Shown here: positions 1 through 64,000 of the stretch, piece by piece
Layout: every line of letters starts with the position of its first letter
Position numbering within the stretch: position 1 is the first letter of the stretch
IMG/VR virus record: IMGVR_UViG_3300009151_000031
Length of the DNA: 64,000 nucleotides
Source of the DNA: a virus
Strand: one strand, 5' to 3'
Translations under genes and position numbers: made by a program
The notes under the pieces: model-generated
Databases searched by the model: none
What the model was told of the DNA's origin: nothing
What the model saw: the letters and a program-made list of their open reading frames with translations, nothing else

Positions 1-1
1 T

Positions 2-502
2 AACCAACAACCGGAATGGCAGTATACAGGCGAACAATATTCTACACTTAAGACATACTGGATGGTTCCTGCTGAAGTAACCAAAGACAAGGTACAGGCA
101 ATTGAAGAAGGACGTAGTTGTTGTGGCGGACGTAAATTAAGTCTCAATGGCGATTTAAAATCTAGTGTGGGGTTTGTTCCCAGACAAGGGTTTGAAGGTT
201 GGTCATGTAGTGTAAATTGGTTTTTCTTGTTTGTGCGGCAACTAGATGGTGCTGTATATACCAATAAGGATTGCCTAATGAGCACAACTGGCAACGTAGA
301 ACCTTTAGGAAATATTAACAACGCACAAAAGATTATAAGTACGCTTAAGGATCAATTGGATAATGGAGCAATGCCCATTATTAAATGTAAAAAACGAATT
401 TGTAGATGTGGGTTCTGTGCCCCAAAAGCCGAAAGTGAAAATGACTTTCGGGATTTAATTAAGAGAAACGTTCCAGTTGACGTTTTTCTAAAAGAGTGTT
501 AA
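2..502 (+). CDS. Radical SAM/SPASM-like protein, C-terminal part (5' truncated by window)
   Basis: Frame open from base 2; Cys clusters CC..C, C and CxxxxCxCxxC resemble an Fe-S binding tail. Confidence 0.5.
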   Translation, partial: NQQPEWQYTGEQYSTLKTYWMVPAEVTKDKVQAIEEGRSCCGGRKLSLNGDLKSSVGFVPRQGFEGWSCSVNWFFLFVRQLDGAVYTNKDCLMSTTGNVEPLGNINNAQKIISTLKDQLDNGAMPIIKCKKRICRCGFCAPKAESENDFRDLIKRNVPVDVFLKEC

Positions 503-530
503 ACTAACAATAATCAATAAGGAAACTATC

Positions 531-1649
531 ATGGCTAAACCATTTGACGTATCAAAATTTCGCAAAAGCATTACAAAAAGTATCGACGGTATTAGCGTCG
601 GCTTTACAGATCCAACTGACTGGATCAGCACAAACAATTACGCATTAAACTATTTGATCAGTGGAGACTTTAACAAAGGTGTTCCGCTAGGTAAAGTTAC
701 CGTGTTTGCTGGAGAATCTGGCGCAGGTAAATCATTTATCTGTTCAGGTAACTTGGTAGCTAACGCACAAAAGCAAGGCATCTATGTTATCCTGGTAGAT
801 AGTGAAAACGCACTTGACGAAAAGTGGCTACACGCATTGAATGTAGACACAAGTGAAGACAAACTTCTCAAACTTAACATGGCCATGATCGACGATGTGG
901 GCAAGATGATCAGTGAGTTTGTTAAAGAATACAAAACACTACCAGAACTAGAACGTCCTAAGGTTTTGTTTGTAGTTGACTCGTTGGGCATGTTGCTAAC
1001 ACCAACAGACGTTAACCAATTTGAAGCAGGAGACATGAAAGGCGATATGGGTCGTAAGCCCAAAGCACTTGCCGCACTAGTTCGTAATTGTGTTAATATG
1101 TTTGGTAGTTTGAATCTAGGCCTAGTATGTACAGCACACACATACGCAAGTCAGGACATGTTTGATCCTGATGACAAGATCAGCGGTGGACAGGGTTTTA
1201 TCTACGCTAGCTCTATCGTTGTGGCAATGCGTAAGTTGAAATTAAAAGAAGATGAAGATGGCAACAAGATCTCAGAAGTTAAAGGTATTCGTGCCGCTTG
1301 TAAGATTATGAAAACACGTTATGCTAAACCTTTTGAATCAGTACAGGTTAAGATTCCGTACGAAGAAGGTATGAATCCCTACTCTGGTCTAGTTGACTTG
1401 TTTGAAGGCAAGGGCTTACTTGCTAAAGAAGGTAACAGTTTGGTATATACATTAGTTGATGGCACTATTATCAAGAAGTTCCGCAAAGCATGGGAACGAA
1501 ATGAAGATGTATGTTTGGATCGTGCCATGGCAGACTTTGTTGCTAATCCACATCACAAGACTGTTGATGTAGAAGAACTCGAAGCAGTAGTAGAAGCTAT
1601 TGTTGAAGAAAAACCAAAGAAGTCTAAAAAAGAGGAAGTAGTTGAGTAA
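531..1649 (+). CDS. uvsX: RecA-like recombinase UvsX
   Basis: Walker A GESGAGKS, VVDSLG Walker B, GG motif ISGGQG, KIMKTR; acidic/basic tail. Confidence 0.9.
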   Translation: MAKPFDVSKFRKSITKSIDGISVGFTDPTDWISTNNYALNYLISGDFNKGVPLGKVTVFAGESGAGKSFICSGNLVANAQKQGIYVILVDSENALDEKWLHALNVDTSEDKLLKLNMAMIDDVGKMISEFVKEYKTLPELERPKVLFVVDSLGMLLTPTDVNQFEAGDMKGDMGRKPKALAALVRNCVNMFGSLNLGLVCTAHTYASQDMFDPDDKISGGQGFIYASSIVVAMRKLKLKEDEDGNKISEVKGIRAACKIMKTRYAKPFESVQVKIPYEEGMNPYSGLVDLFEGKGLLAKEGNSLVYTLVDGTIIKKFRKAWERNEDVCLDRAMADFVANPHHKTVDVEELEAVVEAIVEEKPKKSKKEEVVE

Positions 1650-2265
1650 TATACTCATCATTGGTGATAGCTTTGCCGCAGATTGGTCTACTAAATATAA
1701 AGACTATTTAGGTTGGCCCAGTCTGCTAGCAGAACAGCACACCGTAACTAATCTTGCACAAGCAGGAGTTAGTGAGTATAAAATTTACAAACAATTACTT
1801 TCAGTTAAAGATTTAAGCGTATTTGATGCAGTTATTGTAGCGCACACGAGCCCGTACCGTGTGCCTACTAGACTACACCCTGTACATTTTAATGATGTAT
1901 TGCACAATAAGTCAGATTTAATTTATACAGACATTGAATATCATTCTTTTCAGTTAAAAAATATGTTCAATAGAAGTTTATGTGCGGCAAAGAAGTTTTT
2001 TACATATCATTTTGACGAAGAGTTTTTTGAAGTTAGTTATGGATTATTTAGAGATAAGATAAACACTATATTAGCTGATAAAAAAGTTATCACTCTTGCA
2101 ACGTTTGATACATGGGCGTCAACAGAAAAATATGTACTAGACTTTGTTGATTTGTTAAATACCCAACCGGGATTAATAAATCATTATTCAAAAGAAGGCA
2201 ACCAAACTGTGTGTAACACGGTAATTGCTACACTAAAATTAATATCAAAGGAAACTAAACAATGA
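1642..2265 (+). CDS. SGNH/GDSL-like protein
   Basis: IIGDSF block I, NLAQAGVS block II, C-terminal NHYSKEGN. Confidence 0.55.
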   Translation: MSNILIIGDSFAADWSTKYKDYLGWPSLLAEQHTVTNLAQAGVSEYKIYKQLLSVKDLSVFDAVIVAHTSPYRVPTRLHPVHFNDVLHNKSDLIYTDIEYHSFQLKNMFNRSLCAAKKFFTYHFDEEFFEVSYGLFRDKINTILADKKVITLATFDTWASTEKYVLDFVDLLNTQPGLINHYSKEGNQTVCNTVIATLKLISKETKQ

Positions 2266-2489
2266 GTATGGACGTAGAAGTTTTAATTGAAGCATATACT
2301 ATTTTAAAACAGTATATCCCACAGAAAGATCGTCAAGAAGCCGCAGACAATCTTATGAGCATTATGGTTGACATGTTAAATGATGAAGAGCTTGCTAATT
2401 TTGGCGGAGCAGATAATACACTTAAACGTGCCCTTAAAGAATACTCAGCCGACGATGATGAAGTCGAGGACGAAGAAGGTGATTGGTAA
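2262..2489 (+). CDS. Small acidic hypothetical protein
   Basis: ATGA-overlap chain with neighbours, acidic tail. Confidence 0.7.
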   Translation: MSMDVEVLIEAYTILKQYIPQKDRQEAADNLMSIMVDMLNDEELANFGGADNTLKRALKEYSADDDEVEDEEGDW

Positions 2490-3123
2490 ATCGGGCGTAA
2501 TTGATAATTTCTTTACTGAGCCAGAATTGGACCCAGTGATAAAATACCTGTCGAATTTAAAATCAGCATTTAGTTACGGCAACGGAATTGATGCAACTAA
2601 TAGTCTTTATCCGTGGTTTGTTAAAAAGTGTTTTAACAAGATACAAGAAACATTTGGCAAAGACCTAATACTTAACAGAGTTACGTATTTAAATGATGGA
2701 GTTCCTATTTCATTACATTCAGATTATTACCAAATGGATGGTAAAGGGATACCAAAGTTTGCAATGCTAATCCCAATCTCAGTTAACAATGATAGGTCGT
2801 TTAAAAGCAAAGTTCATACTGTTATTTTTAATGAGGTTGATGAATTTTCTAATAGAACAGACAAATTAACTACACATTGGAATAAAGAAGGTTGGTATAG
2901 TAATAAATCGATTAAAGAAAATAATGCTATGCAATATAAAGATGAACATCTTGGGCATCTTAGCACTGAAGATTTAGAATGTTTGACTGTGCATACTATA
3001 TCGGAATGGAAGTTTGGTAGTTTAATATATTGGGATTCAAGTCTATTACACACAAGCGATAACTTTACAAAAAACAATGTTACATCAAAACAGGCGTTAG
3101 TACTACACACTTATGTTTTATAA
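2479..3123 (+). CDS. 2OG-Fe(II) oxygenase-like protein (likely GTG start at 2479)
   Basis: LHSD (HxD) and distal WDSSLLH; upstream part of track ORF overlaps previous gene. Confidence 0.5.
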   Translation: MIGKSGVIDNFFTEPELDPVIKYLSNLKSAFSYGNGIDATNSLYPWFVKKCFNKIQETFGKDLILNRVTYLNDGVPISLHSDYYQMDGKGIPKFAMLIPISVNNDRSFKSKVHTVIFNEVDEFSNRTDKLTTHWNKEGWYSNKSIKENNAMQYKDEHLGHLSTEDLECLTVHTISEWKFGSLIYWDSSLLHTSDNFTKNNVTSKQALVLHTYVL

Positions 3124-3568
3124 TAAAATCGTTGCCAATCTTGGAGAAATTCCAAACTTCATTGATTACTATGAAGGCGAACTTATTGCGGCTAAAGCCG
3201 ACATTAAAATTCGAGGCAACGTAGAACGAGCATTAAGTAACTTGCCGGGTGAAACAGAACATCGTTTTAATCAATTGCAAGAAATTGAAGCAGTATTAGA
3301 GTTTCTTAATATACAGTTGCGTAAAATACGTCAGTCACACTATAAAAAATATTTAGAAGCCTATGCTCGTGCATTAACAAGCCGAGATGCAGAAAAGTAT
3401 GCAGAAGCCGAAGACGAAGTTATTGATATGGAAACTATTATCAACGAGGTAGCACTACTCCGTAACAAATGGTTAGGAGTAATGAAAGGCATAGAGAGTA
3501 AGAACTTTATGCTAGGGCACGTTGTTCGATTACGAACGGCGGGTATGGAGGATATTGTTGTATCATGA
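3113..3568 (+). CDS. uvsY: Recombination mediator UvsY-like
   Basis: Helical 151 aa, YLEAYARALTSRDAEKYAE, KNFMLGHVVRLRTAGMED, near uvsX. Confidence 0.75.
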   Translation: MFYNKIVANLGEIPNFIDYYEGELIAAKADIKIRGNVERALSNLPGETEHRFNQLQEIEAVLEFLNIQLRKIRQSHYKKYLEAYARALTSRDAEKYAEAEDEVIDMETIINEVALLRNKWLGVMKGIESKNFMLGHVVRLRTAGMEDIVVS

Positions 3569-3819
3569 TAGACTGGAAAGCACGAGCTGATCAACTATTA
3601 GAAGAGTTTAACATGTGCATTAAGGCTAAACCAATGCACAATGTAGTAGATATACAATTAGAAAAAGATACGGTTGCTAAGTTTGCTTATAATTTAAGTA
3701 CACAACGTGGCTGGGGTTCTGATACGGAGATTGCTGAAGCAATTTATCAACTTGAACCAAGACTTGCAGAACTTAAAAAGAAATTAATTATAGAGATACT
3801 ACAACGTGGGCCTGTTTAA
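3565..3819 (+). CDS. Hypothetical protein
   Basis: ATGA overlap, operon continuity. Confidence 0.65.
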   Translation: MIDWKARADQLLEEFNMCIKAKPMHNVVDIQLEKDTVAKFAYNLSTQRGWGSDTEIAEAIYQLEPRLAELKKKLIIEILQRGPV

Positions 3820-4561
3820 AAACTCATACGCTAGCCATGATCATAGTTTAGAATTTTTAAACATGATCTATGGGTATGATACCTTTCTTGACAATTTAGA
3901 AGTCATAGCCGATATGGGCTGTGGCGAAGGTCGAGACGTTGAGTGGTGGGCTACATTAACTACACGTGACGATCCGCCTATTCCGCACAACTATCTAGTA
4001 TATGCTGTAGATAAAGATATTAACCAAATAGAACCAGACATACTAAAAAACAATACTAACGTAAAAGCTATTGAAGGAGACTTTGAAACTCGTGTTGTTC
4101 CTAGGAATGTTGATTTAATTTGGGCACATGATAGTTTCCAGTATGCCCGAGACCCATTTAAGTGTTTGAATACATGGAAAAGTACACTGAATGTTAATGG
4201 TATGTTATTAATGACAATACCACAGACTACTTACTTGTATAATAATCGTCTAATAGTTGCTAACTATAGTCATCAATACTATAACTATAATATATTGAAT
4301 ATGATGTATATGTTGGCCATTAGCGGATTTGATTGTAGAGATGCATATTTTTATCGTAAAGAAAATAGCCCTTGGTTGTATATTGGCGTGTATGCTAGCG
4401 AACACGGACCATTAACTCAAGATGCTACATGGTACGATTTAGCGGATCGCAACTTAATTAACGACAGCGTAATTAATAGCGTAAGTAAATATGGATACGC
4501 TAGATTAGAAGATGTTGTTGTAAGTTGGTTCGATAAAAACTTATATCAAATAACAAATTAA
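3806..4561 (+). CDS. Class I SAM-dependent methyltransferase
   Basis: IADMGCGEG motif I, YAVD, IEGDF, DLIWAHDSFQY. Confidence 0.7.
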   Translation: MGLFKNSYASHDHSLEFLNMIYGYDTFLDNLEVIADMGCGEGRDVEWWATLTTRDDPPIPHNYLVYAVDKDINQIEPDILKNNTNVKAIEGDFETRVVPRNVDLIWAHDSFQYARDPFKCLNTWKSTLNVNGMLLMTIPQTTYLYNNRLIVANYSHQYYNYNILNMMYMLAISGFDCRDAYFYRKENSPWLYIGVYASEHGPLTQDATWYDLADRNLINDSVINSVSKYGYARLEDVVVSWFDKNLYQITN

Positions 4562-4562
4562 A

Positions 4563-5297
4563 ATGAAAATTGTAATAGTAACCGGGGGATTTGATCCCAT
4601 ACACAGTGGACATATTGCTTACCTTAAAGAAGCACGACTCCTAGGCGACATGCTAATAGTAGGACTAAACAGCGATGCGTGGTTGGAACGTAAAAAAGGT
4701 CGTGCGTTTATGCCATTCACGGAACGTGCCTGTATCATTGATAATCTGTCAATGGTTGATTATGTGATTAATTTTTCTGATGACGATAACACCGCAATAG
4801 ATGCAATACGCAAAGTTCAGGCCGAATATCCAGGTGCTACTATCATATTTGCCAACGGTGGTGACCGCACACAAAACAACATTCCTGAAATGTCAGTAGC
4901 AGGAGTAACATTTGCATTTGGTGTTGGGGGAACTAATAAAGCCAACAGTAGTAGTTGGATCCTTGAGGAGTGGAAAGCACCCAAGATCTATCGTCCTTGG
5001 GGGTATTACCGTGTGTTATACGATGTTCCTGGAACGAAAGTTAAGGAGTTAGTAGTCGAGCCGGGTAAACAACTAAGTATGCAACGTCATAAAATGCGAT
5101 CTGAATACTGGAAAGTAGCCGAAGGTATGGCCCGTGTGGTTAACGAAACTGGAACAACCACGTTAGGAATACATGGAAGCTATTTTGTAGCTCGTACTGA
5201 ATGGCATCAACTGACTAATCCGTTCAAAGATCCATTAAAGCTGGTAGAAATACAGTATGGCCCGGACTGTGCTGAAGAAGATATAGAACGCAGATAA
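4563..5297 (+). CDS. Cytidylyltransferase-like domain fused to mannose-6-P isomerase-type cupin
   Basis: GGFDPIHSGH (HxGH), ANGGDR; C-terminal RPWG..LSMQRHKMRSEYW..EIQYG..EEDIER. Confidence 0.8.
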   Translation: MKIVIVTGGFDPIHSGHIAYLKEARLLGDMLIVGLNSDAWLERKKGRAFMPFTERACIIDNLSMVDYVINFSDDDNTAIDAIRKVQAEYPGATIIFANGGDRTQNNIPEMSVAGVTFAFGVGGTNKANSSSWILEEWKAPKIYRPWGYYRVLYDVPGTKVKELVVEPGKQLSMQRHKMRSEYWKVAEGMARVVNETGTTTLGIHGSYFVARTEWHQLTNPFKDPLKLVEIQYGPDCAEEDIERR

Positions 5298-5304
5298 ATA
5301 CTTG

Positions 5305-6876
5305 ATGCGTAATTTAATCGATATCATCACTGAAGCTACTATTGCAGACTATCCAATGGGTACAACGTACCTAATTAGTGGTAGTAAATCTGGTCGTGCA
5401 TTAGCTGATGCATTATCGCATCAAGGCGTTAACATCGAAGAACCAATGGTTAGTGTTGATCAAAGTGAAGTTAACCCCAAAGAAATTAAAGCCTACGTAG
5501 GCAAAAATGCTCCGGGTGTTGCTAGTCAAGCATTCCGTGACGCCGATAACACATTGTGGGTTTACTATGGCGGTGCAAGCGGTATGAACAGTTGTTTTGT
5601 ACACGCAGATAAACTAGCTAACCGTGGCGAGATTGCAGAAGGCATTCTTGGCGCGGCTATGTTTGCCAAGTTTACTAAACGTGCCCCACAAGAAGAAATA
5701 GCACAAGTTACGGTACAAGATGTAGAACGTGTTCTTGCACAGTTGAGTAATAAAGCCGAAGACGTATACTCCGTTACGGTAAATGATGCCGATAATCGGC
5801 ATGCTGACACTATTACATTTGATCTATTCTTAAAAACAAAACCTTTTCAAGACCTAATGGATTTAAAAAAGCGCGAAGCACTTATGCAAGAGTTTAGTAG
5901 TGCCGCCGCCTATGTAAATACTCCCAATGCAGAACGTTACAGCCGTTACTTTTATATCAACGGTAAAACAGACTCGATCGAAATTATTGCCAATGGAGCA
6001 CTTGCTGAAAAATCAAGCAAGGTTGATGTGTTTGTACAAGTTAACGGTAAGCGTTTACGGTTAAACACTAGTCTTAAAGTTGGCGGCATCAAGCAGTTTG
6101 GTCAAGTTGGCGGCAGCGAAATGGCCAGTATGATTAAACTATGGAACTACTTTGGCGTTGATGTAGCACCAATGACTAAAAAGTTTGAAAAACTACGTAA
6201 CAACGATCAGTTTGACGCATTGGAATATATGTATCGCAACATTGCTGATCAGCTAGGTAAAGAACTACGCGGTAACAATGACAGAACTGAAGCATCGTTT
6301 GTAGTAAAAGTTGCTAATGCCGTTTCGTATTTTGCTACATTAGGCGAAAAGAATGTTGAGCTAGTAGACTTTAGCAAGGGTGGCTTCAAGATTTTACGTT
6401 TTAATGATCTAGTACAAAAGTTACATAATGTTGACTTAACAGCAACTTATAAAGAAGCAAAAGGTCGCCCAGAAATTGGTATCCATGATGTCTCAGATCC
6501 AAAACGAGAACTAGTAAGTATTCGTGTTAAAATTGAAAACAAAAAAGAAGGCCCTTATGTTCGTAACATCATCGAAAAAGGTCCGTTGTTAGAAGAATTA
6601 ACTACAGTACAACAAGGATCGTTGGCACACGGCACCGGATCAAAAATATTAGCACGTACACCTGCTCCGGTTAAAACAGCACCAGCATCCACCTCACCAG
6701 TTGCTAAAGTCAATGCACCAGTACAGCAACCAGTGGCCAAAAAACCAACAGGACCAACTCAAGATTATACCCCACCCGGACATCCAGACTATGTTGAGCC
6801 AGACGATGAGCTCAGATATTCTGAATCGGTAAGACCCAAACGCAGTCTGTCTGAAATACGTCGCCAACGCCGTTGA
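5305..6876 (+). CDS. Late/virion-associated protein with Pro-rich tail
   Basis: ATAAATA at 5294-5300 just upstream; N-terminus MRNLIDIITEA; low-complexity Pro/Ala/Thr C-terminus. Confidence 0.5.
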   Translation: MRNLIDIITEATIADYPMGTTYLISGSKSGRALADALSHQGVNIEEPMVSVDQSEVNPKEIKAYVGKNAPGVASQAFRDADNTLWVYYGGASGMNSCFVHADKLANRGEIAEGILGAAMFAKFTKRAPQEEIAQVTVQDVERVLAQLSNKAEDVYSVTVNDADNRHADTITFDLFLKTKPFQDLMDLKKREALMQEFSSAAAYVNTPNAERYSRYFYINGKTDSIEIIANGALAEKSSKVDVFVQVNGKRLRLNTSLKVGGIKQFGQVGGSEMASMIKLWNYFGVDVAPMTKKFEKLRNNDQFDALEYMYRNIADQLGKELRGNNDRTEASFVVKVANAVSYFATLGEKNVELVDFSKGGFKILRFNDLVQKLHNVDLTATYKEAKGRPEIGIHDVSDPKRELVSIRVKIENKKEGPYVRNIIEKGPLLEELTTVQQGSLAHGTGSKILARTPAPVKTAPASTSPVAKVNAPVQQPVAKKPTGPTQDYTPPGHPDYVEPDDELRYSESVRPKRSLSEIRRQRR

Positions 6877-6901
6877 CCTTTAAATAGCAATAATATATAA
6901 T
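6873..6901 (+). promoter_or_regulatory. sigma70 promoter for tRNA island
   Basis: TTGACC-17 nt-TATAAT, 12 nt before tRNA-Ile2. Confidence 0.8.
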
Positions 6902-6913
6902 ACATGCTTAGTT

Positions 6914-6988
6914 GGGCCAATAGCTTAATGGTAAAGCAATCGACTCATAATCGATTGAGTCTTGGTTCAATTCCAAGTTGGCCCACCA
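6914..6988 (+). tRNA. trnI: tRNA-Ile2(CAT) (lysidine type; Met not excluded)
   Basis: Cloverleaf, ATCGA-CTCATAA-TCGAT, GG start, A73, CCA. Confidence 0.8.
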
Positions 6989-7012
6989 GAATTAGTTGAT
7001 AAGTAGTACATT

Positions 7013-7097
7013 GCCCCGATGGTGGAATTGGTAGACACGCTGGTCTTAGAAGCCAGTGCCGAAAGGTGTGCGAGTTCGAGTCTCGCTTGGGGCACCA
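7013..7097 (+). tRNA. trnL: tRNA-Leu(TAG)
   Basis: CTGGT-CTTAGAA-GCCAG, long variable arm, CCA. Confidence 0.95.
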
Positions 7098-7113
7098 GAT
7101 TTAAGGAAGTAAG

Positions 7114-7320
7114 ATGAACATGGATCAAGCCGCAGTATTTTTAGCGGCAAGTATTTTAACAGCCTTAGGGTTTATTGTGTTTGTTATTGGCGCAGTTGTA
7201 GTAAACAATATTCTTCACCAATTTTGGAAGCCAATTAAATGGTCAAACTATTTAGAGTTTCCGCCAAACTTTATAGCCGAAGAAGATCTTAAAAAAGATA
7301 AAGAGCCTAAATTTAAGTAA
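7114..7320 (+). CDS. Small single-pass membrane protein
   Basis: RBS AAGGAAG; hydrophobic AAVFLAASILTALGFIVFVIGAVVV. Confidence 0.7.
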   Translation: MNMDQAAVFLAASILTALGFIVFVIGAVVVNNILHQFWKPIKWSNYLEFPPNFIAEEDLKKDKEPKFK

Positions 7321-7325
7321 AATCT

Positions 7326-7478
7326 GCGACTGTGGTGAAATAATGCCCGGGTGATGAAATGGTATACATAGAAGACTTAAAATCTTCCGTCTGTAATGGG
7401 CATGCCGGTTCGAGTCCGGCTCCGGGCACCAAGTTAGTTTGCGATGGTATGCCGGTTCGATTCCGGCCAGTCGCACCA
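7326..7478 (+). pseudogene. Split tRNA-Leu-like shell enclosing tRNA-Leu(TAA)
   Basis: 5' GCGACTG-TG-GTGAAAT at 7326 pairs with CAGTCGC-A-CCA at 7468-7478, with its own T arm GCCGG-TTCGATT-CCGGC. Confidence 0.75.
7345..7431 (+). tRNA. trnL: tRNA-Leu(TAA), long variable arm
   Basis: GAAGA-CTTAAAA-TCTTC, acceptor GCCCGGG/TCCGGGC, CCA. Confidence 0.93.
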
Positions 7479-7541
7479 ATTAATCTAGCCCAAACGGGCT
7501 AAAATGATAAATAAAAGTAAGAACTTCAGGAGATTTCCCAC

Positions 7542-8513
7542 ATGAATCAACCACGTAAAATCCGTTGGCTATTAGAACACGAACCAGTTGAGCTTTTCTT
7601 ACGCACAGCTAAAGAGTTTGACAAGCGTATTCGCGCTCTAACAAACGACGAAATCCAAGTAGAAATGTATAAAAAAGAAGAATACCAAGCTAAATTTGGT
7701 GTTGCTAAAGAAATGATGGATTCAGTAGGCCTAATGCACTCTGGCGATATTGAAATGACTCAAACACAAATCGGCAACGTTGGTCAGTGGTACTGCCCAG
7801 ATTTCTTTGCATTAGAAATGCCATTCTTGTTTGATAGCCATGAACACGCTACTCGTGTTCTTGATGGCCAAATTGGTGAACGCCTATTAGACACCATTGA
7901 GCAAAATGCAAGTGCCAAAGGTTTAGCATTTACATACTCAGGTGGTTATCGTGTGTTTGCATCCAATGACAAACTAACAACAGCCGAAGACTTAAAAGGT
8001 CTAAATTGTTTGACTGACATCAGTGCAGTTCGTATTGATACAGCCAAAGCATTTGGTTTAAATGTAGTTCCATTCAAAGATGCCACCTTAGAAGGCGGTC
8101 AAATTGAGATTCTAAATGATCGTTACGAAGCAAGCCAAACACGTGAAACAACATTGCCACGTTATGAAGCCGAAGCGTACCATGCAGGTCATCACCACAT
8201 TGGTGTTACTAACCACAGCATGTACTTGACTACTATTCTAGTTAACAAAGAGTTCTTTGCAAGTTTAACAGCGGACCAACAGGTCGCAATGAAACAAGTT
8301 GCTATGGAAGTTGCCAAGTTAGAGCGTGAATGGTCGGTGACTGATGCAGACACATTGGCTAACAACACAGTTAAACACGCTGAAATGGGTATTACCTATA
8401 CAGAGTTTGCTGATAGCGAAGTGGCCAAATTGAAACAAGCAGTTGAGCCATTGTACGAAAAATATCGTGCGATTTTTAGCCCATTGCTGATTGATAACAT
8501 TCGCTCTGCCTAA
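7542..8513 (+). CDS. TRAP/DctP-family solute-binding protein paralog 1, no signal peptide
   Basis: F..R..T..EIQVE, ALEMPFLFDS.EHA.RVLDG, YSGGYRV, DLKGL, LTTILVNKEFFASLTADQQ. Confidence 0.8.
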   Translation: MNQPRKIRWLLEHEPVELFLRTAKEFDKRIRALTNDEIQVEMYKKEEYQAKFGVAKEMMDSVGLMHSGDIEMTQTQIGNVGQWYCPDFFALEMPFLFDSHEHATRVLDGQIGERLLDTIEQNASAKGLAFTYSGGYRVFASNDKLTTAEDLKGLNCLTDISAVRIDTAKAFGLNVVPFKDATLEGGQIEILNDRYEASQTRETTLPRYEAEAYHAGHHHIGVTNHSMYLTTILVNKEFFASLTADQQVAMKQVAMEVAKLEREWSVTDADTLANNTVKHAEMGITYTEFADSEVAKLKQAVEPLYEKYRAIFSPLLIDNIRSA

Positions 8514-8521
8514 TTAGCCCT

Positions 8522-9145
8522 TTGAAGTATCCTGAAAAACAATTCGAGTTGTATGACAAGAATTGTTTTTCTACGACTAGCTGGCAAGAAATATTTTCTG
8601 GACGTAGAGTTCTGATTTGTTCTATTGTGCGTCCTCCTTTGTGTTTTAATCAAAATTATATAATAGATTTACAAATTTACAGAGAAATGTACAAGTTGCT
8701 TGGGGTAGATGAAGTCTACTTACTAAGCCGTTCTCGTCTTGGATTAGTCAGTTTATTAAATCGAACAACAATACCTTGCATGGCAGATGTAAATTCAGAA
8801 TTTGCATTGCATTTGAACAGTCTGGTCAATACAAAAGAATACAGTAAAAATCATTTGTCATCGTTCTGGGCATATCAGGTATTAATCAACGACGGCGAAG
8901 TGGAACAGATCACACAACAACCTCTAGAAAATTATCTGGCCACCATGCTCAAGGATACCAAGAACATTGCCGCACTTAAAGCAATTGGATTAAAAAACGA
9001 AAAGTTAATTTGGACACCGACTTTTTTGACACGAACTATTAAATTGGCCAGAGACATTTTTTACTACCGATTGCACCCAAACATCGAGCTCAAAAAACAT
9101 TTATTCTCAACTTATCCAAACATACTTGACAATAAAGATAAATAA
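8522..9145 (+). CDS. Degenerate Prx5/redoxin-fold protein 1 (TTG start)
   Basis: EIFSGRRVLI, LGVDEVYLLS, MADVNSEF, WAYQVLINDGEVEQ align with Prx5 scaffold. Confidence 0.55.
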   Translation: MKYPEKQFELYDKNCFSTTSWQEIFSGRRVLICSIVRPPLCFNQNYIIDLQIYREMYKLLGVDEVYLLSRSRLGLVSLLNRTTIPCMADVNSEFALHLNSLVNTKEYSKNHLSSFWAYQVLINDGEVEQITQQPLENYLATMLKDTKNIAALKAIGLKNEKLIWTPTFLTRTIKLARDIFYYRLHPNIELKKHLFSTYPNILDNKDK

Positions 9146-9154
9146 ATGTATAAT
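9126..9154 (+). promoter_or_regulatory. sigma70 promoter driving leader/attenuator
   Basis: TTGACA-17 nt-TATAAT, overlapping end of upstream gene. Confidence 0.85.
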
Positions 9155-9164
9155 TGATAACATT

Positions 9165-9293
9165 ATGACACTAAGAACTTGTAAACATCTACCATCCATA
9201 CAGCCAACACTAGGTATGTTAGCCTATTGGCCTGCGAATGAAGTGTTTACATCAATTAATAGTGATCGTGAATACAGAGAGGGTCTCAATTAG
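9165..9293 (+). CDS. Putative 42-aa attenuator leader peptide MTLRTCKHLPSIQPTLGMLAYWPANEVFTSINSDREYREGLN
   Basis: ATG 10 nt after -10 box (near-leaderless), TAG inside antiterminator stem; too short for ORF track. Confidence 0.7.
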   Translation: MTLRTCKHLPSIQPTLGMLAYWPANEVFTSINSDREYREGLN

Positions 9294-9351
9294 AGTATTG
9301 TAGTTTACCATATTTTAATCGAGACCCTGGACTAAACACCCAGGGTTTTTT
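9280..9351 (+). terminator. Mutually exclusive antiterminator (9280-9328) and intrinsic terminator (9323-9351)
   Basis: AGGGTCTC/GAGACCCT closes a ~22-bp hairpin; ACCCTGG/CCAGGGT stem plus U6 uses the same ACCCT. Confidence 0.8.
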
Positions 9352-9370
9352 GTTTATAAAGGAGAAAGAA

Positions 9371-9547
9371 ATGTCGCATAAAATTAATAAAAATGAGTAT
9401 TCGCAATTTATTCTTTCCCGTGAAGAAAAGGTTGCATTAATGGAAGCAAAAATTGCAAGAGCGGAAGCTCAAGTAAAGGCGTTAGCAGAAATTGTAAAAG
9501 TAAAAGCAAAGGAATCTGCAAGGGGGTCGAAATACACCTCACGCTGA
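9371..9547 (+). CDS. Small coiled-coil protein, first gene after attenuator
   Basis: RBS AAGGAGA, ATG 9371, EEKVALMEAKIARAEAQVKALAE heptads. Confidence 0.7.
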   Translation: MSHKINKNEYSQFILSREEKVALMEAKIARAEAQVKALAEIVKVKAKESARGSKYTSR

Positions 9548-9609
9548 TAAATGGATTGAGGTTATGTTAAGTACAGGCACGTTTTTTTCGTGTACTATAT
9601 TTGATAAAC

Positions 9610-9960
9610 CTGAGTAAGTGTGTAAAGAGGAAACGAGGTCCTCGCTGGGCACTATAAACATCTAGCAAACGGGCGGACAGGATACATAAAAGCCGGGCGA
9701 TAACCGGTTAGTAAGACTCCTGGGTAGGGTACTATCCCTATCATATCCTGTAGCAATACAGGGTATTCTAAAGCATATTAGATGAGAGCGTCCAAAGGTC
9801 CTGAACACCTTGTGGGACAGGGCACAGGAATCACCGTGACACTAGTATGTTTTATAATACCCTTTAGAAGAACACGCCCAAGCACCGCACCGATAAAGCG
9901 GACTGCCAGAGCAACCGTCACATAAACGGCCGCTGTTATCCAACACAGCAACTAAAGGGT
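9610..9960 (+). ncRNA. Candidate large multi-branched structured RNA
   Basis: No ORF, GC-richer, nested stems GGGCG/CGCCC, CAGGATA/TATCCTG, GGGTATT/AATACCC and at least six hairpins; boundaries approximate. Confidence 0.6.
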
Positions 9961-9970
9961 AGACTTATAT

Positions 9971-10055
9971 GGAGGAACGGCGCAGATGGCGGGGCGCGGC
10001 AGACTGTAAATCTGTTCTCTAGGGCTAGTTGGTTCGAATCCATCTTCCTCCACCA
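9971..10055 (+). tRNA. trnY: tRNA-Tyr(GTA), atypical C8 and D loop
   Basis: GCAGA-CTGTAAA-TCTGT, long variable arm, CCA. Confidence 0.88.
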
Positions 10056-10136
10056 CAAATCCTGAATTTTAATAAATATATTGAGCAGTATTTCAAATTG
10101 CACATAAATACATAATAAAATCCCAGGAGATTGTTG

Positions 10137-11084
10137 ATGCAAAAAACAAATAAAATTAAGTGGCTAATCGCACACGAGCCGGTACATCTTTTCTTACGTA
10201 CAGCAGAAGCATTTGCCGCTGATGTTAAAGCAAAAACCAACGGTGAGATTGATATTGAAATTTATACAGCAACAGAATATGCCAATAAATTCCACAATGG
10301 TCACAAAGAAAACCCATTGACACATATGGAAAATGGCACGTTAGAGATGAGCCAATTGCATATCAGTCAGTTATGGAAATACAATGCTCCATCATTTATG
10401 GCTCTTGAAATGCCATTCTTGTTTAGCGATCATGACCATGCTACCCGTGTATTGGAAGGCAACATTGGTCAAGACATGCTAGCAAGTTTGAAAGAAAAAT
10501 CACCAGCACGTGGACTAGCGTTCACATACAGCGGCGGCTATCGTGTCATGGTCAGTGATACCGAAGTTAACGAAATAGCTGACTTCCGTAATATGAAGTT
10601 CTATACAGGCACAAACCCAATTGGTATGGATACTATCGAAGTTATCGGTGGCCAACCCGATCCACACGCTATTGACCATTTTTGGCACAGCGTTACTGCT
10701 AATGGTATCAAACACGATGCAATCGATACAACAATTCCACGTGTTTTAGCCACAGTTGACAAACTAAGCAAGCGTTTTATCACTGACACCAAGCACAGCA
10801 TGTTTTTGACAAGCATTATTGTTAGTGAAGCATGGTGGAACACACTAAGCGAAGAGACAAAAGAAATTTTGGCCACTGCCGCAACCGATGCCGCACGTTT
10901 AGAGCGTAAGTGGTCAGTTGAAGACAGCAACCATGTTATTGCCAATGCTGTAGAATTGGGCTTAGAATATAAAGAACTAAGCAAAGAAGATCAATCCAAG
11001 TTCCAGGCACTAACAGAACCATTGTACCAAAAGTATGAATCTATGTTTATGCCAGGTTTAGTTAACGGAATTATCCGCGGTTAA
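10137..11084 (+). CDS. TRAP/DctP-family solute-binding protein paralog 2, no signal peptide
   Basis: HEPVHLFLRTA, ALEMPFLFSDHDHATRVLEG, YSGGYRV, FLTSIIVSEAWWNTLSEE. Confidence 0.8.
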   Translation: MQKTNKIKWLIAHEPVHLFLRTAEAFAADVKAKTNGEIDIEIYTATEYANKFHNGHKENPLTHMENGTLEMSQLHISQLWKYNAPSFMALEMPFLFSDHDHATRVLEGNIGQDMLASLKEKSPARGLAFTYSGGYRVMVSDTEVNEIADFRNMKFYTGTNPIGMDTIEVIGGQPDPHAIDHFWHSVTANGIKHDAIDTTIPRVLATVDKLSKRFITDTKHSMFLTSIIVSEAWWNTLSEETKEILATAATDAARLERKWSVEDSNHVIANAVELGLEYKELSKEDQSKFQALTEPLYQKYESMFMPGLVNGIIRG

Positions 11085-11090
11085 TAATCG

Positions 11091-11119
11091 TTGCAATAGT
11101 TTTAGTTTTAGTATATAAT
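11091..11119 (+). promoter_or_regulatory. sigma70 promoter for redoxin-fold gene 2 (leaderless)
   Basis: TTGCAA-17 nt-TATAAT; ATG 8 nt downstream, no SD. Confidence 0.7.
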
Positions 11120-11127
11120 CAGACTCT

Positions 11128-11580
11128 ATGAAAGATAATCTTTTAGAGTCTGATTCCTTTTGTGCAAAACGAATTCTGGTATTTGGTATTAATAGAATTC
11201 AAAGCCATCCTACAATAGATCATGTTAAGACCATTGATGCTATGCACGATGAATTTTTAGCACATGGCATAGACGAAATACATTTTATTTCTATTTGTGA
11301 TTTTTTATTGTTTGATCCAATGATGACCAAATTGGCACCACATTGCAAGTCTACTCAATTGACTGATACAACAGCGTTACAAAAAATGTTCAGTAAAAAA
11401 GGTCATCCTAGATACCTTTGTGAATATTGGCAGTTTGCAGCCGTTGTTAATAAACAACAGGTCGAATTCTATGCAGAGCAACCGTTTGTGGCAAAGTTTG
11501 GCCCAGACACCAGAGCTGATATTTATAGCAACGTGAGTGCAGAAAAAGTTCTAGCATGGTTGTCCAATAAATCAGTTTAA
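11128..11580 (+). CDS. Degenerate Prx5/redoxin-fold protein 2
   Basis: KRILVFG, HGIDEIHFISICD, WQFAAVVNKQQVEFYAEQP, YSNVSAEKVLAWL. Confidence 0.55.
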   Translation: MKDNLLESDSFCAKRILVFGINRIQSHPTIDHVKTIDAMHDEFLAHGIDEIHFISICDFLLFDPMMTKLAPHCKSTQLTDTTALQKMFSKKGHPRYLCEYWQFAAVVNKQQVEFYAEQPFVAKFGPDTRADIYSNVSAEKVLAWLSNKSV

Positions 11581-11588
11581 TGTACAAT
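11560..11588 (+). promoter_or_regulatory. sigma70 promoter restarting tRNA transcription
   Basis: TTGTCC-17 nt-TACAAT across the stop codon. Confidence 0.7.
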
Positions 11589-11612
11589 TGATACATCAAG
11601 TAAGAAATTACA

Positions 11613-11624
11613 CGCTCTTTAAAA
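11613..11624 (+). promoter_or_regulatory. rrn-like boxA antitermination element
   Basis: CGCTCTTTAAAA vs rrn boxA TGCTCTTTAACA, about 20 nt after predicted TSS. Confidence 0.7.
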
Positions 11625-11653
11625 ATTTAAACCATAGAACCCTGTGAAGGGTG

Positions 11654-11737
11654 CTATACAAAAATACACAATGACCAAACTCGGGTTCATCCGTGAGGTC
11701 AAGTAATTGATCCTATATCTTGTGTATTTTTGTATAG
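11654..11737 (+). ncRNA. Closed-stem structured element
   Basis: Perfect 18-bp stem CTATACAAAAATACACAA/TTGTGTATTTTTGTATAG around TGACC/GGTCA hairpin. Confidence 0.55.
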
Positions 11738-11828
11738 TCGAAAGAATTGGCACCCTAAGAAGTCCATTAGAGGCCTGACGCCCCTGTAAATCAATCAATA
11801 CTGTTTACGAACCGGGTCACTAAATTTT

Positions 11829-11905
11829 GGAGAAGTAGCTCAGTTGGTTAGAGTGCCTGCCTGTCACGCAGGAAGTCGCGGGTTCGAGTCCCGTCTTTTC
11901 CGCCA
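11829..11905 (+). tRNA. trnD: tRNA-Asp(GTC)
   Basis: CCTGC-CTGTCAC-GCAGG, G73, CCA. Confidence 0.95.
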
Positions 11906-11909
11906 AATT

Positions 11910-11985
11910 GCTCGGTTCGTCTATCGGTCTAGGACACCGCCCTTTCACGGCGGGAAGAGGGGTTCGATTCCCCTACCGAGTACCA
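11910..11985 (+). tRNA. trnE: tRNA-Glu(TTC)
   Basis: CCGCC-CTTTCAC-GGCGG, CCA. Confidence 0.95.
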
Positions 11986-11992
11986 ATGTTAT

Positions 11993-12067
11993 GCAGGATT
12001 AATTCAGTGGTAGAATGTCTCGTTGCCAACGAGAATGTCAGGAGTTCGACCCTCCTATCCTGCTCCA
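11993..12067 (+). tRNA. trnG: tRNA-Gly(GCC)
   Basis: TCTCG-TTGCCAA-CGAGA, U73, CCA. Confidence 0.95.
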
Positions 12068-12073
12068 AGTTAG

Positions 12074-12149
12074 GTATCCTTAGCTCAATTGGCAGAGCGT
12101 TGGTCTCCAAAACCAAAGGTTCGCGGTTCGAGGCCGTGAGGGTACGCCA
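12074..12149 (+). tRNA. trnW: tRNA-Trp(CCA)
   Basis: TTGGT-CTCCAAA-ACCAA, G73, CCA. Confidence 0.92.
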
Positions 12150-12155
12150 AGTTAG

Positions 12156-12269
12156 GTTTGTATAGTAGCTACAATGGAACACCGAGACACTTGCCAAAGT
12201 CGACTAATGCAAGGACCGGCCATGAAGAGTAGGGCTACCTCAGGTTCAAGCACTGAATACAAACACCCA
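12156..12269 (+). ncRNA. tRNA-like RNA: 8-bp acceptor + T arm, central rod instead of D/anticodon arms
   Basis: GTTTGTAT/ATACAAAC, TCAGG-TTCAAGC-ACTGA, inner GTAGC/GCTAC, ATGG/CCAT, CTTGC/GCAAG; ends ACCCA. Confidence 0.6.
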
Positions 12270-12276
12270 ATCCTAA

Positions 12277-12350
12277 GCGGGATTAGTTTAATGGTAAAAC
12301 AGCAGATTTCCAATCTTCGGTCAAGAGTTCGATTCTCTTATCCCGCTCCA
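12277..12350 (+). tRNA. trnG: tRNA-Gly(TCC)
   Basis: loop TTTCCAA, acceptor GCGGGAT/ATCCCGC, U73, CCA. Confidence 0.93.
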
Positions 12351-12359
12351 TTTTAACAT

Positions 12360-12563
12360 ATGACATTAAACGATTTAAAAGAAAAAGACCAGGCAGTGAT
12401 ACTCAGTGTCACCAACGAGCGTTTACAGCAAATGGGTCTTGTTCCTACAAGAACTGTAACTGTTTTAAGACGCATGGCCTGTTGTCTTCACATACGTGTG
12501 GGTTCCACTGAATGGGCCATACGTGATCAAGACGCTCAGTCAGTAACGATTATTCCCCGATAG
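12360..12563 (+). CDS. feoA: FeoA-family SH3-like protein
   Basis: LNDLKEKDQAVILSV, RLQQMGLVP, V.VLRR, IRVGSTEWAIR. Confidence 0.7.
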   Translation: MTLNDLKEKDQAVILSVTNERLQQMGLVPTRTVTVLRRMACCLHIRVGSTEWAIRDQDAQSVTIIPR

Positions 12564-12628
12564 CTCAGCGGTAGAGCAGTAGACTGTTAATCTATTGGTC
12601 GGTGGTTCGATCCCACCTTGGGGAGCCA
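12554..12628 (+). tRNA. trnN: tRNA-Asn(GTT)
   Basis: GTAGA-CTGTTAA-TCTAT, G73, CCA. Confidence 0.95.
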
Positions 12629-12635
12629 AAATCAT

Positions 12636-12713
12636 ATAGCGGTGGCAGAGTGGTCAATTGCACGGGATTGCAAATCCCGAAAACCGTGAGTTCAAATCTC
12701 ACCCGCTATTCCA
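12636..12713 (+). tRNA. trnC: tRNA-Cys(GCA)
   Basis: CGGGA-TTGCAAA-TCCCG, U73, CCA. Confidence 0.93.
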
Positions 12714-12741
12714 ATAAATCTTTTTAATGTATAATAGGTAT

Positions 12742-13050
12742 ATGATGAATAAATTAATCCGTGATGGTCAAGTTGCTGTACTAGTAAGTCCAGGATATGG
12801 TGCTGGCTGGTACTCGTGGCATTCAATTGAAGAACTGGTCTACGATCCTAGCATAGTAGAGTGGTTAGAACAAGGTGAAATGCCAAAAATTCAAGCATAC
12901 TTGGCCTTAAAATACAAAGATGAGTATTTTGGTGGCCTAGAAGATTTAGTAGTAATGTGGGTACCTGAAGGAGCTCGGTTTCGTATTAAAGAATATGACG
13001 GAGCAGAGAGCTTGGTACTTGAATCACAAGAACGCTGGATGACAGCATAA
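12742..13050 (+). CDS. Hypothetical protein (start probably 12742)
   Basis: VAVLVSPGYGAGWYSW, FRIKEYDGAESL; ATG 6 nt after TATAAT. Confidence 0.7.
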   Translation: MMNKLIRDGQVAVLVSPGYGAGWYSWHSIEELVYDPSIVEWLEQGEMPKIQAYLALKYKDEYFGGLEDLVVMWVPEGARFRIKEYDGAESLVLESQERWMTA

Positions 13051-13059
13051 GGAGGCCGT

Positions 13060-13524
13060 ATGTCCTGGATTGAAAATGTAGCGGCTGTAGATGTGTCTAG
13101 CGGATTCCATCATGCGGCTGGTCCTAACAGTATGCTGATTAGTATTGCTGACTGTGGTAGTTGGCGCCCAGAATCAAAGCACGAATTCAAGGAGCGTCAC
13201 AACTTTGAGTTTCTTGATATTGAGCTTAACGATTTTGCTTTAGAAGAAGCAATGCGTTGTAGCCAAGAGCAAGCAGATGAATTAGTTCGTTTGCTACAAC
13301 ATGCACTGGCTAATCGTATGAATGTGGTTGTACATTGTACCGCTGGCATTTGTAGATCCGGTGCAGTAACAGAAGTTGGAGTTATGTTAGGTTTTGATGA
13401 TACTGAACGGTTTCGTAGTCCTAATTTGTTAGTAAAACATCGTATGATGAAAGCCCTTGGGTGGACATACAATGAAAACGAAAAGCCAAACATTGATGAC
13501 TGGCGTACTTTTAGGAGTGTCTGA
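13060..13524 (+). CDS. Cys-based (PTP/dual-specificity) phosphatase
   Basis: VHCTAGICRSG = HCx5R P-loop; RBS AAGGAGG. Confidence 0.8.
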   Translation: MSWIENVAAVDVSSGFHHAAGPNSMLISIADCGSWRPESKHEFKERHNFEFLDIELNDFALEEAMRCSQEQADELVRLLQHALANRMNVVVHCTAGICRSGAVTEVGVMLGFDDTERFRSPNLLVKHRMMKALGWTYNENEKPNIDDWRTFRSV

Positions 13525-13721
13525 TGACAATTAATGCTATTTCACAATATAATAATAAAATATTTAATTTGATGGCTGTAAAGCAGTTGGATTTTAGACA
13601 TGAAGAACTTCGCTTAGAAGCAGTTCGAGTAAAAGAACAGCTTGAAGAAAATGAGCAAAAACGAATTGAAATGAATCGCCGGATGAATCGGCCCGGACAA
13701 AATGTTGATAAACTAGCGTAA
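13524..13721 (+). CDS. Small basic coiled-coil hypothetical protein
   Basis: TGATG overlap; ends PGQNVDKLA. Confidence 0.6.
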   Translation: MTINAISQYNNKIFNLMAVKQLDFRHEELRLEAVRVKEQLEENEQKRIEMNRRMNRPGQNVDKLA

Positions 13722-13743
13722 CTCAAATTGAAAGGAGTATAAT

Positions 13744-14346
13744 ATGCCAGCAGTATTTTTAGTAAGCGACACGCACTTTGGTCATGCCGGTGTATGCCGT
13801 TTTACCCGCAACGATGGTGTTACAAAACTTCGCCCATGGGATGATGCAGACGAAATGGATGAATTCATGGTCAAGGCCTGGAACGAACGTGTTCGTCCTA
13901 ACGATAAAGTTTATCACTTAGGCGATGTAGTTATTAACCGTAAAAGTCTTGCTATTATGCGTAGGCTCAACGGGGATAAAGTTCTTATCCGTGGTAACCA
14001 CGATATCTTTAAGGACACTGACTATCGTGAACATTTCCGTGAACTTCGTGCATACCATGTGATGAATGGAATGATTCTTAGTCACATTCCTGTACACGTA
14101 GAGTCACTTGGTCGGTTTGGTGTTAACATTCACGGACACTTACACGCAAATCGTGTTAAGAAAATTCGTGGAGTAAACGCCAAGACAGGTGAACTTCTGT
14201 ACAGTGATGAACCAGATGTACGCTACCATTGCGTATGTGTGGAGCAAACTGACTTTGCACCTATTCTGTTTGAAGATGTTATCAAACGTATTGAAGCAGA
14301 AGGTGGTTCCGTGGGTTTCCGTAACGGTAACGGCCCTACGATGTAA
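13744..14346 (+). CDS. Calcineurin-like metallophosphoesterase
   Basis: SDTHFGH, YHLGDV, GNHD, LSHIP, HGHLH. Confidence 0.88.
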   Translation: MPAVFLVSDTHFGHAGVCRFTRNDGVTKLRPWDDADEMDEFMVKAWNERVRPNDKVYHLGDVVINRKSLAIMRRLNGDKVLIRGNHDIFKDTDYREHFRELRAYHVMNGMILSHIPVHVESLGRFGVNIHGHLHANRVKKIRGVNAKTGELLYSDEPDVRYHCVCVEQTDFAPILFEDVIKRIEAEGGSVGFRNGNGPTM

Positions 14347-14406
14347 GAACAGTCTTGGACACGCAGACTTTAAAGCGAGGTGGGAGTAGGTGGAAGCCCT
14401 GCATCT

Positions 14407-14515
14407 ATATAAAAACACATCTATGATCTGGGATATGCGAATGCGTACATATAAACTAAGATCCCACTTGTTAGTGGGTACGGGAGTGGGAATCTCCCTA
14501 GGTGTGTTTCTATAT
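14407..14515 (+). ncRNA. Closed-stem three-hairpin element abutting tRNA-Met
   Basis: 17-nt outer stem (15 WC, 1 GU, 1 mismatch) enclosing GATCT/AGATC, CCCAC/GTGGG, GGGAG/CTCCC. Confidence 0.55.
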
Positions 14516-14590
14516 GGAAATATAGCACAGCGGTAGTGCATCGCCTTCATACGGCGCAGGTCAGTAGTTCAAATCTACTTATTTCCACCA
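14516..14590 (+). tRNA. trnM: tRNA-Met(CAT), elongator type
   Basis: loop TTCATAC, paired G1-C72, A73, CCA. Confidence 0.8.
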
Positions 14591-14594
14591 ATTA

Positions 14595-14673
14595 CGGAGT
14601 GTAGGAAAGTCTGGCTTAATCCGCCTCGTTTGGGACGAGGAGACCGAAGGTTCGAATCCTTCCATTCCGACCA
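14595..14673 (+). tRNA. trnP: tRNA-Pro(TGG)
   Basis: CCTCG-TTTGGGA-CGAGG, C1-G72, A73, CCA. Confidence 0.93.
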
Positions 14674-14678
14674 TATAT

Positions 14679-14754
14679 AGGACTTTAGCTCAGTTGGTAG
14701 AGCGTCTGCCTTACACGCAGAATGTCGTCAGTTCGAACCTGGCAAGTCCTACCA
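14679..14754 (+). tRNA. trnV: tRNA-Val(TAC)
   Basis: TCTGC-CTTACAC-GCAGA, CCA. Confidence 0.95.
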
Positions 14755-14757
14755 TTT

Positions 14758-14833
14758 GCCCCTATAGCTCAGTTGGTAGAGCACCGCCTTGATAAGGCGT
14801 AGGTCCCTGGTTCGAGTCCAGGTGGAGGCACCA
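14758..14833 (+). tRNA. trnI: tRNA-Ile(GAT)
   Basis: loop TTGATAA, A73, CCA; one C-A mismatch in acceptor. Confidence 0.9.
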
Positions 14834-14837
14834 ATAT

Positions 14838-14914
14838 CGGCCTTTAACTCAATTGGATAGAGTGCAAGTCTTCGAAACTTGAAGTTGGGAGTTCGAATCT
14901 CTCAGGGCCGGCCA
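14838..14914 (+). tRNA. trnR: tRNA-Arg(TCG)
   Basis: CAAGT-CTTCGAA-ACTTG, CCA. Confidence 0.92.
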
Positions 14915-14920
14915 AATTAC

Positions 14921-14996
14921 AGGACGTTAGCTCAGCCGGTAGAGCAGTAGACTTTTAATCTATTGGTCGTGGGTTCGATCCCCGCACGTCCTACCA
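14921..14996 (+). tRNA. trnK: tRNA-Lys(TTT)
   Basis: GTAGA-CTTTTAA-TCTAT, A73, CCA. Confidence 0.95.
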
Positions 14997-14998
14997 AT

Positions 14999-15074
14999 GC
15001 TACTTTAGCTGATGTGGTCATAGCGGCGGTTTGAAGAACCGTTGAACTAGGTTCGATTCCTAGAGGTAGCACCA
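14999..15074 (+). tRNA. trnF: tRNA-Phe(GAA)
   Basis: GCGGT-TTGAAGA-ACCGT, CCA. Confidence 0.92.
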
Positions 15075-15083
15075 AATTATTGT

Positions 15084-15157
15084 TGGGGGTTAGTGTAGCG
15101 GTAACACTACAGACTTTGACTCTGTCATCACTGGTTCGATCCCAGTACCCTCTGCCA
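15084..15157 (+). tRNA. trnQ: tRNA-Gln(TTG)
   Basis: ACAGA-CTTTGAC-TCTGT, 1-72 mismatch, G73, CCA. Confidence 0.93.
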
Positions 15158-15163
15158 AATTAC

Positions 15164-15238
15164 CTCGCCTTAGTATAATGGATAATACAGTAGGCTTCTA
15201 CCCTACGAATGTGGGTTCGATTCCTGCAGGCGAGGCCA
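15164..15238 (+). tRNA. trnR: tRNA-Arg(TCT)
   Basis: GTAGG-CTTCTAC-CCTAC, G73, CCA. Confidence 0.93.
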
Positions 15239-15244
15239 AACAAT

Positions 15245-15320
15245 GGTGACTATAGTGTAAAGGTTAACACCACGGATTGTGATTCCGTTAATATGGGTTC
15301 GATTCCCATTAGTTACCCCA
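15245..15320 (+). tRNA. trnH: tRNA-His(GTG)
   Basis: G-1/C73, ACGGA-TTGTGAT-TCCGT, CCA. Confidence 0.95.
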
Positions 15321-15328
15321 ATCAATAT

Positions 15329-15406
15329 ACCCCTGTAGGCAAATTGGTAAAGCCAACTCTCTTAAAAGGAGTAGTCTTCCCTGTTCGAATCAGGGCAGGG
15401 GTACCA
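15329..15406 (+). tRNA. tRNA with TAA anticodon and short variable region (atypical Leu?)
   Basis: ACTCT-CTTAAAA-GGAGT, 6-nt variable region AGTCTT, acceptor ACCCCTG/CAGGGGT, A73, CCA. Confidence 0.75.
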
Positions 15407-15411
15407 ATCAA

Positions 15412-15501
15412 GGAAGTGTGTCTGAGTCCGGCTTAAGGAAACAGTCTTGAAAACTGTCGGCTGTAAAAGGTCCGTGGGTTCGAATCCCACCGCTTCCGCC
15501 A
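15412..15501 (+). tRNA. trnS: tRNA-Ser(TGA)
   Basis: ACAGT-CTTGAAA-ACTGT, long variable arm, G73, CCA. Confidence 0.95.
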
Positions 15502-16803
15502 TTAATAAATGCTTAACTTGCCTTCGATGCAATGCAAGTATCGTGTTTGATCGTTCTTAAAATCCTGCGCTTTAACTGCGCCAGTACTAGGAATACTACT
15601 GTCACCGATGTAATACATTGGACTAATGTATTGCTTAAGGTCTCGTAATTGTCCGTCTAGAGTTTTTGTAATGTATCTAGCATCTAAGTTAGTAGACATA
15701 AATTCTACACCGGCTTCCCAAATCTGATATTGTTTAGTATCGATAAAATTTTGAAAGAACCAATTATCCATTTCTGCTCTGATGCCGGTAGTAGGTTTAG
15801 CAACTTGGAAGGTATTAAAGTCATAGTCGGGATAAACAATAGCACGTACAAGACCTTCGTACGTAGTGCGGTTATAGTGATCGCCATTGGGCCAGCGTAC
15901 AGCACTTTGGAAATTATAATGCATGGGCATTTCAAACCATTGTCGTACCATGTGTGCTTGTTTAGTTAACATTGCACAACTATCTGGTGACCAGTAAAAC
16001 AGTTCTGTTGTCACATTGGTAATATCACCCATGTCTGCGCTGTTGTGATTAGCAAGTGGATCTTGGAAATACAAGAACCACCGACAGTCTTTGACACACA
16101 GCTTGGGTTTATCGCAGCCAAATACCATGGCAATACGTATATTGCAATCAACCAAGTTCTTTTGTTCTGCACTACTGGCCACAGTATGCTTTGACCATTG
16201 TCCAGGCTGTAATGCATGACGAGTGCGAAAGATCCAAGACTCATCTGTACCTTGACGATCGATCAAATCGTCTGTGTAATCGTGTATGGTAATTTTTGTA
16301 GCAGGATAGTTTGCGGCAATCCAATTCATTATTGGTTTGACAGCAAAATCAAACTCGCTGAGATGATTGGCAGAACTGGTATCCCAGGGATTGCCTGATG
16401 CGTTTTTATCTGCTTGTTTTGGGTAACGATAGATAACTTCGTCTAAGTGTATTCCGTTAAGCAAAAACGCAAATGCTACTGTGGCACTATCGGCACCACC
16501 GCTTAACTCTAGACGTACATAGTCATAGTTATCGCGAATAGATTGTGCGCGACGTCGATACAGTTCACGTATATCTTCTTCGGGCTCAATATGCCAGGCA
16601 TGTTTTAAGAATACATCTTCGTTAAATAGCCAGCGCACAGGATCGTTATTGAGATTGTGTGCATGACCGGGAAGTTTTGAACCAGCTAAGATTGCTTGGT
16701 TTTTATTATAAAATACTTCATTACCTAAAGTATAGTAGCCAAGTTTTTTGTTTGGTTCAAATTTAATACCACCTGCAGAGGTGTGTTCAATTTTAGGTAG
16801 CAT
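15502..16803 (-). CDS. PP-loop (adenine nucleotide alpha hydrolase) family protein
   Basis: RLELSGGADSATV motif; TAAATA motifs upstream on minus strand near 16840-16850. Confidence 0.65.
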   Translation of the reverse strand: MLPKIEHTSAGGIKFEPNKKLGYYTLGNEVFYNKNQAILAGSKLPGHAHNLNNDPVRWLFNEDVFLKHAWHIEPEEDIRELYRRRAQSIRDNYDYVRLELSGGADSATVAFAFLLNGIHLDEVIYRYPKQADKNASGNPWDTSSANHLSEFDFAVKPIMNWIAANYPATKITIHDYTDDLIDRQGTDESWIFRTRHALQPGQWSKHTVASSAEQKNLVDCNIRIAMVFGCDKPKLCVKDCRWFLYFQDPLANHNSADMGDITNVTTELFYWSPDSCAMLTKQAHMVRQWFEMPMHYNFQSAVRWPNGDHYNRTTYEGLVRAIVYPDYDFNTFQVAKPTTGIRAEMDNWFFQNFIDTKQYQIWEAGVEFMSTNLDARYITKTLDGQLRDLKQYISPMYYIGDSSIPSTGAVKAQDFKNDQTRYLHCIEGKLSIY

Positions 16804-16829
16804 AGTTGATTATAACAGATAAGTAAGTG

Positions 16830-16858
16830 TTGACGCAAGTATTTATTTAATATATAAT
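16830..16858 (+). promoter_or_regulatory. sigma70 promoter, back-to-back with minus-strand late motif
   Basis: TTGACG-17 nt-TATAAT. Confidence 0.75.
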
Positions 16859-16879
16859 ACATCAATAATGAAAGGTGAT

Positions 16880-17023
16880 ATGAGCCATAACGACACACTC
16901 AATCGAGCATACGGTAATATCCCAAAAGAAGTCGGATACACAGTTGACTTCAGTTTCATGCCATTTCATCGCCCAGTTAAGTATTTTTGGCTTACCTGGA
17001 TTGTAAGAAAGTTTTTTAGATAA
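16880..17023 (+). CDS. 47-aa hypothetical protein MSHNDTLNRAYGNIPKEVG...WIVRKFFR
   Basis: RBS AAAGGTG; below ORF-track cutoff; alternative ATG 16868. Confidence 0.6.
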   Translation: MSHNDTLNRAYGNIPKEVGYTVDFSFMPFHRPVKYFWLTWIVRKFFR

Positions 17024-17028
17024 TCTAA

Positions 17029-17103
17029 CGCGGGGTACGTCAGTGGTAGACCGCCAGGCTCATAACCTGGAAGACGGAGGTTCGAATCCTTCCCCCGCAA
17101 CCA
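17029..17103 (+). tRNA. trnfM: Initiator tRNA-fMet(CAT)
   Basis: C1-A72 mismatch, CCAGG-CTCATAA-CCTGG, CCA. Confidence 0.9.
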
Positions 17104-17106
17104 AAT

Positions 17107-18186
17107 ATGTTACACCTAATACTACACCCATTAAAACGCCCAGCCGAAAAACAAGTTGATCTACTTGTTGCAACCTTAGACATGCACGGAATTGATTACG
17201 TTAAATGTAGTATTGACAAGGTTCCAGCAGGAGCCACAATCATCACAGATTGTTTTATAATGGAAACTCCTTGTGGAGATCCGGGCAATGATATTGCTAG
17301 TAATATTATAGATCATGCCGCAAGTCACAATAACAAAATTGTATTTTATTATCCTAGCGAAAGCTACGCAACATTATCGGCAAGTTTTTGCCCTACCGCA
17401 GAAGCAATACAAGAAAAAAATGTCAAGGGATATTTAGTAAAGTGTGGTGACTGGGATATAGATGGTTACGTAAAAAATTATAACATGCCAGAGTTTTTTG
17501 CATGGATACTTAATAATGAATTTAATCGTACCAGATTAGACTATACACACAGTCTGATAGATACTATGACAAAGTCACACAAGTTCCTATTCTTTAACGG
17601 AGAGTTCCGCAACAATAGAGAACGCTTCTTTGAATTGTTTAAAGAGGCTGGATTACTTGAATCAAGTATATGGAGTCATAGGTCGGGCAAGAGTGCAGAA
17701 GGCTTCGGTCCTGACAAAGATTGGCCGGATCCATTTATACATCCAGACTTTAGATTTTATGCATATTATCCTAGTCATTATTATGACACTAGTATAAGCA
17801 TTGTGAGTGAAACTACACAAACAGAATTCTTCCCTACGGAAAAGACCTATAAGAGTTTAATGCTAGGACATCCATTTGCTGTGTATGGCGGGCAACATAG
17901 TCTACGTAAACTGCAAGCATTAGGATTTGAAACGTTTGGCGATAGCATAGATGAAACGTATGACAACTGCGAGTGGCCAGAAGAACGTGCCAATGTTCTA
18001 ATAGAAAGTCTAAAAAATTGCAGTATTCCACGACCCAGTAACCATAATAGGCTACAATTTCAGAAAGTGGCTAATTCAGCATACAATCATCTGTTAAATA
18101 TCTTGCAAGATATAGATAATAATGTTATAATAAAAGAGAACTTTGCAGTCAGTAGTTCTGTTTTGAACAAGTATTTTTTAAATTAA
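17107..18186 (+). CDS. Putative glycosyltransferase-like protein
   Basis: C-terminal SIVSET..FPTEKTYKSL...PF.VYG...LRKL..LGFETF..IDETYD, GT10-like by inference. Confidence 0.45.
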   Translation: MLHLILHPLKRPAEKQVDLLVATLDMHGIDYVKCSIDKVPAGATIITDCFIMETPCGDPGNDIASNIIDHAASHNNKIVFYYPSESYATLSASFCPTAEAIQEKNVKGYLVKCGDWDIDGYVKNYNMPEFFAWILNNEFNRTRLDYTHSLIDTMTKSHKFLFFNGEFRNNRERFFELFKEAGLLESSIWSHRSGKSAEGFGPDKDWPDPFIHPDFRFYAYYPSHYYDTSISIVSETTQTEFFPTEKTYKSLMLGHPFAVYGGQHSLRKLQALGFETFGDSIDETYDNCEWPEERANVLIESLKNCSIPRPSNHNRLQFQKVANSAYNHLLNILQDIDNNVIIKENFAVSSSVLNKYFLN

Positions 18187-18195
18187 AGGATTACA

Positions 18196-18423
18196 ATGCC
18201 ACAGTACATCAGCCGCGGAGCATCAATTGACACAGAAAAATGTGTTGCAGAAGCAGGTGGAAATAGATTTGATTTAGTCATTATGGCCACTCAACGTGCC
18301 AGAGAAATTAAACAACGTAATCAACATAGTGTAAAGCATGAGCATCTACATGGTGTAGTTACAGCACTAATAGAAATACAAGATGGTAATGTAGATCCCA
18401 ATTGGAAACAAAAAGTTCGATGA
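18196..18423 (+). CDS. rpoZ: RNA polymerase omega subunit homolog
   Basis: GNRFDLVIMATQRAREI and VTALIEIQDG match omega NRFDLV..A..RAR / ALREIEEG. Confidence 0.8.
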   Translation: MPQYISRGASIDTEKCVAEAGGNRFDLVIMATQRAREIKQRNQHSVKHEHLHGVVTALIEIQDGNVDPNWKQKVR

Positions 18424-18857
18424 AACCAAAGTTTCAACAGCTATATATAACTATAGCAAGTACAGTAGCAACAATGAGTACAGCACGTCGCCTACAAGTT
18501 GGTGCTATTGTGGTCAAAGATGATCGTGTTATTAGTATGGGCTACAATGGTATGCCTAGTGGGTGGGACAATAATTGCGAAGATGAAATATGTTGGCCCA
18601 ATGGGGAAATAAAGTTTTTAACAACTAAACCGGAGGTACTTCATGCTGAAACTAATGCAATCGCTAAGTTGGCAAGATCAAACGAGTCTGGCCTTGGTGC
18701 TACTATGTTCATTACTCACTCACCTTGCTTGGACTGTGCCAAATTGGTTTACCAATCTGGTATCAATACTGTTTATTATCGCAATAGTTATCGTAACGAA
18801 GAAGGCATACAATTCCTGGAAAAAGCAGGAGTAGAAGTAGTAAAATTAGAAGATTAA
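18420..18857 (+). CDS. dCMP deaminase (ComEB-like)
   Basis: GYNGMPSG, HAETNAI, SPCLDCAK zinc motifs. Confidence 0.9.
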   Translation: MKPKFQQLYITIASTVATMSTARRLQVGAIVVKDDRVISMGYNGMPSGWDNNCEDEICWPNGEIKFLTTKPEVLHAETNAIAKLARSNESGLGATMFITHSPCLDCAKLVYQSGINTVYYRNSYRNEEGIQFLEKAGVEVVKLED

Positions 18858-18858
18858 C

Positions 18859-18934
18859 GGGGGTGTAGCTCATTTGGGAGAGCGCCTGCTTTGCAAGCAG
18901 GATGTAGCAAGTTCGATCCTTGTCACCTCCACCA
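18859..18934 (+). tRNA. trnA: tRNA-Ala(TGC)
   Basis: G3-U70, CCTGC-TTTGCAA-GCAGG, CCA. Confidence 0.95.
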
Positions 18935-18940
18935 AAATAA

Positions 18941-19028
18941 GGAAAGTTGGCCGAGTGGTTAAGGCAACGGTTTGCTAAACCGTCGTCCCGAAAGGGGCGC
19001 ATAGGTTCGAATCCTATACTTTCCGCCA
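18941..19028 (+). tRNA. trnS: tRNA-Ser(GCT)
   Basis: ACGGT-TTGCTAA-ACCGT, long variable arm, G73, CCA. Confidence 0.95.
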
Positions 19029-19093
19029 AATTGTATCAAAAAAGTGTAAACGACAATAAATAAGTACATATACACTTACCAGGAGTTTCCCCC

Positions 19094-20059
19094 ATGAGTC
19101 AAACACGTACAATACGTTGGGTTTTATACCACGAACCAGTTGATTTGTTTTTGCGTACAGCCAAGGCATTCAGCGAAGAAATCGCTCGTACAACCAACGG
19201 CCGTTTAGCAGTTGAAATTTTAACAACACAAGAGTTTGCTGACAAATACAACAAAGATGCTGGCCTAGAACCATTGACTTGGATGCAGTCAGGCGATGCA
19301 GAAATGACACAAGTTCAAGTTGTGCATTTAGGTATTTGGCATGCTCCAGAGTTTTTTGCACTGGAATTGCCATTCTTGTTTGATAGTCACGAACATGCTA
19401 CTCGCGTACTAGAAGGAGATATTGGTGAAACTATGCTAGGCGATCTAGATAGCAAGACTCCGGTACACGGTTTAGCATTCACATATTCAGGCGGTTATCG
19501 TTGTTTAGCACTCGACCGTGAAATTAGTAAAGCTGAAGATCTTCAAGGTCTTAAGATGGTGACTAATACAAACCCAGTATCAATTGATACAGCAGAAGCA
19601 TTTGGATGCGTTGCAGTACCAGTCAATCTAAAAGAAGCAGTAAACGTTAATAGAAACAACGACAACAATCACAACGGCAACAACGCAATCGAAACAACAT
19701 TGCCACGTTATGAAAAAGAAGCCAAGAGTGCAGTACATACACACGTAAGCAATACACGTCACAGCATGTATCTAACAAGTATTTTAATTAGTAAGGACTT
19801 CTGGGCAAGTTTAAGTGCAGAAGATCAAGCGTCTATCAAGGCAGCGGCAATGCACAGTTCTGCATTAGAACGCCATTGGACTGTTAATGATAGTGCCAAG
19901 ATTGCTAACAGCACAGAAGAACAAGCTAAAATGGGCATTAGTTATACTGAGTTTGCTGATAGCGAACGTGCTAAATTAAAAGAATTAGTACAGCCAATGT
20001 ACAACAAGTATCGCCAAATCTTTGGCGTTGATCTAGTAGATGGAATTATCAAGGGATAA
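19094..20059 (+). CDS. TRAP/DctP-family solute-binding protein paralog 3, no signal peptide
   Basis: HEPVDLFLRTA, ALELPFLFDSHEHATRVLEG, YSGGYRC, DLQGLK, ISKDFWASLSAEDQ. Confidence 0.8.
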   Translation: MSQTRTIRWVLYHEPVDLFLRTAKAFSEEIARTTNGRLAVEILTTQEFADKYNKDAGLEPLTWMQSGDAEMTQVQVVHLGIWHAPEFFALELPFLFDSHEHATRVLEGDIGETMLGDLDSKTPVHGLAFTYSGGYRCLALDREISKAEDLQGLKMVTNTNPVSIDTAEAFGCVAVPVNLKEAVNVNRNNDNNHNGNNAIETTLPRYEKEAKSAVHTHVSNTRHSMYLTSILISKDFWASLSAEDQASIKAAAMHSSALERHWTVNDSAKIANSTEEQAKMGISYTEFADSERAKLKELVQPMYNKYRQIFGVDLVDGIIKG

Positions 20060-20707
20060 ATGAAAGACTTTAGTTTTTCAATTCTTAAAAATAACGAAGT
20101 ACAAAAAATAACATTCCAGGACTTAGCCTTAAACAAGCGAGTCCTGGTTTGCTCTGTTGTCCGTATGCAAACCCATGTTTCGGATTTGTATGTTAAAGAA
20201 TTAATTAAGCAAACTACTAGTTACAAACAACAAGGCATTGACGAAGTTTATCTAATAAACTCATGCCATGGACTATTTGCACTTGCAAGATTTGATAAGA
20301 TATTTCCGGAAATTACAATGTTAGCAGATACTGATAATCAATTTGTAACGTGGATTAGTAGTACGGTAAACAAAGCTACGCAGACTATAGATAATTTATC
20401 AAAGTATTGGAGTTATCAAGTACTACTGAACAATGGCAAAATAGAGCAATTTTACGAACAGCCAACTGAAAATTATATTAGACATTTAATTAAGGCTGGA
20501 CACAAACCAAATTTGGCACACCAAAAGTTTTTTATAACCGAAGGCGACACAGTTGCATTACATCGCCCTGGGTTAAGTAGAGAAGAACAAAATACATTTG
20601 GACATTTGCCATTTGATGGTGCTCGGTGTACTCCGTTGGAGTTTATGTATTTTAATCTTTGTCCAAACACTAAATTAAATCAATATTTGCTTGACACACA
20701 GGTGTAA
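20060..20707 (+). CDS. Degenerate Prx5/redoxin-fold protein 3
   Basis: DLALNKRVLV, QGIDEVYLIN, MLADTDNQF, WSYQVLLNNGKIEQFYEQP. Confidence 0.55.
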   Translation: MKDFSFSILKNNEVQKITFQDLALNKRVLVCSVVRMQTHVSDLYVKELIKQTTSYKQQGIDEVYLINSCHGLFALARFDKIFPEITMLADTDNQFVTWISSTVNKATQTIDNLSKYWSYQVLLNNGKIEQFYEQPTENYIRHLIKAGHKPNLAHQKFFITEGDTVALHRPGLSREEQNTFGHLPFDGARCTPLEFMYFNLCPNTKLNQYLLDTQV

Positions 20708-20719
20708 CTAGTATATAAT
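20691..20719 (+). promoter_or_regulatory. sigma70 promoter for 256-nt RNA and tRNA-Thr
   Basis: TTGACA-17 nt-TATAAT. Confidence 0.85.
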
Positions 20720-20727
20720 TAATACAA

Positions 20728-20983
20728 GTAATAAGTTTGGGTACATGGTGTGGCGACCATCTGATACATGTGGTAGTCTTAGTAATAGTATGTAACACAC
20801 GACCCCGTGGCACTGATACTGCAAAATCGGGTACTCCCGAGGGTACAAGGAATTTTAAAACTATGAACAGGTGCAAGAGTCCATGAAAAAGCCTGTGAAG
20901 GCAAGCTATTTAGCCGAGTCGCTCTTGGTTAGCATTGTGGTCCACTGTCGAAAAGCAGATTTAGGTGTACCCAAACTTATTAC
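20728..20983 (+). ncRNA. Candidate 256-nt structured RNA with paired ends
   Basis: Perfect 18-bp terminal stem GTAATAAGTTTGGGTACA/TGTACCCAAACTTATTAC starting at predicted TSS; internal hairpins. Confidence 0.7.
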
Positions 20984-20998
20984 ATTAAATAGTATTAT

Positions 20999-21074
20999 GC
21001 CCTTTTAGCTCATTTGGTAGAGCAACGCACTTGTAATGCGTAGGTGGTCAGTTCGAATCCGACAAAGGGCACCA
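20999..21074 (+). tRNA. trnT: tRNA-Thr(TGT)
   Basis: ACGCA-CTTGTAA-TGCGT, CCA. Confidence 0.95.
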
Positions 21075-21089
21075 TTTTAACGAGGATAT

Positions 21090-21266
21090 ATGACAGAAGA
21101 AAAGAAAAGTAAGAATCCTTTTATTAACTTGGCAAATGCCGCAAAAGCGGCGGCCGGAGTACCAAGTACACCTGGATCTAAGACAGCAGAAGTTCAAAAA
21201 GCTAAATTTGGCACACAAGTACAGGGTAACAAACCAGCTAAACGAAGTGCTGGCAGAGGCAGATAA
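21090..21266 (+). CDS. 58-aa basic low-complexity protein MTEEKKSKNPF...KRSAGRGR
   Basis: RBS GAGGA; below ORF-track cutoff. Confidence 0.65.
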   Translation: MTEEKKSKNPFINLANAAKAAAGVPSTPGSKTAEVQKAKFGTQVQGNKPAKRSAGRGR

Positions 21267-21311
21267 GCATAAATAAAGCTATAGAGTACCATACTTGATT
21301 TAGGAAAAATT

Positions 21312-21854
21312 ATGCACATTATATCATCCACAGATCCTTGGGATTTAACCACACGTCAAATTGATATTGGTTTACTGGTGTCGGCGCTTAACACAGCATC
21401 ATCGTCAACCGGGTCAGCATCTATTCAGATCAACGGAACAACAGTTGCATCTGGGATTGCTGTATCTAATATTGCCGCGAGCAACGAAACAATTGATCCA
21501 ATTGGTGCAGATCATGCACAATTGACTATTCACAGCATTTATGCAAATATTTCACGTAACGATGCCACACAAGGTCCTATTACAGTTCGTGTAACTGCCG
21601 ATGAAGGTAGTGCGGATTTGTTATGGTGCTATACAGGCTCTAAATCAATACAATATTTTCGTACTGTAAATGGTGTTATAGAATACGGTCCTAGAGGTAA
21701 CACATTACCAAGATTTGACCCAACTCTCGGAACCGTTCAAACTCCAACAGGCGGTGGTGTAGGCAATGTAGAGTTAGGGTATGGATGGAAAACTATTCCT
21801 TCAGCTGGTAGCGTTGTTGTAGATATAACCGGTATTTTAGGTAATATCGCTTAA
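21312..21854 (+). CDS. Late, beta-rich hypothetical (possibly virion) protein
   Basis: ATAAATA near 21269, RBS AGGAAA, followed by terminator. Confidence 0.6.
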   Translation: MHIISSTDPWDLTTRQIDIGLLVSALNTASSSTGSASIQINGTTVASGIAVSNIAASNETIDPIGADHAQLTIHSIYANISRNDATQGPITVRVTADEGSADLLWCYTGSKSIQYFRTVNGVIEYGPRGNTLPRFDPTLGTVQTPTGGGVGNVELGYGWKTIPSAGSVVVDITGILGNIA

Positions 21855-21871
21855 TTACCACATGCCACAAT

Positions 21872-21899
21872 AATCCGCTCTTTTGGGCGGATTTTTTTT
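21872..21899 (+). terminator. Rho-independent terminator
   Basis: AATCCGCTC-TTTT-GGGCGGATT + T run. Confidence 0.85.
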
Positions 21900-21926
21900 G
21901 ACCTTTAATTCTTTCTATGTTATACT
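21898..21926 (+). promoter_or_regulatory. sigma70 promoter
   Basis: TTGACC-17 nt-TATACT. Confidence 0.75.
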
Positions 21927-21955
21927 AGATATTAGTTAAACCCTAGGAGTAATAA

Positions 21956-22120
21956 ATGTTTGAATCACTAGAAATCCGCAGAGTTGCAAATGGTTTTATT
22001 TTGGTAGTTAATACCGAAGAAGATGCCACTGAGTTTGTGTACGATACTGAACGCAAATTAATGCGTGTAGTTAAACAGTACCTTGGAGAGCGTGTAAGCA
22101 AGGATGAGTTGGCTGATTAA
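21956..22120 (+). CDS. 54-aa hypothetical protein MFESLEIRRVANGFILVV...
   Basis: RBS AGGAG; TAATG overlap with next gene. Confidence 0.7.
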   Translation: MFESLEIRRVANGFILVVNTEEDATEFVYDTERKLMRVVKQYLGERVSKDELAD

Positions 22121-22761
22121 TGAGTATTGCCGATTATTTAACAAATAACCCGGTTGCTAAATTACAACTAGGGTGTGGTGGTAATATGTTGCAGGGCTGG
22201 TGCAATACCGATGGTCAAAGTGACGGCTGGTATCATCCCAACGGGATCAAGTTAGATGCCAGTAAGCCTTTTCCCGTTGCCGACGATAGTTTTGATTATG
22301 TATTCAGCGAGCACATGATTGAGCATCTTGATTATTGGGCCGGGTACCGTATGCTAGAAGAATCATTTAGGGTAATGAAACCAGGCGCTCGTATTCGTAT
22401 CAGTTGCCCGTCAATTGATTTGCTCATGCAAATTTGCGCCGATAAAGAGCATCCTGACCATCGAGCCTACATTGAATTTTTATTAAATGAACCCGACAAA
22501 GAGCCTTTTGTGGATACCATGTTTATCTTTAATAAAATGTTTAGATTTTGTGGGCATACACATATCTATACTAAAACAGGTTTAGTAACTACCATGGAGG
22601 CAGTTGGGTTTGCGGACTTCAGTGAACATAAGATCATTGAAAGCAACGATCCTAACTTGGCAGGATTAGAAAAAGTTTGGCACATGCCTGACTTTGATGG
22701 ACATAACAGTCGTATCCTGCAAATGGAAACTATGACAATAGAAGCAGTTAAGCCAAAATAA
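22120..22761 (+). CDS. SAM-dependent methyltransferase (type 11-like)
   Basis: LQLGCGG, LDASKPFP, FDYVFSEHMIEHL, RVMKPGARIRISCP. Confidence 0.85.
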   Translation: MSIADYLTNNPVAKLQLGCGGNMLQGWCNTDGQSDGWYHPNGIKLDASKPFPVADDSFDYVFSEHMIEHLDYWAGYRMLEESFRVMKPGARIRISCPSIDLLMQICADKEHPDHRAYIEFLLNEPDKEPFVDTMFIFNKMFRFCGHTHIYTKTGLVTTMEAVGFADFSEHKIIESNDPNLAGLEKVWHMPDFDGHNSRILQMETMTIEAVKPK

Positions 22762-22785
22762 AACCGCCCAAAGGCGGTTTTTTAA
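22759..22785. terminator. Bidirectional terminator between convergent genes
   Basis: AAAACCGCC-CAAA-GGCGGTTTTTT. Confidence 0.8.
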
Positions 22786-22797
22786 TGACTGTAAATG

Positions 22798-23829
22798 TTA
22801 ACGCTCAAACAACTTACGCTCAAAGTTTTCACGTAATTCATCTGCGGTACGATTAGCTTGATACCATTCGATGGTCTTTGCAATGCCATCTTTAAAACTA
22901 ACAGTAGGTTGCCAACCTAACCATAGTTTCTGATTAGTAGTATCTGCCGCACGAGCATGTACACCTTCTGGCTTACTACGATCAAAGAAGAAACCATCAG
23001 CTGGCTGATATCCCATAATGTCACATACTGTTTGGACTGCATCGGCGATCTTGGTAATTTCGCTAGTGCCAATGTTGATACTACGGCAGTCAGTAATGTT
23101 TTCACAGGCTAGTTTTAACCCTTCAACGATATCGCTTACATAGGTAAAGTTACGATCTTGTTGTCCACTGCCCCAAACCTCATACGGGTTTTGTTCTATC
23201 ATGGCCTTGGCAATAAACGCAATAATAGCATGACTCTCGTTTTCACGTGGGCCGTATACAGTGAACAGTCGGCAACTTACACCCTTGGTACCATATTGTT
23301 TGTGATACCCTTTAAGTGCCATTTCACCCATGAACTTGGCCCAGCCATATTCGCCATCGGCCAAGGCGGCACCTTTAGTAAATGGATCGGCCATTTCTTC
23401 GCTTAGGTAACGTTGTTGATCTGGCCCATCTTCTTGTAAGTTAGTTGGGTACGCACAAGCACTTGACGTATATACAACTCGGTCGACATTGTTTAAATGG
23501 CTATAGTAAAATACGTTACCATCGATTAAAAAGTTTTGACTGATCTCGCCTGGGTGTGTTTCAATGAAGCCTCGTCCACCATGGATGTTGGCCAAGTGGA
23601 ATACAATGTCTTTATCTCGGGTCACATCTCGAGCAACATTGGCATCCCGTAAATCGCCTAATACAAAATTAATTTGGCCGCGAACTGTTTCGATGTTTTC
23701 AATCTTACCACTACTTAAATCGTCAACTACAGTAACGTGTGCGCCATCGGCCAATAGGCTTTCAACCAAGAAGCTACCAATAAAACAACAGCCGCCTGTG
23801 ACTAAAACTTTTTTATTTTTAAAAAACAT
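22798..23829 (-). CDS. NAD-dependent nucleotide-sugar epimerase/dehydratase
   Basis: VLVTGGCCFIGS, VFHLA, YGWAK (YxxxK), VWGSGQQDRNFTYVSD. Confidence 0.88.
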   Translation of the reverse strand: MFFKNKKVLVTGGCCFIGSFLVESLLADGAHVTVVDDLSSGKIENIETVRGQINFVLGDLRDANVARDVTRDKDIVFHLANIHGGRGFIETHPGEISQNFLIDGNVFYYSHLNNVDRVVYTSSACAYPTNLQEDGPDQQRYLSEEMADPFTKGAALADGEYGWAKFMGEMALKGYHKQYGTKGVSCRLFTVYGPRENESHAIIAFIAKAMIEQNPYEVWGSGQQDRNFTYVSDIVEGLKLACENITDCRSINIGTSEITKIADAVQTVCDIMGYQPADGFFFDRSKPEGVHARAADTTNQKLWLGWQPTVSFKDGIAKTIEWYQANRTADELRENFERKLFER

Positions 23830-23838
23830 ATTTTTCCT

Positions 23839-24633
23839 TTATTCGATGGTTACAGCATACAAGCAACTACGACCAGACTGAACAGGTATGTGCCATGCAC
23901 GTTCTGTTTCGCAAGTCATCAAGTAGTACTGCCCATCTTTTAATATAAATGCTGTTGGGTCAATGATGTTGTAACGGTTGTCCCAATCAAAATTAACGTT
24001 AACAATATCAACATTTTGTTTTGACATATCAATGCACCAACCAAATGGTCTATGTCTAATACTATCTCTATTAGATGCATAATTGTCGTGTCCAAATCCT
24101 ACAACTAAATTGTTGCCAATATCTAATCCGTTGCACCCACCACGTAATGTTGAGTAGCTATCCAGTGGTTGTATTTCCGTTGGCAAGTCTTGTGTAAACA
24201 CTGAGTATACTACATCACCCGCTAACTTTACTACCCTGAATGGAGAAATTTCATGCACAAAATAAATTTCGTCATTGTACACAAACGGTGCCCAATTTTT
24301 CCCTGGGCGTAGATTATCGCCCATATTGATTTGTATGCAATCCCATGTATCATCACTTTTGATATACAACTGCGGTATAAATTTGTTACCGGTAAACCTC
24401 ACTGAGTAGCATACCGGGATTCCAAGCAAATCAAACGCTCTAGGATCTTCGCCAGGACCTATTAGGGTACTGCCAATTTTGACCTGCGTATTGAACCAGT
24501 CTTGACGATTTACATGTCGAGAAAAAGTATGCTCAATGTCATCAACATAACATTGGCTATGGAACACATCAAAAGTTGTTGGAGTAAATTCAAATTGATT
24601 AATTATGGTACAATCAGTAATTGATATTTTCAT
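23839..24633 (-). CDS. Five-bladed beta-propeller glycosidase-like protein (GH130-like)
   Basis: GEDPRAF, KNWAPF, LRGG, GFGH motifs. Confidence 0.5.
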   Translation of the reverse strand: MKISITDCTIINQFEFTPTTFDVFHSQCYVDDIEHTFSRHVNRQDWFNTQVKIGSTLIGPGEDPRAFDLLGIPVCYSVRFTGNKFIPQLYIKSDDTWDCIQINMGDNLRPGKNWAPFVYNDEIYFVHEISPFRVVKLAGDVVYSVFTQDLPTEIQPLDSYSTLRGGCNGLDIGNNLVVGFGHDNYASNRDSIRHRPFGWCIDMSKQNVDIVNVNFDWDNRYNIIDPTAFILKDGQYYLMTCETERAWHIPVQSGRSCLYAVTIE

Positions 24634-24707
24634 TAAGTGTATTTATAATAGCATAAACTATGGCTCGCAAATAATTGAGCCAAACTTGGCTAAAAATAAA
24701 TACGTAT

Positions 24708-25577
24708 ATGAAAATCTATGACTGTTTTACGTTTTACAACGAACTCGACTTACTTGAATTTAGACTAGAAGAACTTTATGATCATGTTGATCATTTTGTC
24801 CTTGTGGAAGCAAACACAACATATACCAGCATACCTAAACCATTCTTGTTTGAAGAAAACAAAGAACGTTATGCCCGCTGGATGGATAAAATTATTCATG
24901 TTCGAGTGGAAGACATGCCCATGAATCCAGATGCCTGGGTAAACGACCGATTCCAGCGTGATCAAATTTATCGCGGCATCGCGGATGCTGATCATAATGA
25001 TTTAATTATAGTCAGTGACCTAGATGAAATTATACGCCCAGAAGCAATTGAGTATATGAAACAAAGCGATCAAAGTATATTTGCATTGCGTATGCCCTTG
25101 TTTAACTTCAAATTTAATTACATGAGGTTTAATCCTAATCAATATGATATTTGGGGCATGGCCGGAAGACGTATCTTTTTTGAAGATATCAAACCCGATG
25201 CATTTAGATTCTTGCGTTTTAATTTTATGGACAAGCCATACCAGTATCAAAATGACGGTTGCGAAGTCATTGAACACGGCGGTTGGCAGTTTAGTAACCT
25301 AGGCGACAACGAGTTTATGAAAAACAAACTTCGTAGTTTTGCTCATGCTGAAGTAAACTATCCAGAATATCTAGCACAAGTTGATATTGATGCTAGTATT
25401 GCCGAAGGCTTGGGTGTTGGCCGTAAGTTTGAGCAACAGGAATGGAAGCTAGTTGAAATAGACAGCTACTTTCCAAAAACATTGTTAAACAATCTAGACA
25501 AATATAAAAATTACATTTTGGACAATCCGGCAACTACAGCTCTTGCTATATTGCCCAAGTTCCCGTATAATAGTTAA
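24708..25577 (+). CDS. Glycosyltransferase family 17 (GnT-III-like)
   Basis: IYDCFTFYNELDLLEFRLEEL, FVLVEAN, SDLDEI, GWQFS; ATAAATA just upstream. Confidence 0.85.
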   Translation: MKIYDCFTFYNELDLLEFRLEELYDHVDHFVLVEANTTYTSIPKPFLFEENKERYARWMDKIIHVRVEDMPMNPDAWVNDRFQRDQIYRGIADADHNDLIIVSDLDEIIRPEAIEYMKQSDQSIFALRMPLFNFKFNYMRFNPNQYDIWGMAGRRIFFEDIKPDAFRFLRFNFMDKPYQYQNDGCEVIEHGGWQFSNLGDNEFMKNKLRSFAHAEVNYPEYLAQVDIDASIAEGLGVGRKFEQQEWKLVEIDSYFPKTLLNNLDKYKNYILDNPATTALAILPKFPYNS

Positions 25578-25594
25578 ATTCAAACAGGTATATA

Positions 25595-26635
25595 ATGGCA
25601 AAGACAGTTCTAATAACAGGTGGTGCTGGATTCATCGCGCATCACGTAATTGACAAAATTTTAAAAGACACAGACTGGAAGATTGTTTGTTTAGATCGAC
25701 TAGATATTTCTGGCAACCTAAACAGACTAGCAGACATGCTACACACGCACAATAAAGTGGATGTAACTCGGCGTTTGCGTATTGTATTCCATGATCTTAA
25801 AGCAGAACTAAATGAAATGATTGTCAAGGACATCGGTCCTGTTGATATTGTATTACATTTAGCGGCCGGCAGTCATGTGGATCGTTCAATTACATATCCA
25901 ATGGAATTTGTATTAGATAATACAGTTGGTACTGTTAACATGTTAGACTATGCTCGTAAACATTTGCCCGATCTAGAACGTTTTGTTTATTTTAGTACAG
26001 ATGAAATATTTGGTGTTGCTCCTCCTGGCGTCAGCTATAAAGAATACGATCGTTACAACAGCACAAACCCGTATTCAGCTAGCAAAGCAGCCGCAGAAGA
26101 GTTTTGCGTGGCATATGAAAACACATACAAAATGCCTATTGTGGTCACCCATACCATGAATGTATTTGGCGAACGTCAACATCCAGAAAAGTTTATTCCC
26201 ATGTGTATCCAACGTGCCAGAGATGGTGAACGAGTATATATTCACGCCAATGCAGACTGTACAGAAGCAGGCACACGTATGTATATCCATGCTCGAGATG
26301 TAGCAGAAGGCCTGATGTTCATTCTTAATACATTACCTCGAGATTACAAACACACAGGCGACTACGGATGGGCTCATTGTCCCAAGTTTAACCTGGTAGG
26401 CACAGAAGAAATTGATAACTTAACCTTGGCTCGCATGATTGCTGATGCACAAGGCCGAGAACTTAATTATGAAATGGTTGACTTCCACGGAAGCCGTCCC
26501 GGGCACGACTTACGCTATGCATTAGATGGCGGATTGTTAAAGCAACTTGGATGGGAACCCAAGATTAAATTAAGCGAACGCATTAAAGAAATGACACTTT
26601 GGACTTTGGAGAACACACGTTGGCTCAGCAAATAA
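25595..26635 (+). CDS. rfbB: dTDP-glucose 4,6-dehydratase-like
   Basis: TGGAGFIA, HLAAGSHVDRSI, STDEIFG, PYSASKA, RPGHDLRYALD. Confidence 0.85.
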   Translation: MAKTVLITGGAGFIAHHVIDKILKDTDWKIVCLDRLDISGNLNRLADMLHTHNKVDVTRRLRIVFHDLKAELNEMIVKDIGPVDIVLHLAAGSHVDRSITYPMEFVLDNTVGTVNMLDYARKHLPDLERFVYFSTDEIFGVAPPGVSYKEYDRYNSTNPYSASKAAAEEFCVAYENTYKMPIVVTHTMNVFGERQHPEKFIPMCIQRARDGERVYIHANADCTEAGTRMYIHARDVAEGLMFILNTLPRDYKHTGDYGWAHCPKFNLVGTEEIDNLTLARMIADAQGRELNYEMVDFHGSRPGHDLRYALDGGLLKQLGWEPKIKLSERIKEMTLWTLENTRWLSK

Positions 26636-27354
26636 CTAATACAAAACACGCATTCATTGTTACATCTGCTATTAATAGCAAGTTTGGTGTATTCAACCCA
26701 ATGCAACGTTTACAGCAAACCCTAGACACAATTAACAGTATTAAAAATAAAATACCCGCCGCTAAAATTATTATCTTAGAATGTTGTGGAGATCCTGTTA
26801 CACCCGAACAAGAAAACATACTTAGAAAAAGTTGTGATGTATATGTTGACTTTGGTACCGATCCAGACGTCAAGGACATGTACGATAACAACAACTGGGA
26901 CGTTGTAAAGAACGGAACAGAAATCATGGTATTTGGTCGCGCTTTGGCAATTTTAAATAAAGAAAATCAGTTTGCAGGAATTGATCGTATTCACAAAATG
27001 TCGGGACGATATGTATTAAACGACATGTTTGATCCGATGACATATGATCAATCTGAACTTGAAGATAAAATTATCATTGGACCAAAATGTCGAAGTCAGT
27101 TCCCGATTGAAGTAACTACCGTACCACTACAATACATGGCACGACTTTGGAGTTGGCCAACTAGTCGTATTGATGAAGTTATACAAGTATACAATGACAG
27201 TCTAATGTTCTTTGCAGAACGATTGGCAGTGGGTGGATACGTAGATATCGAACACGTACTGGCCAAGTTTCTAAATCCTGAAGTGGTACACGAAATTCAA
27301 AACATGGGCGTTGAAGGATGTATTGCACCCACTGGACAAGCTATTAAAAACTAA
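26620..27354 (+). CDS. Hypothetical, glycosylation-cluster protein (likely TTG start 26620)
   Basis: RBS GGAGA; HKMSGRY motif. Confidence 0.6.
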   Translation: MAQQITNTKHAFIVTSAINSKFGVFNPMQRLQQTLDTINSIKNKIPAAKIIILECCGDPVTPEQENILRKSCDVYVDFGTDPDVKDMYDNNNWDVVKNGTEIMVFGRALAILNKENQFAGIDRIHKMSGRYVLNDMFDPMTYDQSELEDKIIIGPKCRSQFPIEVTTVPLQYMARLWSWPTSRIDEVIQVYNDSLMFFAERLAVGGYVDIEHVLAKFLNPEVVHEIQNMGVEGCIAPTGQAIKN

Positions 27355-28565
27355 TGGAAAACTGTACTCTTATCAATCAATGTCTGGCATGCGGTAGCAC
27401 AGACTTAGTACCTACACTAGATCTTGGCAATCAACCATTGGCCAATAATTTCAGGTCTGGTGAATCCATGGACTCTGAAGAAAAGTATCCGTTGGCAATT
27501 AACCGTTGTCAAGATTGTGATCATTTACAATTAACACACGCAGTGGATCCTAAATTGATTTACACACATTATCTTTACGTTAGCGGTACTAGCGATACCT
27601 ATGTACAATACATGGATTGGTATGCTAAATTTGTACGCGAACAGTTTCGACATTGGACTACTAGGGTGTTAGACATTGGATGCAATGACGGCAGTCAACT
27701 TAACGCATTTAAAAAAATAGGATATACCACGTACGGAGTAGATCCTGCTGAAAATTTATATGCCACGTCGAGTGCAAATCACAATGTTATCTGCGGATTC
27801 TGGAATGAAGAAGTTGCTGCCAAATTGGACTGTAATTTTGATATTATTAGTACACAAAATGCATTTGCACACAATCCCGATCCCTTGGCATATTTACAAT
27901 TAGCTAAAAAATATTTAAAAGCTGATGGCAAAATCTTTATTAGTACCAGTCAAGCAGACATGGTTGTTAATGGCGAATTTGATACCATCTACCACGAACA
28001 TATTAGTTACTACAATGCCGAATCAATGCAGGCGCTAGCAGAACGTGCTGGCCTGCATTTAATTGATATGGTTAAGGCTCCCATACACGGAACTAGCTAT
28101 ATTTTTATACTTGCCAACGAGCCACTTAAAAAATACAGGATGGAAAATATTTTAGCAACAGAATTTAAACTACATTCAGGATCAACGTATAGAAATTGGG
28201 CCGCTGGTGTAGAAGAATTGCTAATAGGTCTTAAAGATCAAATCGACGAGTATCAGCATTGGGGATATCGGTGTATTGGCTACGGAGCCGCCGCCAAAGG
28301 AATGACCTTGCTCAATGCTAGCAAGATTACGTTAGATTGTGTCATTGATGACAATCCATTGAAGCAAGGACTGTATTGCCCGGGCACAACTATTCCAGTT
28401 GTAAGTAGTAACTACATTAATCAATTGCCCGAAACAGATCGAGTCATATTCATTCCATTGGCCTGGAACTTTTACGATGAGATCAAACGTAAAATACAAA
28501 AAATTAGAACTAACGAACACGATATGTTTTTACGTTATTTCCCGACTATTAAAACCGAAACATGA
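27354..28565 (+). CDS. NDP-hexose C-methyltransferase
   Basis: Zn finger CLACG..CQDC, VLDIGCNDG, FDTIYHEHISY, GYGAAAKG, DDNPLKQG. Confidence 0.88.
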   Translation: MENCTLINQCLACGSTDLVPTLDLGNQPLANNFRSGESMDSEEKYPLAINRCQDCDHLQLTHAVDPKLIYTHYLYVSGTSDTYVQYMDWYAKFVREQFRHWTTRVLDIGCNDGSQLNAFKKIGYTTYGVDPAENLYATSSANHNVICGFWNEEVAAKLDCNFDIISTQNAFAHNPDPLAYLQLAKKYLKADGKIFISTSQADMVVNGEFDTIYHEHISYYNAESMQALAERAGLHLIDMVKAPIHGTSYIFILANEPLKKYRMENILATEFKLHSGSTYRNWAAGVEELLIGLKDQIDEYQHWGYRCIGYGAAAKGMTLLNASKITLDCVIDDNPLKQGLYCPGTTIPVVSSNYINQLPETDRVIFIPLAWNFYDEIKRKIQKIRTNEHDMFLRYFPTIKTET

Positions 28566-29452
28566 AATTAGAAAATCCAATTAACATACTTGTGCAACGT
28601 CGTGCGGCAATTGGCGACGTTATTATGACCACAGGTGTTGTGCGCGAACTAAAGAAACGTTACGGCGATGATGCCAACATTGATGTCGCCACGGACTTTG
28701 CTGGCATATACCGCAATAACCCACACATACGCAATATCTTTCCAGTGGACCTGGTGCCTGCAGTCAATAACAAATATGAAATTTACATTAATCTAGATAA
28801 CGCATATGAATTAAATCCCACAGAGCATTATGTAAAAAACTATTTTTATCGTGCGTTTGGTTCAACTACTATGAACATGTCTACAGAGCTGTTTCCCAGT
28901 AACGAAGATAAGATTCTTGTTGATGCAGATCTTAAAGAAATTGGCACAAAGTTTATAGCAGTACATTTACGTAACTGGCATTGGACAGCTAAAAATATTA
29001 CCATGGATATATGGTTAGAAGTATTTGGCAAGCTGTTTGAAAAACGTGCAGATTTTAAAGTGGTATGTTTGGGTGGATCCACTGATCACTTTGTTGACCA
29101 TCCGCTGTTCCTGGACCGGCGCACAGTATATAATGATCAGCAGATTAAGTACCTGTGTGATCATGCCAAGTGTTTTGTGGGAATCGATTCTGGGCCCTAC
29201 TGGGCGGCTTCGGCAAGTAGCACTCATATAGTTGCTTTGCTGACACATTTACGTCCAGAGGTTATTTTGCCGTGGCGCAAACATGATTATGCTAACAACG
29301 CCACAGCAATACAAACATTAGAAGATTGCCGTGGATGCAATGATGATCAAGCACGTCCAGTTAGCCAATTGGTATGTAAAAAGGGTAACACTCCTTGTAA
29401 CAATAATTTTGATACAGATGCAATAGCAAACGCAATATTGGAACAATTATGA
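28562..29452 (+). CDS. GT9 (heptosyltransferase-like) glycosyltransferase
   Basis: RAAIGDVIMTT, NNPHI, FVGIDSGPYWAA. Confidence 0.8.
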   Translation: MKLENPINILVQRRAAIGDVIMTTGVVRELKKRYGDDANIDVATDFAGIYRNNPHIRNIFPVDLVPAVNNKYEIYINLDNAYELNPTEHYVKNYFYRAFGSTTMNMSTELFPSNEDKILVDADLKEIGTKFIAVHLRNWHWTAKNITMDIWLEVFGKLFEKRADFKVVCLGGSTDHFVDHPLFLDRRTVYNDQQIKYLCDHAKCFVGIDSGPYWAASASSTHIVALLTHLRPEVILPWRKHDYANNATAIQTLEDCRGCNDDQARPVSQLVCKKGNTPCNNNFDTDAIANAILEQL

Positions 29453-29829
29453 TAGTACTGGCACCAATCAGTGTAGGTGAATTAATTGACAAGATTACTA
29501 TCTTGGAGATCAAAGTAGAAAACATTACAGACTTTGATAAAAATGACAACATCACCCGTGAACTAAGAACCTTAATTGGAATCTTAGAAGGGTTAGAAGG
29601 TTTACCGAACTTGCAGTCTTTATCACAACAACTAAGCATGATAAATCTTGAACTATGGCGTATTGAAGATGCAAAAAGAGAATGTGAACGTAATCAATCA
29701 TTTGACGAGCACTTTATTCATTTAGCCAGACAAGTTTACATTAAAAATGATGTACGTGCTCAGATTAAAAGAGAAATTAATATGCTCTGCGGTAGCTACA
29801 TTGTAGAAGAAAAAAGTTACAAAAAATAA
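29449..29829 (+). CDS. Helical hypothetical protein
   Basis: PISVGELIDKITILEIK, LWRIED, ARQVYIKND.RAQIKREIN, IVEEKSY. Confidence 0.7.
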   Translation: MIVLAPISVGELIDKITILEIKVENITDFDKNDNITRELRTLIGILEGLEGLPNLQSLSQQLSMINLELWRIEDAKRECERNQSFDEHFIHLARQVYIKNDVRAQIKREINMLCGSYIVEEKSYKK

Positions 29830-29840
29830 TTAGGAAATTT

Positions 29841-30647
29841 ATGCAAACAGCATTTACTGTACCTAGCATACGCTCTGGATACAAAGTTGATATATCCGGG
29901 ACAAGTTGCTATTGGTTTGAACCCGAGCACCCCGGCGAAGGCCATCGTACGTTACTAGATGTGTTTGACATGTACCTCAATGATTTTCAGTGGGACAAGT
30001 TTATCATTCCTGGCTCTACTGTTATTGACATTGGCGGACACTCAGGGGATACGGCTGTGCCTATGCAGTTACTCGCCAACGGCACAGTATTAGTAGTCGA
30101 GCCAAATCCTACTATTAAACCTTATTTAGATATGACCTGCATTGCCAATGGTCACTTAGGTAAATTTGTTACTGCCAGTGAAGCAGTTACTACCGAAGAT
30201 ACCGACAGCGTTACTATATTAGATCACTGTAACGCACTATGCAATGGCGGCATGATTGATCCAACATGGACTGAAGGACTACAGCAACGTATGACAGAAA
30301 TGTCAGGCAACAGCGTTACAGTACCTGGATTGACCCTAGAACATCTTTGCGAAAAATATCTAACATCAACAGAAATTGATAATATTAGTTTTATTAAAAC
30401 TGACACAGAAGGACATGATGTTAGTATCCTAGAATCAAGTAAAGCGTTTATTGATCGCAGACGGCCTGTAATTTTTATTGAATGGTTCTTTGCATTTACT
30501 GATGTTGAAAGCAAGCACATGTTTGATGTAATAGAATCAATGGACTACTTACCATTTTATCCGTTAACACTAGAGCCAGCTACGATTGATATTCGCAGTG
30601 ACGATTTAGTGTTAATACATAAGTCTAAGGTCGGCAACTATCTATGA
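29841..30647 (+). CDS. FkbM-family methyltransferase
   Basis: VIDIGGHSGD, VEPNP, FIKTDTEGHD, PVIFIE. Confidence 0.85.
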   Translation: MQTAFTVPSIRSGYKVDISGTSCYWFEPEHPGEGHRTLLDVFDMYLNDFQWDKFIIPGSTVIDIGGHSGDTAVPMQLLANGTVLVVEPNPTIKPYLDMTCIANGHLGKFVTASEAVTTEDTDSVTILDHCNALCNGGMIDPTWTEGLQQRMTEMSGNSVTVPGLTLEHLCEKYLTSTEIDNISFIKTDTEGHDVSILESSKAFIDRRRPVIFIEWFFAFTDVESKHMFDVIESMDYLPFYPLTLEPATIDIRSDDLVLIHKSKVGNYL

Positions 30648-31414
30648 AAACATTTGTACACTCTGGCACACTAGGTGATTTAATTTACAGCCTTCCTATT
30701 GTAAAGAAAATGGGCGGTGGCAAGTTCTTGGTTGCTATTGACAACATACAAGAGTGCGTAACTAAGTATTCGTGTGGTAATCCTGCGTGGGCACAAGTAG
30801 ATCCCGAACACGTAGGTCGCTTTACTGTTAAGGATTACGAAAAACTTAAACCGTTATTAGAACGACAAAGTTACATTCAAGATACAGGTATGTGGCACAA
30901 AGGTGATGCACCAGCTGATGTTGATCTAGACCATTTCCGTAGTGTACAGTTTAGATCGTTTGAAGGAAATTATGTACAAGGATATCATTTGGCATTTGAT
31001 CTACCATTTACCATGGCTGACTATGATGCTACTTGGTTAGAAGCAGATCCAAATCCAGTTGCACCCATTGTGGTATGTCGGTCAGGGCGTTATCAAGATC
31101 CAGCAGGCGACGCACAATGGCAAAAAATAATTAACGATGTCCAATTGGAAAAACACGGAACATTTGTTGGTGTAGAATCCGAACGCCAAGCATTTATACA
31201 AGCAACCGGATGCAATATTCCACTTTGCCCAATTAATGGGTTCTTAGAATTAGCCAACGTAATAGCCGGCGCCGAACTGGTGCTATGTAACCAAAGTTTT
31301 ACATATAGTATAGCAATGGGGCTGGGTAAACAAACAGTTTTGGAAACAATGAAACTCAAACCATTACAACATAACGAGTGTTTCTTTCCAAGAACCAATA
31401 TTCAGTACTTTTAA
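30644..31414 (+). CDS. Second GT9-like glycosyltransferase
   Basis: HSGTLGDLIYSLP, ELANVIAGAELVLCNQS. Confidence 0.65.
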   Translation: MKTFVHSGTLGDLIYSLPIVKKMGGGKFLVAIDNIQECVTKYSCGNPAWAQVDPEHVGRFTVKDYEKLKPLLERQSYIQDTGMWHKGDAPADVDLDHFRSVQFRSFEGNYVQGYHLAFDLPFTMADYDATWLEADPNPVAPIVVCRSGRYQDPAGDAQWQKIINDVQLEKHGTFVGVESERQAFIQATGCNIPLCPINGFLELANVIAGAELVLCNQSFTYSIAMGLGKQTVLETMKLKPLQHNECFFPRTNIQYF

Positions 31415-31441
31415 AAAAATAAATAAATTTGCCAATAGAGT

Positions 31442-31470
31442 TTGACTTATTGGCATTCATGTAGTATAAT
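31442..31470 (+). promoter_or_regulatory. sigma70 promoter of groES-groEL
   Basis: TTGACT-17 nt-TATAAT. Confidence 0.8.
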
Positions 31471-31502
31471 CAATTATTAAATCATTTAACAAGGAGATCA
31501 TA

Positions 31503-31796
31503 ATGAATCTAAAACCGCTATCTGATAGGGTCGTAGTCCGCCGTGTTGACAGTGAATCTGTGACTGCTGGTGGCATTTTTATCCCAGACGCCGCCACGGA
31601 AAAAGCCGATCAAGGCACCGTTCTCGCTGTTGGTCCAGGAAAACGCAATGACGAAGGTGAAGTAATTGCCTTGGACATTGCTGTAAACGACCGGGTATTA
31701 TTTGGGAAGTTTTCTGGACAGACTGTCAAAGTCAACGGAGAAGAAGTTTTAATTTTAAAAGAGGATGACATCCTCGCTGTTATTCAAGGAGAATAA
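31503..31796 (+). CDS. groES: Co-chaperonin GroES
   Basis: [17 protein letters not shown] mobile loop, LKEDDILAV. Confidence 0.97.
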
Positions 31797-33419
<1,623 letters not shown>

Positions 33420-33533
33420 TTGATCAATAAATAGAAGTAACACGGCCCTGACCTCTGCGGATTGATCATCCTGGCACGTTGGGGTTTTCTTTGGCCAAAA
33501 CGTATAAATAACAGTATAGAGGGAGATTTATAA

Positions 33534-33818
33534 ATGATTCGCATATACGCCTTACACGAACAAGAAGAACAAATTTATCAACTACACGAGTGGTTAAACA
33601 GCAAAGACTTGCCAATTGAACACGCATACGTAGACTTGAATGAAGATGCCAAAGCAGTTGCTGAACAATATAACCTAACAGTATTTCCAGTACTATTTGA
33701 ACTTAAAAATTTAAATGGCAAAGACATTATTACCAAGTTTGCAGACGGCAAAGATATTGACAAAATGTCCGACGACATGATTGCCAAAATCAAGGCAGAA
33801 TTGACACCAGCCGAGTAA
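33534..33818 (+). CDS. Thioredoxin/glutaredoxin-fold protein without cysteines
   Basis: YVDLNED, AEQYNLTVFPVLF cis-Pro pattern; TATAAATA at 33503-33510. Confidence 0.5.
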   Translation: MIRIYALHEQEEQIYQLHEWLNSKDLPIEHAYVDLNEDAKAVAEQYNLTVFPVLFELKNLNGKDIITKFADGKDIDKMSDDMIAKIKAELTPAE

Positions 33819-33838
33819 GAAAATTACCAATTACATAT

Positions 33839-33862
33839 AAACCCGCTTAGGCGGGTTTTTTA
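33839..33862 (+). terminator. Rho-independent terminator
   Basis: AAACCCGC-TTAG-GCGGGTTT + T run. Confidence 0.85.
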
Positions 33863-33916
33863 TTGACCTATTAATCGTTTAATGCTATACTTGTGTTATC
33901 AATTAATTTAAGGATT

Positions 33917-34117
33917 GTGATGAAACTCAAAGAAATAATCATTGATGAATACGAAACTGCATTTCCGTATGAGCAGGAATATAATCTGTGGATTGAGGGC
34001 ATGGAACGGGATTTTCAAGAAGAACTAGAATACAGGGCTAAGTTAGTGGTCACTAACAAAGTAGTACTTTATGCTGATGGAGAAGAATTAAGCCCGTTTG
34101 CTACTGTAAATTCCTAG
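33917..34117 (+). CDS. Acidic early hypothetical protein
   Basis: Promoter TTGACC-17-TATACT at 33863-33891; RBS AAGGA. Confidence 0.6.
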   Translation: MMKLKEIIIDEYETAFPYEQEYNLWIEGMERDFQEELEYRAKLVVTNKVVLYADGEELSPFATVNS

Positions 34118-34118
34118 G

Positions 34119-34147
34119 TTGACCCATAAATCCATTAAATGTATAAT
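34119..34147 (+). promoter_or_regulatory. Repeated early promoter copy 1
   Basis: TTGACCCATAAATCCATTAAATGTATAAT. Confidence 0.85.
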
Positions 34148-34153
34148 CAATAC

Positions 34154-34381
34154 ATGAAGTTAGAAATCAACGATATTTTACAGTGGACTGGAACAGTCTG
34201 TTTTATGGCGATGTATACACTTATGTCGCTGAACATTTATCCATGGAATATTGTAGCTGGAATCTGCGGTAGTACTTGTTACTTACTGTGGTGTATCCGT
34301 GTTGCAAATAAGCCACAAATGGTGGTCAATGCTGTAGGCATACTAGTATGCTTGGTGGGCCTGGTAAAAGCCTTTGGTTGA
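34154..34381 (+). CDS. Small 3-TM membrane protein (leaderless start 34154)
   Basis: Three hydrophobic segments; ATG 6 nt after -10. Confidence 0.7.
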   Translation: MKLEINDILQWTGTVCFMAMYTLMSLNIYPWNIVAGICGSTCYLLWCIRVANKPQMVVNAVGILVCLVGLVKAFG

Positions 34382-34406
34382 CCCATAAATCCATTAAATG
34401 TATAAT
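34378..34406 (+). promoter_or_regulatory. Repeated early promoter copy 2
   Basis: Identical 29-mer to copy 1. Confidence 0.85.
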
Positions 34407-34437
34407 AGTTGTATTGTTTAGTTAAAAGGGGTTTTAG

Positions 34438-34773
34438 ATGAAGCTGATGATTACCACACAAATTCAGGAAAACTACGGTGCCCACGATTGGGACGGTATT
34501 GGTGCTTGCCCACAGTATTGGAAGTTCAAGGGTGGTAATGATTACTCATATGCGTTGGGCTCACACTTACGCAACCCGGAAGCTCTTGCAGAGTTGGTTG
34601 AGGCTTTCCGCGGTCAGATTGATTGCGATAACGAAGGTTATCGCGAGTACATTGTTGGTTGGTCTGTTGAGTCAGATGACTACCTTACTGACTTTGAACA
34701 AAGCCAGTTGGAGTACGAGGGTAAGATTACTTATCGTACTACCGAATTAAAATTACAAGAAGCTGTGGCGTAA
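34438..34773 (+). CDS. Early hypothetical protein
   Basis: TQIQENYGAHDWDG.G.CPQYWKFKGG; RBS AAGGGG. Confidence 0.75.
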   Translation: MKLMITTQIQENYGAHDWDGIGACPQYWKFKGGNDYSYALGSHLRNPEALAELVEAFRGQIDCDNEGYREYIVGWSVESDDYLTDFEQSQLEYEGKITYRTTELKLQEAVA

Positions 34774-34789
34774 AAACAACACCTAGATG

Positions 34790-34818
34790 TTGACCCTAAA
34801 ATCCATTAAATGTATAAT
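34790..34818 (+). promoter_or_regulatory. Repeated early promoter copy 3
   Basis: TTGACCCTAAAATCCATTAAATGTATAAT (2 differences). Confidence 0.85.
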
Positions 34819-34850
34819 AGTTGTATTGTGTTAATAAAGAAGGAGCTAAA

Positions 34851-35894
34851 ATGACTGTATCTTTTGTGCGTATTAAATCTGGTGCTTATCGTACTACAGA
34901 TGTTTCCGGCCAAGTGTTTCAGCTAGTTGAGCAATATAAGTTCACAGCTAAAGGTGGCTATGTTACTGTTAAGAATGGTGGCCGGTTTCCTGGCATGCCA
35001 GTTGACATCCGTGTCAAAGTTGAAGGCATGAGCGATTACGATTTTGTAAGCGAAACTGAATTCGTTGAAGCAGGTAATACACCTGTTAAAGAAGCCGTTG
35101 CACTAGAAGTTGCGGCAGAATCTGATGAAGAAGTGATTGCACGTATTCGTCAGCGTTTTGAGATCTTGGATGAGATGACTACTGCCGCAACAAACGGCGA
35201 CATCCGTGCCATGATTGTAAGTGGCCCTCCTGGTGTTGGTAAATCATTTGGTGTTGAGCGTATTGTTGAGAAGGCTTGTTTGTTTGATCAAATCTCAGGT
35301 AAGCGTCTCCGTGCAGAAGTCATTAAAGGCTCAACAAGTGCCTTGGGTTTGTATTGCCAACTGTACAAATACAGTGATGCCAACAGTATGCTAGTGTTTG
35401 ATGACTGTGACTCAATTTTGCTTGATGACGTAAGTTTGAACTTGCTTAAAGGTGCCCTGGACTCAGGTAAGAAACGTAAGATTTCGTGGTTGTCAGATAG
35501 CCATATGTTGCGTCGTGAAGGCGTTCCAGATAGTTTTGAGTTTAAAGGAAGTGTGATTTTTATTACCAACCTTAAGTTTGATCAAATGAAATCGCAAAAG
35601 TTGCGTGATCACTTGGATGCACTACAAAGCCGTTGTCACTATTTGGATTTGACTTTAGACACAATGCGTGACAAGGTCCTGCGTATTAAACAGATTGCCA
35701 GTGACGGTGGTTTGTTTGACGAATATGACTTTGAACAATGTGAGCAAGATGAACTCATTGAGTTCTTGGAAACTAACAAGAACAAGTTCCGTGAAATGAG
35801 CCTGCGTATGGCAATCAAGATCGCGGATTTGAAGAAGAGCTTCCCACTCAAGTGGAAGGCTATGGCTCAAGTTACTTGCATGAAAACTGCATAA
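34851..35894 (+). CDS. AAA+ ATPase with N-terminal beta domain
   Basis: GPPGVGKS Walker A, LVFDDCD Walker B, FITN sensor, ALQSR finger; RBS AGGAG. Confidence 0.8.
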   Translation: MTVSFVRIKSGAYRTTDVSGQVFQLVEQYKFTAKGGYVTVKNGGRFPGMPVDIRVKVEGMSDYDFVSETEFVEAGNTPVKEAVALEVAAESDEEVIARIRQRFEILDEMTTAATNGDIRAMIVSGPPGVGKSFGVERIVEKACLFDQISGKRLRAEVIKGSTSALGLYCQLYKYSDANSMLVFDDCDSILLDDVSLNLLKGALDSGKKRKISWLSDSHMLRREGVPDSFEFKGSVIFITNLKFDQMKSQKLRDHLDALQSRCHYLDLTLDTMRDKVLRIKQIASDGGLFDEYDFEQCEQDELIEFLETNKNKFREMSLRMAIKIADLKKSFPLKWKAMAQVTCMKTA

Positions 35895-35898
35895 GTTT

Positions 35899-35988
35899 TA
35901 TAGCCGAAAGGCTATACTACCATAGCTCTCTTTAGCTCCTGAGTTATGGTTTTCGATCCCCGGGTTTAACTGCTCGGGGATTTTTTTA
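35899..35988 (+). terminator. Structured 3' UTR: GAAA hairpin, anti-SD loop hairpin, intrinsic terminator
   Basis: TATAGCC-GAAA-GGCTATA; CCATAGCTC/GAGTTATGG; ATCCCCGGG/CTCGGGGAT + T7. Confidence 0.8.
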
Positions 35989-36023
35989 TTTGCAATATCA
36001 TTGAATGTATGCTACAATAACAT

Positions 36024-37196
36024 ATGGCTCAATACACACATCAATACGTAGAAGACTACATCGAAATTATTGCTGGTTACAGAGAACCTAGTGGTAAAAG
36101 TAACTACAGTATCTTTACTGTGGGAGAAAGTCCACTTAGTCTGGCCAGGTACGATATGAAAGTTGTACCAAGTTTGGCTGAGCAAATAATAGCAGGCAAA
36201 GGATTCACAGACAAACAGGCCGCGTTGGCTGTGTCCTTGATTATTAAATACGAAAGACAGTTAACTAAATTATTGGTTGATATTACGCCAGTCAGGACAC
36301 CACAGTATAGAATTCCTTTGCGAACAATTGACAGAGAAAGTCGAGTATGGGTAGAAGGTGATATTATCAATTTGAAGTTTCCTTACGATACCAAGCTAAT
36401 TGATCTAGTAAGGACTGCCAGCAAGGAGAGCAAAGGTAACATACACTTTAACAGAGAACGACGTGTGCAAGAGTTATCCTTGACCGAATGGAACGTGAAC
36501 TGGGTATATACATTTGCTCAGGTTAACAATCTCACAATAGATCCTGGTCTAGAAGCAATAATGCAAACACTACTGGCGGCAGAAAATACTCCTTATGCAA
36601 TTGAACTGACATACAACAATGGTGTTTTATCCATTAGTAATGCCACAGACAGTTTAATAGAATATGTAAATAGTAATGTTGGGTTTGATGATTTACTCAA
36701 ACTTATTGATCATGCACCAATTCTTGGGTACACCGTAAACAGTACAATACGTGATACAGTTGTAGAGCAATGTGGGACACGTTTTTGGAGCCTGTGTGCT
36801 AACCGTGAACTCAAAGTTGATCCGCAAACAAGTCATGGCCTGGTTAAAGACCTTGCTGACTACGCAGAGAAAACTAATCGTTTTCCTATATACGTTTATG
36901 AAGCTGACTTGACTGATAGGTTGTTGAATGAATTTACAAAACACTTTCCTGACCAAGTTTTTAAATTAGGCAATCAAAAGACCATACCAGATGATCCAAC
37001 AATTAAAGTAATTTACACAAATAAAATTCCACGTACACCGCTTAACGGTCGTATTCCGTTATTGGTTAGTAGTGCAGGTATGTTACATGGTGGCGACAGG
37101 CAGATATGGATTCAAACAGCCGAAAAGATTGTGTACTTTGCCAAAGACGTGTATACTAAGAACTCTAAAGGACCCGAAGTTTGCAAGCTAGACTAA
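36024..37196 (+). CDS. Hypothetical protein (leaderless), upstream partner of helicase
   Basis: TTGCAA-17-TACAAT at 35990-36018, ATG 5 nt later; FPYD motif. Confidence 0.75.
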   Translation: MAQYTHQYVEDYIEIIAGYREPSGKSNYSIFTVGESPLSLARYDMKVVPSLAEQIIAGKGFTDKQAALAVSLIIKYERQLTKLLVDITPVRTPQYRIPLRTIDRESRVWVEGDIINLKFPYDTKLIDLVRTASKESKGNIHFNRERRVQELSLTEWNVNWVYTFAQVNNLTIDPGLEAIMQTLLAAENTPYAIELTYNNGVLSISNATDSLIEYVNSNVGFDDLLKLIDHAPILGYTVNSTIRDTVVEQCGTRFWSLCANRELKVDPQTSHGLVKDLADYAEKTNRFPIYVYEADLTDRLLNEFTKHFPDQVFKLGNQKTIPDDPTIKVIYTNKIPRTPLNGRIPLLVSSAGMLHGGDRQIWIQTAEKIVYFAKDVYTKNSKGPEVCKLD

Positions 37197-38641
37197 TAAT
37201 CAAAGATGAAGTGAATGTCAAGATTGAAGGATTAGATCTTGCCGACCGCACGGCGCTGGTAAAGAAATTCAAGTATGAAATCCCGGGAGCTCGTTATCAA
37301 CCAAGTGTGCGATTAGGCAGGTGGGACGGCAAAGTAGCCTTCTTCCAACTTGGCGGCAGTACATACATCAATTTGTTGCCAGATATTATTACTTATTTGG
37401 AAAGCCATAATTACGATATTGAGATTGATGACCAAAGAACTTACAGCACTAACTTTGCATTTGACCAAGTAGCCGAAGATAGCTTTGCAGATATTAGTTG
37501 GCCAAAAGGACATCCAGCCGCAGGTCAACCTATTATGCTTCGAGACTATCAGGTACAAATTCTAAATAACTTTTTAGCAAATCCACAAAGCATACAAGAA
37601 GTAGCTACAGGCGCAGGCAAGACTATTATGACTGCGGCCTTGAGTAAAAGTGTAGAGTCGTATGGTCGCAGTATTATTATTGTCCCAAACAAAAGTTTAG
37701 TAACACAAACAGAAGATGACTACAAGAACATGGGGCTAGACGTAGGTGTGTACTTTGGTGACCGTAAAGAGTTCGGCAAGACTCATACTATTTGTACATG
37801 GCAAAGTCTAAACATCCTGTTAAAGAATACACAAGCCGGCATCGGTGATGTTACTATTGGCGACTTTATTGAAGATGTTGTATTGGTCATGGTTGATGAA
37901 GTACACATGGCCAAAGCAGATGCGTTAAAGACTCTGCTTACCGGTGTATTTGCTCGGGTACCTATTCGCTGGGGATTAACAGGAACTATTCCCAAAGAAG
38001 ATTACGAGTTTGTTAGCCTGCGTTGTAGTTTAGGTGATGTCATTGGCAAACTAAGTGCTAGCGAACTTCAAGAAGCTGGACATTTGGCCAATTGTCACGT
38101 AAATATAGTACAGTTAATAGATCACGTAGAGTACAAAGAGTATCAAACAGAATTAAAGTATCTAACAGAAACACCGGAACGTTTAAAGTATATTTCAGAC
38201 CTAGTCACCAGCGTCAATGACACAGGCAATACACTAGTCCTAGTAGATCGTATTGCCACCGGTAAGTTACTTACAGAACAATTAGGCGATCGTGCTGTAT
38301 TTGTTAGTGGTAGTACCAAAGCCAAAGACAGGAAAGATGAATATGATGAAATTGCTACTAGTACTGGGAAAATTATTGTTGCTACTTATGGTGTTGCCGC
38401 TGTTGGGATTAATATTCCTCGCATTTTTAATCTTGTGCTTGTGGAACCGGGAAAATCCTTTGTCCGCGTTATCCAATCCATCGGGCGTGGTATTCGCAAA
38501 GCGGAGGACAAGGACTTCGTTCAAATCTGGGACATAACTAGTACCTGTAAGTTTGCCAAGCGACATTTGACCAAGCGCAAGCAGTTCTATAAAGAAGCAA
38601 ACTATCCCTTTACAATAGAAAAAGCAGAATGGCAAAATTAA
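37181..38641 (+). CDS. uvsW: SF2 helicase, UvsW-like
   Basis: LRDYQ, ATGAGKT, VDEVH, GLTGT, QSIGRGIR. Confidence 0.85.
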   Translation: MQARLIIKDEVNVKIEGLDLADRTALVKKFKYEIPGARYQPSVRLGRWDGKVAFFQLGGSTYINLLPDIITYLESHNYDIEIDDQRTYSTNFAFDQVAEDSFADISWPKGHPAAGQPIMLRDYQVQILNNFLANPQSIQEVATGAGKTIMTAALSKSVESYGRSIIIVPNKSLVTQTEDDYKNMGLDVGVYFGDRKEFGKTHTICTWQSLNILLKNTQAGIGDVTIGDFIEDVVLVMVDEVHMAKADALKTLLTGVFARVPIRWGLTGTIPKEDYEFVSLRCSLGDVIGKLSASELQEAGHLANCHVNIVQLIDHVEYKEYQTELKYLTETPERLKYISDLVTSVNDTGNTLVLVDRIATGKLLTEQLGDRAVFVSGSTKAKDRKDEYDEIATSTGKIIVATYGVAAVGINIPRIFNLVLVEPGKSFVRVIQSIGRGIRKAEDKDFVQIWDITSTCKFAKRHLTKRKQFYKEANYPFTIEKAEWQN

Positions 38642-39426
38642 TAGTATGTGGTTGTAGTTACTCTGCCCCCAGCCAACCCTTACCCGGCACATCCTACGGT
38701 GAAGTCCTTGCTAAACGATTAGGATGGGACGTGGAGATACTAGCACGTCAAGGATGCAGTAATGGTGGTATTCGTGTGCAAATAGATGAAGTGTTACGAC
38801 AACGTCCTGCCTTTGCAATCGTGGCACCTACGTTTTGGGACAGGATGGAAATACCTGCTGGTGCGGCACCTTATGATTGGTCGCAAAACACAGAACGTGG
38901 ATGGAACCCTAGCTTACAACAACACCTACAACGAGAAATGCTCAACGGATATGATCGATCTGTGGGCATTGATAATGTAAACTATGGCACAAATCCATAT
39001 CGTATGATATGCGAAACTATCTTTAGTCTAGCAGAGAATTACGATCATCCATATCGTAGTGGCCGGATTGACCGAGATACACAAGCGGCAGTTAAACATT
39101 ACATTAACCATATGTATGATAGTAATTGGAAGCGTCAACAAGATGAATGGATTGTGCGAGATGGTATTATGCAGTTGTTTTATTCAGGAATACCGTTTTT
39201 AGTTGTTGCAAACAACCTTTGGGATAGCGTTACCATACGAGATGCTATACCCAATGTAGTTGATGACAAATACTTGACTTTAAAGTATGAAGACACACCA
39301 GCCTATGCAACAAACAAGTGGCCGTTTGAAGGCAAACAAGACCCAGGATATCACGGTAGTCCTGCCAGTCAAGAGTATCTAGCTGATACCTATTATGATT
39401 TGATTAAAAATACCTGGAAACTATGA
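38629..39426 (+). CDS. SGNH/GDSL-like protein
   Basis: VCGCSYS, ILARQGCSN, DPGYH.SPASQ. Confidence 0.55.
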   Translation: MAKLIVCGCSYSAPSQPLPGTSYGEVLAKRLGWDVEILARQGCSNGGIRVQIDEVLRQRPAFAIVAPTFWDRMEIPAGAAPYDWSQNTERGWNPSLQQHLQREMLNGYDRSVGIDNVNYGTNPYRMICETIFSLAENYDHPYRSGRIDRDTQAAVKHYINHMYDSNWKRQQDEWIVRDGIMQLFYSGIPFLVVANNLWDSVTIRDAIPNVVDDKYLTLKYEDTPAYATNKWPFEGKQDPGYHGSPASQEYLADTYYDLIKNTWKL

Positions 39427-40358
39427 CCGACAATACAGTAACACAAAACATAGACGAATTCAATTGGTTCAAGAACAATGGTATATTCATGCCAATGATA
39501 AACGACACTGGTCGCAATGTGTTTTATAAGCAGGCCATTGAAGAAAACGTCCGCGGCAAGACAGTGGTAGACATAGGTACAGGTACCGGATTCTTAAGTG
39601 TACTGGCCGCAAAAGCTGGTGCAGAAAAAGTATATGCAATTGAAATGGATCCCGGACGTGCCAAATATGCCAAGGAAATGATTCGTACAGTTGGATTAGA
39701 TAATATCATTGAAGTTGTCAATGATAATTTTTATAATACACAAATACCCGCAGACATTTATGTCAGTGAAACAATAGGTACACCAATCTTTAACGAACAT
39801 ATTATACCTATTGCTGAACATGCTCGCCAGTTTGGCGGAATGTTTATTCCGGGCAAGTTTGAAATATGGGCTACAGCATTTGCTGACCATCCAATCTTTC
39901 CCATTGTAGAAGTAGAGTCTAATGCATTTGAGTTTCAACCCGATATTGCCATTGATGCAGTATTTGAAAATAAAATCAACGAAGCATTCCAAAAACAACA
40001 TCCACTAGACACTACACTATATCGCGCCAATCATATAGAGAAGTTCTTCACAATGCTACCTAGGTTCAAGGATCTTAAACTAACAGAATTGTACAAGACC
40101 GAGCCTATAACCGTCGATTTAAACAGCCCCGTGGACGTCAATAACATACGTCTGACTATTCCCAGTTCAGTTACACATCTGTCAGGTATGTGTGTAGTTA
40201 TATTCTGGCGTGCCATTGCAGGCAACGTTGTTATGAATGTAACAGACACCTGGTGGGGTAATCCTAGCAAGATGATATTGACCCGCACCCGTAAACCCAA
40301 CACAGATATCACCATGTGGTATGATCCTACCATCCGAGATTGGAGATTTGCATTTTGA
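39423..40358 (+). CDS. PRMT-like SAM-dependent protein methyltransferase
   Basis: MINDTGRNVFYKQAI, VVDIGTGTGFLSVLAAKAGAEKVYAIE, double-E loop SETIGTPIFNE. Confidence 0.75.
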   Translation: MTDNTVTQNIDEFNWFKNNGIFMPMINDTGRNVFYKQAIEENVRGKTVVDIGTGTGFLSVLAAKAGAEKVYAIEMDPGRAKYAKEMIRTVGLDNIIEVVNDNFYNTQIPADIYVSETIGTPIFNEHIIPIAEHARQFGGMFIPGKFEIWATAFADHPIFPIVEVESNAFEFQPDIAIDAVFENKINEAFQKQHPLDTTLYRANHIEKFFTMLPRFKDLKLTELYKTEPITVDLNSPVDVNNIRLTIPSSVTHLSGMCVVIFWRAIAGNVVMNVTDTWWGNPSKMILTRTRKPNTDITMWYDPTIRDWRFAF

Positions 40359-40894
40359 GAGCAGTTGCACTTGTGGCCCACCCCGACGATTGTGTTATTT
40401 TTGCCTGGCCCTTTATAGAAGCTCACCCAGAGTTCAGCTGGCACATAGTCTATATGACATACATAGACTGGGAGCCTAGAGCAAAAGAGATGAGAGCCTA
40501 TTGGTCAAAGCGCAATGTACCAACAACATTCTTGGGTTACACTGACGATTGGCAATACGTAAAGAATGGTGAATTGGGATTCAACGGAGATAATGCTATT
40601 AGAGAACTTGCCAGTATTTCTGGCCAATTTGATTTGATATTGACGCACTACCAGGACGGCGACTACGGCCACGTACATCATAAACTTGTTAATACAGCGG
40701 CTCAACAAAATGGTAAACCAAAGGTTTACTTTGCTAGTACTTTCAACTATAATACAGAATGTATAGTGCAAGAGCCAGTTGCAGTAGACGAGCTTCCGTT
40801 ACACAAAAGCGTGATAGAAGAATTTACAGATCGAAATACCGGAAGGTATATCGTGACGCCGGAAGCGGAACTATTAATAAAGAATAATAAATGA
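40355..40894 (+). CDS. PIG-L/LmbE-family N-deacetylase
   Basis: VAHPDD and THYQDGDYGHVHH; TTG start after GGAGA. Confidence 0.8.
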   Translation: MRAVALVAHPDDCVIFAWPFIEAHPEFSWHIVYMTYIDWEPRAKEMRAYWSKRNVPTTFLGYTDDWQYVKNGELGFNGDNAIRELASISGQFDLILTHYQDGDYGHVHHKLVNTAAQQNGKPKVYFASTFNYNTECIVQEPVAVDELPLHKSVIEEFTDRNTGRYIVTPEAELLIKNNK

Positions 40895-41391
40895 GAATTT
40901 TAACACTAGATAACACAGCATACCCAATGGATCAAATCCCAGATGAGATAGACGAGGTACGTTTCTGTGTATTAGATAACAGTGATCCCAAAGAACCTGA
41001 TTATTTTTATATTCCATTAATATTTTTAGAGTCATTTAATAGTCCAGCATTGGTGTTACGTATTGGACCGTATACTGTACGCATGCCAGTAGATTGGCAA
41101 CTGTTAATAGGCGAACCTGACTTTGGCGATCTAGAAGTTGTCCCACTAACAAGCATCAATGATCGTGGCTTTAATGTATTTTGTTTTAATCCACTAACTA
41201 GTTTTAGACCCGAGTTCTATCCAGTGGAAATTATAGATATATATCAAGACGTTAAATGGTATTTTCCAAAACTTAAACCTGGTCAACTGTTGGCCATCCC
41301 GTTAACAGAAGGTGAAAAACCCATGTGTGCATATTTTATCAAAGACATCAGCCGCCAGAGCGAGGTCATAAATTACGGTAAGGTATGGTAA
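40891..41391 (+). CDS. Hypothetical protein
   Basis: ATGA overlap, 166 aa. Confidence 0.75.
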   Translation: MRILTLDNTAYPMDQIPDEIDEVRFCVLDNSDPKEPDYFYIPLIFLESFNSPALVLRIGPYTVRMPVDWQLLIGEPDFGDLEVVPLTSINDRGFNVFCFNPLTSFRPEFYPVEIIDIYQDVKWYFPKLKPGQLLAIPLTEGEKPMCAYFIKDISRQSEVINYGKVW

Positions 41392-41688
41392 ATGTACACA
41401 GGCCCATACAAAGCTAATCAAATAAACGAATATGTTGTGTACGAAAGCCCAGATGGTGGACGCACAGTATATAAACGTAAAAGCGGACAAGTTGAAAGAG
41501 TATTACACAGCATTGATCCAGCATTAGAAGCAGAGATATTGCGTGAAAGAGAACGCAACGAATGGATGGACATATTTAACACAGCCGAGCGTGTGCCTGC
41601 TTTACAAGAAGCCATGGACCGTGTTAAAATATTATACGAGTTAAGCAAAGATTCTAAAACACTTCCACCAGATTGGCACCCAGTATGA
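41392..41688 (+). CDS. Hypothetical protein
   Basis: YESPDGG.TVY.R motif, operon continuity. Confidence 0.7.
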   Translation: MYTGPYKANQINEYVVYESPDGGRTVYKRKSGQVERVLHSIDPALEAEILRERERNEWMDIFNTAERVPALQEAMDRVKILYELSKDSKTLPPDWHPV

Positions 41689-42173
41689 CAGTAGCAAAAG
41701 CAAAAAAAGCACCAGCACTTGATATTAAAAAAGAAATGGCGGCCTTTGATCGCAAGGATCGAGATTTCTATGACAACTTAACTGATGAAGAACGCAAGGC
41801 CTTCAGTGGGTTTATGATGATTCGTTGGGGTGCCACAGTACAAGGTAGTGGAGACCTGCAAGCATACTATGTAATGAGTGTTAACGAAAAGTTAAACAAG
41901 AACTTCTTTGACATCAGTCCCAAGGAACATGAAAAACTGCATTGGTTAATGGCCACAACAGTAAGTCCCGGTATGGGCACACACTATCATCCGTGGCTAG
42001 GTCTTCCAAAGAAAACAACAGACAATAAAAATGTTAAGTTTTTGCGTGAACTACACCCGCATTTTAAAGACGATGATCTTAAACTGATGTCTGAGCTAAA
42101 CAGCAAAGACGAACTCAAAGCGTATGCTCGAGATATGGGGTGGGCAGATAAGGATATCAAGAAAGAGTTATGA
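41685..42173 (+). CDS. Possible clamp-loader small subunit (gp62-like)
   Basis: FSGFMMIRW, VNEKLN, HEKLHWL..TV, HPWL, LMSELNSKDELK pattern and replication context. Confidence 0.45.
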   Translation: MTVAKAKKAPALDIKKEMAAFDRKDRDFYDNLTDEERKAFSGFMMIRWGATVQGSGDLQAYYVMSVNEKLNKNFFDISPKEHEKLHWLMATTVSPGMGTHYHPWLGLPKKTTDNKNVKFLRELHPHFKDDDLKLMSELNSKDELKAYARDMGWADKDIKKEL

Positions 42174-42823
42174 ACGTACTGGTAAATGGCTGTAGTTTCA
42201 TGGATAGCTATTTTTACACTAGACACTTTGATCAATTGCTAGGTGCCCGGACTGTAAACCTAGCCCGGCCTGGCAGTAGTAATCGCCGCATTATAAGAAC
42301 CACAGTAGAATATATAGAACGCAATCCTGTAGACCTTGTTGTACTAGGATTGACTTTCTACGATCGTCAAGAAAGTCCGTTAAAACCACAGCATGCCAAC
42401 CCCTGGGTCAGTTACAATAGTCAAGGTATGCAGGCGCAGTTTGCATCTGCGGAAGACTTTGATAGTTCAACGGAACATAAAATGGTAGACGATTATGTAA
42501 AATCACGTTACCGGTTTGATATCAATCAACACTATATGGAACAACTGTATCTTGACCTAAAGTTATTGGCCTCGTACCTTAGAGAACGATCCATTGAGTT
42601 TTGTATTTTTAACACCTGTGATAGACATCACCAAAATGTCAAGTTAGGACCGGGGTTTGTACCATTTACCTTTATTGGCAATGAGTATTTAGAACAAAAT
42701 GGATCTGTATGCATGGAGCAGGATCGGAATTTGCCCCTTAATGCTAGACATCATTACGGAGAAGATGTTATAATGTTAGTTCAGTATCTTGTAAAGTTTA
42801 TCAATGACAACCGAACCGTATAA
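42170..42823 (+). CDS. SGNH/GDSL-like protein
   Basis: LVNGCSFM, NLARPGSSN, C-terminal HHYGE. Confidence 0.55.
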   Translation: MNVLVNGCSFMDSYFYTRHFDQLLGARTVNLARPGSSNRRIIRTTVEYIERNPVDLVVLGLTFYDRQESPLKPQHANPWVSYNSQGMQAQFASAEDFDSSTEHKMVDDYVKSRYRFDINQHYMEQLYLDLKLLASYLRERSIEFCIFNTCDRHHQNVKLGPGFVPFTFIGNEYLEQNGSVCMEQDRNLPLNARHHYGEDVIMLVQYLVKFINDNRTV

Positions 42824-43496
42824 GTGTCGCTATTGCGAAAAGGCATTTGTCAAGGAATCAACCTTGGCGGTGCATCTTTGCGAGCCCAAACGTCGGTGGC
42901 AACAAGAAAAAGAAGTGGGTGTGCAATTAGGACTCAAAGCCTATTTGCGATTTTACGAAGTAACACAGGGTAGCGCCAGGCTAAAGTCATATGCAGATTT
43001 TGTTAGCAGTCCTTATTATAATGCTTTCGTCAAACATGGAAGATACTGTCAATCGATACGCTGTATTAACTTTGCTAATTTTCTTGATTGGCTATTACGC
43101 AATAATAAAAAAATAGATAACTGGTGTAGTGACAAATTATACGAAGAGTGGATGCATGACTATCTACGTCGAGAGGCAGTACAAGACGCTCTTGAAAGAG
43201 CATTAAAGGAAATGCAAACGTATGCAGATGACCATCCTGACCTTAAAAACGGTTTTAGCGATTATTTTCGTTATGGTAACAGCAACCGTGTGGTACATCA
43301 TATTGTTACCGGCCGTATTAGTCCTTGGATTGTTTACAACTGTGCTTCGGGTGTTGACTTTCTTGGTAACTTATCAGAAGAGCAAGTAGCAATGGTAATG
43401 CCCTGGATCGATCCCGACCACTGGCAACGTAAATTTACAGATTATCTTGCTGATACAGAATGGGTCAAGGATATCTTGAACAAGGCAGACCTATGA
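42804..43496 (+). CDS. Zn-finger protein in replication module
   Basis: CRYC-x12-HLC N-terminal finger. Confidence 0.6.
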   Translation: MTTEPYKCRYCEKAFVKESTLAVHLCEPKRRWQQEKEVGVQLGLKAYLRFYEVTQGSARLKSYADFVSSPYYNAFVKHGRYCQSIRCINFANFLDWLLRNNKKIDNWCSDKLYEEWMHDYLRREAVQDALERALKEMQTYADDHPDLKNGFSDYFRYGNSNRVVHHIVTGRISPWIVYNCASGVDFLGNLSEEQVAMVMPWIDPDHWQRKFTDYLADTEWVKDILNKADL

Positions 43497-44101
43497 AATT
43501 TCGGTCAGACATTGATATTGATTTTGGTGATCGTACACGAGCACTAGACTTGCTTAAACATACTCCTGCTAGTATCAATCGTGATGGCAATTGGGTTAAT
43601 CATAATACTGGTGTATATGTAACAGACATTCCGACGGACCCATTTACAGGGCGTGCCAGCTTAGATTATGAAGCCGCAGAAGCTCGTGGCTACATGAAGT
43701 TGGACATGCTAAATGTTAGTTTATACAATCAGGTAAAGAGTGAACAGCATCTACAGGAGTTGATAGCACAAGAACCCGAGTGGGAACGACTGTATGACCC
43801 AGAGTTTTGCAGTAAACTAATACACATCGGTAACCACTATGACACCTTGATTAAAATGCCCGAAGCTGTGAACACTATACCACGAATGTCCATGTTACTG
43901 GCCATAATACGTCCAGCAAAAAGACATTTGATTGGTAAATCTTGGAAGGATGTTGCCGCTGATGTGTGGACTAAGCCCACAGATGATGGATACTTCTTTA
44001 AAAAGTCGCATAGCCTGGCCTATGCACATCTAGTTGTTGTAAATATGAACTTATTGAGTAATAGCGATATTACGTTTAGACAACTTTGCGGACAAGCGTA
44101 A
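43493..44101 (+). CDS. Miniature DnaE (Pol III alpha, C-family)-like protein, 202 aa
   Basis: SDIDIDF, HNTGVYV, GYMKLDMLN, YFFKKSHSLAYA. Confidence 0.75.
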   Translation: MKFRSDIDIDFGDRTRALDLLKHTPASINRDGNWVNHNTGVYVTDIPTDPFTGRASLDYEAAEARGYMKLDMLNVSLYNQVKSEQHLQELIAQEPEWERLYDPEFCSKLIHIGNHYDTLIKMPEAVNTIPRMSMLLAIIRPAKRHLIGKSWKDVAADVWTKPTDDGYFFKKSHSLAYAHLVVVNMNLLSNSDITFRQLCGQA

Positions 44102-44501
44102 TACTTTTGCGCTTTGATCTTTTGCTGGCCATCTCTTTAAGGCTAACATAAGGTCCCATCTTGATTTCTACGTCCTTGCTGTTCATTGTACGTAGACAGG
44201 TCTTAAAGATAGCCCAATCCTGCTTTAGAAACACGTTAATGGGCATCAATCTGTTACTTTCCCACCACCATGTTTCGCCAAGACTCAGGAACACCTTCTT
44301 GATTTCTGCATTTTTTAATGTGCCAAAATCATAAAGTGTAGTTATAATTTCGTCAAAGTTCTGTATGATGCCTATATAATCATTACCGCCATATGTTATA
44401 TGTGAAAGGTAAGGGTATTGGGCGAGTAGTTGCTTGTAGTGATCTTCCACGTTGTCCGATAAATAGTTATTAAAGACGAACCAATTAATGATTACTGTCA
44501 A
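44076..44501 (-). CDS. Hypothetical protein (start uncertain)
   Basis: Only long ORF in gap; ends KRSKRKSITLVRKV. Confidence 0.65.
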   Translation of the reverse strand: MTVIINWFVFNNYLSDNVEDHYKQLLAQYPYLSHITYGGNDYIGIIQNFDEIITTLYDFGTLKNAEIKKVFLSLGETWWWESNRLMPINVFLKQDWAIFKTCLRTMNSKDVEIKMGPYVSLKEMASKRSKRKSITLVRKVV

Positions 44502-44976
44502 AACATATTTATACCCAAATACAGCCGAGGTTCAGGTTTTTGATCCTACGATATTTACAACAAGGAATCGCCAAGTGTACTCACGCCCTATCAAAGTCTA
44601 TCAAGGTATAGACAATCCCATCCAAGTCTTGGTTAAGAATCAAGATCAAAAGAATGTTAACCTGACAGGATATACTGTGCAGGCCAGCATACAAGATCCC
44701 ACTAACAAAACAACCATCGAAACTTATGCTGTTACTTTTGCCAATATTGCTGTTGGGCAAGGCACGTTTACTCTGGATAAAGGTACTATTAACACCTTGG
44801 AAAATCGTTTTTACAAACTGACATTTAAAACAATCAAATCAAGCGACAACACAGAACAACCGGTTTATATCGACGACAATTATGGTGTTCCACTGGATTT
44901 AGAAGTGTTGCCAGCTTATTATGCAGACTCTGCCAGCGATACCAGTGAAGTTATATTTGATGGTGGAGTAATTTAA
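44488..44976 (+). CDS. BppU-N-like virion/baseplate protein
   Basis: YQGIDNPIQV.VKNQDQK.VNLTGYTV; ATAAATA at 44459-44465. Confidence 0.55.
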   Translation: MITVKTYLYPNTAEVQVFDPTIFTTRNRQVYSRPIKVYQGIDNPIQVLVKNQDQKNVNLTGYTVQASIQDPTNKTTIETYAVTFANIAVGQGTFTLDKGTINTLENRFYKLTFKTIKSSDNTEQPVYIDDNYGVPLDLEVLPAYYADSASDTSEVIFDGGVI

Positions 44977-46277
44977 TGACAACATACGCCAACGTGGGCC
45001 ACGTACTATTAAAACGTGGTAATACAGCACAAAGTCGAGGTTACACAGGCCCATTGGGTGAACTAACTTACGATACAGATCTAGGCACAGTACGAGTACA
45101 TAATAATATTGTAGCTGGCGGTGTTAATATCTTAGCCACACAGGCACAAGTCAATTCGATCAATGCCAACCTGGCATCAGCAGTCAGCACAATTGGCAAC
45201 AGTATCAGCACCATCACCGGAATTGATGCTATTTTTGTTGCCAACATTAATACGTTGTTGGCCAATGCCGCTGTACAAAGTTTGGCCATTGGCAATTTAC
45301 AAGCGTTTCAGACTTATGCCAATGCCACATTTGGTACCAGTAACTTTGGCAATGCCAATGTTGCGGCATATTTAACTTCTAACCCACAGGGCGGGCAATA
45401 CAGCAACGCCAATGTGGCCAGTTACTTGCCAACTTATACTGGTAACATTACAACTGGAAACTTAACTGTAAGCAATCGCTCAATCAAATCTACTTACACC
45501 GTTCAATATCTTTTAGCAAGCGGTGGTGGTGGTGGCGGTAGTGGATATTATACTGGTGCATTTTATGGTTCAGCACCCGGCGGTTCAGGTGGAGCAGGTG
45601 GAGTATTAACTGGAACTACACAATTTACATCTGGCTTAACTTATAATGTTGTAGTTGGCACAGGCGGTACTGGCGGAGTATGGGGCACAAATAATGGCAA
45701 TGCCACTAGTGGTAATGTAACTTACATTTCGGAACCTACAACATTAGCAAATATTATAGCATATTCTGGCGGGTATGGCGGAGGTGCTGGACAAAATGGT
45801 GGTGCTGGCTCTGCCGGCGGCGGCGGTGGAGCTGGAACATCACCTAACGGCACAGGTGACACAGTTACAACTGGTGGATCAGCAAATAATTATTTTGTTA
45901 GTTCTTCATACACAACACAAGGTACAGCAGGCGGATCTGGTAATAGAACAATGGACGCGGGTGGCGGCGGTGGCGTTAATGTGTCTTTGAGTATAGGCAA
46001 TGTTACAGCAACGTACGGCACAGGTGCAAGTGTAAGTAGAGCATATTCTGGTAACGGAGTTAACGCCACACCAAATACTGGTAATGGTGGGGGCGGGGGC
46101 GGGCAAGTATCTGCTTCAAATAATCAAATTGGTGGCAACGGCGCATCCGGTGTAGTATACATCACCTACTGTAGTCTAACACAACTAGGTACCGGCGGCA
46201 ACACTTGGTCCTACACACAAAACGGTTATACATACTGGATGCACCAATTTACTGCCAACGGAACTTACGTAGCCTAA
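44976..46277 (+). CDS. Tail fibre-like protein with Mtd-N-like head and Gly-rich domain
   Basis: LLKRGN...GELTYDTD..TVRVH; ASGGGGG, GGSGGAGGV, GASGVVYI, HQFTANGT. Confidence 0.65.
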   Translation: MTTYANVGHVLLKRGNTAQSRGYTGPLGELTYDTDLGTVRVHNNIVAGGVNILATQAQVNSINANLASAVSTIGNSISTITGIDAIFVANINTLLANAAVQSLAIGNLQAFQTYANATFGTSNFGNANVAAYLTSNPQGGQYSNANVASYLPTYTGNITTGNLTVSNRSIKSTYTVQYLLASGGGGGGSGYYTGAFYGSAPGGSGGAGGVLTGTTQFTSGLTYNVVVGTGGTGGVWGTNNGNATSGNVTYISEPTTLANIIAYSGGYGGGAGQNGGAGSAGGGGGAGTSPNGTGDTVTTGGSANNYFVSSSYTTQGTAGGSGNRTMDAGGGGGVNVSLSIGNVTATYGTGASVSRAYSGNGVNATPNTGNGGGGGGQVSASNNQIGGNGASGVVYITYCSLTQLGTGGNTWSYTQNGYTYWMHQFTANGTYVA

Positions 46278-46281
46278 TCTG

Positions 46282-46310
46282 TTGACTTAACCAAAAACAT
46301 CCTGTATAAT
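46282..46310 (+). promoter_or_regulatory. sigma70 promoter of primase-helicase (leaderless)
   Basis: TTGACT-17-TATAAT, ATG 7 nt downstream. Confidence 0.8.
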
Positions 46311-46317
46311 TTACAGA

Positions 46318-47352
46318 ATGTTGAACTCTATTCGCGACGCCGTAACTCAAATATTACCGCACAAACGTAAAACTAATTCCGCTTCTGGCTGGATTAGTTT
46401 TAACGCACCCTGTTGTCAACACAACGGTGAATCAGCGGACACACGTGGTCGTGGTGGATTAGTAATGAACGCAGATGGTGGTGTTTCTTATCATTGTTTT
46501 AACTGCAACTTCAAAGCCAGTTATGTTCCAGGTCGTCCACTATATTATAAATTCCGTAAGTTACTAAGTTGGTTAGGTGCAGACGAAAATACAGTCAAAC
46601 GACTAGTTATAGATGCCATTCGCATACGTGAACTAGTATCACCAGAAACCCTGGTCGAAGTAGAAGAAGCAGAGCCCATAAACTTCAAGGCAAGACCATT
46701 GCCCGAAGAAGCACAAACATTTCACGCACTAAGCAATTTCTATGCATTAAATGATGATCGTGACGTGCCTGACGATTTTCATAACGCTGTGCTATACACA
46801 GCCAGTCGCAAACTTGATTTAAGTAAGTATGAGTTTTATTGGACTCCGGAAACACAATACAATTTACATAAACGAGTAATTGTTCCGTTTACTTGGCGGA
46901 ACCAAACAATAGGATACACAGCACGTGGTATATATGATACCATCAAGCCCAAGTATTACAACAGCCACGAACCTAACTATGTGTTCAACGTTGACCGACA
47001 GTTAAAAGATGCCAAGTTTGTTGTTGTAGTAGAAGGGCCATTTGATGCCATGGCCATTGATGGTGTTGCTATTTGTGGCAATGAGTGTAGTGAAATGCAA
47101 GCAGACATTATTGACAGTTTAGCACGTGAAGTTATTGTTGTACCTGATGCAGACCGGGCAGGTGCTCGGTTAGTAGACCGTGCTATCGAATTTGGTTGGA
47201 GTGTAAGTTTTCCTGAATGGCAACAACGGCACAAAGACGTAGGAAGCGCAGTAGAAGAATTTGGCAAGTTATTTGTTTTAAAGAGCATTATCGAAGCTAG
47301 ACAGTCGAGCAAATTAAAAATTGAGTTACGTAAAAAAAGAATATATAATTAA
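46318..47352 (+). CDS. DNA primase (gp61/DnaG-like)
   Basis: Zn ribbon CC..YHCFNC, TOPRIM VEGPFDA, VPDADRAG, KDV. Confidence 0.88.
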   Translation: MLNSIRDAVTQILPHKRKTNSASGWISFNAPCCQHNGESADTRGRGGLVMNADGGVSYHCFNCNFKASYVPGRPLYYKFRKLLSWLGADENTVKRLVIDAIRIRELVSPETLVEVEEAEPINFKARPLPEEAQTFHALSNFYALNDDRDVPDDFHNAVLYTASRKLDLSKYEFYWTPETQYNLHKRVIVPFTWRNQTIGYTARGIYDTIKPKYYNSHEPNYVFNVDRQLKDAKFVVVVEGPFDAMAIDGVAICGNECSEMQADIIDSLAREVIVVPDADRAGARLVDRAIEFGWSVSFPEWQQRHKDVGSAVEEFGKLFVLKSIIEARQSSKLKIELRKKRIYN

Positions 47353-47354
47353 CT

Positions 47355-48800
47355 ATGGCAAAAGAATACAACACCGATATACAAAAACTATTTTTAGAAA
47401 TGATGATGCAGGATGCTACTAGTTACATCCGTGTTCAAAATATCTATAACCCAGAAAACTTTGATCGCAGTTTGCGTGATACCGCAAAGTTCATACAAGA
47501 ACATAGTGCGACGCATAAAACACTACCCACATACGAACAAATTAAGGCAGTAACTGGCGTAGAACTTAAACCAATCCCAGATGCTGTTGAAGGGCATCAA
47601 GAATGGTTTATGAATGAGTTTGAAGGATTTAGCCGTAAGGAAGAACTATCACGTGCTATTCTTAAAGCCGCAGACTTGTTAGAAGAAGGCGACTACGATC
47701 CTGTAGAAAAGCTAATCAAAGATGCAGTACAAATATCATTAACCAAAGACATGGGTACAGATTACTTTGGTGATCCAAGAGCACGTATTGACCGATATTT
47801 TAACTCTGGTGGACAAGTAAGCACAGGCTGGCCCACTATGGATAAGATCTTGTACGGAGGTATGAGCCGTGGTGAACTTAATATTTTTGCCGGTGGATCG
47901 GGATCGGGCAAATCGCTTGTCATGATGAACAAAGCATTGAGTTGGTTACAAGCAGGACTCAGTGGCGCATATATAACACTAGAACTAAGTGAAGAACTAT
48001 GTAGTTTGCGTACAGATGCTATGCTAACAGGTATGGGTACAAAAGAAATCCGCAAGGACATTGATACCACTGAACTTAAAGTTAAGATGGTATCTAAAAA
48101 AGCCGGGCAATATCGTGTTAAGGGATTTCCGGCACAAAGTAACATCAATGATATTCGTGCATACTTGAAAGAAGTACAAATACAAACAGGTATTAAGATT
48201 GACTTTGTTATGGTTGACTACTTAGACTTGTTAATGCCAGTGTCAGTTAAAGTTAATCCCAATGATCAGTTTATCAAAGACAAATACGTAGCAGAAGAAT
48301 TGCGTAACTTGGCTAAAGAACTTAATGTATTGTTGGTAACAGCAAGTCAGTTAAATCGTAGTGCTGTTGAAGAAATTGAATTTGATCACAGTCACATTGC
48401 TGGTGGTATTAGTAAAATTAATACAGCAGATAACGTGTTTGGTATCTTTACAAGCCGGGCAATGAAAGAACGTGGGCGTTATCAAATACAATGTATGAAG
48501 TCACGTAGTAGTACAGGTGTTGGTATGAAGATTGATCTAGAATACAACATTGAAACTATGCGTATTACTGATCCGGGCGAAGACGGACAGGATAGTAATA
48601 CAGGTGGCTACGGTAAACCTGCTACTAGTATCTTGAATCAAATTAAAACTAACAGTACTGTTACAGAGTCTAAACCCTGGGCAAGACCGCAGGCAAAAGA
48701 AGGATTTGATTTAGAAGCGCCACAAGCTACTCCGGGCAGTAGCGTAGAAAGCACAAAACTCAAGCAAATGCTATCAGCTCTAAAAGCCAAATCTGAATAA
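47355..48800 (+). CDS. Replicative helicase (gp41/DnaB-like)
   Basis: AGGSGSGKS, ITLELSE, VDYLDL, TASQLNR, MKSRSS. Confidence 0.9.
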   Translation: MAKEYNTDIQKLFLEMMMQDATSYIRVQNIYNPENFDRSLRDTAKFIQEHSATHKTLPTYEQIKAVTGVELKPIPDAVEGHQEWFMNEFEGFSRKEELSRAILKAADLLEEGDYDPVEKLIKDAVQISLTKDMGTDYFGDPRARIDRYFNSGGQVSTGWPTMDKILYGGMSRGELNIFAGGSGSGKSLVMMNKALSWLQAGLSGAYITLELSEELCSLRTDAMLTGMGTKEIRKDIDTTELKVKMVSKKAGQYRVKGFPAQSNINDIRAYLKEVQIQTGIKIDFVMVDYLDLLMPVSVKVNPNDQFIKDKYVAEELRNLAKELNVLLVTASQLNRSAVEEIEFDHSHIAGGISKINTADNVFGIFTSRAMKERGRYQIQCMKSRSSTGVGMKIDLEYNIETMRITDPGEDGQDSNTGGYGKPATSILNQIKTNSTVTESKPWARPQAKEGFDLEAPQATPGSSVESTKLKQMLSALKAKSE

Positions 48801-48835
48801 CACTTCCATAAATATAACATAAACTGGAGCATACT

Positions 48836-49078
48836 TTGCAAAAGAAGGCCCGTAGCATTTTAGACGAATTAGACACGTTGCTAGTACACAAAGATCGTGA
48901 GAATCTTGTGGAGAGCCGTGCCACCCATGTTATACAGGGTGCAATTAATCTAATCAACTATATTCGTGAAAACTATGATGCCGACGCCGCAGGAGAGCTG
49001 GAACGCCGCTTGATCAATTCAATCCGCACCCAAGAGCCAGAGAAATTCAAGCGTGGTGTTAGGAGAATGAAGCAATGA
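48836..49078 (+). CDS. Late hypothetical protein
   Basis: ATAAATA near 48808, RBS GGAG, TTG start. Confidence 0.65.
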   Translation: MQKKARSILDELDTLLVHKDRENLVESRATHVIQGAINLINYIRENYDADAAGELERRLINSIRTQEPEKFKRGVRRMKQ

Positions 49079-49824
49079 AAATTAATGAAGTAATCCAAGA
49101 AGGTATAGGTAATTGGGCTAAAGGCTGGGGCAAGGTTGGCAATAATTTAGCTAAAAGTGCATTTGGCATGGATCGTAATGACACCTGGACTGGCGAGAAT
49201 GGATTGGTCCCAGGCGTAGGAAGATATAAAACCAATCGAGCACAAGCGGCCGCAAATGCACAGCCAACGGCTACCCCTGCTAGTACTACACCCCCAGAAC
49301 AAACAGCACCCGAGCCAGAAGAAGTAACAGGTAAAAATGTACCAAAACTAGTAAAACTAAAAAGCGGAAGAGAAGGTGTTCAATTTCAAGGTAAAATTTA
49401 TGTTACCGGAGATGATGGGCGTTGGGTAGTTTTTGGTAGCAATAAGCCCGTTGGCACAGATTTACAAGCCGAGTTTGATAGCCTAATAGGTTACAAAAAT
49501 ACAGGAGGTGCTAATACGCCTCCTCCACCACAACCAGCGGCATCATCACCTGCACAGCAACAAACATCAACCGAGCCTGATGTGGGGTCTGATGTGGAGC
49601 CCGAATCAGACCCTGCTCCTACCACACCACCCCCAACCGCTAAAGCTAGAATTTCTAGAAAACCAGATGGTAGTGTAACAATAACTGATAAAAATGGTCA
49701 AGCATGGACTAAACCTGCTGACAAAGATTACTGGTCTGATGGCAAGGGAATCTTTATGCCTGGCAGTGAACAGTACAACGCATTAACTAATTTTAATCAA
49801 AATCTTAAAGAAGCAGGCCTATAA
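49075..49824 (+). CDS. Pro-rich probable internal head protein
   Basis: MKINEVIQEG N-terminus, Pro/Thr linkers. Confidence 0.5.
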   Translation: MKINEVIQEGIGNWAKGWGKVGNNLAKSAFGMDRNDTWTGENGLVPGVGRYKTNRAQAAANAQPTATPASTTPPEQTAPEPEEVTGKNVPKLVKLKSGREGVQFQGKIYVTGDDGRWVVFGSNKPVGTDLQAEFDSLIGYKNTGGANTPPPPQPAASSPAQQQTSTEPDVGSDVEPESDPAPTTPPPTAKARISRKPDGSVTITDKNGQAWTKPADKDYWSDGKGIFMPGSEQYNALTNFNQNLKEAGL

Positions 49825-50591
49825 TGTATCTGTATGAAGGCGGAAACGTATTTGACAACACCAGTGATGTAGCAAAAGAAAATGTTGCCGCAGTAATAGA
49901 CACGATTCGCAGAGAACTACCAAGCGGATTACAAAAGAAAATTATAGCAGACATTGGCTCTGCTGGATACAAAGTTCAATCCGGAGATATTGATTTATTT
50001 TTAGATCAAGTCGCTACTGTGAAGAACTTTGGTGTGGCTGATGAAAAGCAAGCTAAACAGGCACTAGCACAATATTTCCAAGCAAAAGGTTATGCAGTTA
50101 AAGTAATGGGTCGTAACGTTCACGTTGATGTTCCTTACAAAGGCGCAGACGGAAAAACATTGTACGCTCAAGTTGACGTAATGATTATTCCTAATGCCAG
50201 GGGAGTTGCTGATTGGCATCAACATGGCCCACGTGGTATGTACGATGATCCTAAGTTTAAAGGCGCCCATTTGTTTATGTTATTAAACAGCATTGGCAAA
50301 GCATTGGGTGTTAAGGTAGATGCATTTGGCGGTACTGTTATACGTCGAGATGATAATACAGTAGTTGCTGACAATCGTGAAGATGCCGCAAAACTGTTGT
50401 TAAACCCAGGCGCACATGCCGCCGACTTAAATTCTGTTGCTACAGTAATGGCCGCATTGGCCAACGATCCGGACAAAGAAGCTAAACTAGCACAAGCACG
50501 TCAAGACCAACAAAAAGGTTTGTTAACATTACCCGAAGACATTGCACCAGGCACAGCCGCTTGGTTCCGTAAACTAGGACACAATCTGTGA
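49824..50591 (+). CDS. Pol-beta-superfamily nucleotidyltransferase-like late protein
   Basis: IGSAG...SGDIDLFLD, QVDVM; N-terminus MYLYEGG. Confidence 0.55.
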   Translation: MYLYEGGNVFDNTSDVAKENVAAVIDTIRRELPSGLQKKIIADIGSAGYKVQSGDIDLFLDQVATVKNFGVADEKQAKQALAQYFQAKGYAVKVMGRNVHVDVPYKGADGKTLYAQVDVMIIPNARGVADWHQHGPRGMYDDPKFKGAHLFMLLNSIGKALGVKVDAFGGTVIRRDDNTVVADNREDAAKLLLNPGAHAADLNSVATVMAALANDPDKEAKLAQARQDQQKGLLTLPEDIAPGTAAWFRKLGHNL

Positions 50592-51679
50592 GATTAGATT
50601 TTATCAATAACATTCTTGTAGAAGCACGAGCAGGTGCCCAACCTCATCCAGAGGACAGCATATTTGATGGTGCACAGGCCGCAACACAAGCTCTACAAAG
50701 TTTACAATACGTTATTAAGAATCCTGGTAGTGTAACTATTAAATGGGATGGCTTCCCTGCATTGATATTTGGTCGTGTTAGAGATGGTCGTTTTACTGTA
50801 CAAGACAAATATATGTTTGACGCTAAGTTTTTTGCCGATAGCCCGGCCAATTGGCAAGAGTACGATAGTAAAAAAGCGTCAGGTAAACTACGTCCCGATT
50901 TATATTCTAAATTGGCAAATATTTGGAAGGGACTTGAAGCCGCAGTAGGTAGCAGTACTGGTTTCTTTTGGGGCGACTTGCTGTGGTGGGAACAACTACC
51001 GGAACAAAATGGTATGTATGCGTTTAAGCCGAACGTGGTAGAGTATCGCATACCAGCTAATACTCCGCTAGGTCAAAAAATTGGTAAAAGTGTAGGTGGT
51101 GTGGTAGTACACCAATTCTTTGCCGATGATGGCGCCTCACCACAACAATGGAACGGCAAAGGACTCAACACCGACGGCGCTGTAGTTATACTGACCCCAA
51201 GTGCAGGAGTTGCATTTAAGTTAAATGATCCTGTACAGTTGACCAAAGCCGCAAGCCGAGCAGTCTCACAGTACGGACAAACAGCTGAAAGTTTCTTGAC
51301 AGAACTTCCTGGTGTTGTTCGTCAAGCAATGCAAAAGTATTGTAACAAAAAAATCACAGGACAAACCGCAGAAGAACTAGGCCCGTGGTTGCAAAAGAAC
51401 GTTAGTGCCAAACAGTTCAACTTCTTGGTTGGTACAGAAGGACAAGACGGATATTTGGTACGTGAACAAAAGGGGTTGAATGCTCTATTTACTATATGGA
51501 ACAGTTTGTATGCTCTCAAAGTTAACCTAGCAGATCAGCTAGAAAAACAAGTGCAAGGAATTGAGCAATCAGTTAACGGCAAACCTGCTGGTGAAGGATT
51601 TGTATTCAATACCCCAACTGGCCTAGTAAAACTAGTAAACCGCGGAACATTTAGCGCGGCTTTGTTCGCTAAAGAGTAA
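50588..51679 (+). CDS. ATP-dependent ligase-fold (RNA ligase-like) late protein
   Basis: TIKWDG (KxDG), WGDLL, GEGFVF, VKLVNR. Confidence 0.55.
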   Translation: MRLDFINNILVEARAGAQPHPEDSIFDGAQAATQALQSLQYVIKNPGSVTIKWDGFPALIFGRVRDGRFTVQDKYMFDAKFFADSPANWQEYDSKKASGKLRPDLYSKLANIWKGLEAAVGSSTGFFWGDLLWWEQLPEQNGMYAFKPNVVEYRIPANTPLGQKIGKSVGGVVVHQFFADDGASPQQWNGKGLNTDGAVVILTPSAGVAFKLNDPVQLTKAASRAVSQYGQTAESFLTELPGVVRQAMQKYCNKKITGQTAEELGPWLQKNVSAKQFNFLVGTEGQDGYLVREQKGLNALFTIWNSLYALKVNLADQLEKQVQGIEQSVNGKPAGEGFVFNTPTGLVKLVNRGTFSAALFAKE

Positions 51680-51752
51680 TAACACACCATTTTCCTCCAG
51701 TTTGTATAAATAACTGTATGCAGAGATGCACATATATTAAGGAGATTTAAAA

Positions 51753-52157
51753 ATGGCAATCCAAACACGTTACGCAGGTGATGCAACAGGTATCAACAAC
51801 GTTGATGCAAAATATGATGGTACATTAGCTACTATTATCGCTACAGGTTTAACAAAGAACCCAACAGCACTAAAGATTACTGGTTTCGGTACTTTCTCAG
51901 CCACTGAGAGCGGTACAGGCGGTCCAGTAGAAGCAATTCTACGTTCAATCGCTATCGATTCTACAATCGTTATGTATCAAGTTGATACTACACAGGTCAG
52001 CGTTTTAGTTGAAGCTACTGGCGCAACTACAGCACAGATCCAAACTCGTCTACAAACTTTAAATGGCGGAGCCGTTGGTAACATTGGCTTGGCAGCAAAC
52101 ATTTATAGCGGTCCAGGCGTTGCATGTGTTAGCACAGGCGGTTTCAAACTAGCTTAA
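51753..52157 (+). CDS. Probable virion structural protein
   Basis: TATAAATA at 51704-51711, strong RBS AAGGAGA, Ala/Thr/Gly-rich, followed by terminator. Confidence 0.6.
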   Translation: MAIQTRYAGDATGINNVDAKYDGTLATIIATGLTKNPTALKITGFGTFSATESGTGGPVEAILRSIAIDSTIVMYQVDTTQVSVLVEATGATTAQIQTRLQTLNGGAVGNIGLAANIYSGPGVACVSTGGFKLA

Positions 52158-52174
52158 TAGTTTTTAAAACTAAC

Positions 52175-52202
52175 AAAAAGGCAACTTTATGTTGCCTTTT
52201 TT
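52175..52202 (+). terminator. Rho-independent terminator
   Basis: AAAAAGGCAAC-TTTAT-GTTGCCTTTTTT. Confidence 0.85.
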
Positions 52203-52225
52203 GTTGGCCACTAAATACGTATATC

Positions 52226-52657
52226 ATGTCCAGCACTAATATACATCTATACCAAGGGTTCAGTCTAATAGACATTACCGCCACAGGTGTAATACGTGGA
52301 CAGGATGCCGACGCTGTTGATCGTAACCAACAACGTAATTGGGAAACAGTTATACAATGCATGGGACTAAGAACACAGCCACAGAACATACAACCACCTT
52401 CACAAATTGATGTGGGACTCGACCAATTGGAATTTGGTGATTTTTATTCAGGCATACAACGAGTCTGGACGTGGACCTGGACTGTGGAAAGTGCTGGTGT
52501 GTATGATACCGACCGACCACTGAGCGGACTACTGCAAGATTTTGAACAAGTACCTGTTATAACTGGATTAACTGAAACCGCTCGATTTATGCTACCCATA
52601 TTTTATCCATATGGTTCCATTAAAAACGTTTATTTCAAAGAGATTAAGCCAAGCTAA
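52226..52657 (+). CDS. Late hypothetical protein
   Basis: TAAATA upstream; QQRNWETVIQ..GLRTQP. Confidence 0.7.
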   Translation: MSSTNIHLYQGFSLIDITATGVIRGQDADAVDRNQQRNWETVIQCMGLRTQPQNIQPPSQIDVGLDQLEFGDFYSGIQRVWTWTWTVESAGVYDTDRPLSGLLQDFEQVPVITGLTETARFMLPIFYPYGSIKNVYFKEIKPS

Positions 52658-52756
52658 ATAGTAACATAGATGCTACAAGGCAATTATTAAGGCTCATATC
52701 AAGGCACACACAGGCTCAAAAAATAATGCATCGCTAATATGAAAGCGACTGGATAA

Positions 52757-53020
52757 ATGTCCACTACAACAGATATAGAAAAGAAGAGTCTTGAAGCTCA
52801 CGTAGAACTTTGCGCGGAAAGATACTCTAACTTGGAAACAAAATTAAACAACCTAGACAATCGTATGGATAAACTAGAAGGTCACATTGTTGACATCAAA
52901 GATAGCCTAACTAAAAATGGCGGAGAAAGTAACAAAACTATTATTACCATTGGCACATCAATATTTGTGGCACTACTAACGGCAGTTCTAGGTATAGTGG
53001 TACATTTAGCAAACAGATGA
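52757..53020 (+). CDS. Coiled-coil protein with C-terminal TM helix (XhlA/holin-like)
   Basis: LETKLNNLDNRMDKLE heptads; IITIGTSIFVALLTAVLGIVV. Confidence 0.6.
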   Translation: MSTTTDIEKKSLEAHVELCAERYSNLETKLNNLDNRMDKLEGHIVDIKDSLTKNGGESNKTIITIGTSIFVALLTAVLGIVVHLANR

Positions 53021-53226
53021 AAATAGTAGAATTATTAAGCAAAATACAAGTTGCTATAACAAACGAACAAGCCGATCTACTTGGCCGCTTTCAACATGAG
53101 CCAAGTATAGTAAAGAACAAACTCGATGAACGAGAGCAAGTAATTGCAAATCAATTAACACAGCAGGACATCCTGTTGCGCCGTAATGAAAATGGCCAAA
53201 TCACATACACGAAAAAAATCCAATAA
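53017..53226 (+). CDS. Small late hypothetical protein
   Basis: ATGA overlap; MKIVELL. Confidence 0.7.
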   Translation: MKIVELLSKIQVAITNEQADLLGRFQHEPSIVKNKLDEREQVIANQLTQQDILLRRNENGQITYTKKIQ

Positions 53227-53722
53227 TCTGGAACCCAAAGAAGTAAGAGCAATATCTAACGCCGCAACGGACTACATTAAACAGTGGACTAATCGTGAGT
53301 TAGGTAAGATTCAGCAAGAACGTACAAGCCCGTTATGTATACCTGTAAAAAATGGGTATCGTATTGGGCTTTATAGTTTAAAAGTTTATCCAAATAAAAC
53401 TTGTGATGTAACAAATCCCACTGGTGATTTTGTACATCGATTTGATACCAAAATTAGTGCTATACTATACACAATTTACACTATCAAGAATAGATTGTTT
53501 AACGCAGACGAAATCCTTACGTGCGATAAGGAAATAAATAAGTGTTATACAGACATGTTGTCATTGCGTAATACTGTAGAAAAAGCAAGACAGCGCCAGG
53601 ACTATGTAACAGTTGATACTAGGATGCCTAGGTTGGAGATAGCTGAATCTAGGCTAAATCTTGCCCGGGATAAAATATCAAAATTACAAAGAACTGCTAA
53701 ATACTACAAGATATGGGAATAA
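53186..53722 (+). CDS. Hypothetical protein
   Basis: Operon continuity. Confidence 0.65.
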   Translation: MKMAKSHTRKKSNNLEPKEVRAISNAATDYIKQWTNRELGKIQQERTSPLCIPVKNGYRIGLYSLKVYPNKTCDVTNPTGDFVHRFDTKISAILYTIYTIKNRLFNADEILTCDKEINKCYTDMLSLRNTVEKARQRQDYVTVDTRMPRLEIAESRLNLARDKISKLQRTAKYYKIWE

Positions 53723-53728
53723 TACATC

Positions 53729-54415
53729 ATGAGACTTTCTGAAATGCGAACCGAAGTAACACCACAAAAGATTAACAAAGTTATGGAAAGCCGCTTTGGT
53801 TTTACCATTGACTATGATAACTTAACTTACGCTAAAGCGCAACGCTTGAGTAAAGCTCTTGGTGAGAACATCACACAAATTAAAAAATCCTTTGGCGCAC
53901 ACACCGCTGAAAAGAATGGCAAGTATATGGAACTTATGCTTGTTAAAGAAGGCCTAGACAAATGGATGGGCTCTGAACAAGGTTTGTTTGAATCTGAAAT
54001 GGGTCGTAGCGAAGCTGTTCTAGCCGCTAAAGACATTGTTGACAGTATTCAAGACATGCTAGAAAAAATCAGCAAAGTACAGAACGAACAAGTTCCTGCA
54101 CTAATTGATACTATTCGTGACCAAATTGGTAGCGAACAGGCAGAAGCATTTAAAGGTGCTATTAGTCCAACACTAGCAGAACTATACACAGCATTGAGTC
54201 AAGCACGTGAAACAAGCGACACATCAGTTCGAGTACTAAGTGGTGAACAGCCACCAGCTACAGATATGAACTTGGGTGGTGCTCCTGATGCAATGGGTGG
54301 TGCTCCTGAAAGCGATATGGATAGTGACTTAGGTGCTCCTCCAGAAACTGATGGATTTGATGCTACCGATGCCGCAGTTGGCGGTGAAGAAGAACTAGGA
54401 CGCGAACGTCGTTAA
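53729..54415 (+). CDS. Possible prohead core/scaffold-like protein
   Basis: MRLSEM start, helical body, acidic Gly/Pro tail ending GRERR. Confidence 0.45.
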   Translation: MRLSEMRTEVTPQKINKVMESRFGFTIDYDNLTYAKAQRLSKALGENITQIKKSFGAHTAEKNGKYMELMLVKEGLDKWMGSEQGLFESEMGRSEAVLAAKDIVDSIQDMLEKISKVQNEQVPALIDTIRDQIGSEQAEAFKGAISPTLAELYTALSQARETSDTSVRVLSGEQPPATDMNLGGAPDAMGGAPESDMDSDLGAPPETDGFDATDAAVGGEEELGRERR

Positions 54416-54416
54416 T

Positions 54417-54869
54417 ATGCGTATTACTGAAATCATTCGTGAAGATTTAGGTCAACCTCCTACACAAGGACCCGACCCGGGTGCTGAACCCAATCATAAC
54501 GATAAAGCTGACGCCCACGGTTACAATGACATTATGAATGCTCTTGCAACCACGCAAAGTCAGTTGGCATTTACACACGCAATACCAAGAGAAGAAGCCG
54601 CCAAGGTAGTTGCCATGGTCAACGCACAACGTGGCGACAACTCTTTCCGTTGGACAGATTTAAATGACGCAATCAAATCTGGACAATTTAAAGATGTAGT
54701 AGAAAAAATTGAACCAGACGAAAAAACTGGTGTAAATTATGTCTACTTTGTAACACCAGAGACACAAGTACAGTCTACCGTAGATGGTGGCGGCGCAGGT
54801 GCTGGTGGCAGTCCAAAAGATTCCGGTAAAGTCGTTAGCCAAATGGCCAAACGTGCCGCCGGTGCTTAA
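54417..54869 (+). CDS. Probable internal head protein
   Basis: MRITEIIRE start; ends KVVSQMAKRAAGA. Confidence 0.5.
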   Translation: MRITEIIREDLGQPPTQGPDPGAEPNHNDKADAHGYNDIMNALATTQSQLAFTHAIPREEAAKVVAMVNAQRGDNSFRWTDLNDAIKSGQFKDVVEKIEPDEKTGVNYVYFVTPETQVQSTVDGGGAGAGGSPKDSGKVVSQMAKRAAGA

Positions 54870-54883
54870 TCCAAAAACTCCCA

Positions 54884-54918
54884 TTGACATACTGTGATTA
54901 ATACGCTATAATAGCGTA
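54884..54918 (+). promoter_or_regulatory. sigma70 promoter of iscU-iscA with palindrome over -10
   Basis: TTGACA-17-TATAAT; TACGCTAT-A-ATAGCGTA at 54902-54918. Confidence 0.75.
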
Positions 54919-54930
54919 AGGAACATAGTT

Positions 54931-55311
54931 ATGGCTTATTCAGATAAAGTAATTGATCATTATGAAAATCCACGCAACGTGGGATCGTTTTCTAAAGAAG
55001 ACGATAATGTGGGCACCGGCATGGTTGGTGCTCCTGCGTGTGGTGATGTAATGAAACTACAAATAAAGGTTGAAGATGGGATCATCACAGATGCTAAATT
55101 TAAAACGTATGGTTGCGGCTCGGCGATTGCATCGAGCTCTTTGGTTACAGAATGGGTCAAAGGCAAAACACTTGACGCCGCAGCCTCTATTAAAAATTCG
55201 GAAATTGCAGAAGAACTCGCCCTTCCGCCAGTTAAGATCCATTGTAGCATCTTGGCCGAAGATGCAATTAAAGCGGCTGTAAATGATTACCGTAACAAAC
55301 ACAGCGTCTAA
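54931..55311 (+). CDS. iscU: Fe-S cluster scaffold IscU
   Basis: YSDKVIDHYENPRNVG, GAPACGDVM, GCGSAIASSS, LPPVKIHCS. Confidence 0.97.
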   Translation: MAYSDKVIDHYENPRNVGSFSKEDDNVGTGMVGAPACGDVMKLQIKVEDGIITDAKFKTYGCGSAIASSSLVTEWVKGKTLDAAASIKNSEIAEELALPPVKIHCSILAEDAIKAAVNDYRNKHSV

Positions 55312-55609
55312 AAAAATTATTGACAACTTGGCCCGTCGTGGCAAAGGTGTTGGTATAAGGCTGGGCGTTCGCACCACAGGATGTAGTGGCATGGCGTATG
55401 TGTTAGAGTATGTTGACGAATACACCGGTGATCCTGGTACTATTAACTATGCCCAACAAGACTTTGTTATACTAGTAGATGTTAAAGATAATTTATATCT
55501 AGATGGTATGGAAGTTGATTATGTAAGACAAGGCCTAAACGAAGGCTTTGAATTTAGTAACCCCAACGAACGTGATCGTTGTGGATGTGGCGAATCATTT
55601 AGAATATAA
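55283..55609 (+). CDS. iscA: A-type Fe-S carrier IscA
   Basis: GCSGMAY, GFEFSNPN...CGCGESF. Confidence 0.93.
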   Translation: MITVTNTASKKIIDNLARRGKGVGIRLGVRTTGCSGMAYVLEYVDEYTGDPGTINYAQQDFVILVDVKDNLYLDGMEVDYVRQGLNEGFEFSNPNERDRCGCGESFRI

Positions 55610-56319
55610 TGCTTATACAAAAATACAATTATGAACCCATTAATAGAGAAACGATTGATGGGAAGAGACACTATTGTCTTCCAGATGGTAGCAAAGTTCC
55701 TAGTGTTACAACAATCCTAGATAAAACTAAAAGTAAAGAATCTCGAGATGCATTAGCACAATGGCGCAAGAATGTTGGCGAAGTGCGAGCCCAACAGATT
55801 ACTACGGAAGCCGCTAACCGCGGAACACGTATGCACAGCTATCTAGAGCACTATGTTCTAACCGGCGAAATGAAAGAACTCCCAGGTAATCCCTTTGCAC
55901 AGCCAAGTTGGTTTATGGCCGCCCAAGTAATTCTAGAAGGATTCCAGAAAGTAAACGAAGTATGGGGAGTTGAAGTTCCTGTTTACTATAGTGGTTTATA
56001 TGCTGGCACTACAGATAGCGTAGGCGTACACGATAGCGAAGCATGTATAATGGATTACAAGCAAACTAATAAACTTAAAAAACGTGAGTATATTGGTGAC
56101 TATTTTATACAGTTGGCGGCCTATGCACAGGCACACAATAGTATGCACGGAACAGACATCAAAAAAGGTGTAATTCTTATGTGCCAACAGCCAAAAGAGC
56201 TCAGTCCTGGCGTTTTTGACACCCCTGTTTATCAAGAGTTTATTCTTGAAGGACACGAGTTTGAGCACTATTGCACCCAATGGAATAAACGAGTAGAACA
56301 GTACTATCAAACTTCATAA
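55609..56319 (+). CDS. PD-(D/E)XK exonuclease
   Basis: PSVTTIL, RGTRMH, YAGTTD, MDYKQT, QLAAY. Confidence 0.85.
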   Translation: MLIQKYNYEPINRETIDGKRHYCLPDGSKVPSVTTILDKTKSKESRDALAQWRKNVGEVRAQQITTEAANRGTRMHSYLEHYVLTGEMKELPGNPFAQPSWFMAAQVILEGFQKVNEVWGVEVPVYYSGLYAGTTDSVGVHDSEACIMDYKQTNKLKKREYIGDYFIQLAAYAQAHNSMHGTDIKKGVILMCQQPKELSPGVFDTPVYQEFILEGHEFEHYCTQWNKRVEQYYQTS

Positions 56320-56346
56320 ATACATTATATTTCAGGATTAATGTAA

Positions 56347-57513
56347 ATGGCAATAGTACAAATCAGTCAAATTCAAGTTCGTAGAGGCCTACAGCAAGAT
56401 CTTGCCGCCACTACGCTCACCGGCGGAGAAATGGGCTGGAGCCTAGATCAACGCAGATTATTCATTGGCAATGGCACAACAGCAGAAGGTGCACCAGCAA
56501 TTGGGCACACAGAAATTCTAACTGAACATAGCGATTTCTTAGGATTTGTTTCTAGTTATACATTTGCAGGAACCGATGCCGGTTACACCAGTCAAACTGG
56601 CGCAACAATTCTAGCACCTGTTACTCGTAGTTTACGAAGTGTATTAGATGACAGCGTTAGTGTACGTGACTTTGGTACAGTAGCTAACGGCACAACAGAC
56701 GACACAGCCGCACTCAACCGTGCCATACAACAAATTTATGTAAGCAGTTTAAATGGTACATATCGCAATGTTCAGCGTACTATTAAAATTCCCGCAGGCA
56801 CTTACAAAATTTCAAGTCCTTTACTAATCCCACCTAATTGTACATTAGCAGGCGATGGTAAAAACAACACATATATTTCAGCCACCGCTGGCACAGCATT
56901 TTCTTTTTGCGATAGTTTATTCCAACTTGGTACCAACATGGGTACTAATGGTGCAACATTGCCGTCTGGAATTTCTATTAGAGATTTGTCAGTTGCTACA
57001 GCCAGCATAATAGCCCCAACAGTACTAGTTAATAAATCTACAGATGTTACATTTAACGATGTAAAATTCATTGGTGGAAATTATGGACTAAGTTTAACTG
57101 GTGCAACGTCAGACATTAAACTTAATAACAGTTCTTTCTCAGGATACGCTACTAAGTCAATGTACATTGACCCGGCTGTAACCGGTATTGTTACTAGAGC
57201 ACGTTATTTTGATACAACCAATGTGAGTATATCAAGTAACTCAGTAGCATCGATTGGCAACGTATTTGCCGCTGGTGCAGGCGTATTTAAATATCAAATG
57301 AATAATTCAGCAAGTACTGTTTATCGCATTGGCGAATTAAAATACAATAGCATGGGTACCGTGGGTAACGTAAAGTTTGATGATGAGTTTGTTGAACCAA
57401 CTACGTATGGTAGTTCATTAACTGCTAACCTTTTTGCTCATGCCAATGGCAATGTCATCTGCTCGACCACAACTCCGGTAACTATAAAATACAACCAGAC
57501 ACAATTTATATAA
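56347..57513 (+). CDS. Tail/baseplate protein with Mtd-N-like and pectate-lyase-like beta-helix domains
   Basis: IQVRRG...GEMGWSLD..RLFIG; SVRDFG..ANGTTDDTAALNRAI; IPAGTYKI; late motif upstream. Confidence 0.7.
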   Translation: MAIVQISQIQVRRGLQQDLAATTLTGGEMGWSLDQRRLFIGNGTTAEGAPAIGHTEILTEHSDFLGFVSSYTFAGTDAGYTSQTGATILAPVTRSLRSVLDDSVSVRDFGTVANGTTDDTAALNRAIQQIYVSSLNGTYRNVQRTIKIPAGTYKISSPLLIPPNCTLAGDGKNNTYISATAGTAFSFCDSLFQLGTNMGTNGATLPSGISIRDLSVATASIIAPTVLVNKSTDVTFNDVKFIGGNYGLSLTGATSDIKLNNSSFSGYATKSMYIDPAVTGIVTRARYFDTTNVSISSNSVASIGNVFAAGAGVFKYQMNNSASTVYRIGELKYNSMGTVGNVKFDDEFVEPTTYGSSLTANLFAHANGNVICSTTTPVTIKYNQTQFI

Positions 57514-57520
57514 GTACAAC

Positions 57521-57967
57521 ATGTTTCAACAAAAGCCAGAGGACCGACTGAGGTCCTGGCGTGAATTTCGATCGACGTTAGATTTAATACCATTAGAACA
57601 AGCACTAGCTCAAACAGCAGAGTATTGGGCAAGGGCTCCTTTTACTCCGTATTATCTGGATCCAGACGATCCATCTAGATGGCCAGATCCCTGGACATTA
57701 ATTATGGAAAATACCTATTGTGATGTTGCAAAATGTCTTGGGATAGTGTATACTGTTACATTAACAACGCATAGAACGGATCTTGATATTGTATTTCAGC
57801 AATATACTGACACCAGAAATAATCATGTGTATAATTTAGCTTGTGTTAACCAGGGAAAATATATACTTAATATGATTGATGGAGCGGTAGTAAATACCAA
57901 ACAGATAGATAAAACATTAGCATTAACAAAGCAGTACCGTGAAGAGTTACAATTAGATAATTATTAA
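57521..57967 (+). CDS. Hypothetical protein
   Basis: WPDPWTLI.EN.YC..AK.LGI.YT. Confidence 0.7.
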   Translation: MFQQKPEDRLRSWREFRSTLDLIPLEQALAQTAEYWARAPFTPYYLDPDDPSRWPDPWTLIMENTYCDVAKCLGIVYTVTLTTHRTDLDIVFQQYTDTRNNHVYNLACVNQGKYILNMIDGAVVNTKQIDKTLALTKQYREELQLDNY

Positions 57968-57976
57968 GAGAAATCA

Positions 57977-60271
57977 ATGACATCAATTAAAGTTACAAAA
58001 CGAGAAGGACACACAGAGGTCCTCGATTTAGAAAAGTTGCACAAGGTAGTATTTTGGGCCACAGAAGGCATTACCGGAGTCAGCGCAAGCGAAGTAGAAA
58101 TAAAAAGCCACATACAGTTTTATAATGGCATCAAGACAGCGGATATTCAAGAAACTCTTATCAAGAGCGCCGCAGATTTAATCAACGAAGAAACACCAAA
58201 TTATCAATACGTAGCAGGTCGTTTAATCAACTACCATCTGCGTAAACAAGTTTATAACAGCTATGATCCGTGCTCGCTATTAGATCTAGTTAATAAAAAC
58301 GTAGCCAGTGGTTTTTATGACCGCGGTCTACTAGAAGCGTATTCACAAGATGAGTGGAATACGTTGGATACATATATTCATCATGACCGTGATGAGAACT
58401 TTACTTACGTTGCTATGGAACAATGGCGTGGCAAGTACCTGGTTCAAAATCGTGTCACAGGCGAAATCTTCGAAACTCCACAAATGGCCTATATCTTAAT
58501 TGCGGCCACGTTATTTCAATCGTACCCGGCCGATACTCGTTTGCGGTGGGTAAAGGATTATTATGATGCAATTAGTCTTGGAGACATTAGCCTTCCTACC
58601 CCTGTCATGGCTGGTGTACGCACTCCTCAGAAACAATTTAGTTCCTGTGTTCTCATTGAAACAGACGATAGTCTTGACAGCATTAACGCTACTGCTAGTA
58701 GTATTGTCAAGTACGTATCTCAGAAAGCAGGTATCGGTATCGGCGCAGGTCGCATCCGTGCCTTGGGTAGCCCAATTCGTAACGGCGACGCCTATCACAC
58801 TGGTGTAATTCCTTTTTATAAGCATTTCCAAACAGCTACACGTTCATGCTCACAAGGCGGTGTACGCAATGGTGCCGCCACGTTGTATTTTCCGCTCTGG
58901 CATTATGAAATTGAAGACCTCATTGTATTGAAGAATAACAAAGGTACAGAGGATAATCGTATACGTCACATGGATTACGGTGTCCAATTCAACAAATTAA
59001 TGTACAAAAGACTCATTCAAGGTGGCAATATTACCTTGTTTAGCCCCCACGATGTACCGGAAATGTACGAAGCTTTCTTTAATGACCAAGAGCGTTTTAA
59101 AGAACTTTATGAACGTGCAGAACGCAATACCAAGTTACGCAAGAGGGTAGTAAAAGCAGGTGATTTATTCAGCGCCTTTATGAGTGAACGTAAAGACACT
59201 GGACGCATTTATTTACAGAACGTGGATCATGCTAATACGCATAGTCCATTCAAGGAAGAGATTGCTCCTGTAAAAATGAGTAATCTTTGTTGTGAGATTG
59301 ACTTACCCACCGTGCCATTGAAAGATGTCAACGACGAGGATGGTAGGATCGCACTATGTACCTTAAGTGCGATCAATTGGGGCAATGTAAAAAGCCCACA
59401 TGACTTTGAAAAGATGTGCCGCCTAGCAGTACGTGGTTTAGACGCACTATTAACATATCAGAATTACCCTGTAAGAGCAGCCGAACTAGCAACTGAAGAA
59501 TTTAGACCACTAGGCGTGGGTATTATTAACTTTGCTTATTTCTTGGCAAAGAACGATGTAAGTTATTCAGATCCAAAAGCACTAGCACTAGTAGACGAGT
59601 ATGCTGAAGCTTGGAGTTATTACCTGCTCAAAGCTTCAGCAGATCTTGCCGTTGAACAAGGTCCTTGCCTGCGTTGGAAAGATTTAAAATCAGCAGACGG
59701 ACGACTGCCTATTGATACACGCAAGGCAGAGATTGATGAATTAGTACCACACCAAGAACGTATGCCTTGGACAGAACTTCGCGAGCAAATTAAATCTACT
59801 GGTCAGCGTAATGCGACCCTCATGGCCCTAATGCCGGCAGAAACATCAGCACAAATTTCAAACGCCACAAACGGTATTGAGCCCCCTCGCAATTATGTAA
59901 GTATCAAAGGTAGTAAACACGGACAGCTACGTCAGGTAGTCCCCGAGTTCCGCCGCCTGAAGAACAAATACGAGTTACTCTGGGATCAAAAATCACCAGA
60001 GGGTTATCTAAAGATTTGTGCTGTATTACAAAAGTACATTGACCAAGGTATTTCGATTAATACAAGTTATAACCCACGTTTCTATGCGGATGAAAAAATC
60101 CCAATGAGCGAGATGTTACAGCACCTGTTATTGTGCTACAAGTATGGTACTAAGCAGTTGTATTATTTTAATACCAATGACCAGCAAGGTGAGATTGATA
60201 TTGATAAATTAAGTACTCCATTAGCCGTTACTAATAACGACGAAATGGATTGTGATAGTTGTGTAATTTAA
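57977..60271 (+). CDS. nrdA: Class Ia ribonucleotide reductase alpha with ATP cone
   Basis: VTKREG cone, QFSSC, SNLCCEI, LMPAETS, YYFNT, C-terminal CDSC. Confidence 0.97.
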   Translation: MTSIKVTKREGHTEVLDLEKLHKVVFWATEGITGVSASEVEIKSHIQFYNGIKTADIQETLIKSAADLINEETPNYQYVAGRLINYHLRKQVYNSYDPCSLLDLVNKNVASGFYDRGLLEAYSQDEWNTLDTYIHHDRDENFTYVAMEQWRGKYLVQNRVTGEIFETPQMAYILIAATLFQSYPADTRLRWVKDYYDAISLGDISLPTPVMAGVRTPQKQFSSCVLIETDDSLDSINATASSIVKYVSQKAGIGIGAGRIRALGSPIRNGDAYHTGVIPFYKHFQTATRSCSQGGVRNGAATLYFPLWHYEIEDLIVLKNNKGTEDNRIRHMDYGVQFNKLMYKRLIQGGNITLFSPHDVPEMYEAFFNDQERFKELYERAERNTKLRKRVVKAGDLFSAFMSERKDTGRIYLQNVDHANTHSPFKEEIAPVKMSNLCCEIDLPTVPLKDVNDEDGRIALCTLSAINWGNVKSPHDFEKMCRLAVRGLDALLTYQNYPVRAAELATEEFRPLGVGIINFAYFLAKNDVSYSDPKALALVDEYAEAWSYYLLKASADLAVEQGPCLRWKDLKSADGRLPIDTRKAEIDELVPHQERMPWTELREQIKSTGQRNATLMALMPAETSAQISNATNGIEPPRNYVSIKGSKHGQLRQVVPEFRRLKNKYELLWDQKSPEGYLKICAVLQKYIDQGISINTSYNPRFYADEKIPMSEMLQHLLLCYKYGTKQLYYFNTNDQQGEIDIDKLSTPLAVTNNDEMDCDSCVI

Positions 60272-60282
60272 GGAAAAGACAA

Positions 60283-61410
60283 ATGAGTGTATTTAATATT
60301 AAGAAAACAGACCATACCAAATCATTGGCTTTTCTAGACACCAACGGAACACCAGCAATTCAGCGGTATGACGTACTAAAGTATCGTCAATTTGACAAAC
60401 TAACGGACAAGCAGTTGGGATTCTTTTGGCGTCCGGAAGAAGTTGATGTGTTACGTGATGCAAAAGACTTTAAAGAACTAACAGACTTTGAAAAGCATAT
60501 CTTTACTAGCAATTTAAAACGTCAGATTCTATTAGACTCAGTGCAAGGACGAAGTCCTAACCTAGCCTTTCTACCTCTCGCCACCATTCCTGAATTAGAA
60601 ACATGGATTGAGACTTGGGCATTTAACGAAACCATTCATAGTCGTAGTTACACACATATTATTCGTAATGTCTATAGCGATCCAAGTGCTATATTTGATG
60701 AGTTAATGGATGTAGAAGAAATTCTTGCCTGTGCTCGAGATATTAGCAAGTACTACGATGATCTAATTGAATATGGTACATGGTATCGTATGCTTGGCGT
60801 AGGTACACATACAGTTAACGGTAAGAAGATTGAAGTTGACATGTATCAACTTAAAAAGAAGTTGTGGTTGGCATTAAATTCAGTAAACGCATTAGAAGGC
60901 ATTCGCTTCTATGTTAGTTTTGCTTGCTCATGGGCATTTGCAGAATTAAAGAAAATGGAAGGTAATGCTAAAATTATTAAACTCATAGCCCGGGATGAAA
61001 ATATCCACTTAGGATCCACGCAAACCCTACTCAAAATTTTGCCTACAGATGACCCAGACTATGCTTTACTAAAAATTGAAACCAAGCAAGAGTGCGAAAC
61101 AATGTTTCTGGCAGCGGCCGCACAAGAAAAAGCCTGGGCCAAGTACCTGTTCAAAGATGGATCAATGATTGGACTTAATGAAGTATTGTTAAGTCAATAT
61201 ATTGATTGGTTAACCTGTAAACGTATGACAGCGGTCGGATTGGACTGCGGCATGAAACCAGGCTCAAGCAATCCTCTACCATGGACACAAAAATGGATAG
61301 CAGGATCAGATGTACAAGTAGCACCTCAAGAGACCGAAATAACCACTTATGTAATTGGTGGTACAAAACAAGACGTTGACAATAACACATTCAAAGGATT
61401 TAGTTTATGA
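60283..61410 (+). CDS. nrdB: Class Ia ribonucleotide reductase beta
   Basis: FFWRPEEVD, LDSVQ, ETIHSRSY, LEGIRFY, RDENIH, APQETE. Confidence 0.96.
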   Translation: MSVFNIKKTDHTKSLAFLDTNGTPAIQRYDVLKYRQFDKLTDKQLGFFWRPEEVDVLRDAKDFKELTDFEKHIFTSNLKRQILLDSVQGRSPNLAFLPLATIPELETWIETWAFNETIHSRSYTHIIRNVYSDPSAIFDELMDVEEILACARDISKYYDDLIEYGTWYRMLGVGTHTVNGKKIEVDMYQLKKKLWLALNSVNALEGIRFYVSFACSWAFAELKKMEGNAKIIKLIARDENIHLGSTQTLLKILPTDDPDYALLKIETKQECETMFLAAAAQEKAWAKYLFKDGSMIGLNEVLLSQYIDWLTCKRMTAVGLDCGMKPGSSNPLPWTQKWIAGSDVQVAPQETEITTYVIGGTKQDVDNNTFKGFSL

Positions 61411-61649
61411 TCACAGTATACTCAAAGAACAACTGCCCTTTTTGCGTTCAAGCAAAGAGCCTATTACAACTAAAGGGTGTTGACTTCGAAGAAGTAAAAA
61501 TAGATGAAAGCACAGAAGCACGTGAGTTTATTGTAGGAGAAGGACATAGAACTGTTCCGCAGATCTATCAAGATGGTAAATTATTAGTAGAGGGTGGATT
61601 CCAAGGCTTGAAGAAACAGTCTGATGAATTCTTCCAGGCTTTGCAATAA
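61407..61649 (+). CDS. Glutaredoxin
   Basis: CPFC, RTVPQI, GGF. Confidence 0.92.
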   Translation: MITVYSKNNCPFCVQAKSLLQLKGVDFEEVKIDESTEAREFIVGEGHRTVPQIYQDGKLLVEGGFQGLKKQSDEFFQALQ

Positions 61650-61667
61650 TATCAATTAAGGAAAATT

Positions 61668-61976
61668 ATGTTAATTCAAAAAGGTTACCAAGCAGGTGAC
61701 GTTGTAGTCTTCAAGACTGTTACAGGCGACGAAATTGTTGCTAAAATTGTAGAAACACTAAGCGACGGATTTTTAGTAAATCGTCCTTGTACTGTTATTC
61801 CTAGCCCGCAAGGTTTAGGACTCATGCAAAGCATGATTTCTGCGGATATAAATACTAATGTAACGCTGAAATCTGAGCATATTATTATGCATGGTCCTGT
61901 AATACAAGATATTGAAAATCACTATATCCGTACTACAACAGGTATTCAGCCAGCCAAGAGTGGAATAATTACTTAA
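61668..61976 (+). CDS. Hypothetical protein, Sm-like beta pattern
   Basis: KTVTGDEIVAKI; Y...TTGI C-terminus. Confidence 0.65.
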   Translation: MLIQKGYQAGDVVVFKTVTGDEIVAKIVETLSDGFLVNRPCTVIPSPQGLGLMQSMISADINTNVTLKSEHIIMHGPVIQDIENHYIRTTTGIQPAKSGIIT

Positions 61977-61977
61977 A

Positions 61978-62349
61978 ATGCCAGGCCCAAATTTAGTAGC
62001 AACAGTTGCCGCAAGCACTGACATAACCCCAGGAACAGGAGTAGAAGGCGCATGTGCGTTGCTACCAGCTGGCCCGGGATATGTTATGGCCACTGCCGCA
62101 ACAGTTGTTTGTGAAATGTTGCCAGTTGCCAAAATGGGAGACCCTGTAAGCCCGCACGGTAATTTCACTAACCCTAAGTTGCCAGGATTTAATCCTTTAT
62201 GTGGTGCGGCATTCATAGCCGAAGGTGCTCCTACAATACTTGTTAATGGTCGACCAATGGCAGTAGTAGGACCATTAGGTAGTTTATGTACATGTGGCCA
62301 TTGGCTACAAGTACCTCGTACTACACGTACACTCACTAAAGGTATATAA
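61978..62349 (+). CDS. PAAR-like spike tip protein
   Basis: AKMGDPVSPH, GAPTILVNGRPMA, CTCGH. Confidence 0.7.
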   Translation: MPGPNLVATVAASTDITPGTGVEGACALLPAGPGYVMATAATVVCEMLPVAKMGDPVSPHGNFTNPKLPGFNPLCGAAFIAEGAPTILVNGRPMAVVGPLGSLCTCGHWLQVPRTTRTLTKGI

Positions 62350-64000
62350 TGGCATCAGCCGCAACACTAAATGCCACAGCTACTATTGTCAATGGACATG
62401 GACTTGCCGCTAGCCCAGAGCTAACATCTGCAATAGCTGTTTATCAAAATCACACGCCACTAACTCTATTGGCCAATGTATACACTAACGCACAAACCGA
62501 CGGCAACGTGGCCAACGTCATTGTTCCATTATTAAACAATATAAGTAGTGCATCAGTTGGGCATTTTTTATTAAACATATATCCTTCTAACATCGCACCT
62601 GCTTGTAGTTCTAGCGTATCTTATTATGCCAGTGGCGGATTAGCAAATGTAACTGGAACTATACAAAGCCAGGCAAATTATCCTTTTAGAAACGGACTTG
62701 CTGGATTTGCTAGTGGATTTAGTTTATGTTACGGAAGTGCAAGCGGATCATTGGATACCGTTGGCTCATTGAGTATGTTGTCCGGAAAAACCTACAGTGA
62801 TTGCGGAGTTGGATATACCGGGATCACTGATTTATTAACCGGCGGTGTTGGTAGCGAAGCTAATTTGCTTGGCTCAATAGTTGCTGGGTGGGGCACAATG
62901 TATGACGCAACCAATATTAATTTAATTGCAGATCCATATGTGTTTGGTCAAAACTTATTAAATCAAGGACTTGGTAGTTACGGTAATTTAAAAAGTAAAC
63001 TAGAAGCTACTGGATTAAACACAGCCGATATTACACAGTCATCATTGATTGGTACTATTAGTTACCCCGGCGACAGTGACCTAACCCATTCATCGTTTAT
63101 TGGTCAAATTACATTGACCACAGTAGATAATATTACAGAAACTACAACAGCTACAGGAAATAATCCTGAAGTAATTAAAGCAATTTATGCAACTATTACA
63201 GGTAGCGACTTAGCCGCAATCGTGTCAGCTACAGGATTTAGTAATAAAAATAATAGTTTAGTAACACTAGCAGATTACATTAATTTTAATAAAGTAGTTG
63301 GCTCAACTAATGTTGTTGAATTAGCAAAATATGATGTTGCTACATTTGCTGATTTTAGCAGTTACTTAAATAGTCGACTTAGCAAACAACCACAAACTTT
63401 TAATAGTTGGAAAAGCATATCAGATTATTTACAGTCAGTATCAGTGCCAACATTATCGCACACACCCACAACAGCAAACACACCTGTATTAAATCCAGGA
63501 ACCGCTAGCACATTACTTGCACAAGTCGGTACTGGCAGCGGTCCGTTTGGTAATCCGGTTATGTCGGATTATTTAGGCGCAGTTGCTGGCTTGCCGTACG
63601 CCAACAGCCTTACTACCATTAACACAAATTACAATTTATTTGCTGGCACAATTACACCGGCAATGCAGGCGTTAGACAAATCAGTAACCGATACATACCG
63701 TGATTATTGGGCATCCGGGACAGCCGGGACAGACCCTGACACAGGAGCACCAACATTTACGTATGGCAACGTAACTACTTCATATATAATTGCAAACGTT
63801 GGTAAGGTAACGTCTGCATTAAATTCGTTGACAGCCAATGCGGCATTTATAAATTCTCAAACGGCATATTATACAATGCTTAATAGTATAACTTCTGAAG
63901 TTGGAAATTTATCCAGAGCCAGTATTAAATTTACCAGTGGCGGCACCACTATGTTGATGTCGTTTGGTTCAGGAATTGGACAGTGGGGAGGTCCAGATTT
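62349..64000 (+). CDS. Large virion-like protein, 3' truncated (MASAATLNATATIVNGHGLAA...)
   Basis: TAATG overlap with PAAR; absent from track, consistent with no stop before window end; Ser/Thr/Gly/Asn-rich. Confidence 0.7.
   Translation, partial: MASAATLNATATIVNGHGLAASPELTSAIAVYQNHTPLTLLANVYTNAQTDGNVANVIVPLLNNISSASVGHFLLNIYPSNIAPACSSSVSYYASGGLANVTGTIQSQANYPFRNGLAGFASGFSLCYGSASGSLDTVGSLSMLSGKTYSDCGVGYTGITDLLTGGVGSEANLLGSIVAGWGTMYDATNINLIADPYVFGQNLLNQGLGSYGNLKSKLEATGLNTADITQSSLIGTISYPGDSDLTHSSFIGQITLTTVDNITETTTATGNNPEVIKAIYATITGSDLAAIVSATGFSNKNNSLVTLADYINFNKVVGSTNVVELAKYDVATFADFSSYLNSRLSKQPQTFNSWKSISDYLQSVSVPTLSHTPTTANTPVLNPGTASTLLAQVGTGSGPFGNPVMSDYLGAVAGLPYANSLTTINTNYNLFAGTITPAMQALDKSVTDTYRDYWASGTAGTDPDTGAPTFTYGNVTTSYIIANVGKVTSALNSLTANAAFINSQTAYYTMLNSITSEVGNLSRASIKFTSGGTTMLMSFGSGIGQWGGPD

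Follow-up and report, generated by a model that had tools for sequence, protein, structure and literature searches.

Positions 20726-20983 on the plus strand of the window (the whole 64,000-nucleotide stretch of viral DNA analysed here) probably constitute the gene of a trans-acting, stable and compactly folded RNA of about 257 nt that is specific to a clade of freshwater jumbo phages. The gene is non-coding, and strong purifying selection acts on its sequence and on its 75-pair secondary structure, made up of a 19-pair clamp helix (P1) and a 56-pair core. The RNA represents a new class, comparable to those already described in the tRNA islands of phages (T4 RNAC/RNAD, GOLLD, ROOL and manA). 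The suggestion in the initial annotation that this locus encodes an unassigned non-coding RNA with its own promoter, being neither RNase P RNA nor tmRNA, was upheld by the covariation among homologues, the lack of a common reading frame and the lack of any Rfam match.

The window contains 27 tRNA genes and no tmRNA gene (ARAGORN), and the RNA gene lies among the following features:

20691..20719, plus strand: sigma-70 promoter with -35 TTGACA at 20691-20696, a 17-nt spacer and -10 TATAAT at 20714-20719
20726..20983, plus strand: RNA gene, 258 nt including the 5' AAG, scoring 239.9 bits with covariance model R1
20984..20998, plus strand: spacer of 15 nt separating the RNA from tRNA-Thr, AU-rich (AUUAAAUAGUAUUAU)
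20999..21074, plus strand: tRNA-Thr(UGU), found by ARAGORN and Rfam

The consensus promoter that had been claimed for this site is present, with agreement at 12 of 12 positions, and is the sole perfect match within 19000-22500. The +1 predicted from it is A20726, in agreement with the start at about 20726 given initially. The promoter stands at an equal distance in homologues L001-L012, L036 and L050, and a weaker version (TTGACT, TATACT) was found in L017, L024 and L044. At the other end, tRNA-Thr does begin 15 nt past the end of the terminal helix, as had been stated; the spacer is kept in many relatives and is missing from L003 and L007. No terminator-like sites were found by sequence scan between the RNA and 21872-21893. 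The tRNA-Thr would be co-transcribed downstream of the RNA, and RNase P cleavage at its start would release the 3' end of the RNA. A possible operon in the window consists of the RNA first, followed by tRNA-Thr, two small ORFs and a terminator at 21872.

Using patterns drawn from the invariant blocks, 42 distinct homologues of 257-268 nt each were collected, exclusively from lake metagenomes and IMG/VR phage contigs (contigs up to 357 kb). Two genomes that are 98-100% complete (354 and 357 kb; G001 and G002, the two complete phage genomes tested below) each carry a single copy. The carriers are a clade of uncultured freshwater jumbo phages distantly related to PA5oct and Atu_ph07, and an R1 search of PA5oct, Atu_ph07 and XaC1 gave zero matches. 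These phages, of up to 357 kb, have a complete decoding set. In IMG/VR, two exact 23-mers of the window sequence had no match and no loci related through the upstream protein were found. The sole match to an exact 21-mer among 185,579 prokaryote genomes, in a Pyrinomonadaceae MAG, scored only 7.4 bits with R1 and was attributed to chance, given that about one match is expected for 20 specified bases; a second R1 match in L032 (10873-10999, 15.9 bits, E 0.019) was taken as noise. When 20680-21080 was compared by blastn (word size 11) with 50,697 phage records, including hundreds from Escherichia, Shigella and enterobacterial phages, only query positions 303-401 (the spacer and tRNA-Thr) matched, and a search of the literature on structured RNAs of jumbo phages and on the invariant 9- and 12-mers of the RNA returned nothing describing it.

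Covariation among homologues had been proposed as a check on the RNA, and compensatory changes were abundant in the 42 distinct sequences. In the 56-pair core 98.3% of the cells are paired, compared with 36-40% when partners are slid, and compensatory changes were seen in 30 of 56 core pairs and in 11 of 12 helices; none of 500 shuffles reached the observed values for paired cells, compensated pairs or covariation. The covariance model R1 was trimmed by 15 nt at each end, and P1 was assessed separately on a MAFFT alignment. The minimum free energy has a z-score of -3.3 and 0/200 shuffles fold equally well. Among 258 columns, 98 are invariant and 36 nearly invariant, and identity across relatives is 82-100% for the RNA compared with 65-88% for the upstream gene and 61-97% for the downstream genes. 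Many conserved G.U pairs are compatible with the plus strand only. Translation of an internal ORF, which the initial annotation named as what might explain the conservation, does not account for it: no reading frame is open across the whole family, every frame being closed within 20-25 codons in some member, and the indels are not multiples of three.

The elements of the fold deduced from the alignment are as follows:

20728..20746, plus strand: P1 5' arm, pairing with 20965-20983
20965..20983, plus strand: P1 3' arm, pairing with 20728-20746
20747..20758, plus strand: hairpin A, located at the three-way junction of P1 and P2; stem GGU/ACC, loop GUGGCG (invariant)
20759..20763, plus strand: P2 5' strand AUCUG, pairing with CAGAU at 20956-20960
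20766..20773, plus strand: P3 5' strand ACA-U-GUGG, pairing with CCACUGU at 20942-20948, with invariant bulged U20769
20949..20955, plus strand: A-rich junction CGAAAAG between P3 and P2, opposite a 2-nt AU
20776..20872, plus strand: lobe A, comprising Px, an AGUA/GAA internal loop, P4, a variable insert, P5, P6 and P7
20776-20779/20869-20872, plus strand: Px (tentative), 84% paired, one covarying pair
20785-20789/20860-20864, plus strand: P4, 5 of 5 pairs compensated
20802-20805/20841-20844, plus strand: P5, one-sided changes only
20810-20822, plus strand: P6 hairpin, compensated pairs and a GNRA loop in most relatives
20827-20840, plus strand: P7 hairpin UCGGG/CCCGA, compensated pairs
20881..20940, plus strand: lobe B, comprising P8, P9, P10 and P11
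20881-20886/20935-20940, plus strand: P8, with an invariant tandem U.G/G.U
20891-20902, plus strand: P9, GNGA hairpin, 3 compensated pairs
20905-20908/20930-20933, plus strand: P10, 3 compensated pairs
20913-20929, plus strand: P11 hairpin GCCGAG/CUUGGU, 5 compensated pairs

In the predicted fold, P1, P2 and P3 form a coaxial rod that includes the invariant bulged U and bears two three-way-junction lobes. The perfect 18-bp terminal helix reported initially (G20728-A20745 with U20966-C20983) was confirmed and is extended by U20746.G20965; 97.2% of the P1 cells are paired and 10 of the 19 pairs are compensated, with slid controls at 21-43%. The sequence of outer P1, UAAUAAGUUUGGG, is near-invariant, beyond the needs of a simple protective clamp. 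All three pairs of hairpin A covary and its loop is invariant in 38 sequences. Two pairs of P2 are compensated (e.g. GUUUG/CAAAC in L007), and in P3 the third pair varies between A-U (20), U-A (15), C-G (2) and G-C (2). The CGAAAAG junction is invariant in 38 sequences, partly through selection by the search pattern, and one A-to-G variant of it is present in L066, a homologue retrieved by an independent pattern. In lobe A the variable insert is a GCAA hairpin in some phages, and the AGUA/GAA internal loop resembles a loop-E module in its sequence. In lobe B, P8 is compensated in L063 and L064 (C-G to U-A) and in L065 (A-U to G-C). Among the internal pairings read from the single sequence, GCCT-GTGA-AGGC corresponds to P9 with its GNGA loop. 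For ATGGT/ACCAT only the GGU/ACC hairpin stood, the flanking A-U pairs belonging to P1 and P2, and GTACTC/GGGTAC, CAAGAG/CTCTTG and CTG/CAG gave way to P7, P11 and the long-range P2 and P3, which are favoured by covariation. A mutual-information scan of the alignment for extra or crossing helices returned only the tentative nested Px and a one-pair extension of P5, with no convincing pseudoknot; covariation is blind to most candidate tertiary partners because these are invariant.

The gene neighbourhood bears on how such an RNA could be made. The RNA directly follows the CCA of tRNA-Ser in seven relatives (L020, L022, L023, L027, L032, L042 and L055), and directly precedes tRNA-Thr in L003 and L007; in other relatives a promoter stands upstream of the RNA, or the gene downstream is DctP-like and carries an ATAAATA motif of its own. 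The downstream neighbour varies and can be a tRNA-Thr of several unrelated sequence types, the DctP-like gene or, in L024, another gene. The ancestral order is tRNA-Ser(GCU), RNA, tRNA-Thr(UGU) inside a tRNA gene region, and from this order it follows that tRNA-processing enzymes probably set the RNA ends. In the phage studied here, the anatomy of the locus suggests that host sigma-70 RNA polymerase would transcribe the RNA from the consensus promoter, and in sister phages, where the CCA of tRNA-Ser lies 0-2 nt upstream of the conserved 5' AAG, transcription would occur by read-through from tRNA-Ser. The same AAG would then be the RNA 5' end whether this is set by the promoter +1 or by the 3' end of tRNA-Ser. 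The RNA would leave the transcript in a tRNA-like manner, its 3' end arising from an RNase P cut in front of tRNA-Thr and subsequent 3' trimming. The 18-19 bp P1 clamp may seal both ends against exonucleases, and the rod would carry the two lobes.

A precise tertiary fold is suggested by the roughly 100 invariant nucleotides, of which many are predicted to be unpaired, together with the GNRA loops, the loop-E-like module and the invariant tandem G.U, and such a fold in turn suggests binding of a macromolecular partner. The nature of this partner is the weakest step of the proposal: candidates are a protein, an RNA belonging to the translation or tRNA machinery, or further copies of the RNA itself. 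No conserved palindromic loop clearly able to mediate self-assembly was seen in the alignment, and variation in the UUUUAAA tract does not keep its self-complementarity. Analogy with other phage RNAs suggests that the RNA would act like GOLLD, ROOL and manA rather than by base-pairing with mRNA or by regulation in cis.

T4 RNAC/RNAD (species 1 and 2) are likewise small stable RNAs of a phage tRNA cluster with unknown role, presumably released from tRNA-containing transcripts. At about 120-140 nt they are about half the size of the RNA described here, to which they have no sequence relation (blastn), and it differs from them in its long clamp helix and two junction lobes. The manA RNA, which forms an RNA-only 60-mer cage (10.64898/2026.07.01.735769), is also a compact structured RNA associated with phages but has another architecture, and its model RF01745 gave no match at E<=10 at the RNA in G001 and G002, nor in the window. 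GOLLD and ROOL, often located near tRNA islands and self-assembling (10.1101/2024.12.08.627333), share with our RNA a phage origin near tRNA islands, complex multistem folds and the absence of a known function or protein partner (10.1101/2024.12.08.627333; PMC5737381). The same kind of location was found here, in a region of 27 tRNA genes and with tRNA-Ser and tRNA-Thr flanks in relatives, and GOLLD too was partly discovered in lake metagenomes. However, at about 580 and over 800 nt, GOLLD and ROOL exceed it 2-3 times in size, have other secondary structures and have been demonstrated to assemble into cages. The ROOL model RF03087 gave only an 8-bit match elsewhere in G002 when G001 and G002 were searched, and GOLLD, covered solely by the all-Rfam scans, gave no match at the RNA.

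The RNA could instead be a decoy or sponge for one host protein, e.g. a tRNA-attacking defence nuclease, a ribosomal or translation factor recognising a sarcin-ricin/loop-E module, or RNA polymerase in the manner of 6S RNA. Phage tRNA sets have been linked to host defences that target tRNA, which would suit such a role, as would the bulged-G-type AGUA/GAA module, the four invariant GUGG motifs and the likeness of lobe A (P5 and P7, then GGGUAC) to an acceptor/T-arm minihelix; moreover, the phage's own tRNA-Trp has an identical copy of the 8-mer GAGGGUAC as its 3' acceptor strand. Of the four GUGG motifs, however, two are buried in helices, and the Rfam models of tRNA, 6S RNA and Y RNA all miss the RNA. 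While 6S RNA is a rod with a large central bubble, the present fold is branched (4 branch points in R1), and neither Ro/TROVE (PF05731) nor RtcB was found in G001 and G002. We consider the decoy role unlikely as stated, and it overlaps the preferred explanation, from which it differs only in naming a host protein as the partner. When the invariant single-stranded blocks were compared with the 27 tRNAs for complementarity, only one 8-mer (tRNA-Gln) was obtained, for which chance is plausible.

Somewhat more doubtful is a ribozyme, either an RNase P-like catalyst, not homologous to RNase P, for the phage tRNA transcripts or an RNA that releases itself and the tRNAs next to it by self-processing. 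The conserved regions of RNase P RNA compared here were CR-I, with the pattern GNAANNUCNGNG surrounding the P4 bulged U, and CR-V, with the pattern ACNNNANNNNGNNUA. The order of a terminal helix, a hairpin and a long-range helix around two domains loosely recalls RNase P, as do the GNRA loops and the functional association with tRNA genes (here an array of 27). The long-range helix P3, with its invariant bulged U 3 bp from the start and two enclosed domains, is similar in topology alone. The invariant tandem G.U and the A-rich junctions are traits of metal-binding cores, and catalysis is over-represented among large bacterial or phage RNAs that combine multistem junctions with many invariant unpaired nucleotides, an argument made for ROOL and raiA (PMC5737381). 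Against this, bacterial RNase P RNA has 330-400 nt rather than 257 nt, and its hairpin lies between P2 and P4 instead of between P1 and P2. The sequence around U20769, GAUACAUGUGGU, agrees with CR-I at 4/7 specified positions, and UUGUGGU precedes the 3' strand CCACUGU with no AC...A motif; of the two regions noted initially as lacking, CR-I is matched in part and CR-V is absent. Scanning with Rfam models, which had also been proposed, gave no match at the RNA even at E<=10 and no match to any self-cleaving family. In G001 and G002, RF00010 returned at this threshold only a 30-nt, 7.7-bit match about 250 kb from the RNA and RF00011 returned none. RnpA was not found in these two genomes, and the host already provides RNase P. 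The ends expected of a tmRNA are likewise missing, as had been observed, the RNA ending in UUAUUAC without CCA and matching no tmRNA in ARAGORN or Rfam.

It seems very doubtful that the locus is a cis-acting element of the tRNA transcript, i.e. that P1 serves as an RNase III-type processing stem of the sort found around rRNAs or that the region is a structured 5' leader protecting or regulating the tRNA-Thr operon. The perfect 18-19 bp duplex has roughly the dimensions of RNase III substrates, the near-invariance of outer P1 would suit a site recognised by a nuclease, and in the window the RNA, tRNA-Thr and the two small ORFs follow one another with no terminator in between, so that a cis role is conceivable there for the RNA as the first element of the possible operon. 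But an interior of about 220 nt with about 100 invariant positions and 11 covarying helices exceeds what a stem or leader needs, the RNA stays constant while its downstream neighbour changes, and it lacks an expression platform or a terminator/antiterminator alternative. A phage RNase III was not found in the two complete genomes, the best match being a non-significant one of 12 bits in one genome.

That there is no RNA gene, and that the region is a DNA-level inverted repeat (origin, recombination, packaging), a small protein gene or a chance fold, has a negligible probability and is refuted as far as sequence analysis reaches: an exact inverted repeat with 18-bp arms 220 bp apart might in principle act in DNA and short ORFs of 41-68 codons overlap the region, but the interior helices covary, the G.U pairs, invariant or frequent, would turn into A.C mismatches in the opposite strand or a DNA cruciform, a conserved promoter or tRNA lies immediately upstream in the correct orientation, and neither a family-wide frame nor an equally stable shuffle was found.

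Large, highly conserved multi-junction RNAs are rare beyond rRNA, RNase P, introns and a few 'ornate' RNAs, several of which proved to be catalysts or self-assembling cages. The family described here combines unusually many invariant nucleotides with a fixed place between two tRNA genes, and its compact size of about 257 nt suits in-vitro transcription, chemical probing and cryo-EM. It provides a new model for Rfam-style annotation of freshwater viromes and is a well-defined addition to the structured RNAs of phage tRNA islands, a growing and as yet unexplained group for which it makes tRNA/translation takeover, defence evasion or encapsulation testable as roles. A bolder reading, to which we give little credence, is that the RNA belongs to a new class of large functional RNAs with a biochemistry of their own, either a ribozyme for tRNA transcripts with an evolutionary origin separate from RNase P or a self-assembling, RNA-only particle of about 260-nt subunits. 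If true, jumbo phages would deploy an RNA alongside their private tRNA set to take over translation.

The RNA (about 257 nt, 20726-20983, + strand) is near-certainly a genuine RNA gene. The consensus promoter claimed in the initial annotation, TTGACA-17-TATAAT at 20691-20719, was the sole 12/12 match in 19000-22500, and an A is present at 20726, where +1 had been placed. The proposed perfect 18-bp terminal helix was recovered between 20728-20745 and 20966-20983, with U20746.G20965 adding to it, and the adjacent tRNA-Thr(UGU) begins at 20999 (ARAGORN). Compared with 200 shuffles, the single-sequence fold had z = -3.3.

Metagenomic relatives of the upstream 215-aa peroxiredoxin-like protein form a graded series from 93% to 42% identity, and the contigs encoding them are syntenic, with the same ~257-nt element after the same promoter. 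More copies were found in IMG/VR and JGI metagenomes by exact-pattern search with two invariant blocks. The 42 distinct sequences (257-268 nt) are all metagenomic and lie on phage contigs, the largest of 357 kb; two genomes that are 98-100% complete (354 and 357 kb) carry exactly one copy apiece. No copy was found in PA5oct, Atu_ph07 or XaC1, and blastn of the RNA region against isolated phages matched the tRNA-Thr part alone. A lone exact 21-mer match among 185,579 prokaryote genomes was dismissed as chance, given that it scored 7 bits with R1 (the covariance model of the RNA) and that one match is the number expected by chance.

At the DNA level, identity to the window copy was 82-100% for the RNA, 65-88% for the upstream gene and 61-97% for the downstream genes. 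In 38 aligned sequences 98 columns were invariant and 36 nearly invariant, about 20 of the conserved columns being forced by the search pattern; sequences from the other pattern deviate there by single bases only. On either strand, no frame stays open beyond 20-25 codons in all members, and most indels have lengths not divisible by three; an internal ORF, which the initial annotation had named as an explanation that would count against a non-coding RNA, is therefore not the cause of the conservation.

RNAalifold, run first on 8 sequences and later on 38, gave a consensus; a 56-pair core was fixed, and R1 was built from it and used to realign all copies. This fold departs from the single-sequence minimum free energy structure and replaces most of the local pairings of the initial annotation, of which the GNGA hairpin (P9) was kept. 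Its elements are:

20728-20746 with 20965-20983, + strand: P1, terminal clamp
20747-20758, + strand: hairpin A, with an invariant GUGGCG loop
20759-20763 with 20956-20960, + strand: P2
20766-20773 with 20942-20948, + strand: P3, with U20769 as an invariant bulge
20776-20872, + strand: lobe A, with P4, a variable insert, P5 around hairpins P6 and P7, and the tentative Px
20881-20940, + strand: lobe B, with P8, GNGA hairpin P9 and P10-P11

Among the 42 distinct sequences standard pairs occupied 98.3% of cells, compared with 36-40% when the 3' partners were slid by 1-3 columns, in an alignment that was fitted to R1 and so favours the structure; MAFFT alignments yield the same helices. Compensatory changes were seen in 30/56 pairs and at least once in 11 of the 12 helices, the covariation score was 0.335 (0.03-0.06 when slid), and none of 500 shuffles matched the paired-cell, compensated-pair or covariation values. 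The clamp P1, tested separately on the MAFFT alignment, was 97.2% paired with 10/19 pairs compensated. The + strand is the RNA strand, because frequent or invariant G.U pairs become A.C on the opposite strand.

The two lobes branch from P3, one pair of which occurs as A-U, U-A, C-G and G-C, and a near-invariant CGAAAAG lies on the 3' strand between P3 and P2. In lobe A, which the tentative helix Px closes, the variable insert forms a hairpin with a GCAA cap in some of the phages, the P6 loop is GNRA in most relatives, and the internal loop below P4 (strands AGUA and GAA) may be read as a loop-E/bulged-G module consensus. P8 has an invariant tandem U.G/G.U, compensated in sequences from the independent search pattern. 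P5 (ACCC/GGGU) is not proven by covariation since its changes are one-sided only, and a scan of the alignment for extra or crossing helices established no pseudoknot because most candidate partners never vary.

The invariant GAGGGUAC (20839-20846) recurs unchanged in the 3' acceptor strand of the phage tRNA-Trp (12074-12149) and is perfectly complementary to an 8-nt stretch of the phage tRNA-Gln (15084-15157), and P5 and P7 together resemble a short acceptor/T-arm minihelix. Either coincidence or descent from a tRNA could account for these likenesses.

The window covers 64 kb of a large phage, to which none of 50,697 phage records is close at the DNA level. Further genes encode GroEL, ribonucleotide reductase, helicases, dCMP deaminase and three DctP-like proteins; the DnaB-like helicase is ~50% identical to counterparts in the jumbo phages PA5oct, Atu_ph07 and Phosso. 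Features around the RNA are:

6914-21074: 27 tRNA genes (ARAGORN), covering all 20 amino acids, CCA encoded in every one
11829-12149 and 14516-15501: tRNA sub-clusters with very short spacers
7542-9145, 10131-11580 and 19094-20707: three paralogous cassettes, all pairing a DctP-like solute-binding protein (PF03480, phrog_31178) with a peroxiredoxin-like protein
18941-19028: tRNA-Ser(GCU), separated from the RNA by the third cassette
21872-21893: terminator-like hairpin, 9-bp stem and T-run

Each cassette adjoins tRNA genes. A 75-aa ORF at 18196-18423 (637-864 in homologous locus L001), whose homologues have a precomputed RNA polymerase omega match (PF01192, RNA_pol_Rpb6), adjoins dCMP deaminase near sigma-70-type phage promoters. 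Methyltransferases and a nucleotide-sugar epimerase (PF01370) at 22120-31414, beyond the RNA, and a mannose-6-phosphate isomerase/cytidylyltransferase fusion at 4563-5297 suggest a phage-encoded sugar-modification pathway.

In seven homologous loci (L020, L022, L023, L027, L032, L042 and L055) the conserved 5' AAG of the RNA lies 0-2 nt past the CCA of a tRNA-Ser; in the window, as in many other loci, the same AAG is preceded by a sigma-70 promoter of consensus or near-consensus sequence that stops 6 nt upstream of it. The tRNA-Ser anticodon in L020, L022 and L023 was GCU or 'ACU' (ARAGORN). The ACT (A34) calls for the tRNA-Ser immediately before the RNA in several relatives (L020 7049-7141, L023 1941-2033, L018 3528-3617) are unusual for bacteria or phages; either the decoding of this tRNA is odd, or its anticodon loop was miscalled, the tRNA being 90-93 nt long. 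Downstream there is a conserved AU-rich ~15-nt spacer followed by tRNA-Thr(UGU), tRNA-Thr after 1-2 nt (L003, L007), or an ATAAATA motif followed by a DctP-like gene. Given these flanks and the displaced tRNA-Ser of the window, where the cassette is an insertion, the ancestral order is tRNA-Ser, RNA, tRNA-Thr. The cassette position relative to the RNA differs among relatives, which suggests that it is mobile inside the tRNA region. The tRNA-Thr(UGU) is of several quite different sequence types in close relatives (window 20999-21074 compared with L001, L003, L005 and L007), across which the RNA remains 82-100% identical; replacement in the tRNA-Thr slot seems more frequent than change in the RNA.

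The RNA holds a tRNA-like slot within a tRNA operon, and this context makes tRNA-style maturation likely. Punctuation by tRNA-processing nucleases would be the simplest reading: RNase P would cut at the tRNA-Thr 5' end and exonucleases would trim as far as P1, producing the 3' end of the RNA; its 5' end would lie where the promoter +1 coincides with the tRNA-Ser 3' end, and P1 would then close off both ends. Given that the hairpin at 21872-21893 is the first terminator-like site downstream, the promoter at 20691 may drive a single unit made up of the RNA, tRNA-Thr and a pair of small ORFs (21090-21266, 21312-21854).

As the initial annotation had proposed, the RNA is unassigned: Rfam gave no match at gathering thresholds (whole window) or at E<=10 (20600-21100), and Rfam 15 none for the window copy or five other members. 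In the two complete genomes, models of RNase P types A and B, manA and ROOL gave no match at the RNA at E<=10, RnpA, Ro/TROVE and RtcB were not found, and RNase III had no convincing match. The RNA resembles RNase P only in topology, both having a terminal helix and, around two domains, a long-range helix that contains a bulged U; CR-I is matched at 4/7 positions and CR-V at none, in line with the earlier exclusion of RNase P. A ribozyme is regarded as improbable. A riboswitch or leader is considered unlikely, given that the downstream neighbour varies and an expression platform is absent.

By kind, the nearest known RNAs are structured RNAs encoded in the tRNA regions of phages: T4 RNAC and RNAD, of unknown role (PMC3014915), GOLLD and ROOL, which are 'often near tRNA islands' and form RNA-only cages (10.1101/2024.12.08.627333), and manA, a 60-mer cage (10.64898/2026.07.01.735769). 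The blastn and Rfam-model comparisons run indicate that the RNA is homologous to none of these. It represents a real family of structured RNA that had not been catalogued before and that, within the databases searched, is confined to a single clade of uncultured jumbo phages from fresh water. We favour a trans-acting role for it, architectural or in binding a partner, possibly with self-assembly.

What the first reader, a model, noticed from the sequence alone, without database searches (positions are those of the whole stretch)
34841..35988. 3' UTR loop exactly complementary to the same gene's ribosome binding site 1.1 kb away
Seen: the ATPase RBS AGGAGCTAAA (34841-34850, directly before ATG) is the perfect complement of TTTAGCTCCT (35931-35940), displayed in the 12-nt loop of a 9-bp hairpin between a GAAA hairpin and the terminator. 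Known: 5'-3' pairing silences full-length type I toxin mRNAs, and 3' UTR-derived sRNAs exist. Inference: completed transcripts self-silence so that only nascent mRNA is translated, a timer for a strongly promoted, possibly toxic early ATPase.
Basis: partly seen in the sequence, partly recalled or inferred. Interest (0 to 1): 0.8.

Follow-up and report, generated by a model that had tools for sequence, protein, structure and literature searches.

The report
Phage mRNA tail mirrors own start
In an uncultured giant phage, a hairpin just before the terminator of an early ATPase operon carries a loop that is the exact complement of that gene's ribosome-binding site. In over a hundred related phage contigs the two sites have changed together, so they very probably base-pair as RNA to hold down the gene's translation.

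Summary
AGGAGCTAAA (34841-34850, directly before ATG 34851) is the reverse complement of TTTAGCTCCT (35931-35940). That sequence lies in the 12-nt loop of a 10-bp hairpin, between a GAAA hairpin and an intrinsic terminator.

One window alone is weak evidence (about 0.07 such pairs expected by chance). Relatives make the case:
- **Real RNA structure:** all 9 stem pairs show compensatory changes.
- **Single copy:** one per window, per locus and per complete ~355-kb genome.
- **Fixed position:** it always sits before the first strong terminator downstream of the ATPase, 9 nt to 6.9 kb from its stop.
- **Excess complementarity:** a match of 8 nt or more to the ATPase leader occurs in 37 of 58 distinct loci, against 0-2 of 58 for composition-matched controls.
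- **The paired words change together:** GGAGCUA/UAGCUCC; GGAGCCA/UGGCUCC; GAGUUAGU/ACUAACUC; ACACGGA/UCCGUGU; GUUAAUCCACA/UGUGGAUUAAC.

Best reading: a 3'-end anti-Shine-Dalgarno element represses the operon's first gene. It could act in cis, like S. aureus icaR, or as a 3'-derived sRNA, like Vibrio OppZ/CarZ.

The "timer" and "toxic ATPase" ideas are untested. No RNA data could be obtained.

This scan has already noted the same phenomenon on other genomes of this phage group.

The parts
34790..34818 (+). Sigma-70-type promoter of the ATPase unit (TTGACC-17-TATAAT). It predicts a leader of about 26 nt.
   Evidence: 11 of 12 consensus positions. A TATAAT at a similar distance from the ATG is seen in most relatives.
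34841..34850 (+). Target: Shine-Dalgarno region AGGAGCUAAA of the ATPase mRNA, ending directly before the start codon.
   Evidence: It is the best target of the loop among 77 gene starts in the window. GGAGCU sits 9-13 nt before the ATG in most relatives.
34851..35894 (+). P-loop/AAA ATPase gene (347 aa, phrog_1250, T4 NrdC.10-like), the first gene of the unit.
35899..35916 (+). Hairpin 1 with a GAAA tetraloop. It is an accessory part, variable or absent in relatives.
35919..35950 (+). Anti-SD hairpin: a 10-bp stem with the 12-nt loop UCUUUAGCUCCU (35929-35940). Loop bases 35931-35940 are complementary to 34841-34850.
   Evidence: fold; 9 of 9 stem pairs have compensatory changes and 99.6% of cells are paired; one copy per window, per locus and per complete genome.
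35955..35989 (+). Intrinsic terminator (11-bp stem plus T-run) that ends the unit. It follows a U-rich spacer GGUUUU.

Best explanation
The transcription unit that starts with the ATPase gene ends in a conserved RNA hairpin. Its exposed loop (UAGCUCCU plus flanks) is an extended anti-Shine-Dalgarno sequence, specific for the leader of the unit's first gene.

Once the 3' end has been transcribed, the loop pairs with AGGAGCUAAA at the ATPase ribosome-binding site. That is 10 bp here. The pairing could occur within the same full-length mRNA, or in trans from stable hairpin-plus-terminator fragments. It competes with the 16S rRNA tail and lowers translation initiation, and probably mRNA stability, of the ATPase. 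The result is product-proportional negative feedback or shut-off of an early gene.

Shown here: the two sites exist, the hairpin is a real conserved structure, the element is single-copy and operon-terminal, and the complementarity is maintained by compensatory evolution.

Inferred: that the pairing happens in vivo, that it represses, and whether it acts in cis or in trans.
For: 1. Exact 10-nt complement displayed in a loop.
2. Hairpin stem: 9 of 9 pairs carry double-sided changes, 99.6% paired, against 24-36% when the partner is slid. The loop word TAGCTCC is invariant in 25 distinct sequences.
3. Covariance model R1 finds one hit in the 64-kb window, one per locus and one per complete 355-kb genome.
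4. The element lies 9 nt to 6.9 kb downstream of the ATPase stop, always just before a terminator. In a relative with 7.1 kb of intervening genes, that is the only strong + strand terminator.
5. In the register anchored on the GGAG/CTCC core, columns -1 to +8 are paired in 69-100% of 45 distinct loci, and pairing falls to background beyond them. Column +7 shows G-C 16, A-U 15, U-A 4, G-U 2 and 8 unpaired, with several co-switches between sister lineages on the ATPase tree.
6. The paired word itself changes together (core switches): GGAGCCA/TGGCTCC (L041, L043, L044), GAGTTAGT/ACTAACTC (L076), ACGACACGGA/TCCGTGTTGT (L116), ATTACACGGA/TCCGTGTAGT (L119), GTTAATCCACA/TGTGGATTAAC (L120).
7. The 3' region was defined without reference to the leader, as the stretch upstream of the conserved 390-aa gene. 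There, a reverse-complement match of 8 nt or more occurs in 37 of 58 rows, against 0, 2 and 2 of 58 for direct, reversed and complement-only controls. In the permutation test, 0 of 20000 shuffles reached the observed value. For the anchored set the permutation gave p about 3e-4.
8. Within the paired columns G-U outnumbers A-C by 29 to 10, as expected for RNA pairing and not for DNA.
9. Energetics: hybrid -16.6 kcal/mol, opening the RBS +3.6 to +4.6, opening the loop 0, against -8.0 for the SD with the 16S tail.
10. Precedent: anti-SD-like 8-mers placed hundreds of nt downstream pair with the RBS in vivo, block initiation, promote decay and are normally depleted from genes (PMC12697547). See also icaR (PMC3868564) and OppZ/CarZ (PMC7398697).
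Against: - There are no RNA-level data.
- Ten of the 12 loop nucleotides cannot all pair without strain or partial opening of the stem (general RNA geometry, an inference).
- Several relatives show no recognisable complement (L052, L056, L058, L069, L070, L072, L075), so the feature is dispensable or has been replaced.
- A few loci tolerate an A-C mismatch next to the 8-bp core (L001, L024, L048).
- The permutation tests do not correct for shared ancestry.
- Four other genes in a complete relative genome also have GGAGCTA at their RBS, so the ATPase need not be the only target.
Confidence: 0.68

Rival explanations
1. One reading: a cis-acting timer. Only nascent transcripts are translated, each completed mRNA silences itself, and this protects the cell from a toxic early ATPase.
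For: It fits the geometry. The anti-SD is transcribed last, behind a strong promoter, and pairing is thermodynamically favoured over the 16S tail.
Against: The distance from ATPase to element varies from 9 nt to 6.9 kb among relatives, so no particular delay is conserved. Nothing indicates toxicity. Cis action cannot be told from trans action with sequence alone.
Confidence: 0.15
2. The pairing is real but protective or processing-related rather than repressive. A 5'-3' duplex would shield the mRNA ends from RNases, as in B. subtilis hbs. Alternatively it would create an RNase III site that separates the ATPase from the downstream cargo genes.
For: The same covariation evidence applies. In L120 the duplex lies just 5' of the SD rather than on it. 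The hbs precedent is PMC5737220.
Against: In most loci the duplex covers GGAG itself and runs to within 0-3 nt of the start codon, which should block 30S binding. Ten bp is short for RNase III (general knowledge).
Confidence: 0.1
3. The hairpin is conserved for another reason, such as a protein-binding or 3'-stabilising element or part of the regulatory region of the downstream 390-aa gene. On this reading its match to the ATPase ribosome-binding site is coincidental.
For: The element keeps a fixed distance of about 85-110 nt to the downstream gene while its distance to the ATPase varies. In a single window the match is only marginally significant.
Against: Five different complementary words occur at the same two positions. 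The excess is 37 of 58 against 0-2 of 58 in controls. The downstream gene appears leaderless and has no SD to regulate.
Confidence: 0.05
4. A DNA-level inverted repeat: two sites for one DNA-binding protein, recombination sites, or the ends of a mobile cassette flanking the ATPase and its cargo genes.
For: Variable cargo lies between the two sites. Inverted repeats bound by one protein would also co-vary.
Against: One copy sits in the loop of a hairpin whose stem co-varies, always on the transcribed strand between promoter and terminator. G-U outnumbers A-C by 29 to 10. The repeats are only 8-11 bp. The left site lies inside the leader, downstream of the promoter.
Confidence: 0.02

Closest known systems
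icaR mRNA 5'-UTR/3'-UTR interaction, Staphylococcus aureus (Ruiz de los Mozos et al. 2013, PMC3868564)
   Same: A pyrimidine-rich anti-SD motif in the 3' UTR pairs with the Shine-Dalgarno region of the same mRNA. In icaR this blocks the initiation complex and lowers protein output.
   Different: - There is no sequence relation (UCCCCUG there, UAGCUCCU here).
- The host is a phage, not a Gram-positive chromosome.
- The motif here is displayed in the loop of a hairpin directly before the terminator.
- The target can lie up to about 8 kb upstream, across several cargo genes.
- RNase III involvement and cis action are untested here.
- The support here is evolutionary covariation, not experiment.
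OppZ and CarZ, autoregulatory 3'-UTR-derived sRNAs of Vibrio cholerae (Hoyos et al. 2020, PMC7398697)
   Same: The 3' end of an operon, with terminator hairpin and U-tail, carries a seed complementary to a ribosome-binding site within its own operon. This gives negative feedback proportional to transcription.
   Different: OppZ and CarZ are released by RNase E and need Hfq, and OppZ also triggers Rho termination. None of this can be tested here. OppZ targets an internal gene (oppB), whereas here the target is the first gene. There is no sequence relation.
hok mRNA fold-back inhibition (hok/Sok type I toxin-antitoxin; from general knowledge)
   Same: Pairing between the 5' and 3' ends keeps a full-length mRNA translationally inert.
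   Different: hok encodes a small membrane toxin. It is activated by 3' trimming and controlled by the Sok antisense RNA. Here the gene is a 347-aa ATPase, no antisense partner was found, and the pairing is directly SD to anti-SD.
Long-range anti-SD-like sequences in Bacillus subtilis mRNAs (Gill et al. 2025 preprint, PMC12697547)
   Same: Anti-SD-like 8-mers far downstream of the RBS pair with it in vivo, inhibit initiation and promote decay.
   Different: Those were synthetic substitutions, and such words are depleted from natural genes. Here one such word is positively conserved, structured and co-evolving with its target.

Membership tests
icaR-type 5'-3' UTR pairing (works-like comparison) | The 3' UTR motif is complementary to the SD of the same transcript. 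| tested here: met
   10-nt perfect complement, conserved and compensated in relatives.
icaR-type 5'-3' UTR pairing (works-like comparison) | The pairing blocks 30S binding and creates an RNase III substrate. | not testable with these tools
   This needs toeprinting and RNase III assays. Only nearest-neighbour energies are available.
icaR-type 5'-3' UTR pairing (homology) | Sequence or structure homology to the icaR 3' UTR (UCCCCUG motif). | tested here: not met
   The loop is UAGCUCCU. Rfam gives no match at gathering score. The only sub-threshold hit over the element is anti-hemB, 19.2 bits against 49.5 required.
OppZ/CarZ-type autoregulatory 3'-UTR-derived sRNA | A seed at the operon's 3' end is complementary to an RBS in the same operon, next to an intrinsic terminator with a U-tail. 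| tested here: met
   The element is followed by the first strong terminator after the ATPase.
OppZ/CarZ-type autoregulatory 3'-UTR-derived sRNA | A stable sRNA is released by RNase E and acts with Hfq. | not testable with these tools
   No RNA reads could be obtained and the host is unknown.
hok-type fold-back inhibition (type I toxin mRNA) | A small toxic peptide gene with an antisense RNA partner. | tested here: not met
   The gene is a 347-aa P-loop/AAA protein. No promoter-like site appears on either strand within the 3' element itself (35895-35988); the sites at about 35989-36018 belong to the downstream gene. The minus-strand reading of the loop gives only M-V-V-stop (read from the sequence).
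Any curated RNA family (Rfam 15) | A match at the family's gathering score. | tested here: not met
   Searches (window 33000-38000; three related loci): no hits at threshold.

The most novel reading that the evidence does not exclude
An operon 'bookend' circuit in giant phages. A single-copy anti-SD hairpin at the end of an early transcription unit reports completed transcription of the whole unit, whatever cargo genes have been inserted. It then switches off the unit's first gene by pairing with its leader. This would be an RNA-only feedback or shut-off device that co-evolves freely because it needs no protein. It would be the first 5'-3' mRNA pairing control described in a phage, and a natural library of orthogonal leader/anti-leader pairs.
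Probability: 0.3. Interest if true: 0.75.

Novelty: new variant of a known kind. Interest (0 to 1): 0.65.

Why it matters
Pairing between the 3' end of a bacterial mRNA and its own ribosome-binding site is known from only a handful of experimentally studied genes: icaR, hbs and OppZ/CarZ. My literature searches found no phage example.

Here natural variation across more than a hundred phage contigs supplies many compensatory mutation pairs, at least five different complementary words. This gives unusually strong comparative evidence for a long-range mRNA interaction.

If the interaction represses, it is a protein-free way for a phage to limit or shut off an early gene. The variants would also form a set of orthogonal leader/anti-leader pairs that could be tested directly in reporters.

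It also shows that anti-SD-like words, normally selected against in genes (PMC12697547), can be positively maintained where regulation needs them.

Tried and rejected
- **Nucleotide search of GenBank phages:** no match. The phage has no cultured close relative. The ATPase reaches only about 40% identity, to Pseudomonas phage PA5oct and relatives.
- **PA5oct locus:** no equivalent hairpin. Only a 6-nt GTAGCA/TGCTAC coincidence, not pursued.
- **Rfam:** nothing at threshold.
- **tRNA or tmRNA at the site:** none.
- **Repeated 'promoter-early stem-loop'-type element (a repeated T4-type regulatory cassette, known to me from general knowledge):** rejected, because model R1 finds a single copy per complete genome.
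- **Minus-strand gene using the loop's AGGAG as its own SD:** rejected. The only ATG gives M-V-V-stop, and the stems differ in relatives.
- **Loop aimed at many early genes in this window:** rejected. The ATPase RBS is the best target (-15.5 kcal/mol, 10 nt). The next best is -12.5 kcal/mol with a 6-nt match, and the longest other match is 7 nt, using stem bases.
- **Other cognate leader/3' pairs in this window:** none of 9 nt or more.
- **Own whole genome:** not held.
- **PDB sequence search of the ATPase:** only generic P-loop similarity to adenylate kinases.
- **Relatives with no recognisable complement:** L052, L056, L058, L069, L070, L072, L075 within the DNA held. L061 and L074 may carry it beyond the fetched 3 kb, as L017, L050, L062 and L073 did.

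Full report
**1. The observation**

The window reads aaggagctaaaATG at 34840-34853 and ...ccatagctc tctttagctcct gagttatgg... at 35920-35949. So AGGAGCTAAA (34841-34850) ends directly before the ATG of a 347-codon gene, and TTTAGCTCCT (35931-35940) is its exact reverse complement.

Folding 35892-35990 as RNA gives three hairpins:
- a GAAA hairpin at 35899-35916;
- a 10-bp hairpin at 35919-35950 with the 12-nt loop UCUUUAGCUCCU;
- a terminator at 35955-35982 followed by a T-run.

The MFE is -41.2 kcal/mol, z = -6.0, and none of 200 shuffles folds as well.

Each 10-mer occurs once in the window. The gene has a near-consensus promoter, TTGACC-17-TATAAT, at 34790-34818, which predicts a leader of about 26 nt.

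On its own the match is not compelling. Among 2584 non-cognate combinations of gene leaders and 3' intergenic regions in this window, 5 reach 10 nt. About 0.07 such cognate pairs are therefore expected per window.

**2. Context**

The window comes from a large phage:
- 27 tRNA genes;
- a GroEL-type chaperonin at 31800-33419 and a UvsW-like helicase at 37181-38641;
- no nucleotide match among GenBank phages.

The gene product is a P-loop/AAA protein of PHROG family 1250 (E = 3e-82). Its function is unknown. It is about 40% identical to proteins of Pseudomonas phage PA5oct and 33% identical to T4-type NrdC.10 proteins. The PDB gives only generic P-loop similarity. Nothing speaks for or against toxicity.

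**3. Relatives**

IMG/VR holds about 290 contigs with a relative of the ATPase. I examined 80 of them at 69-91% identity, and another 80 centred on a more distant member. Two of the contigs are complete genomes of about 355 kb.

In most loci the word AGCTCC occurs once downstream of the ATPase, and GGAGCT occurs once, 9-13 nt before its ATG. The downstream copy always lies in the loop of a hairpin directly in front of an intrinsic terminator.

**4. The hairpin is a real, single-copy RNA structure**

In 25 distinct sequences the loop word TAGCTCC is invariant while the stem changes freely. All 9 stem pairs show changes on both sides and 99.6% of cells are paired. Only 24-36% are paired when the partner strand is slid by 1-3 columns.

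A covariance model of the hairpin finds:
- exactly one hit in the 64-kb window (52 bits; the next best is 10.6 bits);
- one hit per locus, always on the coding strand;
- one hit in each of the two complete genomes.

The GAAA hairpin is not conserved. It is replaced or missing in relatives.

**5. Position**

The element lies from 9 nt to 2.7 kb behind the ATPase stop. In four loci where it seemed absent, it lies 3.2-6.9 kb downstream, behind up to about ten inserted genes.

In the 7.1-kb case, the only convincing + strand terminator is the one behind the element. The element therefore marks the end of the transcription unit that the ATPase opens, whatever cargo lies between.

It keeps a fixed distance of about 85-110 nt to the next conserved gene, a 390-aa protein at 36024-37196 in the window. 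That gene appears to be leaderless (see Noticed in passing). It has no SD that the loop could address.

**6. Complementarity is maintained by compensation**

I anchored leader and loop on the GGAG/CTCC core. Columns -1 to +8 are then pairable in 87, 100, 100, 100, 98, 100, 89, 98, 82 and 69% of 45 distinct loci. Beyond them pairing drops to background, 24-60%.

Column +7 has G-C 16, A-U 15, U-A 4, G-U 2 and 8 unpaired. On the ATPase tree the A-U/G-C switch occurs between sister lineages several times: L025 against L031, L020 against L009/L026, L036 against the L029 group, and within the window's own clade.

The core itself switches, which is stronger evidence:

| Loci | Leader word | 3' word | Pairing |
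|---|---|---|---|
| L041, L043, L044 | AAGGAGCCA | UGGCUCCUU | 9 nt, in the homologous hairpin loop |
| L076 | GAGUUAGU | ACUAACUC | 8 nt |
| L116 | ACGACACGGA | UCCGUGUUGU | 10 bp, one G-U |
| L119 | AUUACACGGA | UCCGUGUAGU | 10 bp |
| L120 | GUUAAUCCACA | UGUGGAUUAAC | 11 bp perfect, just 5' of the SD |

L116, L119 and L120 form a distant clade. There the complement is single-stranded, between the stop codon and the terminator.

For an unbiased test I defined the 3' region without reference to the leader, as the stretch of up to 170 nt upstream of the 390-aa gene. I then compared it with each locus's own leader (-20 to -1). A reverse-complement match of 8 nt or more occurs in 37 of 58 distinct rows. 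Direct, reversed and complement-only controls give 0, 2 and 2 of 58. None of 20000 permutations of cognate partners reaches the observed mean. The anchored set gives p about 3e-4. These permutations do not correct for shared ancestry.

Within the paired columns, G-U outnumbers A-C by 29 to 10. RNA pairing predicts this bias. A DNA inverted repeat does not.

**7. Specificity**

In this window the ATPase leader is the best target of the loop among 77 gene starts, at -15.5 kcal/mol with 10 nt. The next best is -12.5 kcal/mol with a 6-nt match. The longest other match is 7 nt and uses stem bases.

GGAGCT is under-represented on the coding strand, 4 found against about 10.5 expected, and only one copy lies at a start. 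In a complete relative genome, four other genes have GGAGCTA at their RBS. That is roughly what chance gives among several hundred genes, but further trans targets are not excluded.

**8. Energetics**

| Term | kcal/mol |
|---|---|
| Leader-loop hybrid | -16.6 |
| Opening the SD in the leader or full-length mRNA | +3.6 to +4.6 |
| Opening the loop | 0 |
| Same SD with the 16S 3' tail | -8.0 |

The loop could therefore outcompete the ribosome once it exists.

A caveat from general RNA geometry: 10 of 12 loop bases cannot all pair without strain or fraying of the stem.

**9. Mechanism**

The best-supported reading is a 3'-terminal anti-SD element that represses the first gene of its own unit.

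Experiments in other systems make this plausible:
- Anti-SD-like 8-mers hundreds of nucleotides downstream pair with the RBS in vivo, block initiation and destabilise the mRNA. They are normally selected against (PMC12697547).
- The icaR 3' UTR pairs with its own SD (PMC3868564).
- OppZ and CarZ are cut from operon 3' ends and repress their own operons (PMC7398697).

The architecture here is a seed hairpin, a U-rich spacer and a terminator with a U-tail. It resembles 3'-derived sRNAs, and the variable distance to the target fits either a cis or a trans mode.

No fixed delay is conserved, however, and toxicity of the ATPase has no support.

Alternatives I considered are listed with their odds under Rival explanations: a protective or processing duplex, coincidence, and a DNA-level repeat.

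**10. Limits**

- There is no RNA evidence.
- Several relatives lack a recognisable complement.
- The host is unknown.

**11. Earlier notes of this scan**

Other notes describe the same phenomenon on an overlapping window of this genome and on several other genomes of the group, with the same precedents. They are not independent evidence. The tests reported here were run on this window and on freshly fetched loci.

**Verdict**

The pairing interpretation is strongly supported by covariation. The timer and toxicity ideas are untested. This is a new, non-homologous, phage-borne variant of a known kind of control.

Noticed in passing
window 35990-36026 (and the homologous places in L053, L077, L041 etc.): The gene after the terminator (390 aa, 36024-37196, no Pfam or PHROG match) seems to be leaderless. 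A promoter (TTGCAA-17-TACAAT) starts in the terminator's T-run, and its -10 box ends 5 nt before the ATG. Relatives show TTGACT-17-TATACT followed by 6 nt and then the ATG. No SD is present.
   Followed up: partly
L050, L052, L062, L070, L071, L073, L074, L076: first ~70 nt after the ATPase stop (not present in the window): A second conserved structured element, CCCCUGCCGUGUGCGUAAC-NGGC...AAGYCC-NGUUUCGAUAA. Its stem co-varies (ACAGG/CCUGU, ACGGG/CCCGU, ACCGG/CCGGU) and it carries a variable insert. There is no Rfam match. Function unknown.
   Followed up: partly
L116, L119, L120 (3' UTR between ATPase stop and terminator): In this distant clade the complement to the leader is not in a hairpin loop. 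It is single-stranded, 10-11 bp long, and different in each of three phages. In L120 it pairs just 5' of the SD rather than on it.
   Followed up: yes
window 6914-21074: 27 tRNA genes in several clusters. Together with a GroEL-type chaperonin (31800-33419), they show that this is a giant phage with its own translation and folding helpers.
   Followed up: no
window, whole + strand: GGAGCT occurs 4 times on the + strand against about 10.5 expected from base composition. I did not test whether this reflects avoidance of the loop's target word or of a restriction site (GAGCTC/AGCT).
   Followed up: no
L115 (Pseudomonas phage PA5oct, NC_071039.1 248690-249935): The PA5oct homolog has the leader AGGAGUAGCAUUU-AUG. 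A hairpin AAAGUAGCA-AGGA-UGCUACUUU lies right after its stop, and the descending arm is complementary to GUAGCA of the leader (6 nt). This may be chance. It was not evaluated in relatives.
   Followed up: no
window 33760-33864: Weak sub-threshold Rfam hits (rsmX 23.8 bits against 56 required; Trp leader 21.2 against 41) over a terminator-like hairpin behind the gene at 33534-33818. Probably chance.
   Followed up: no
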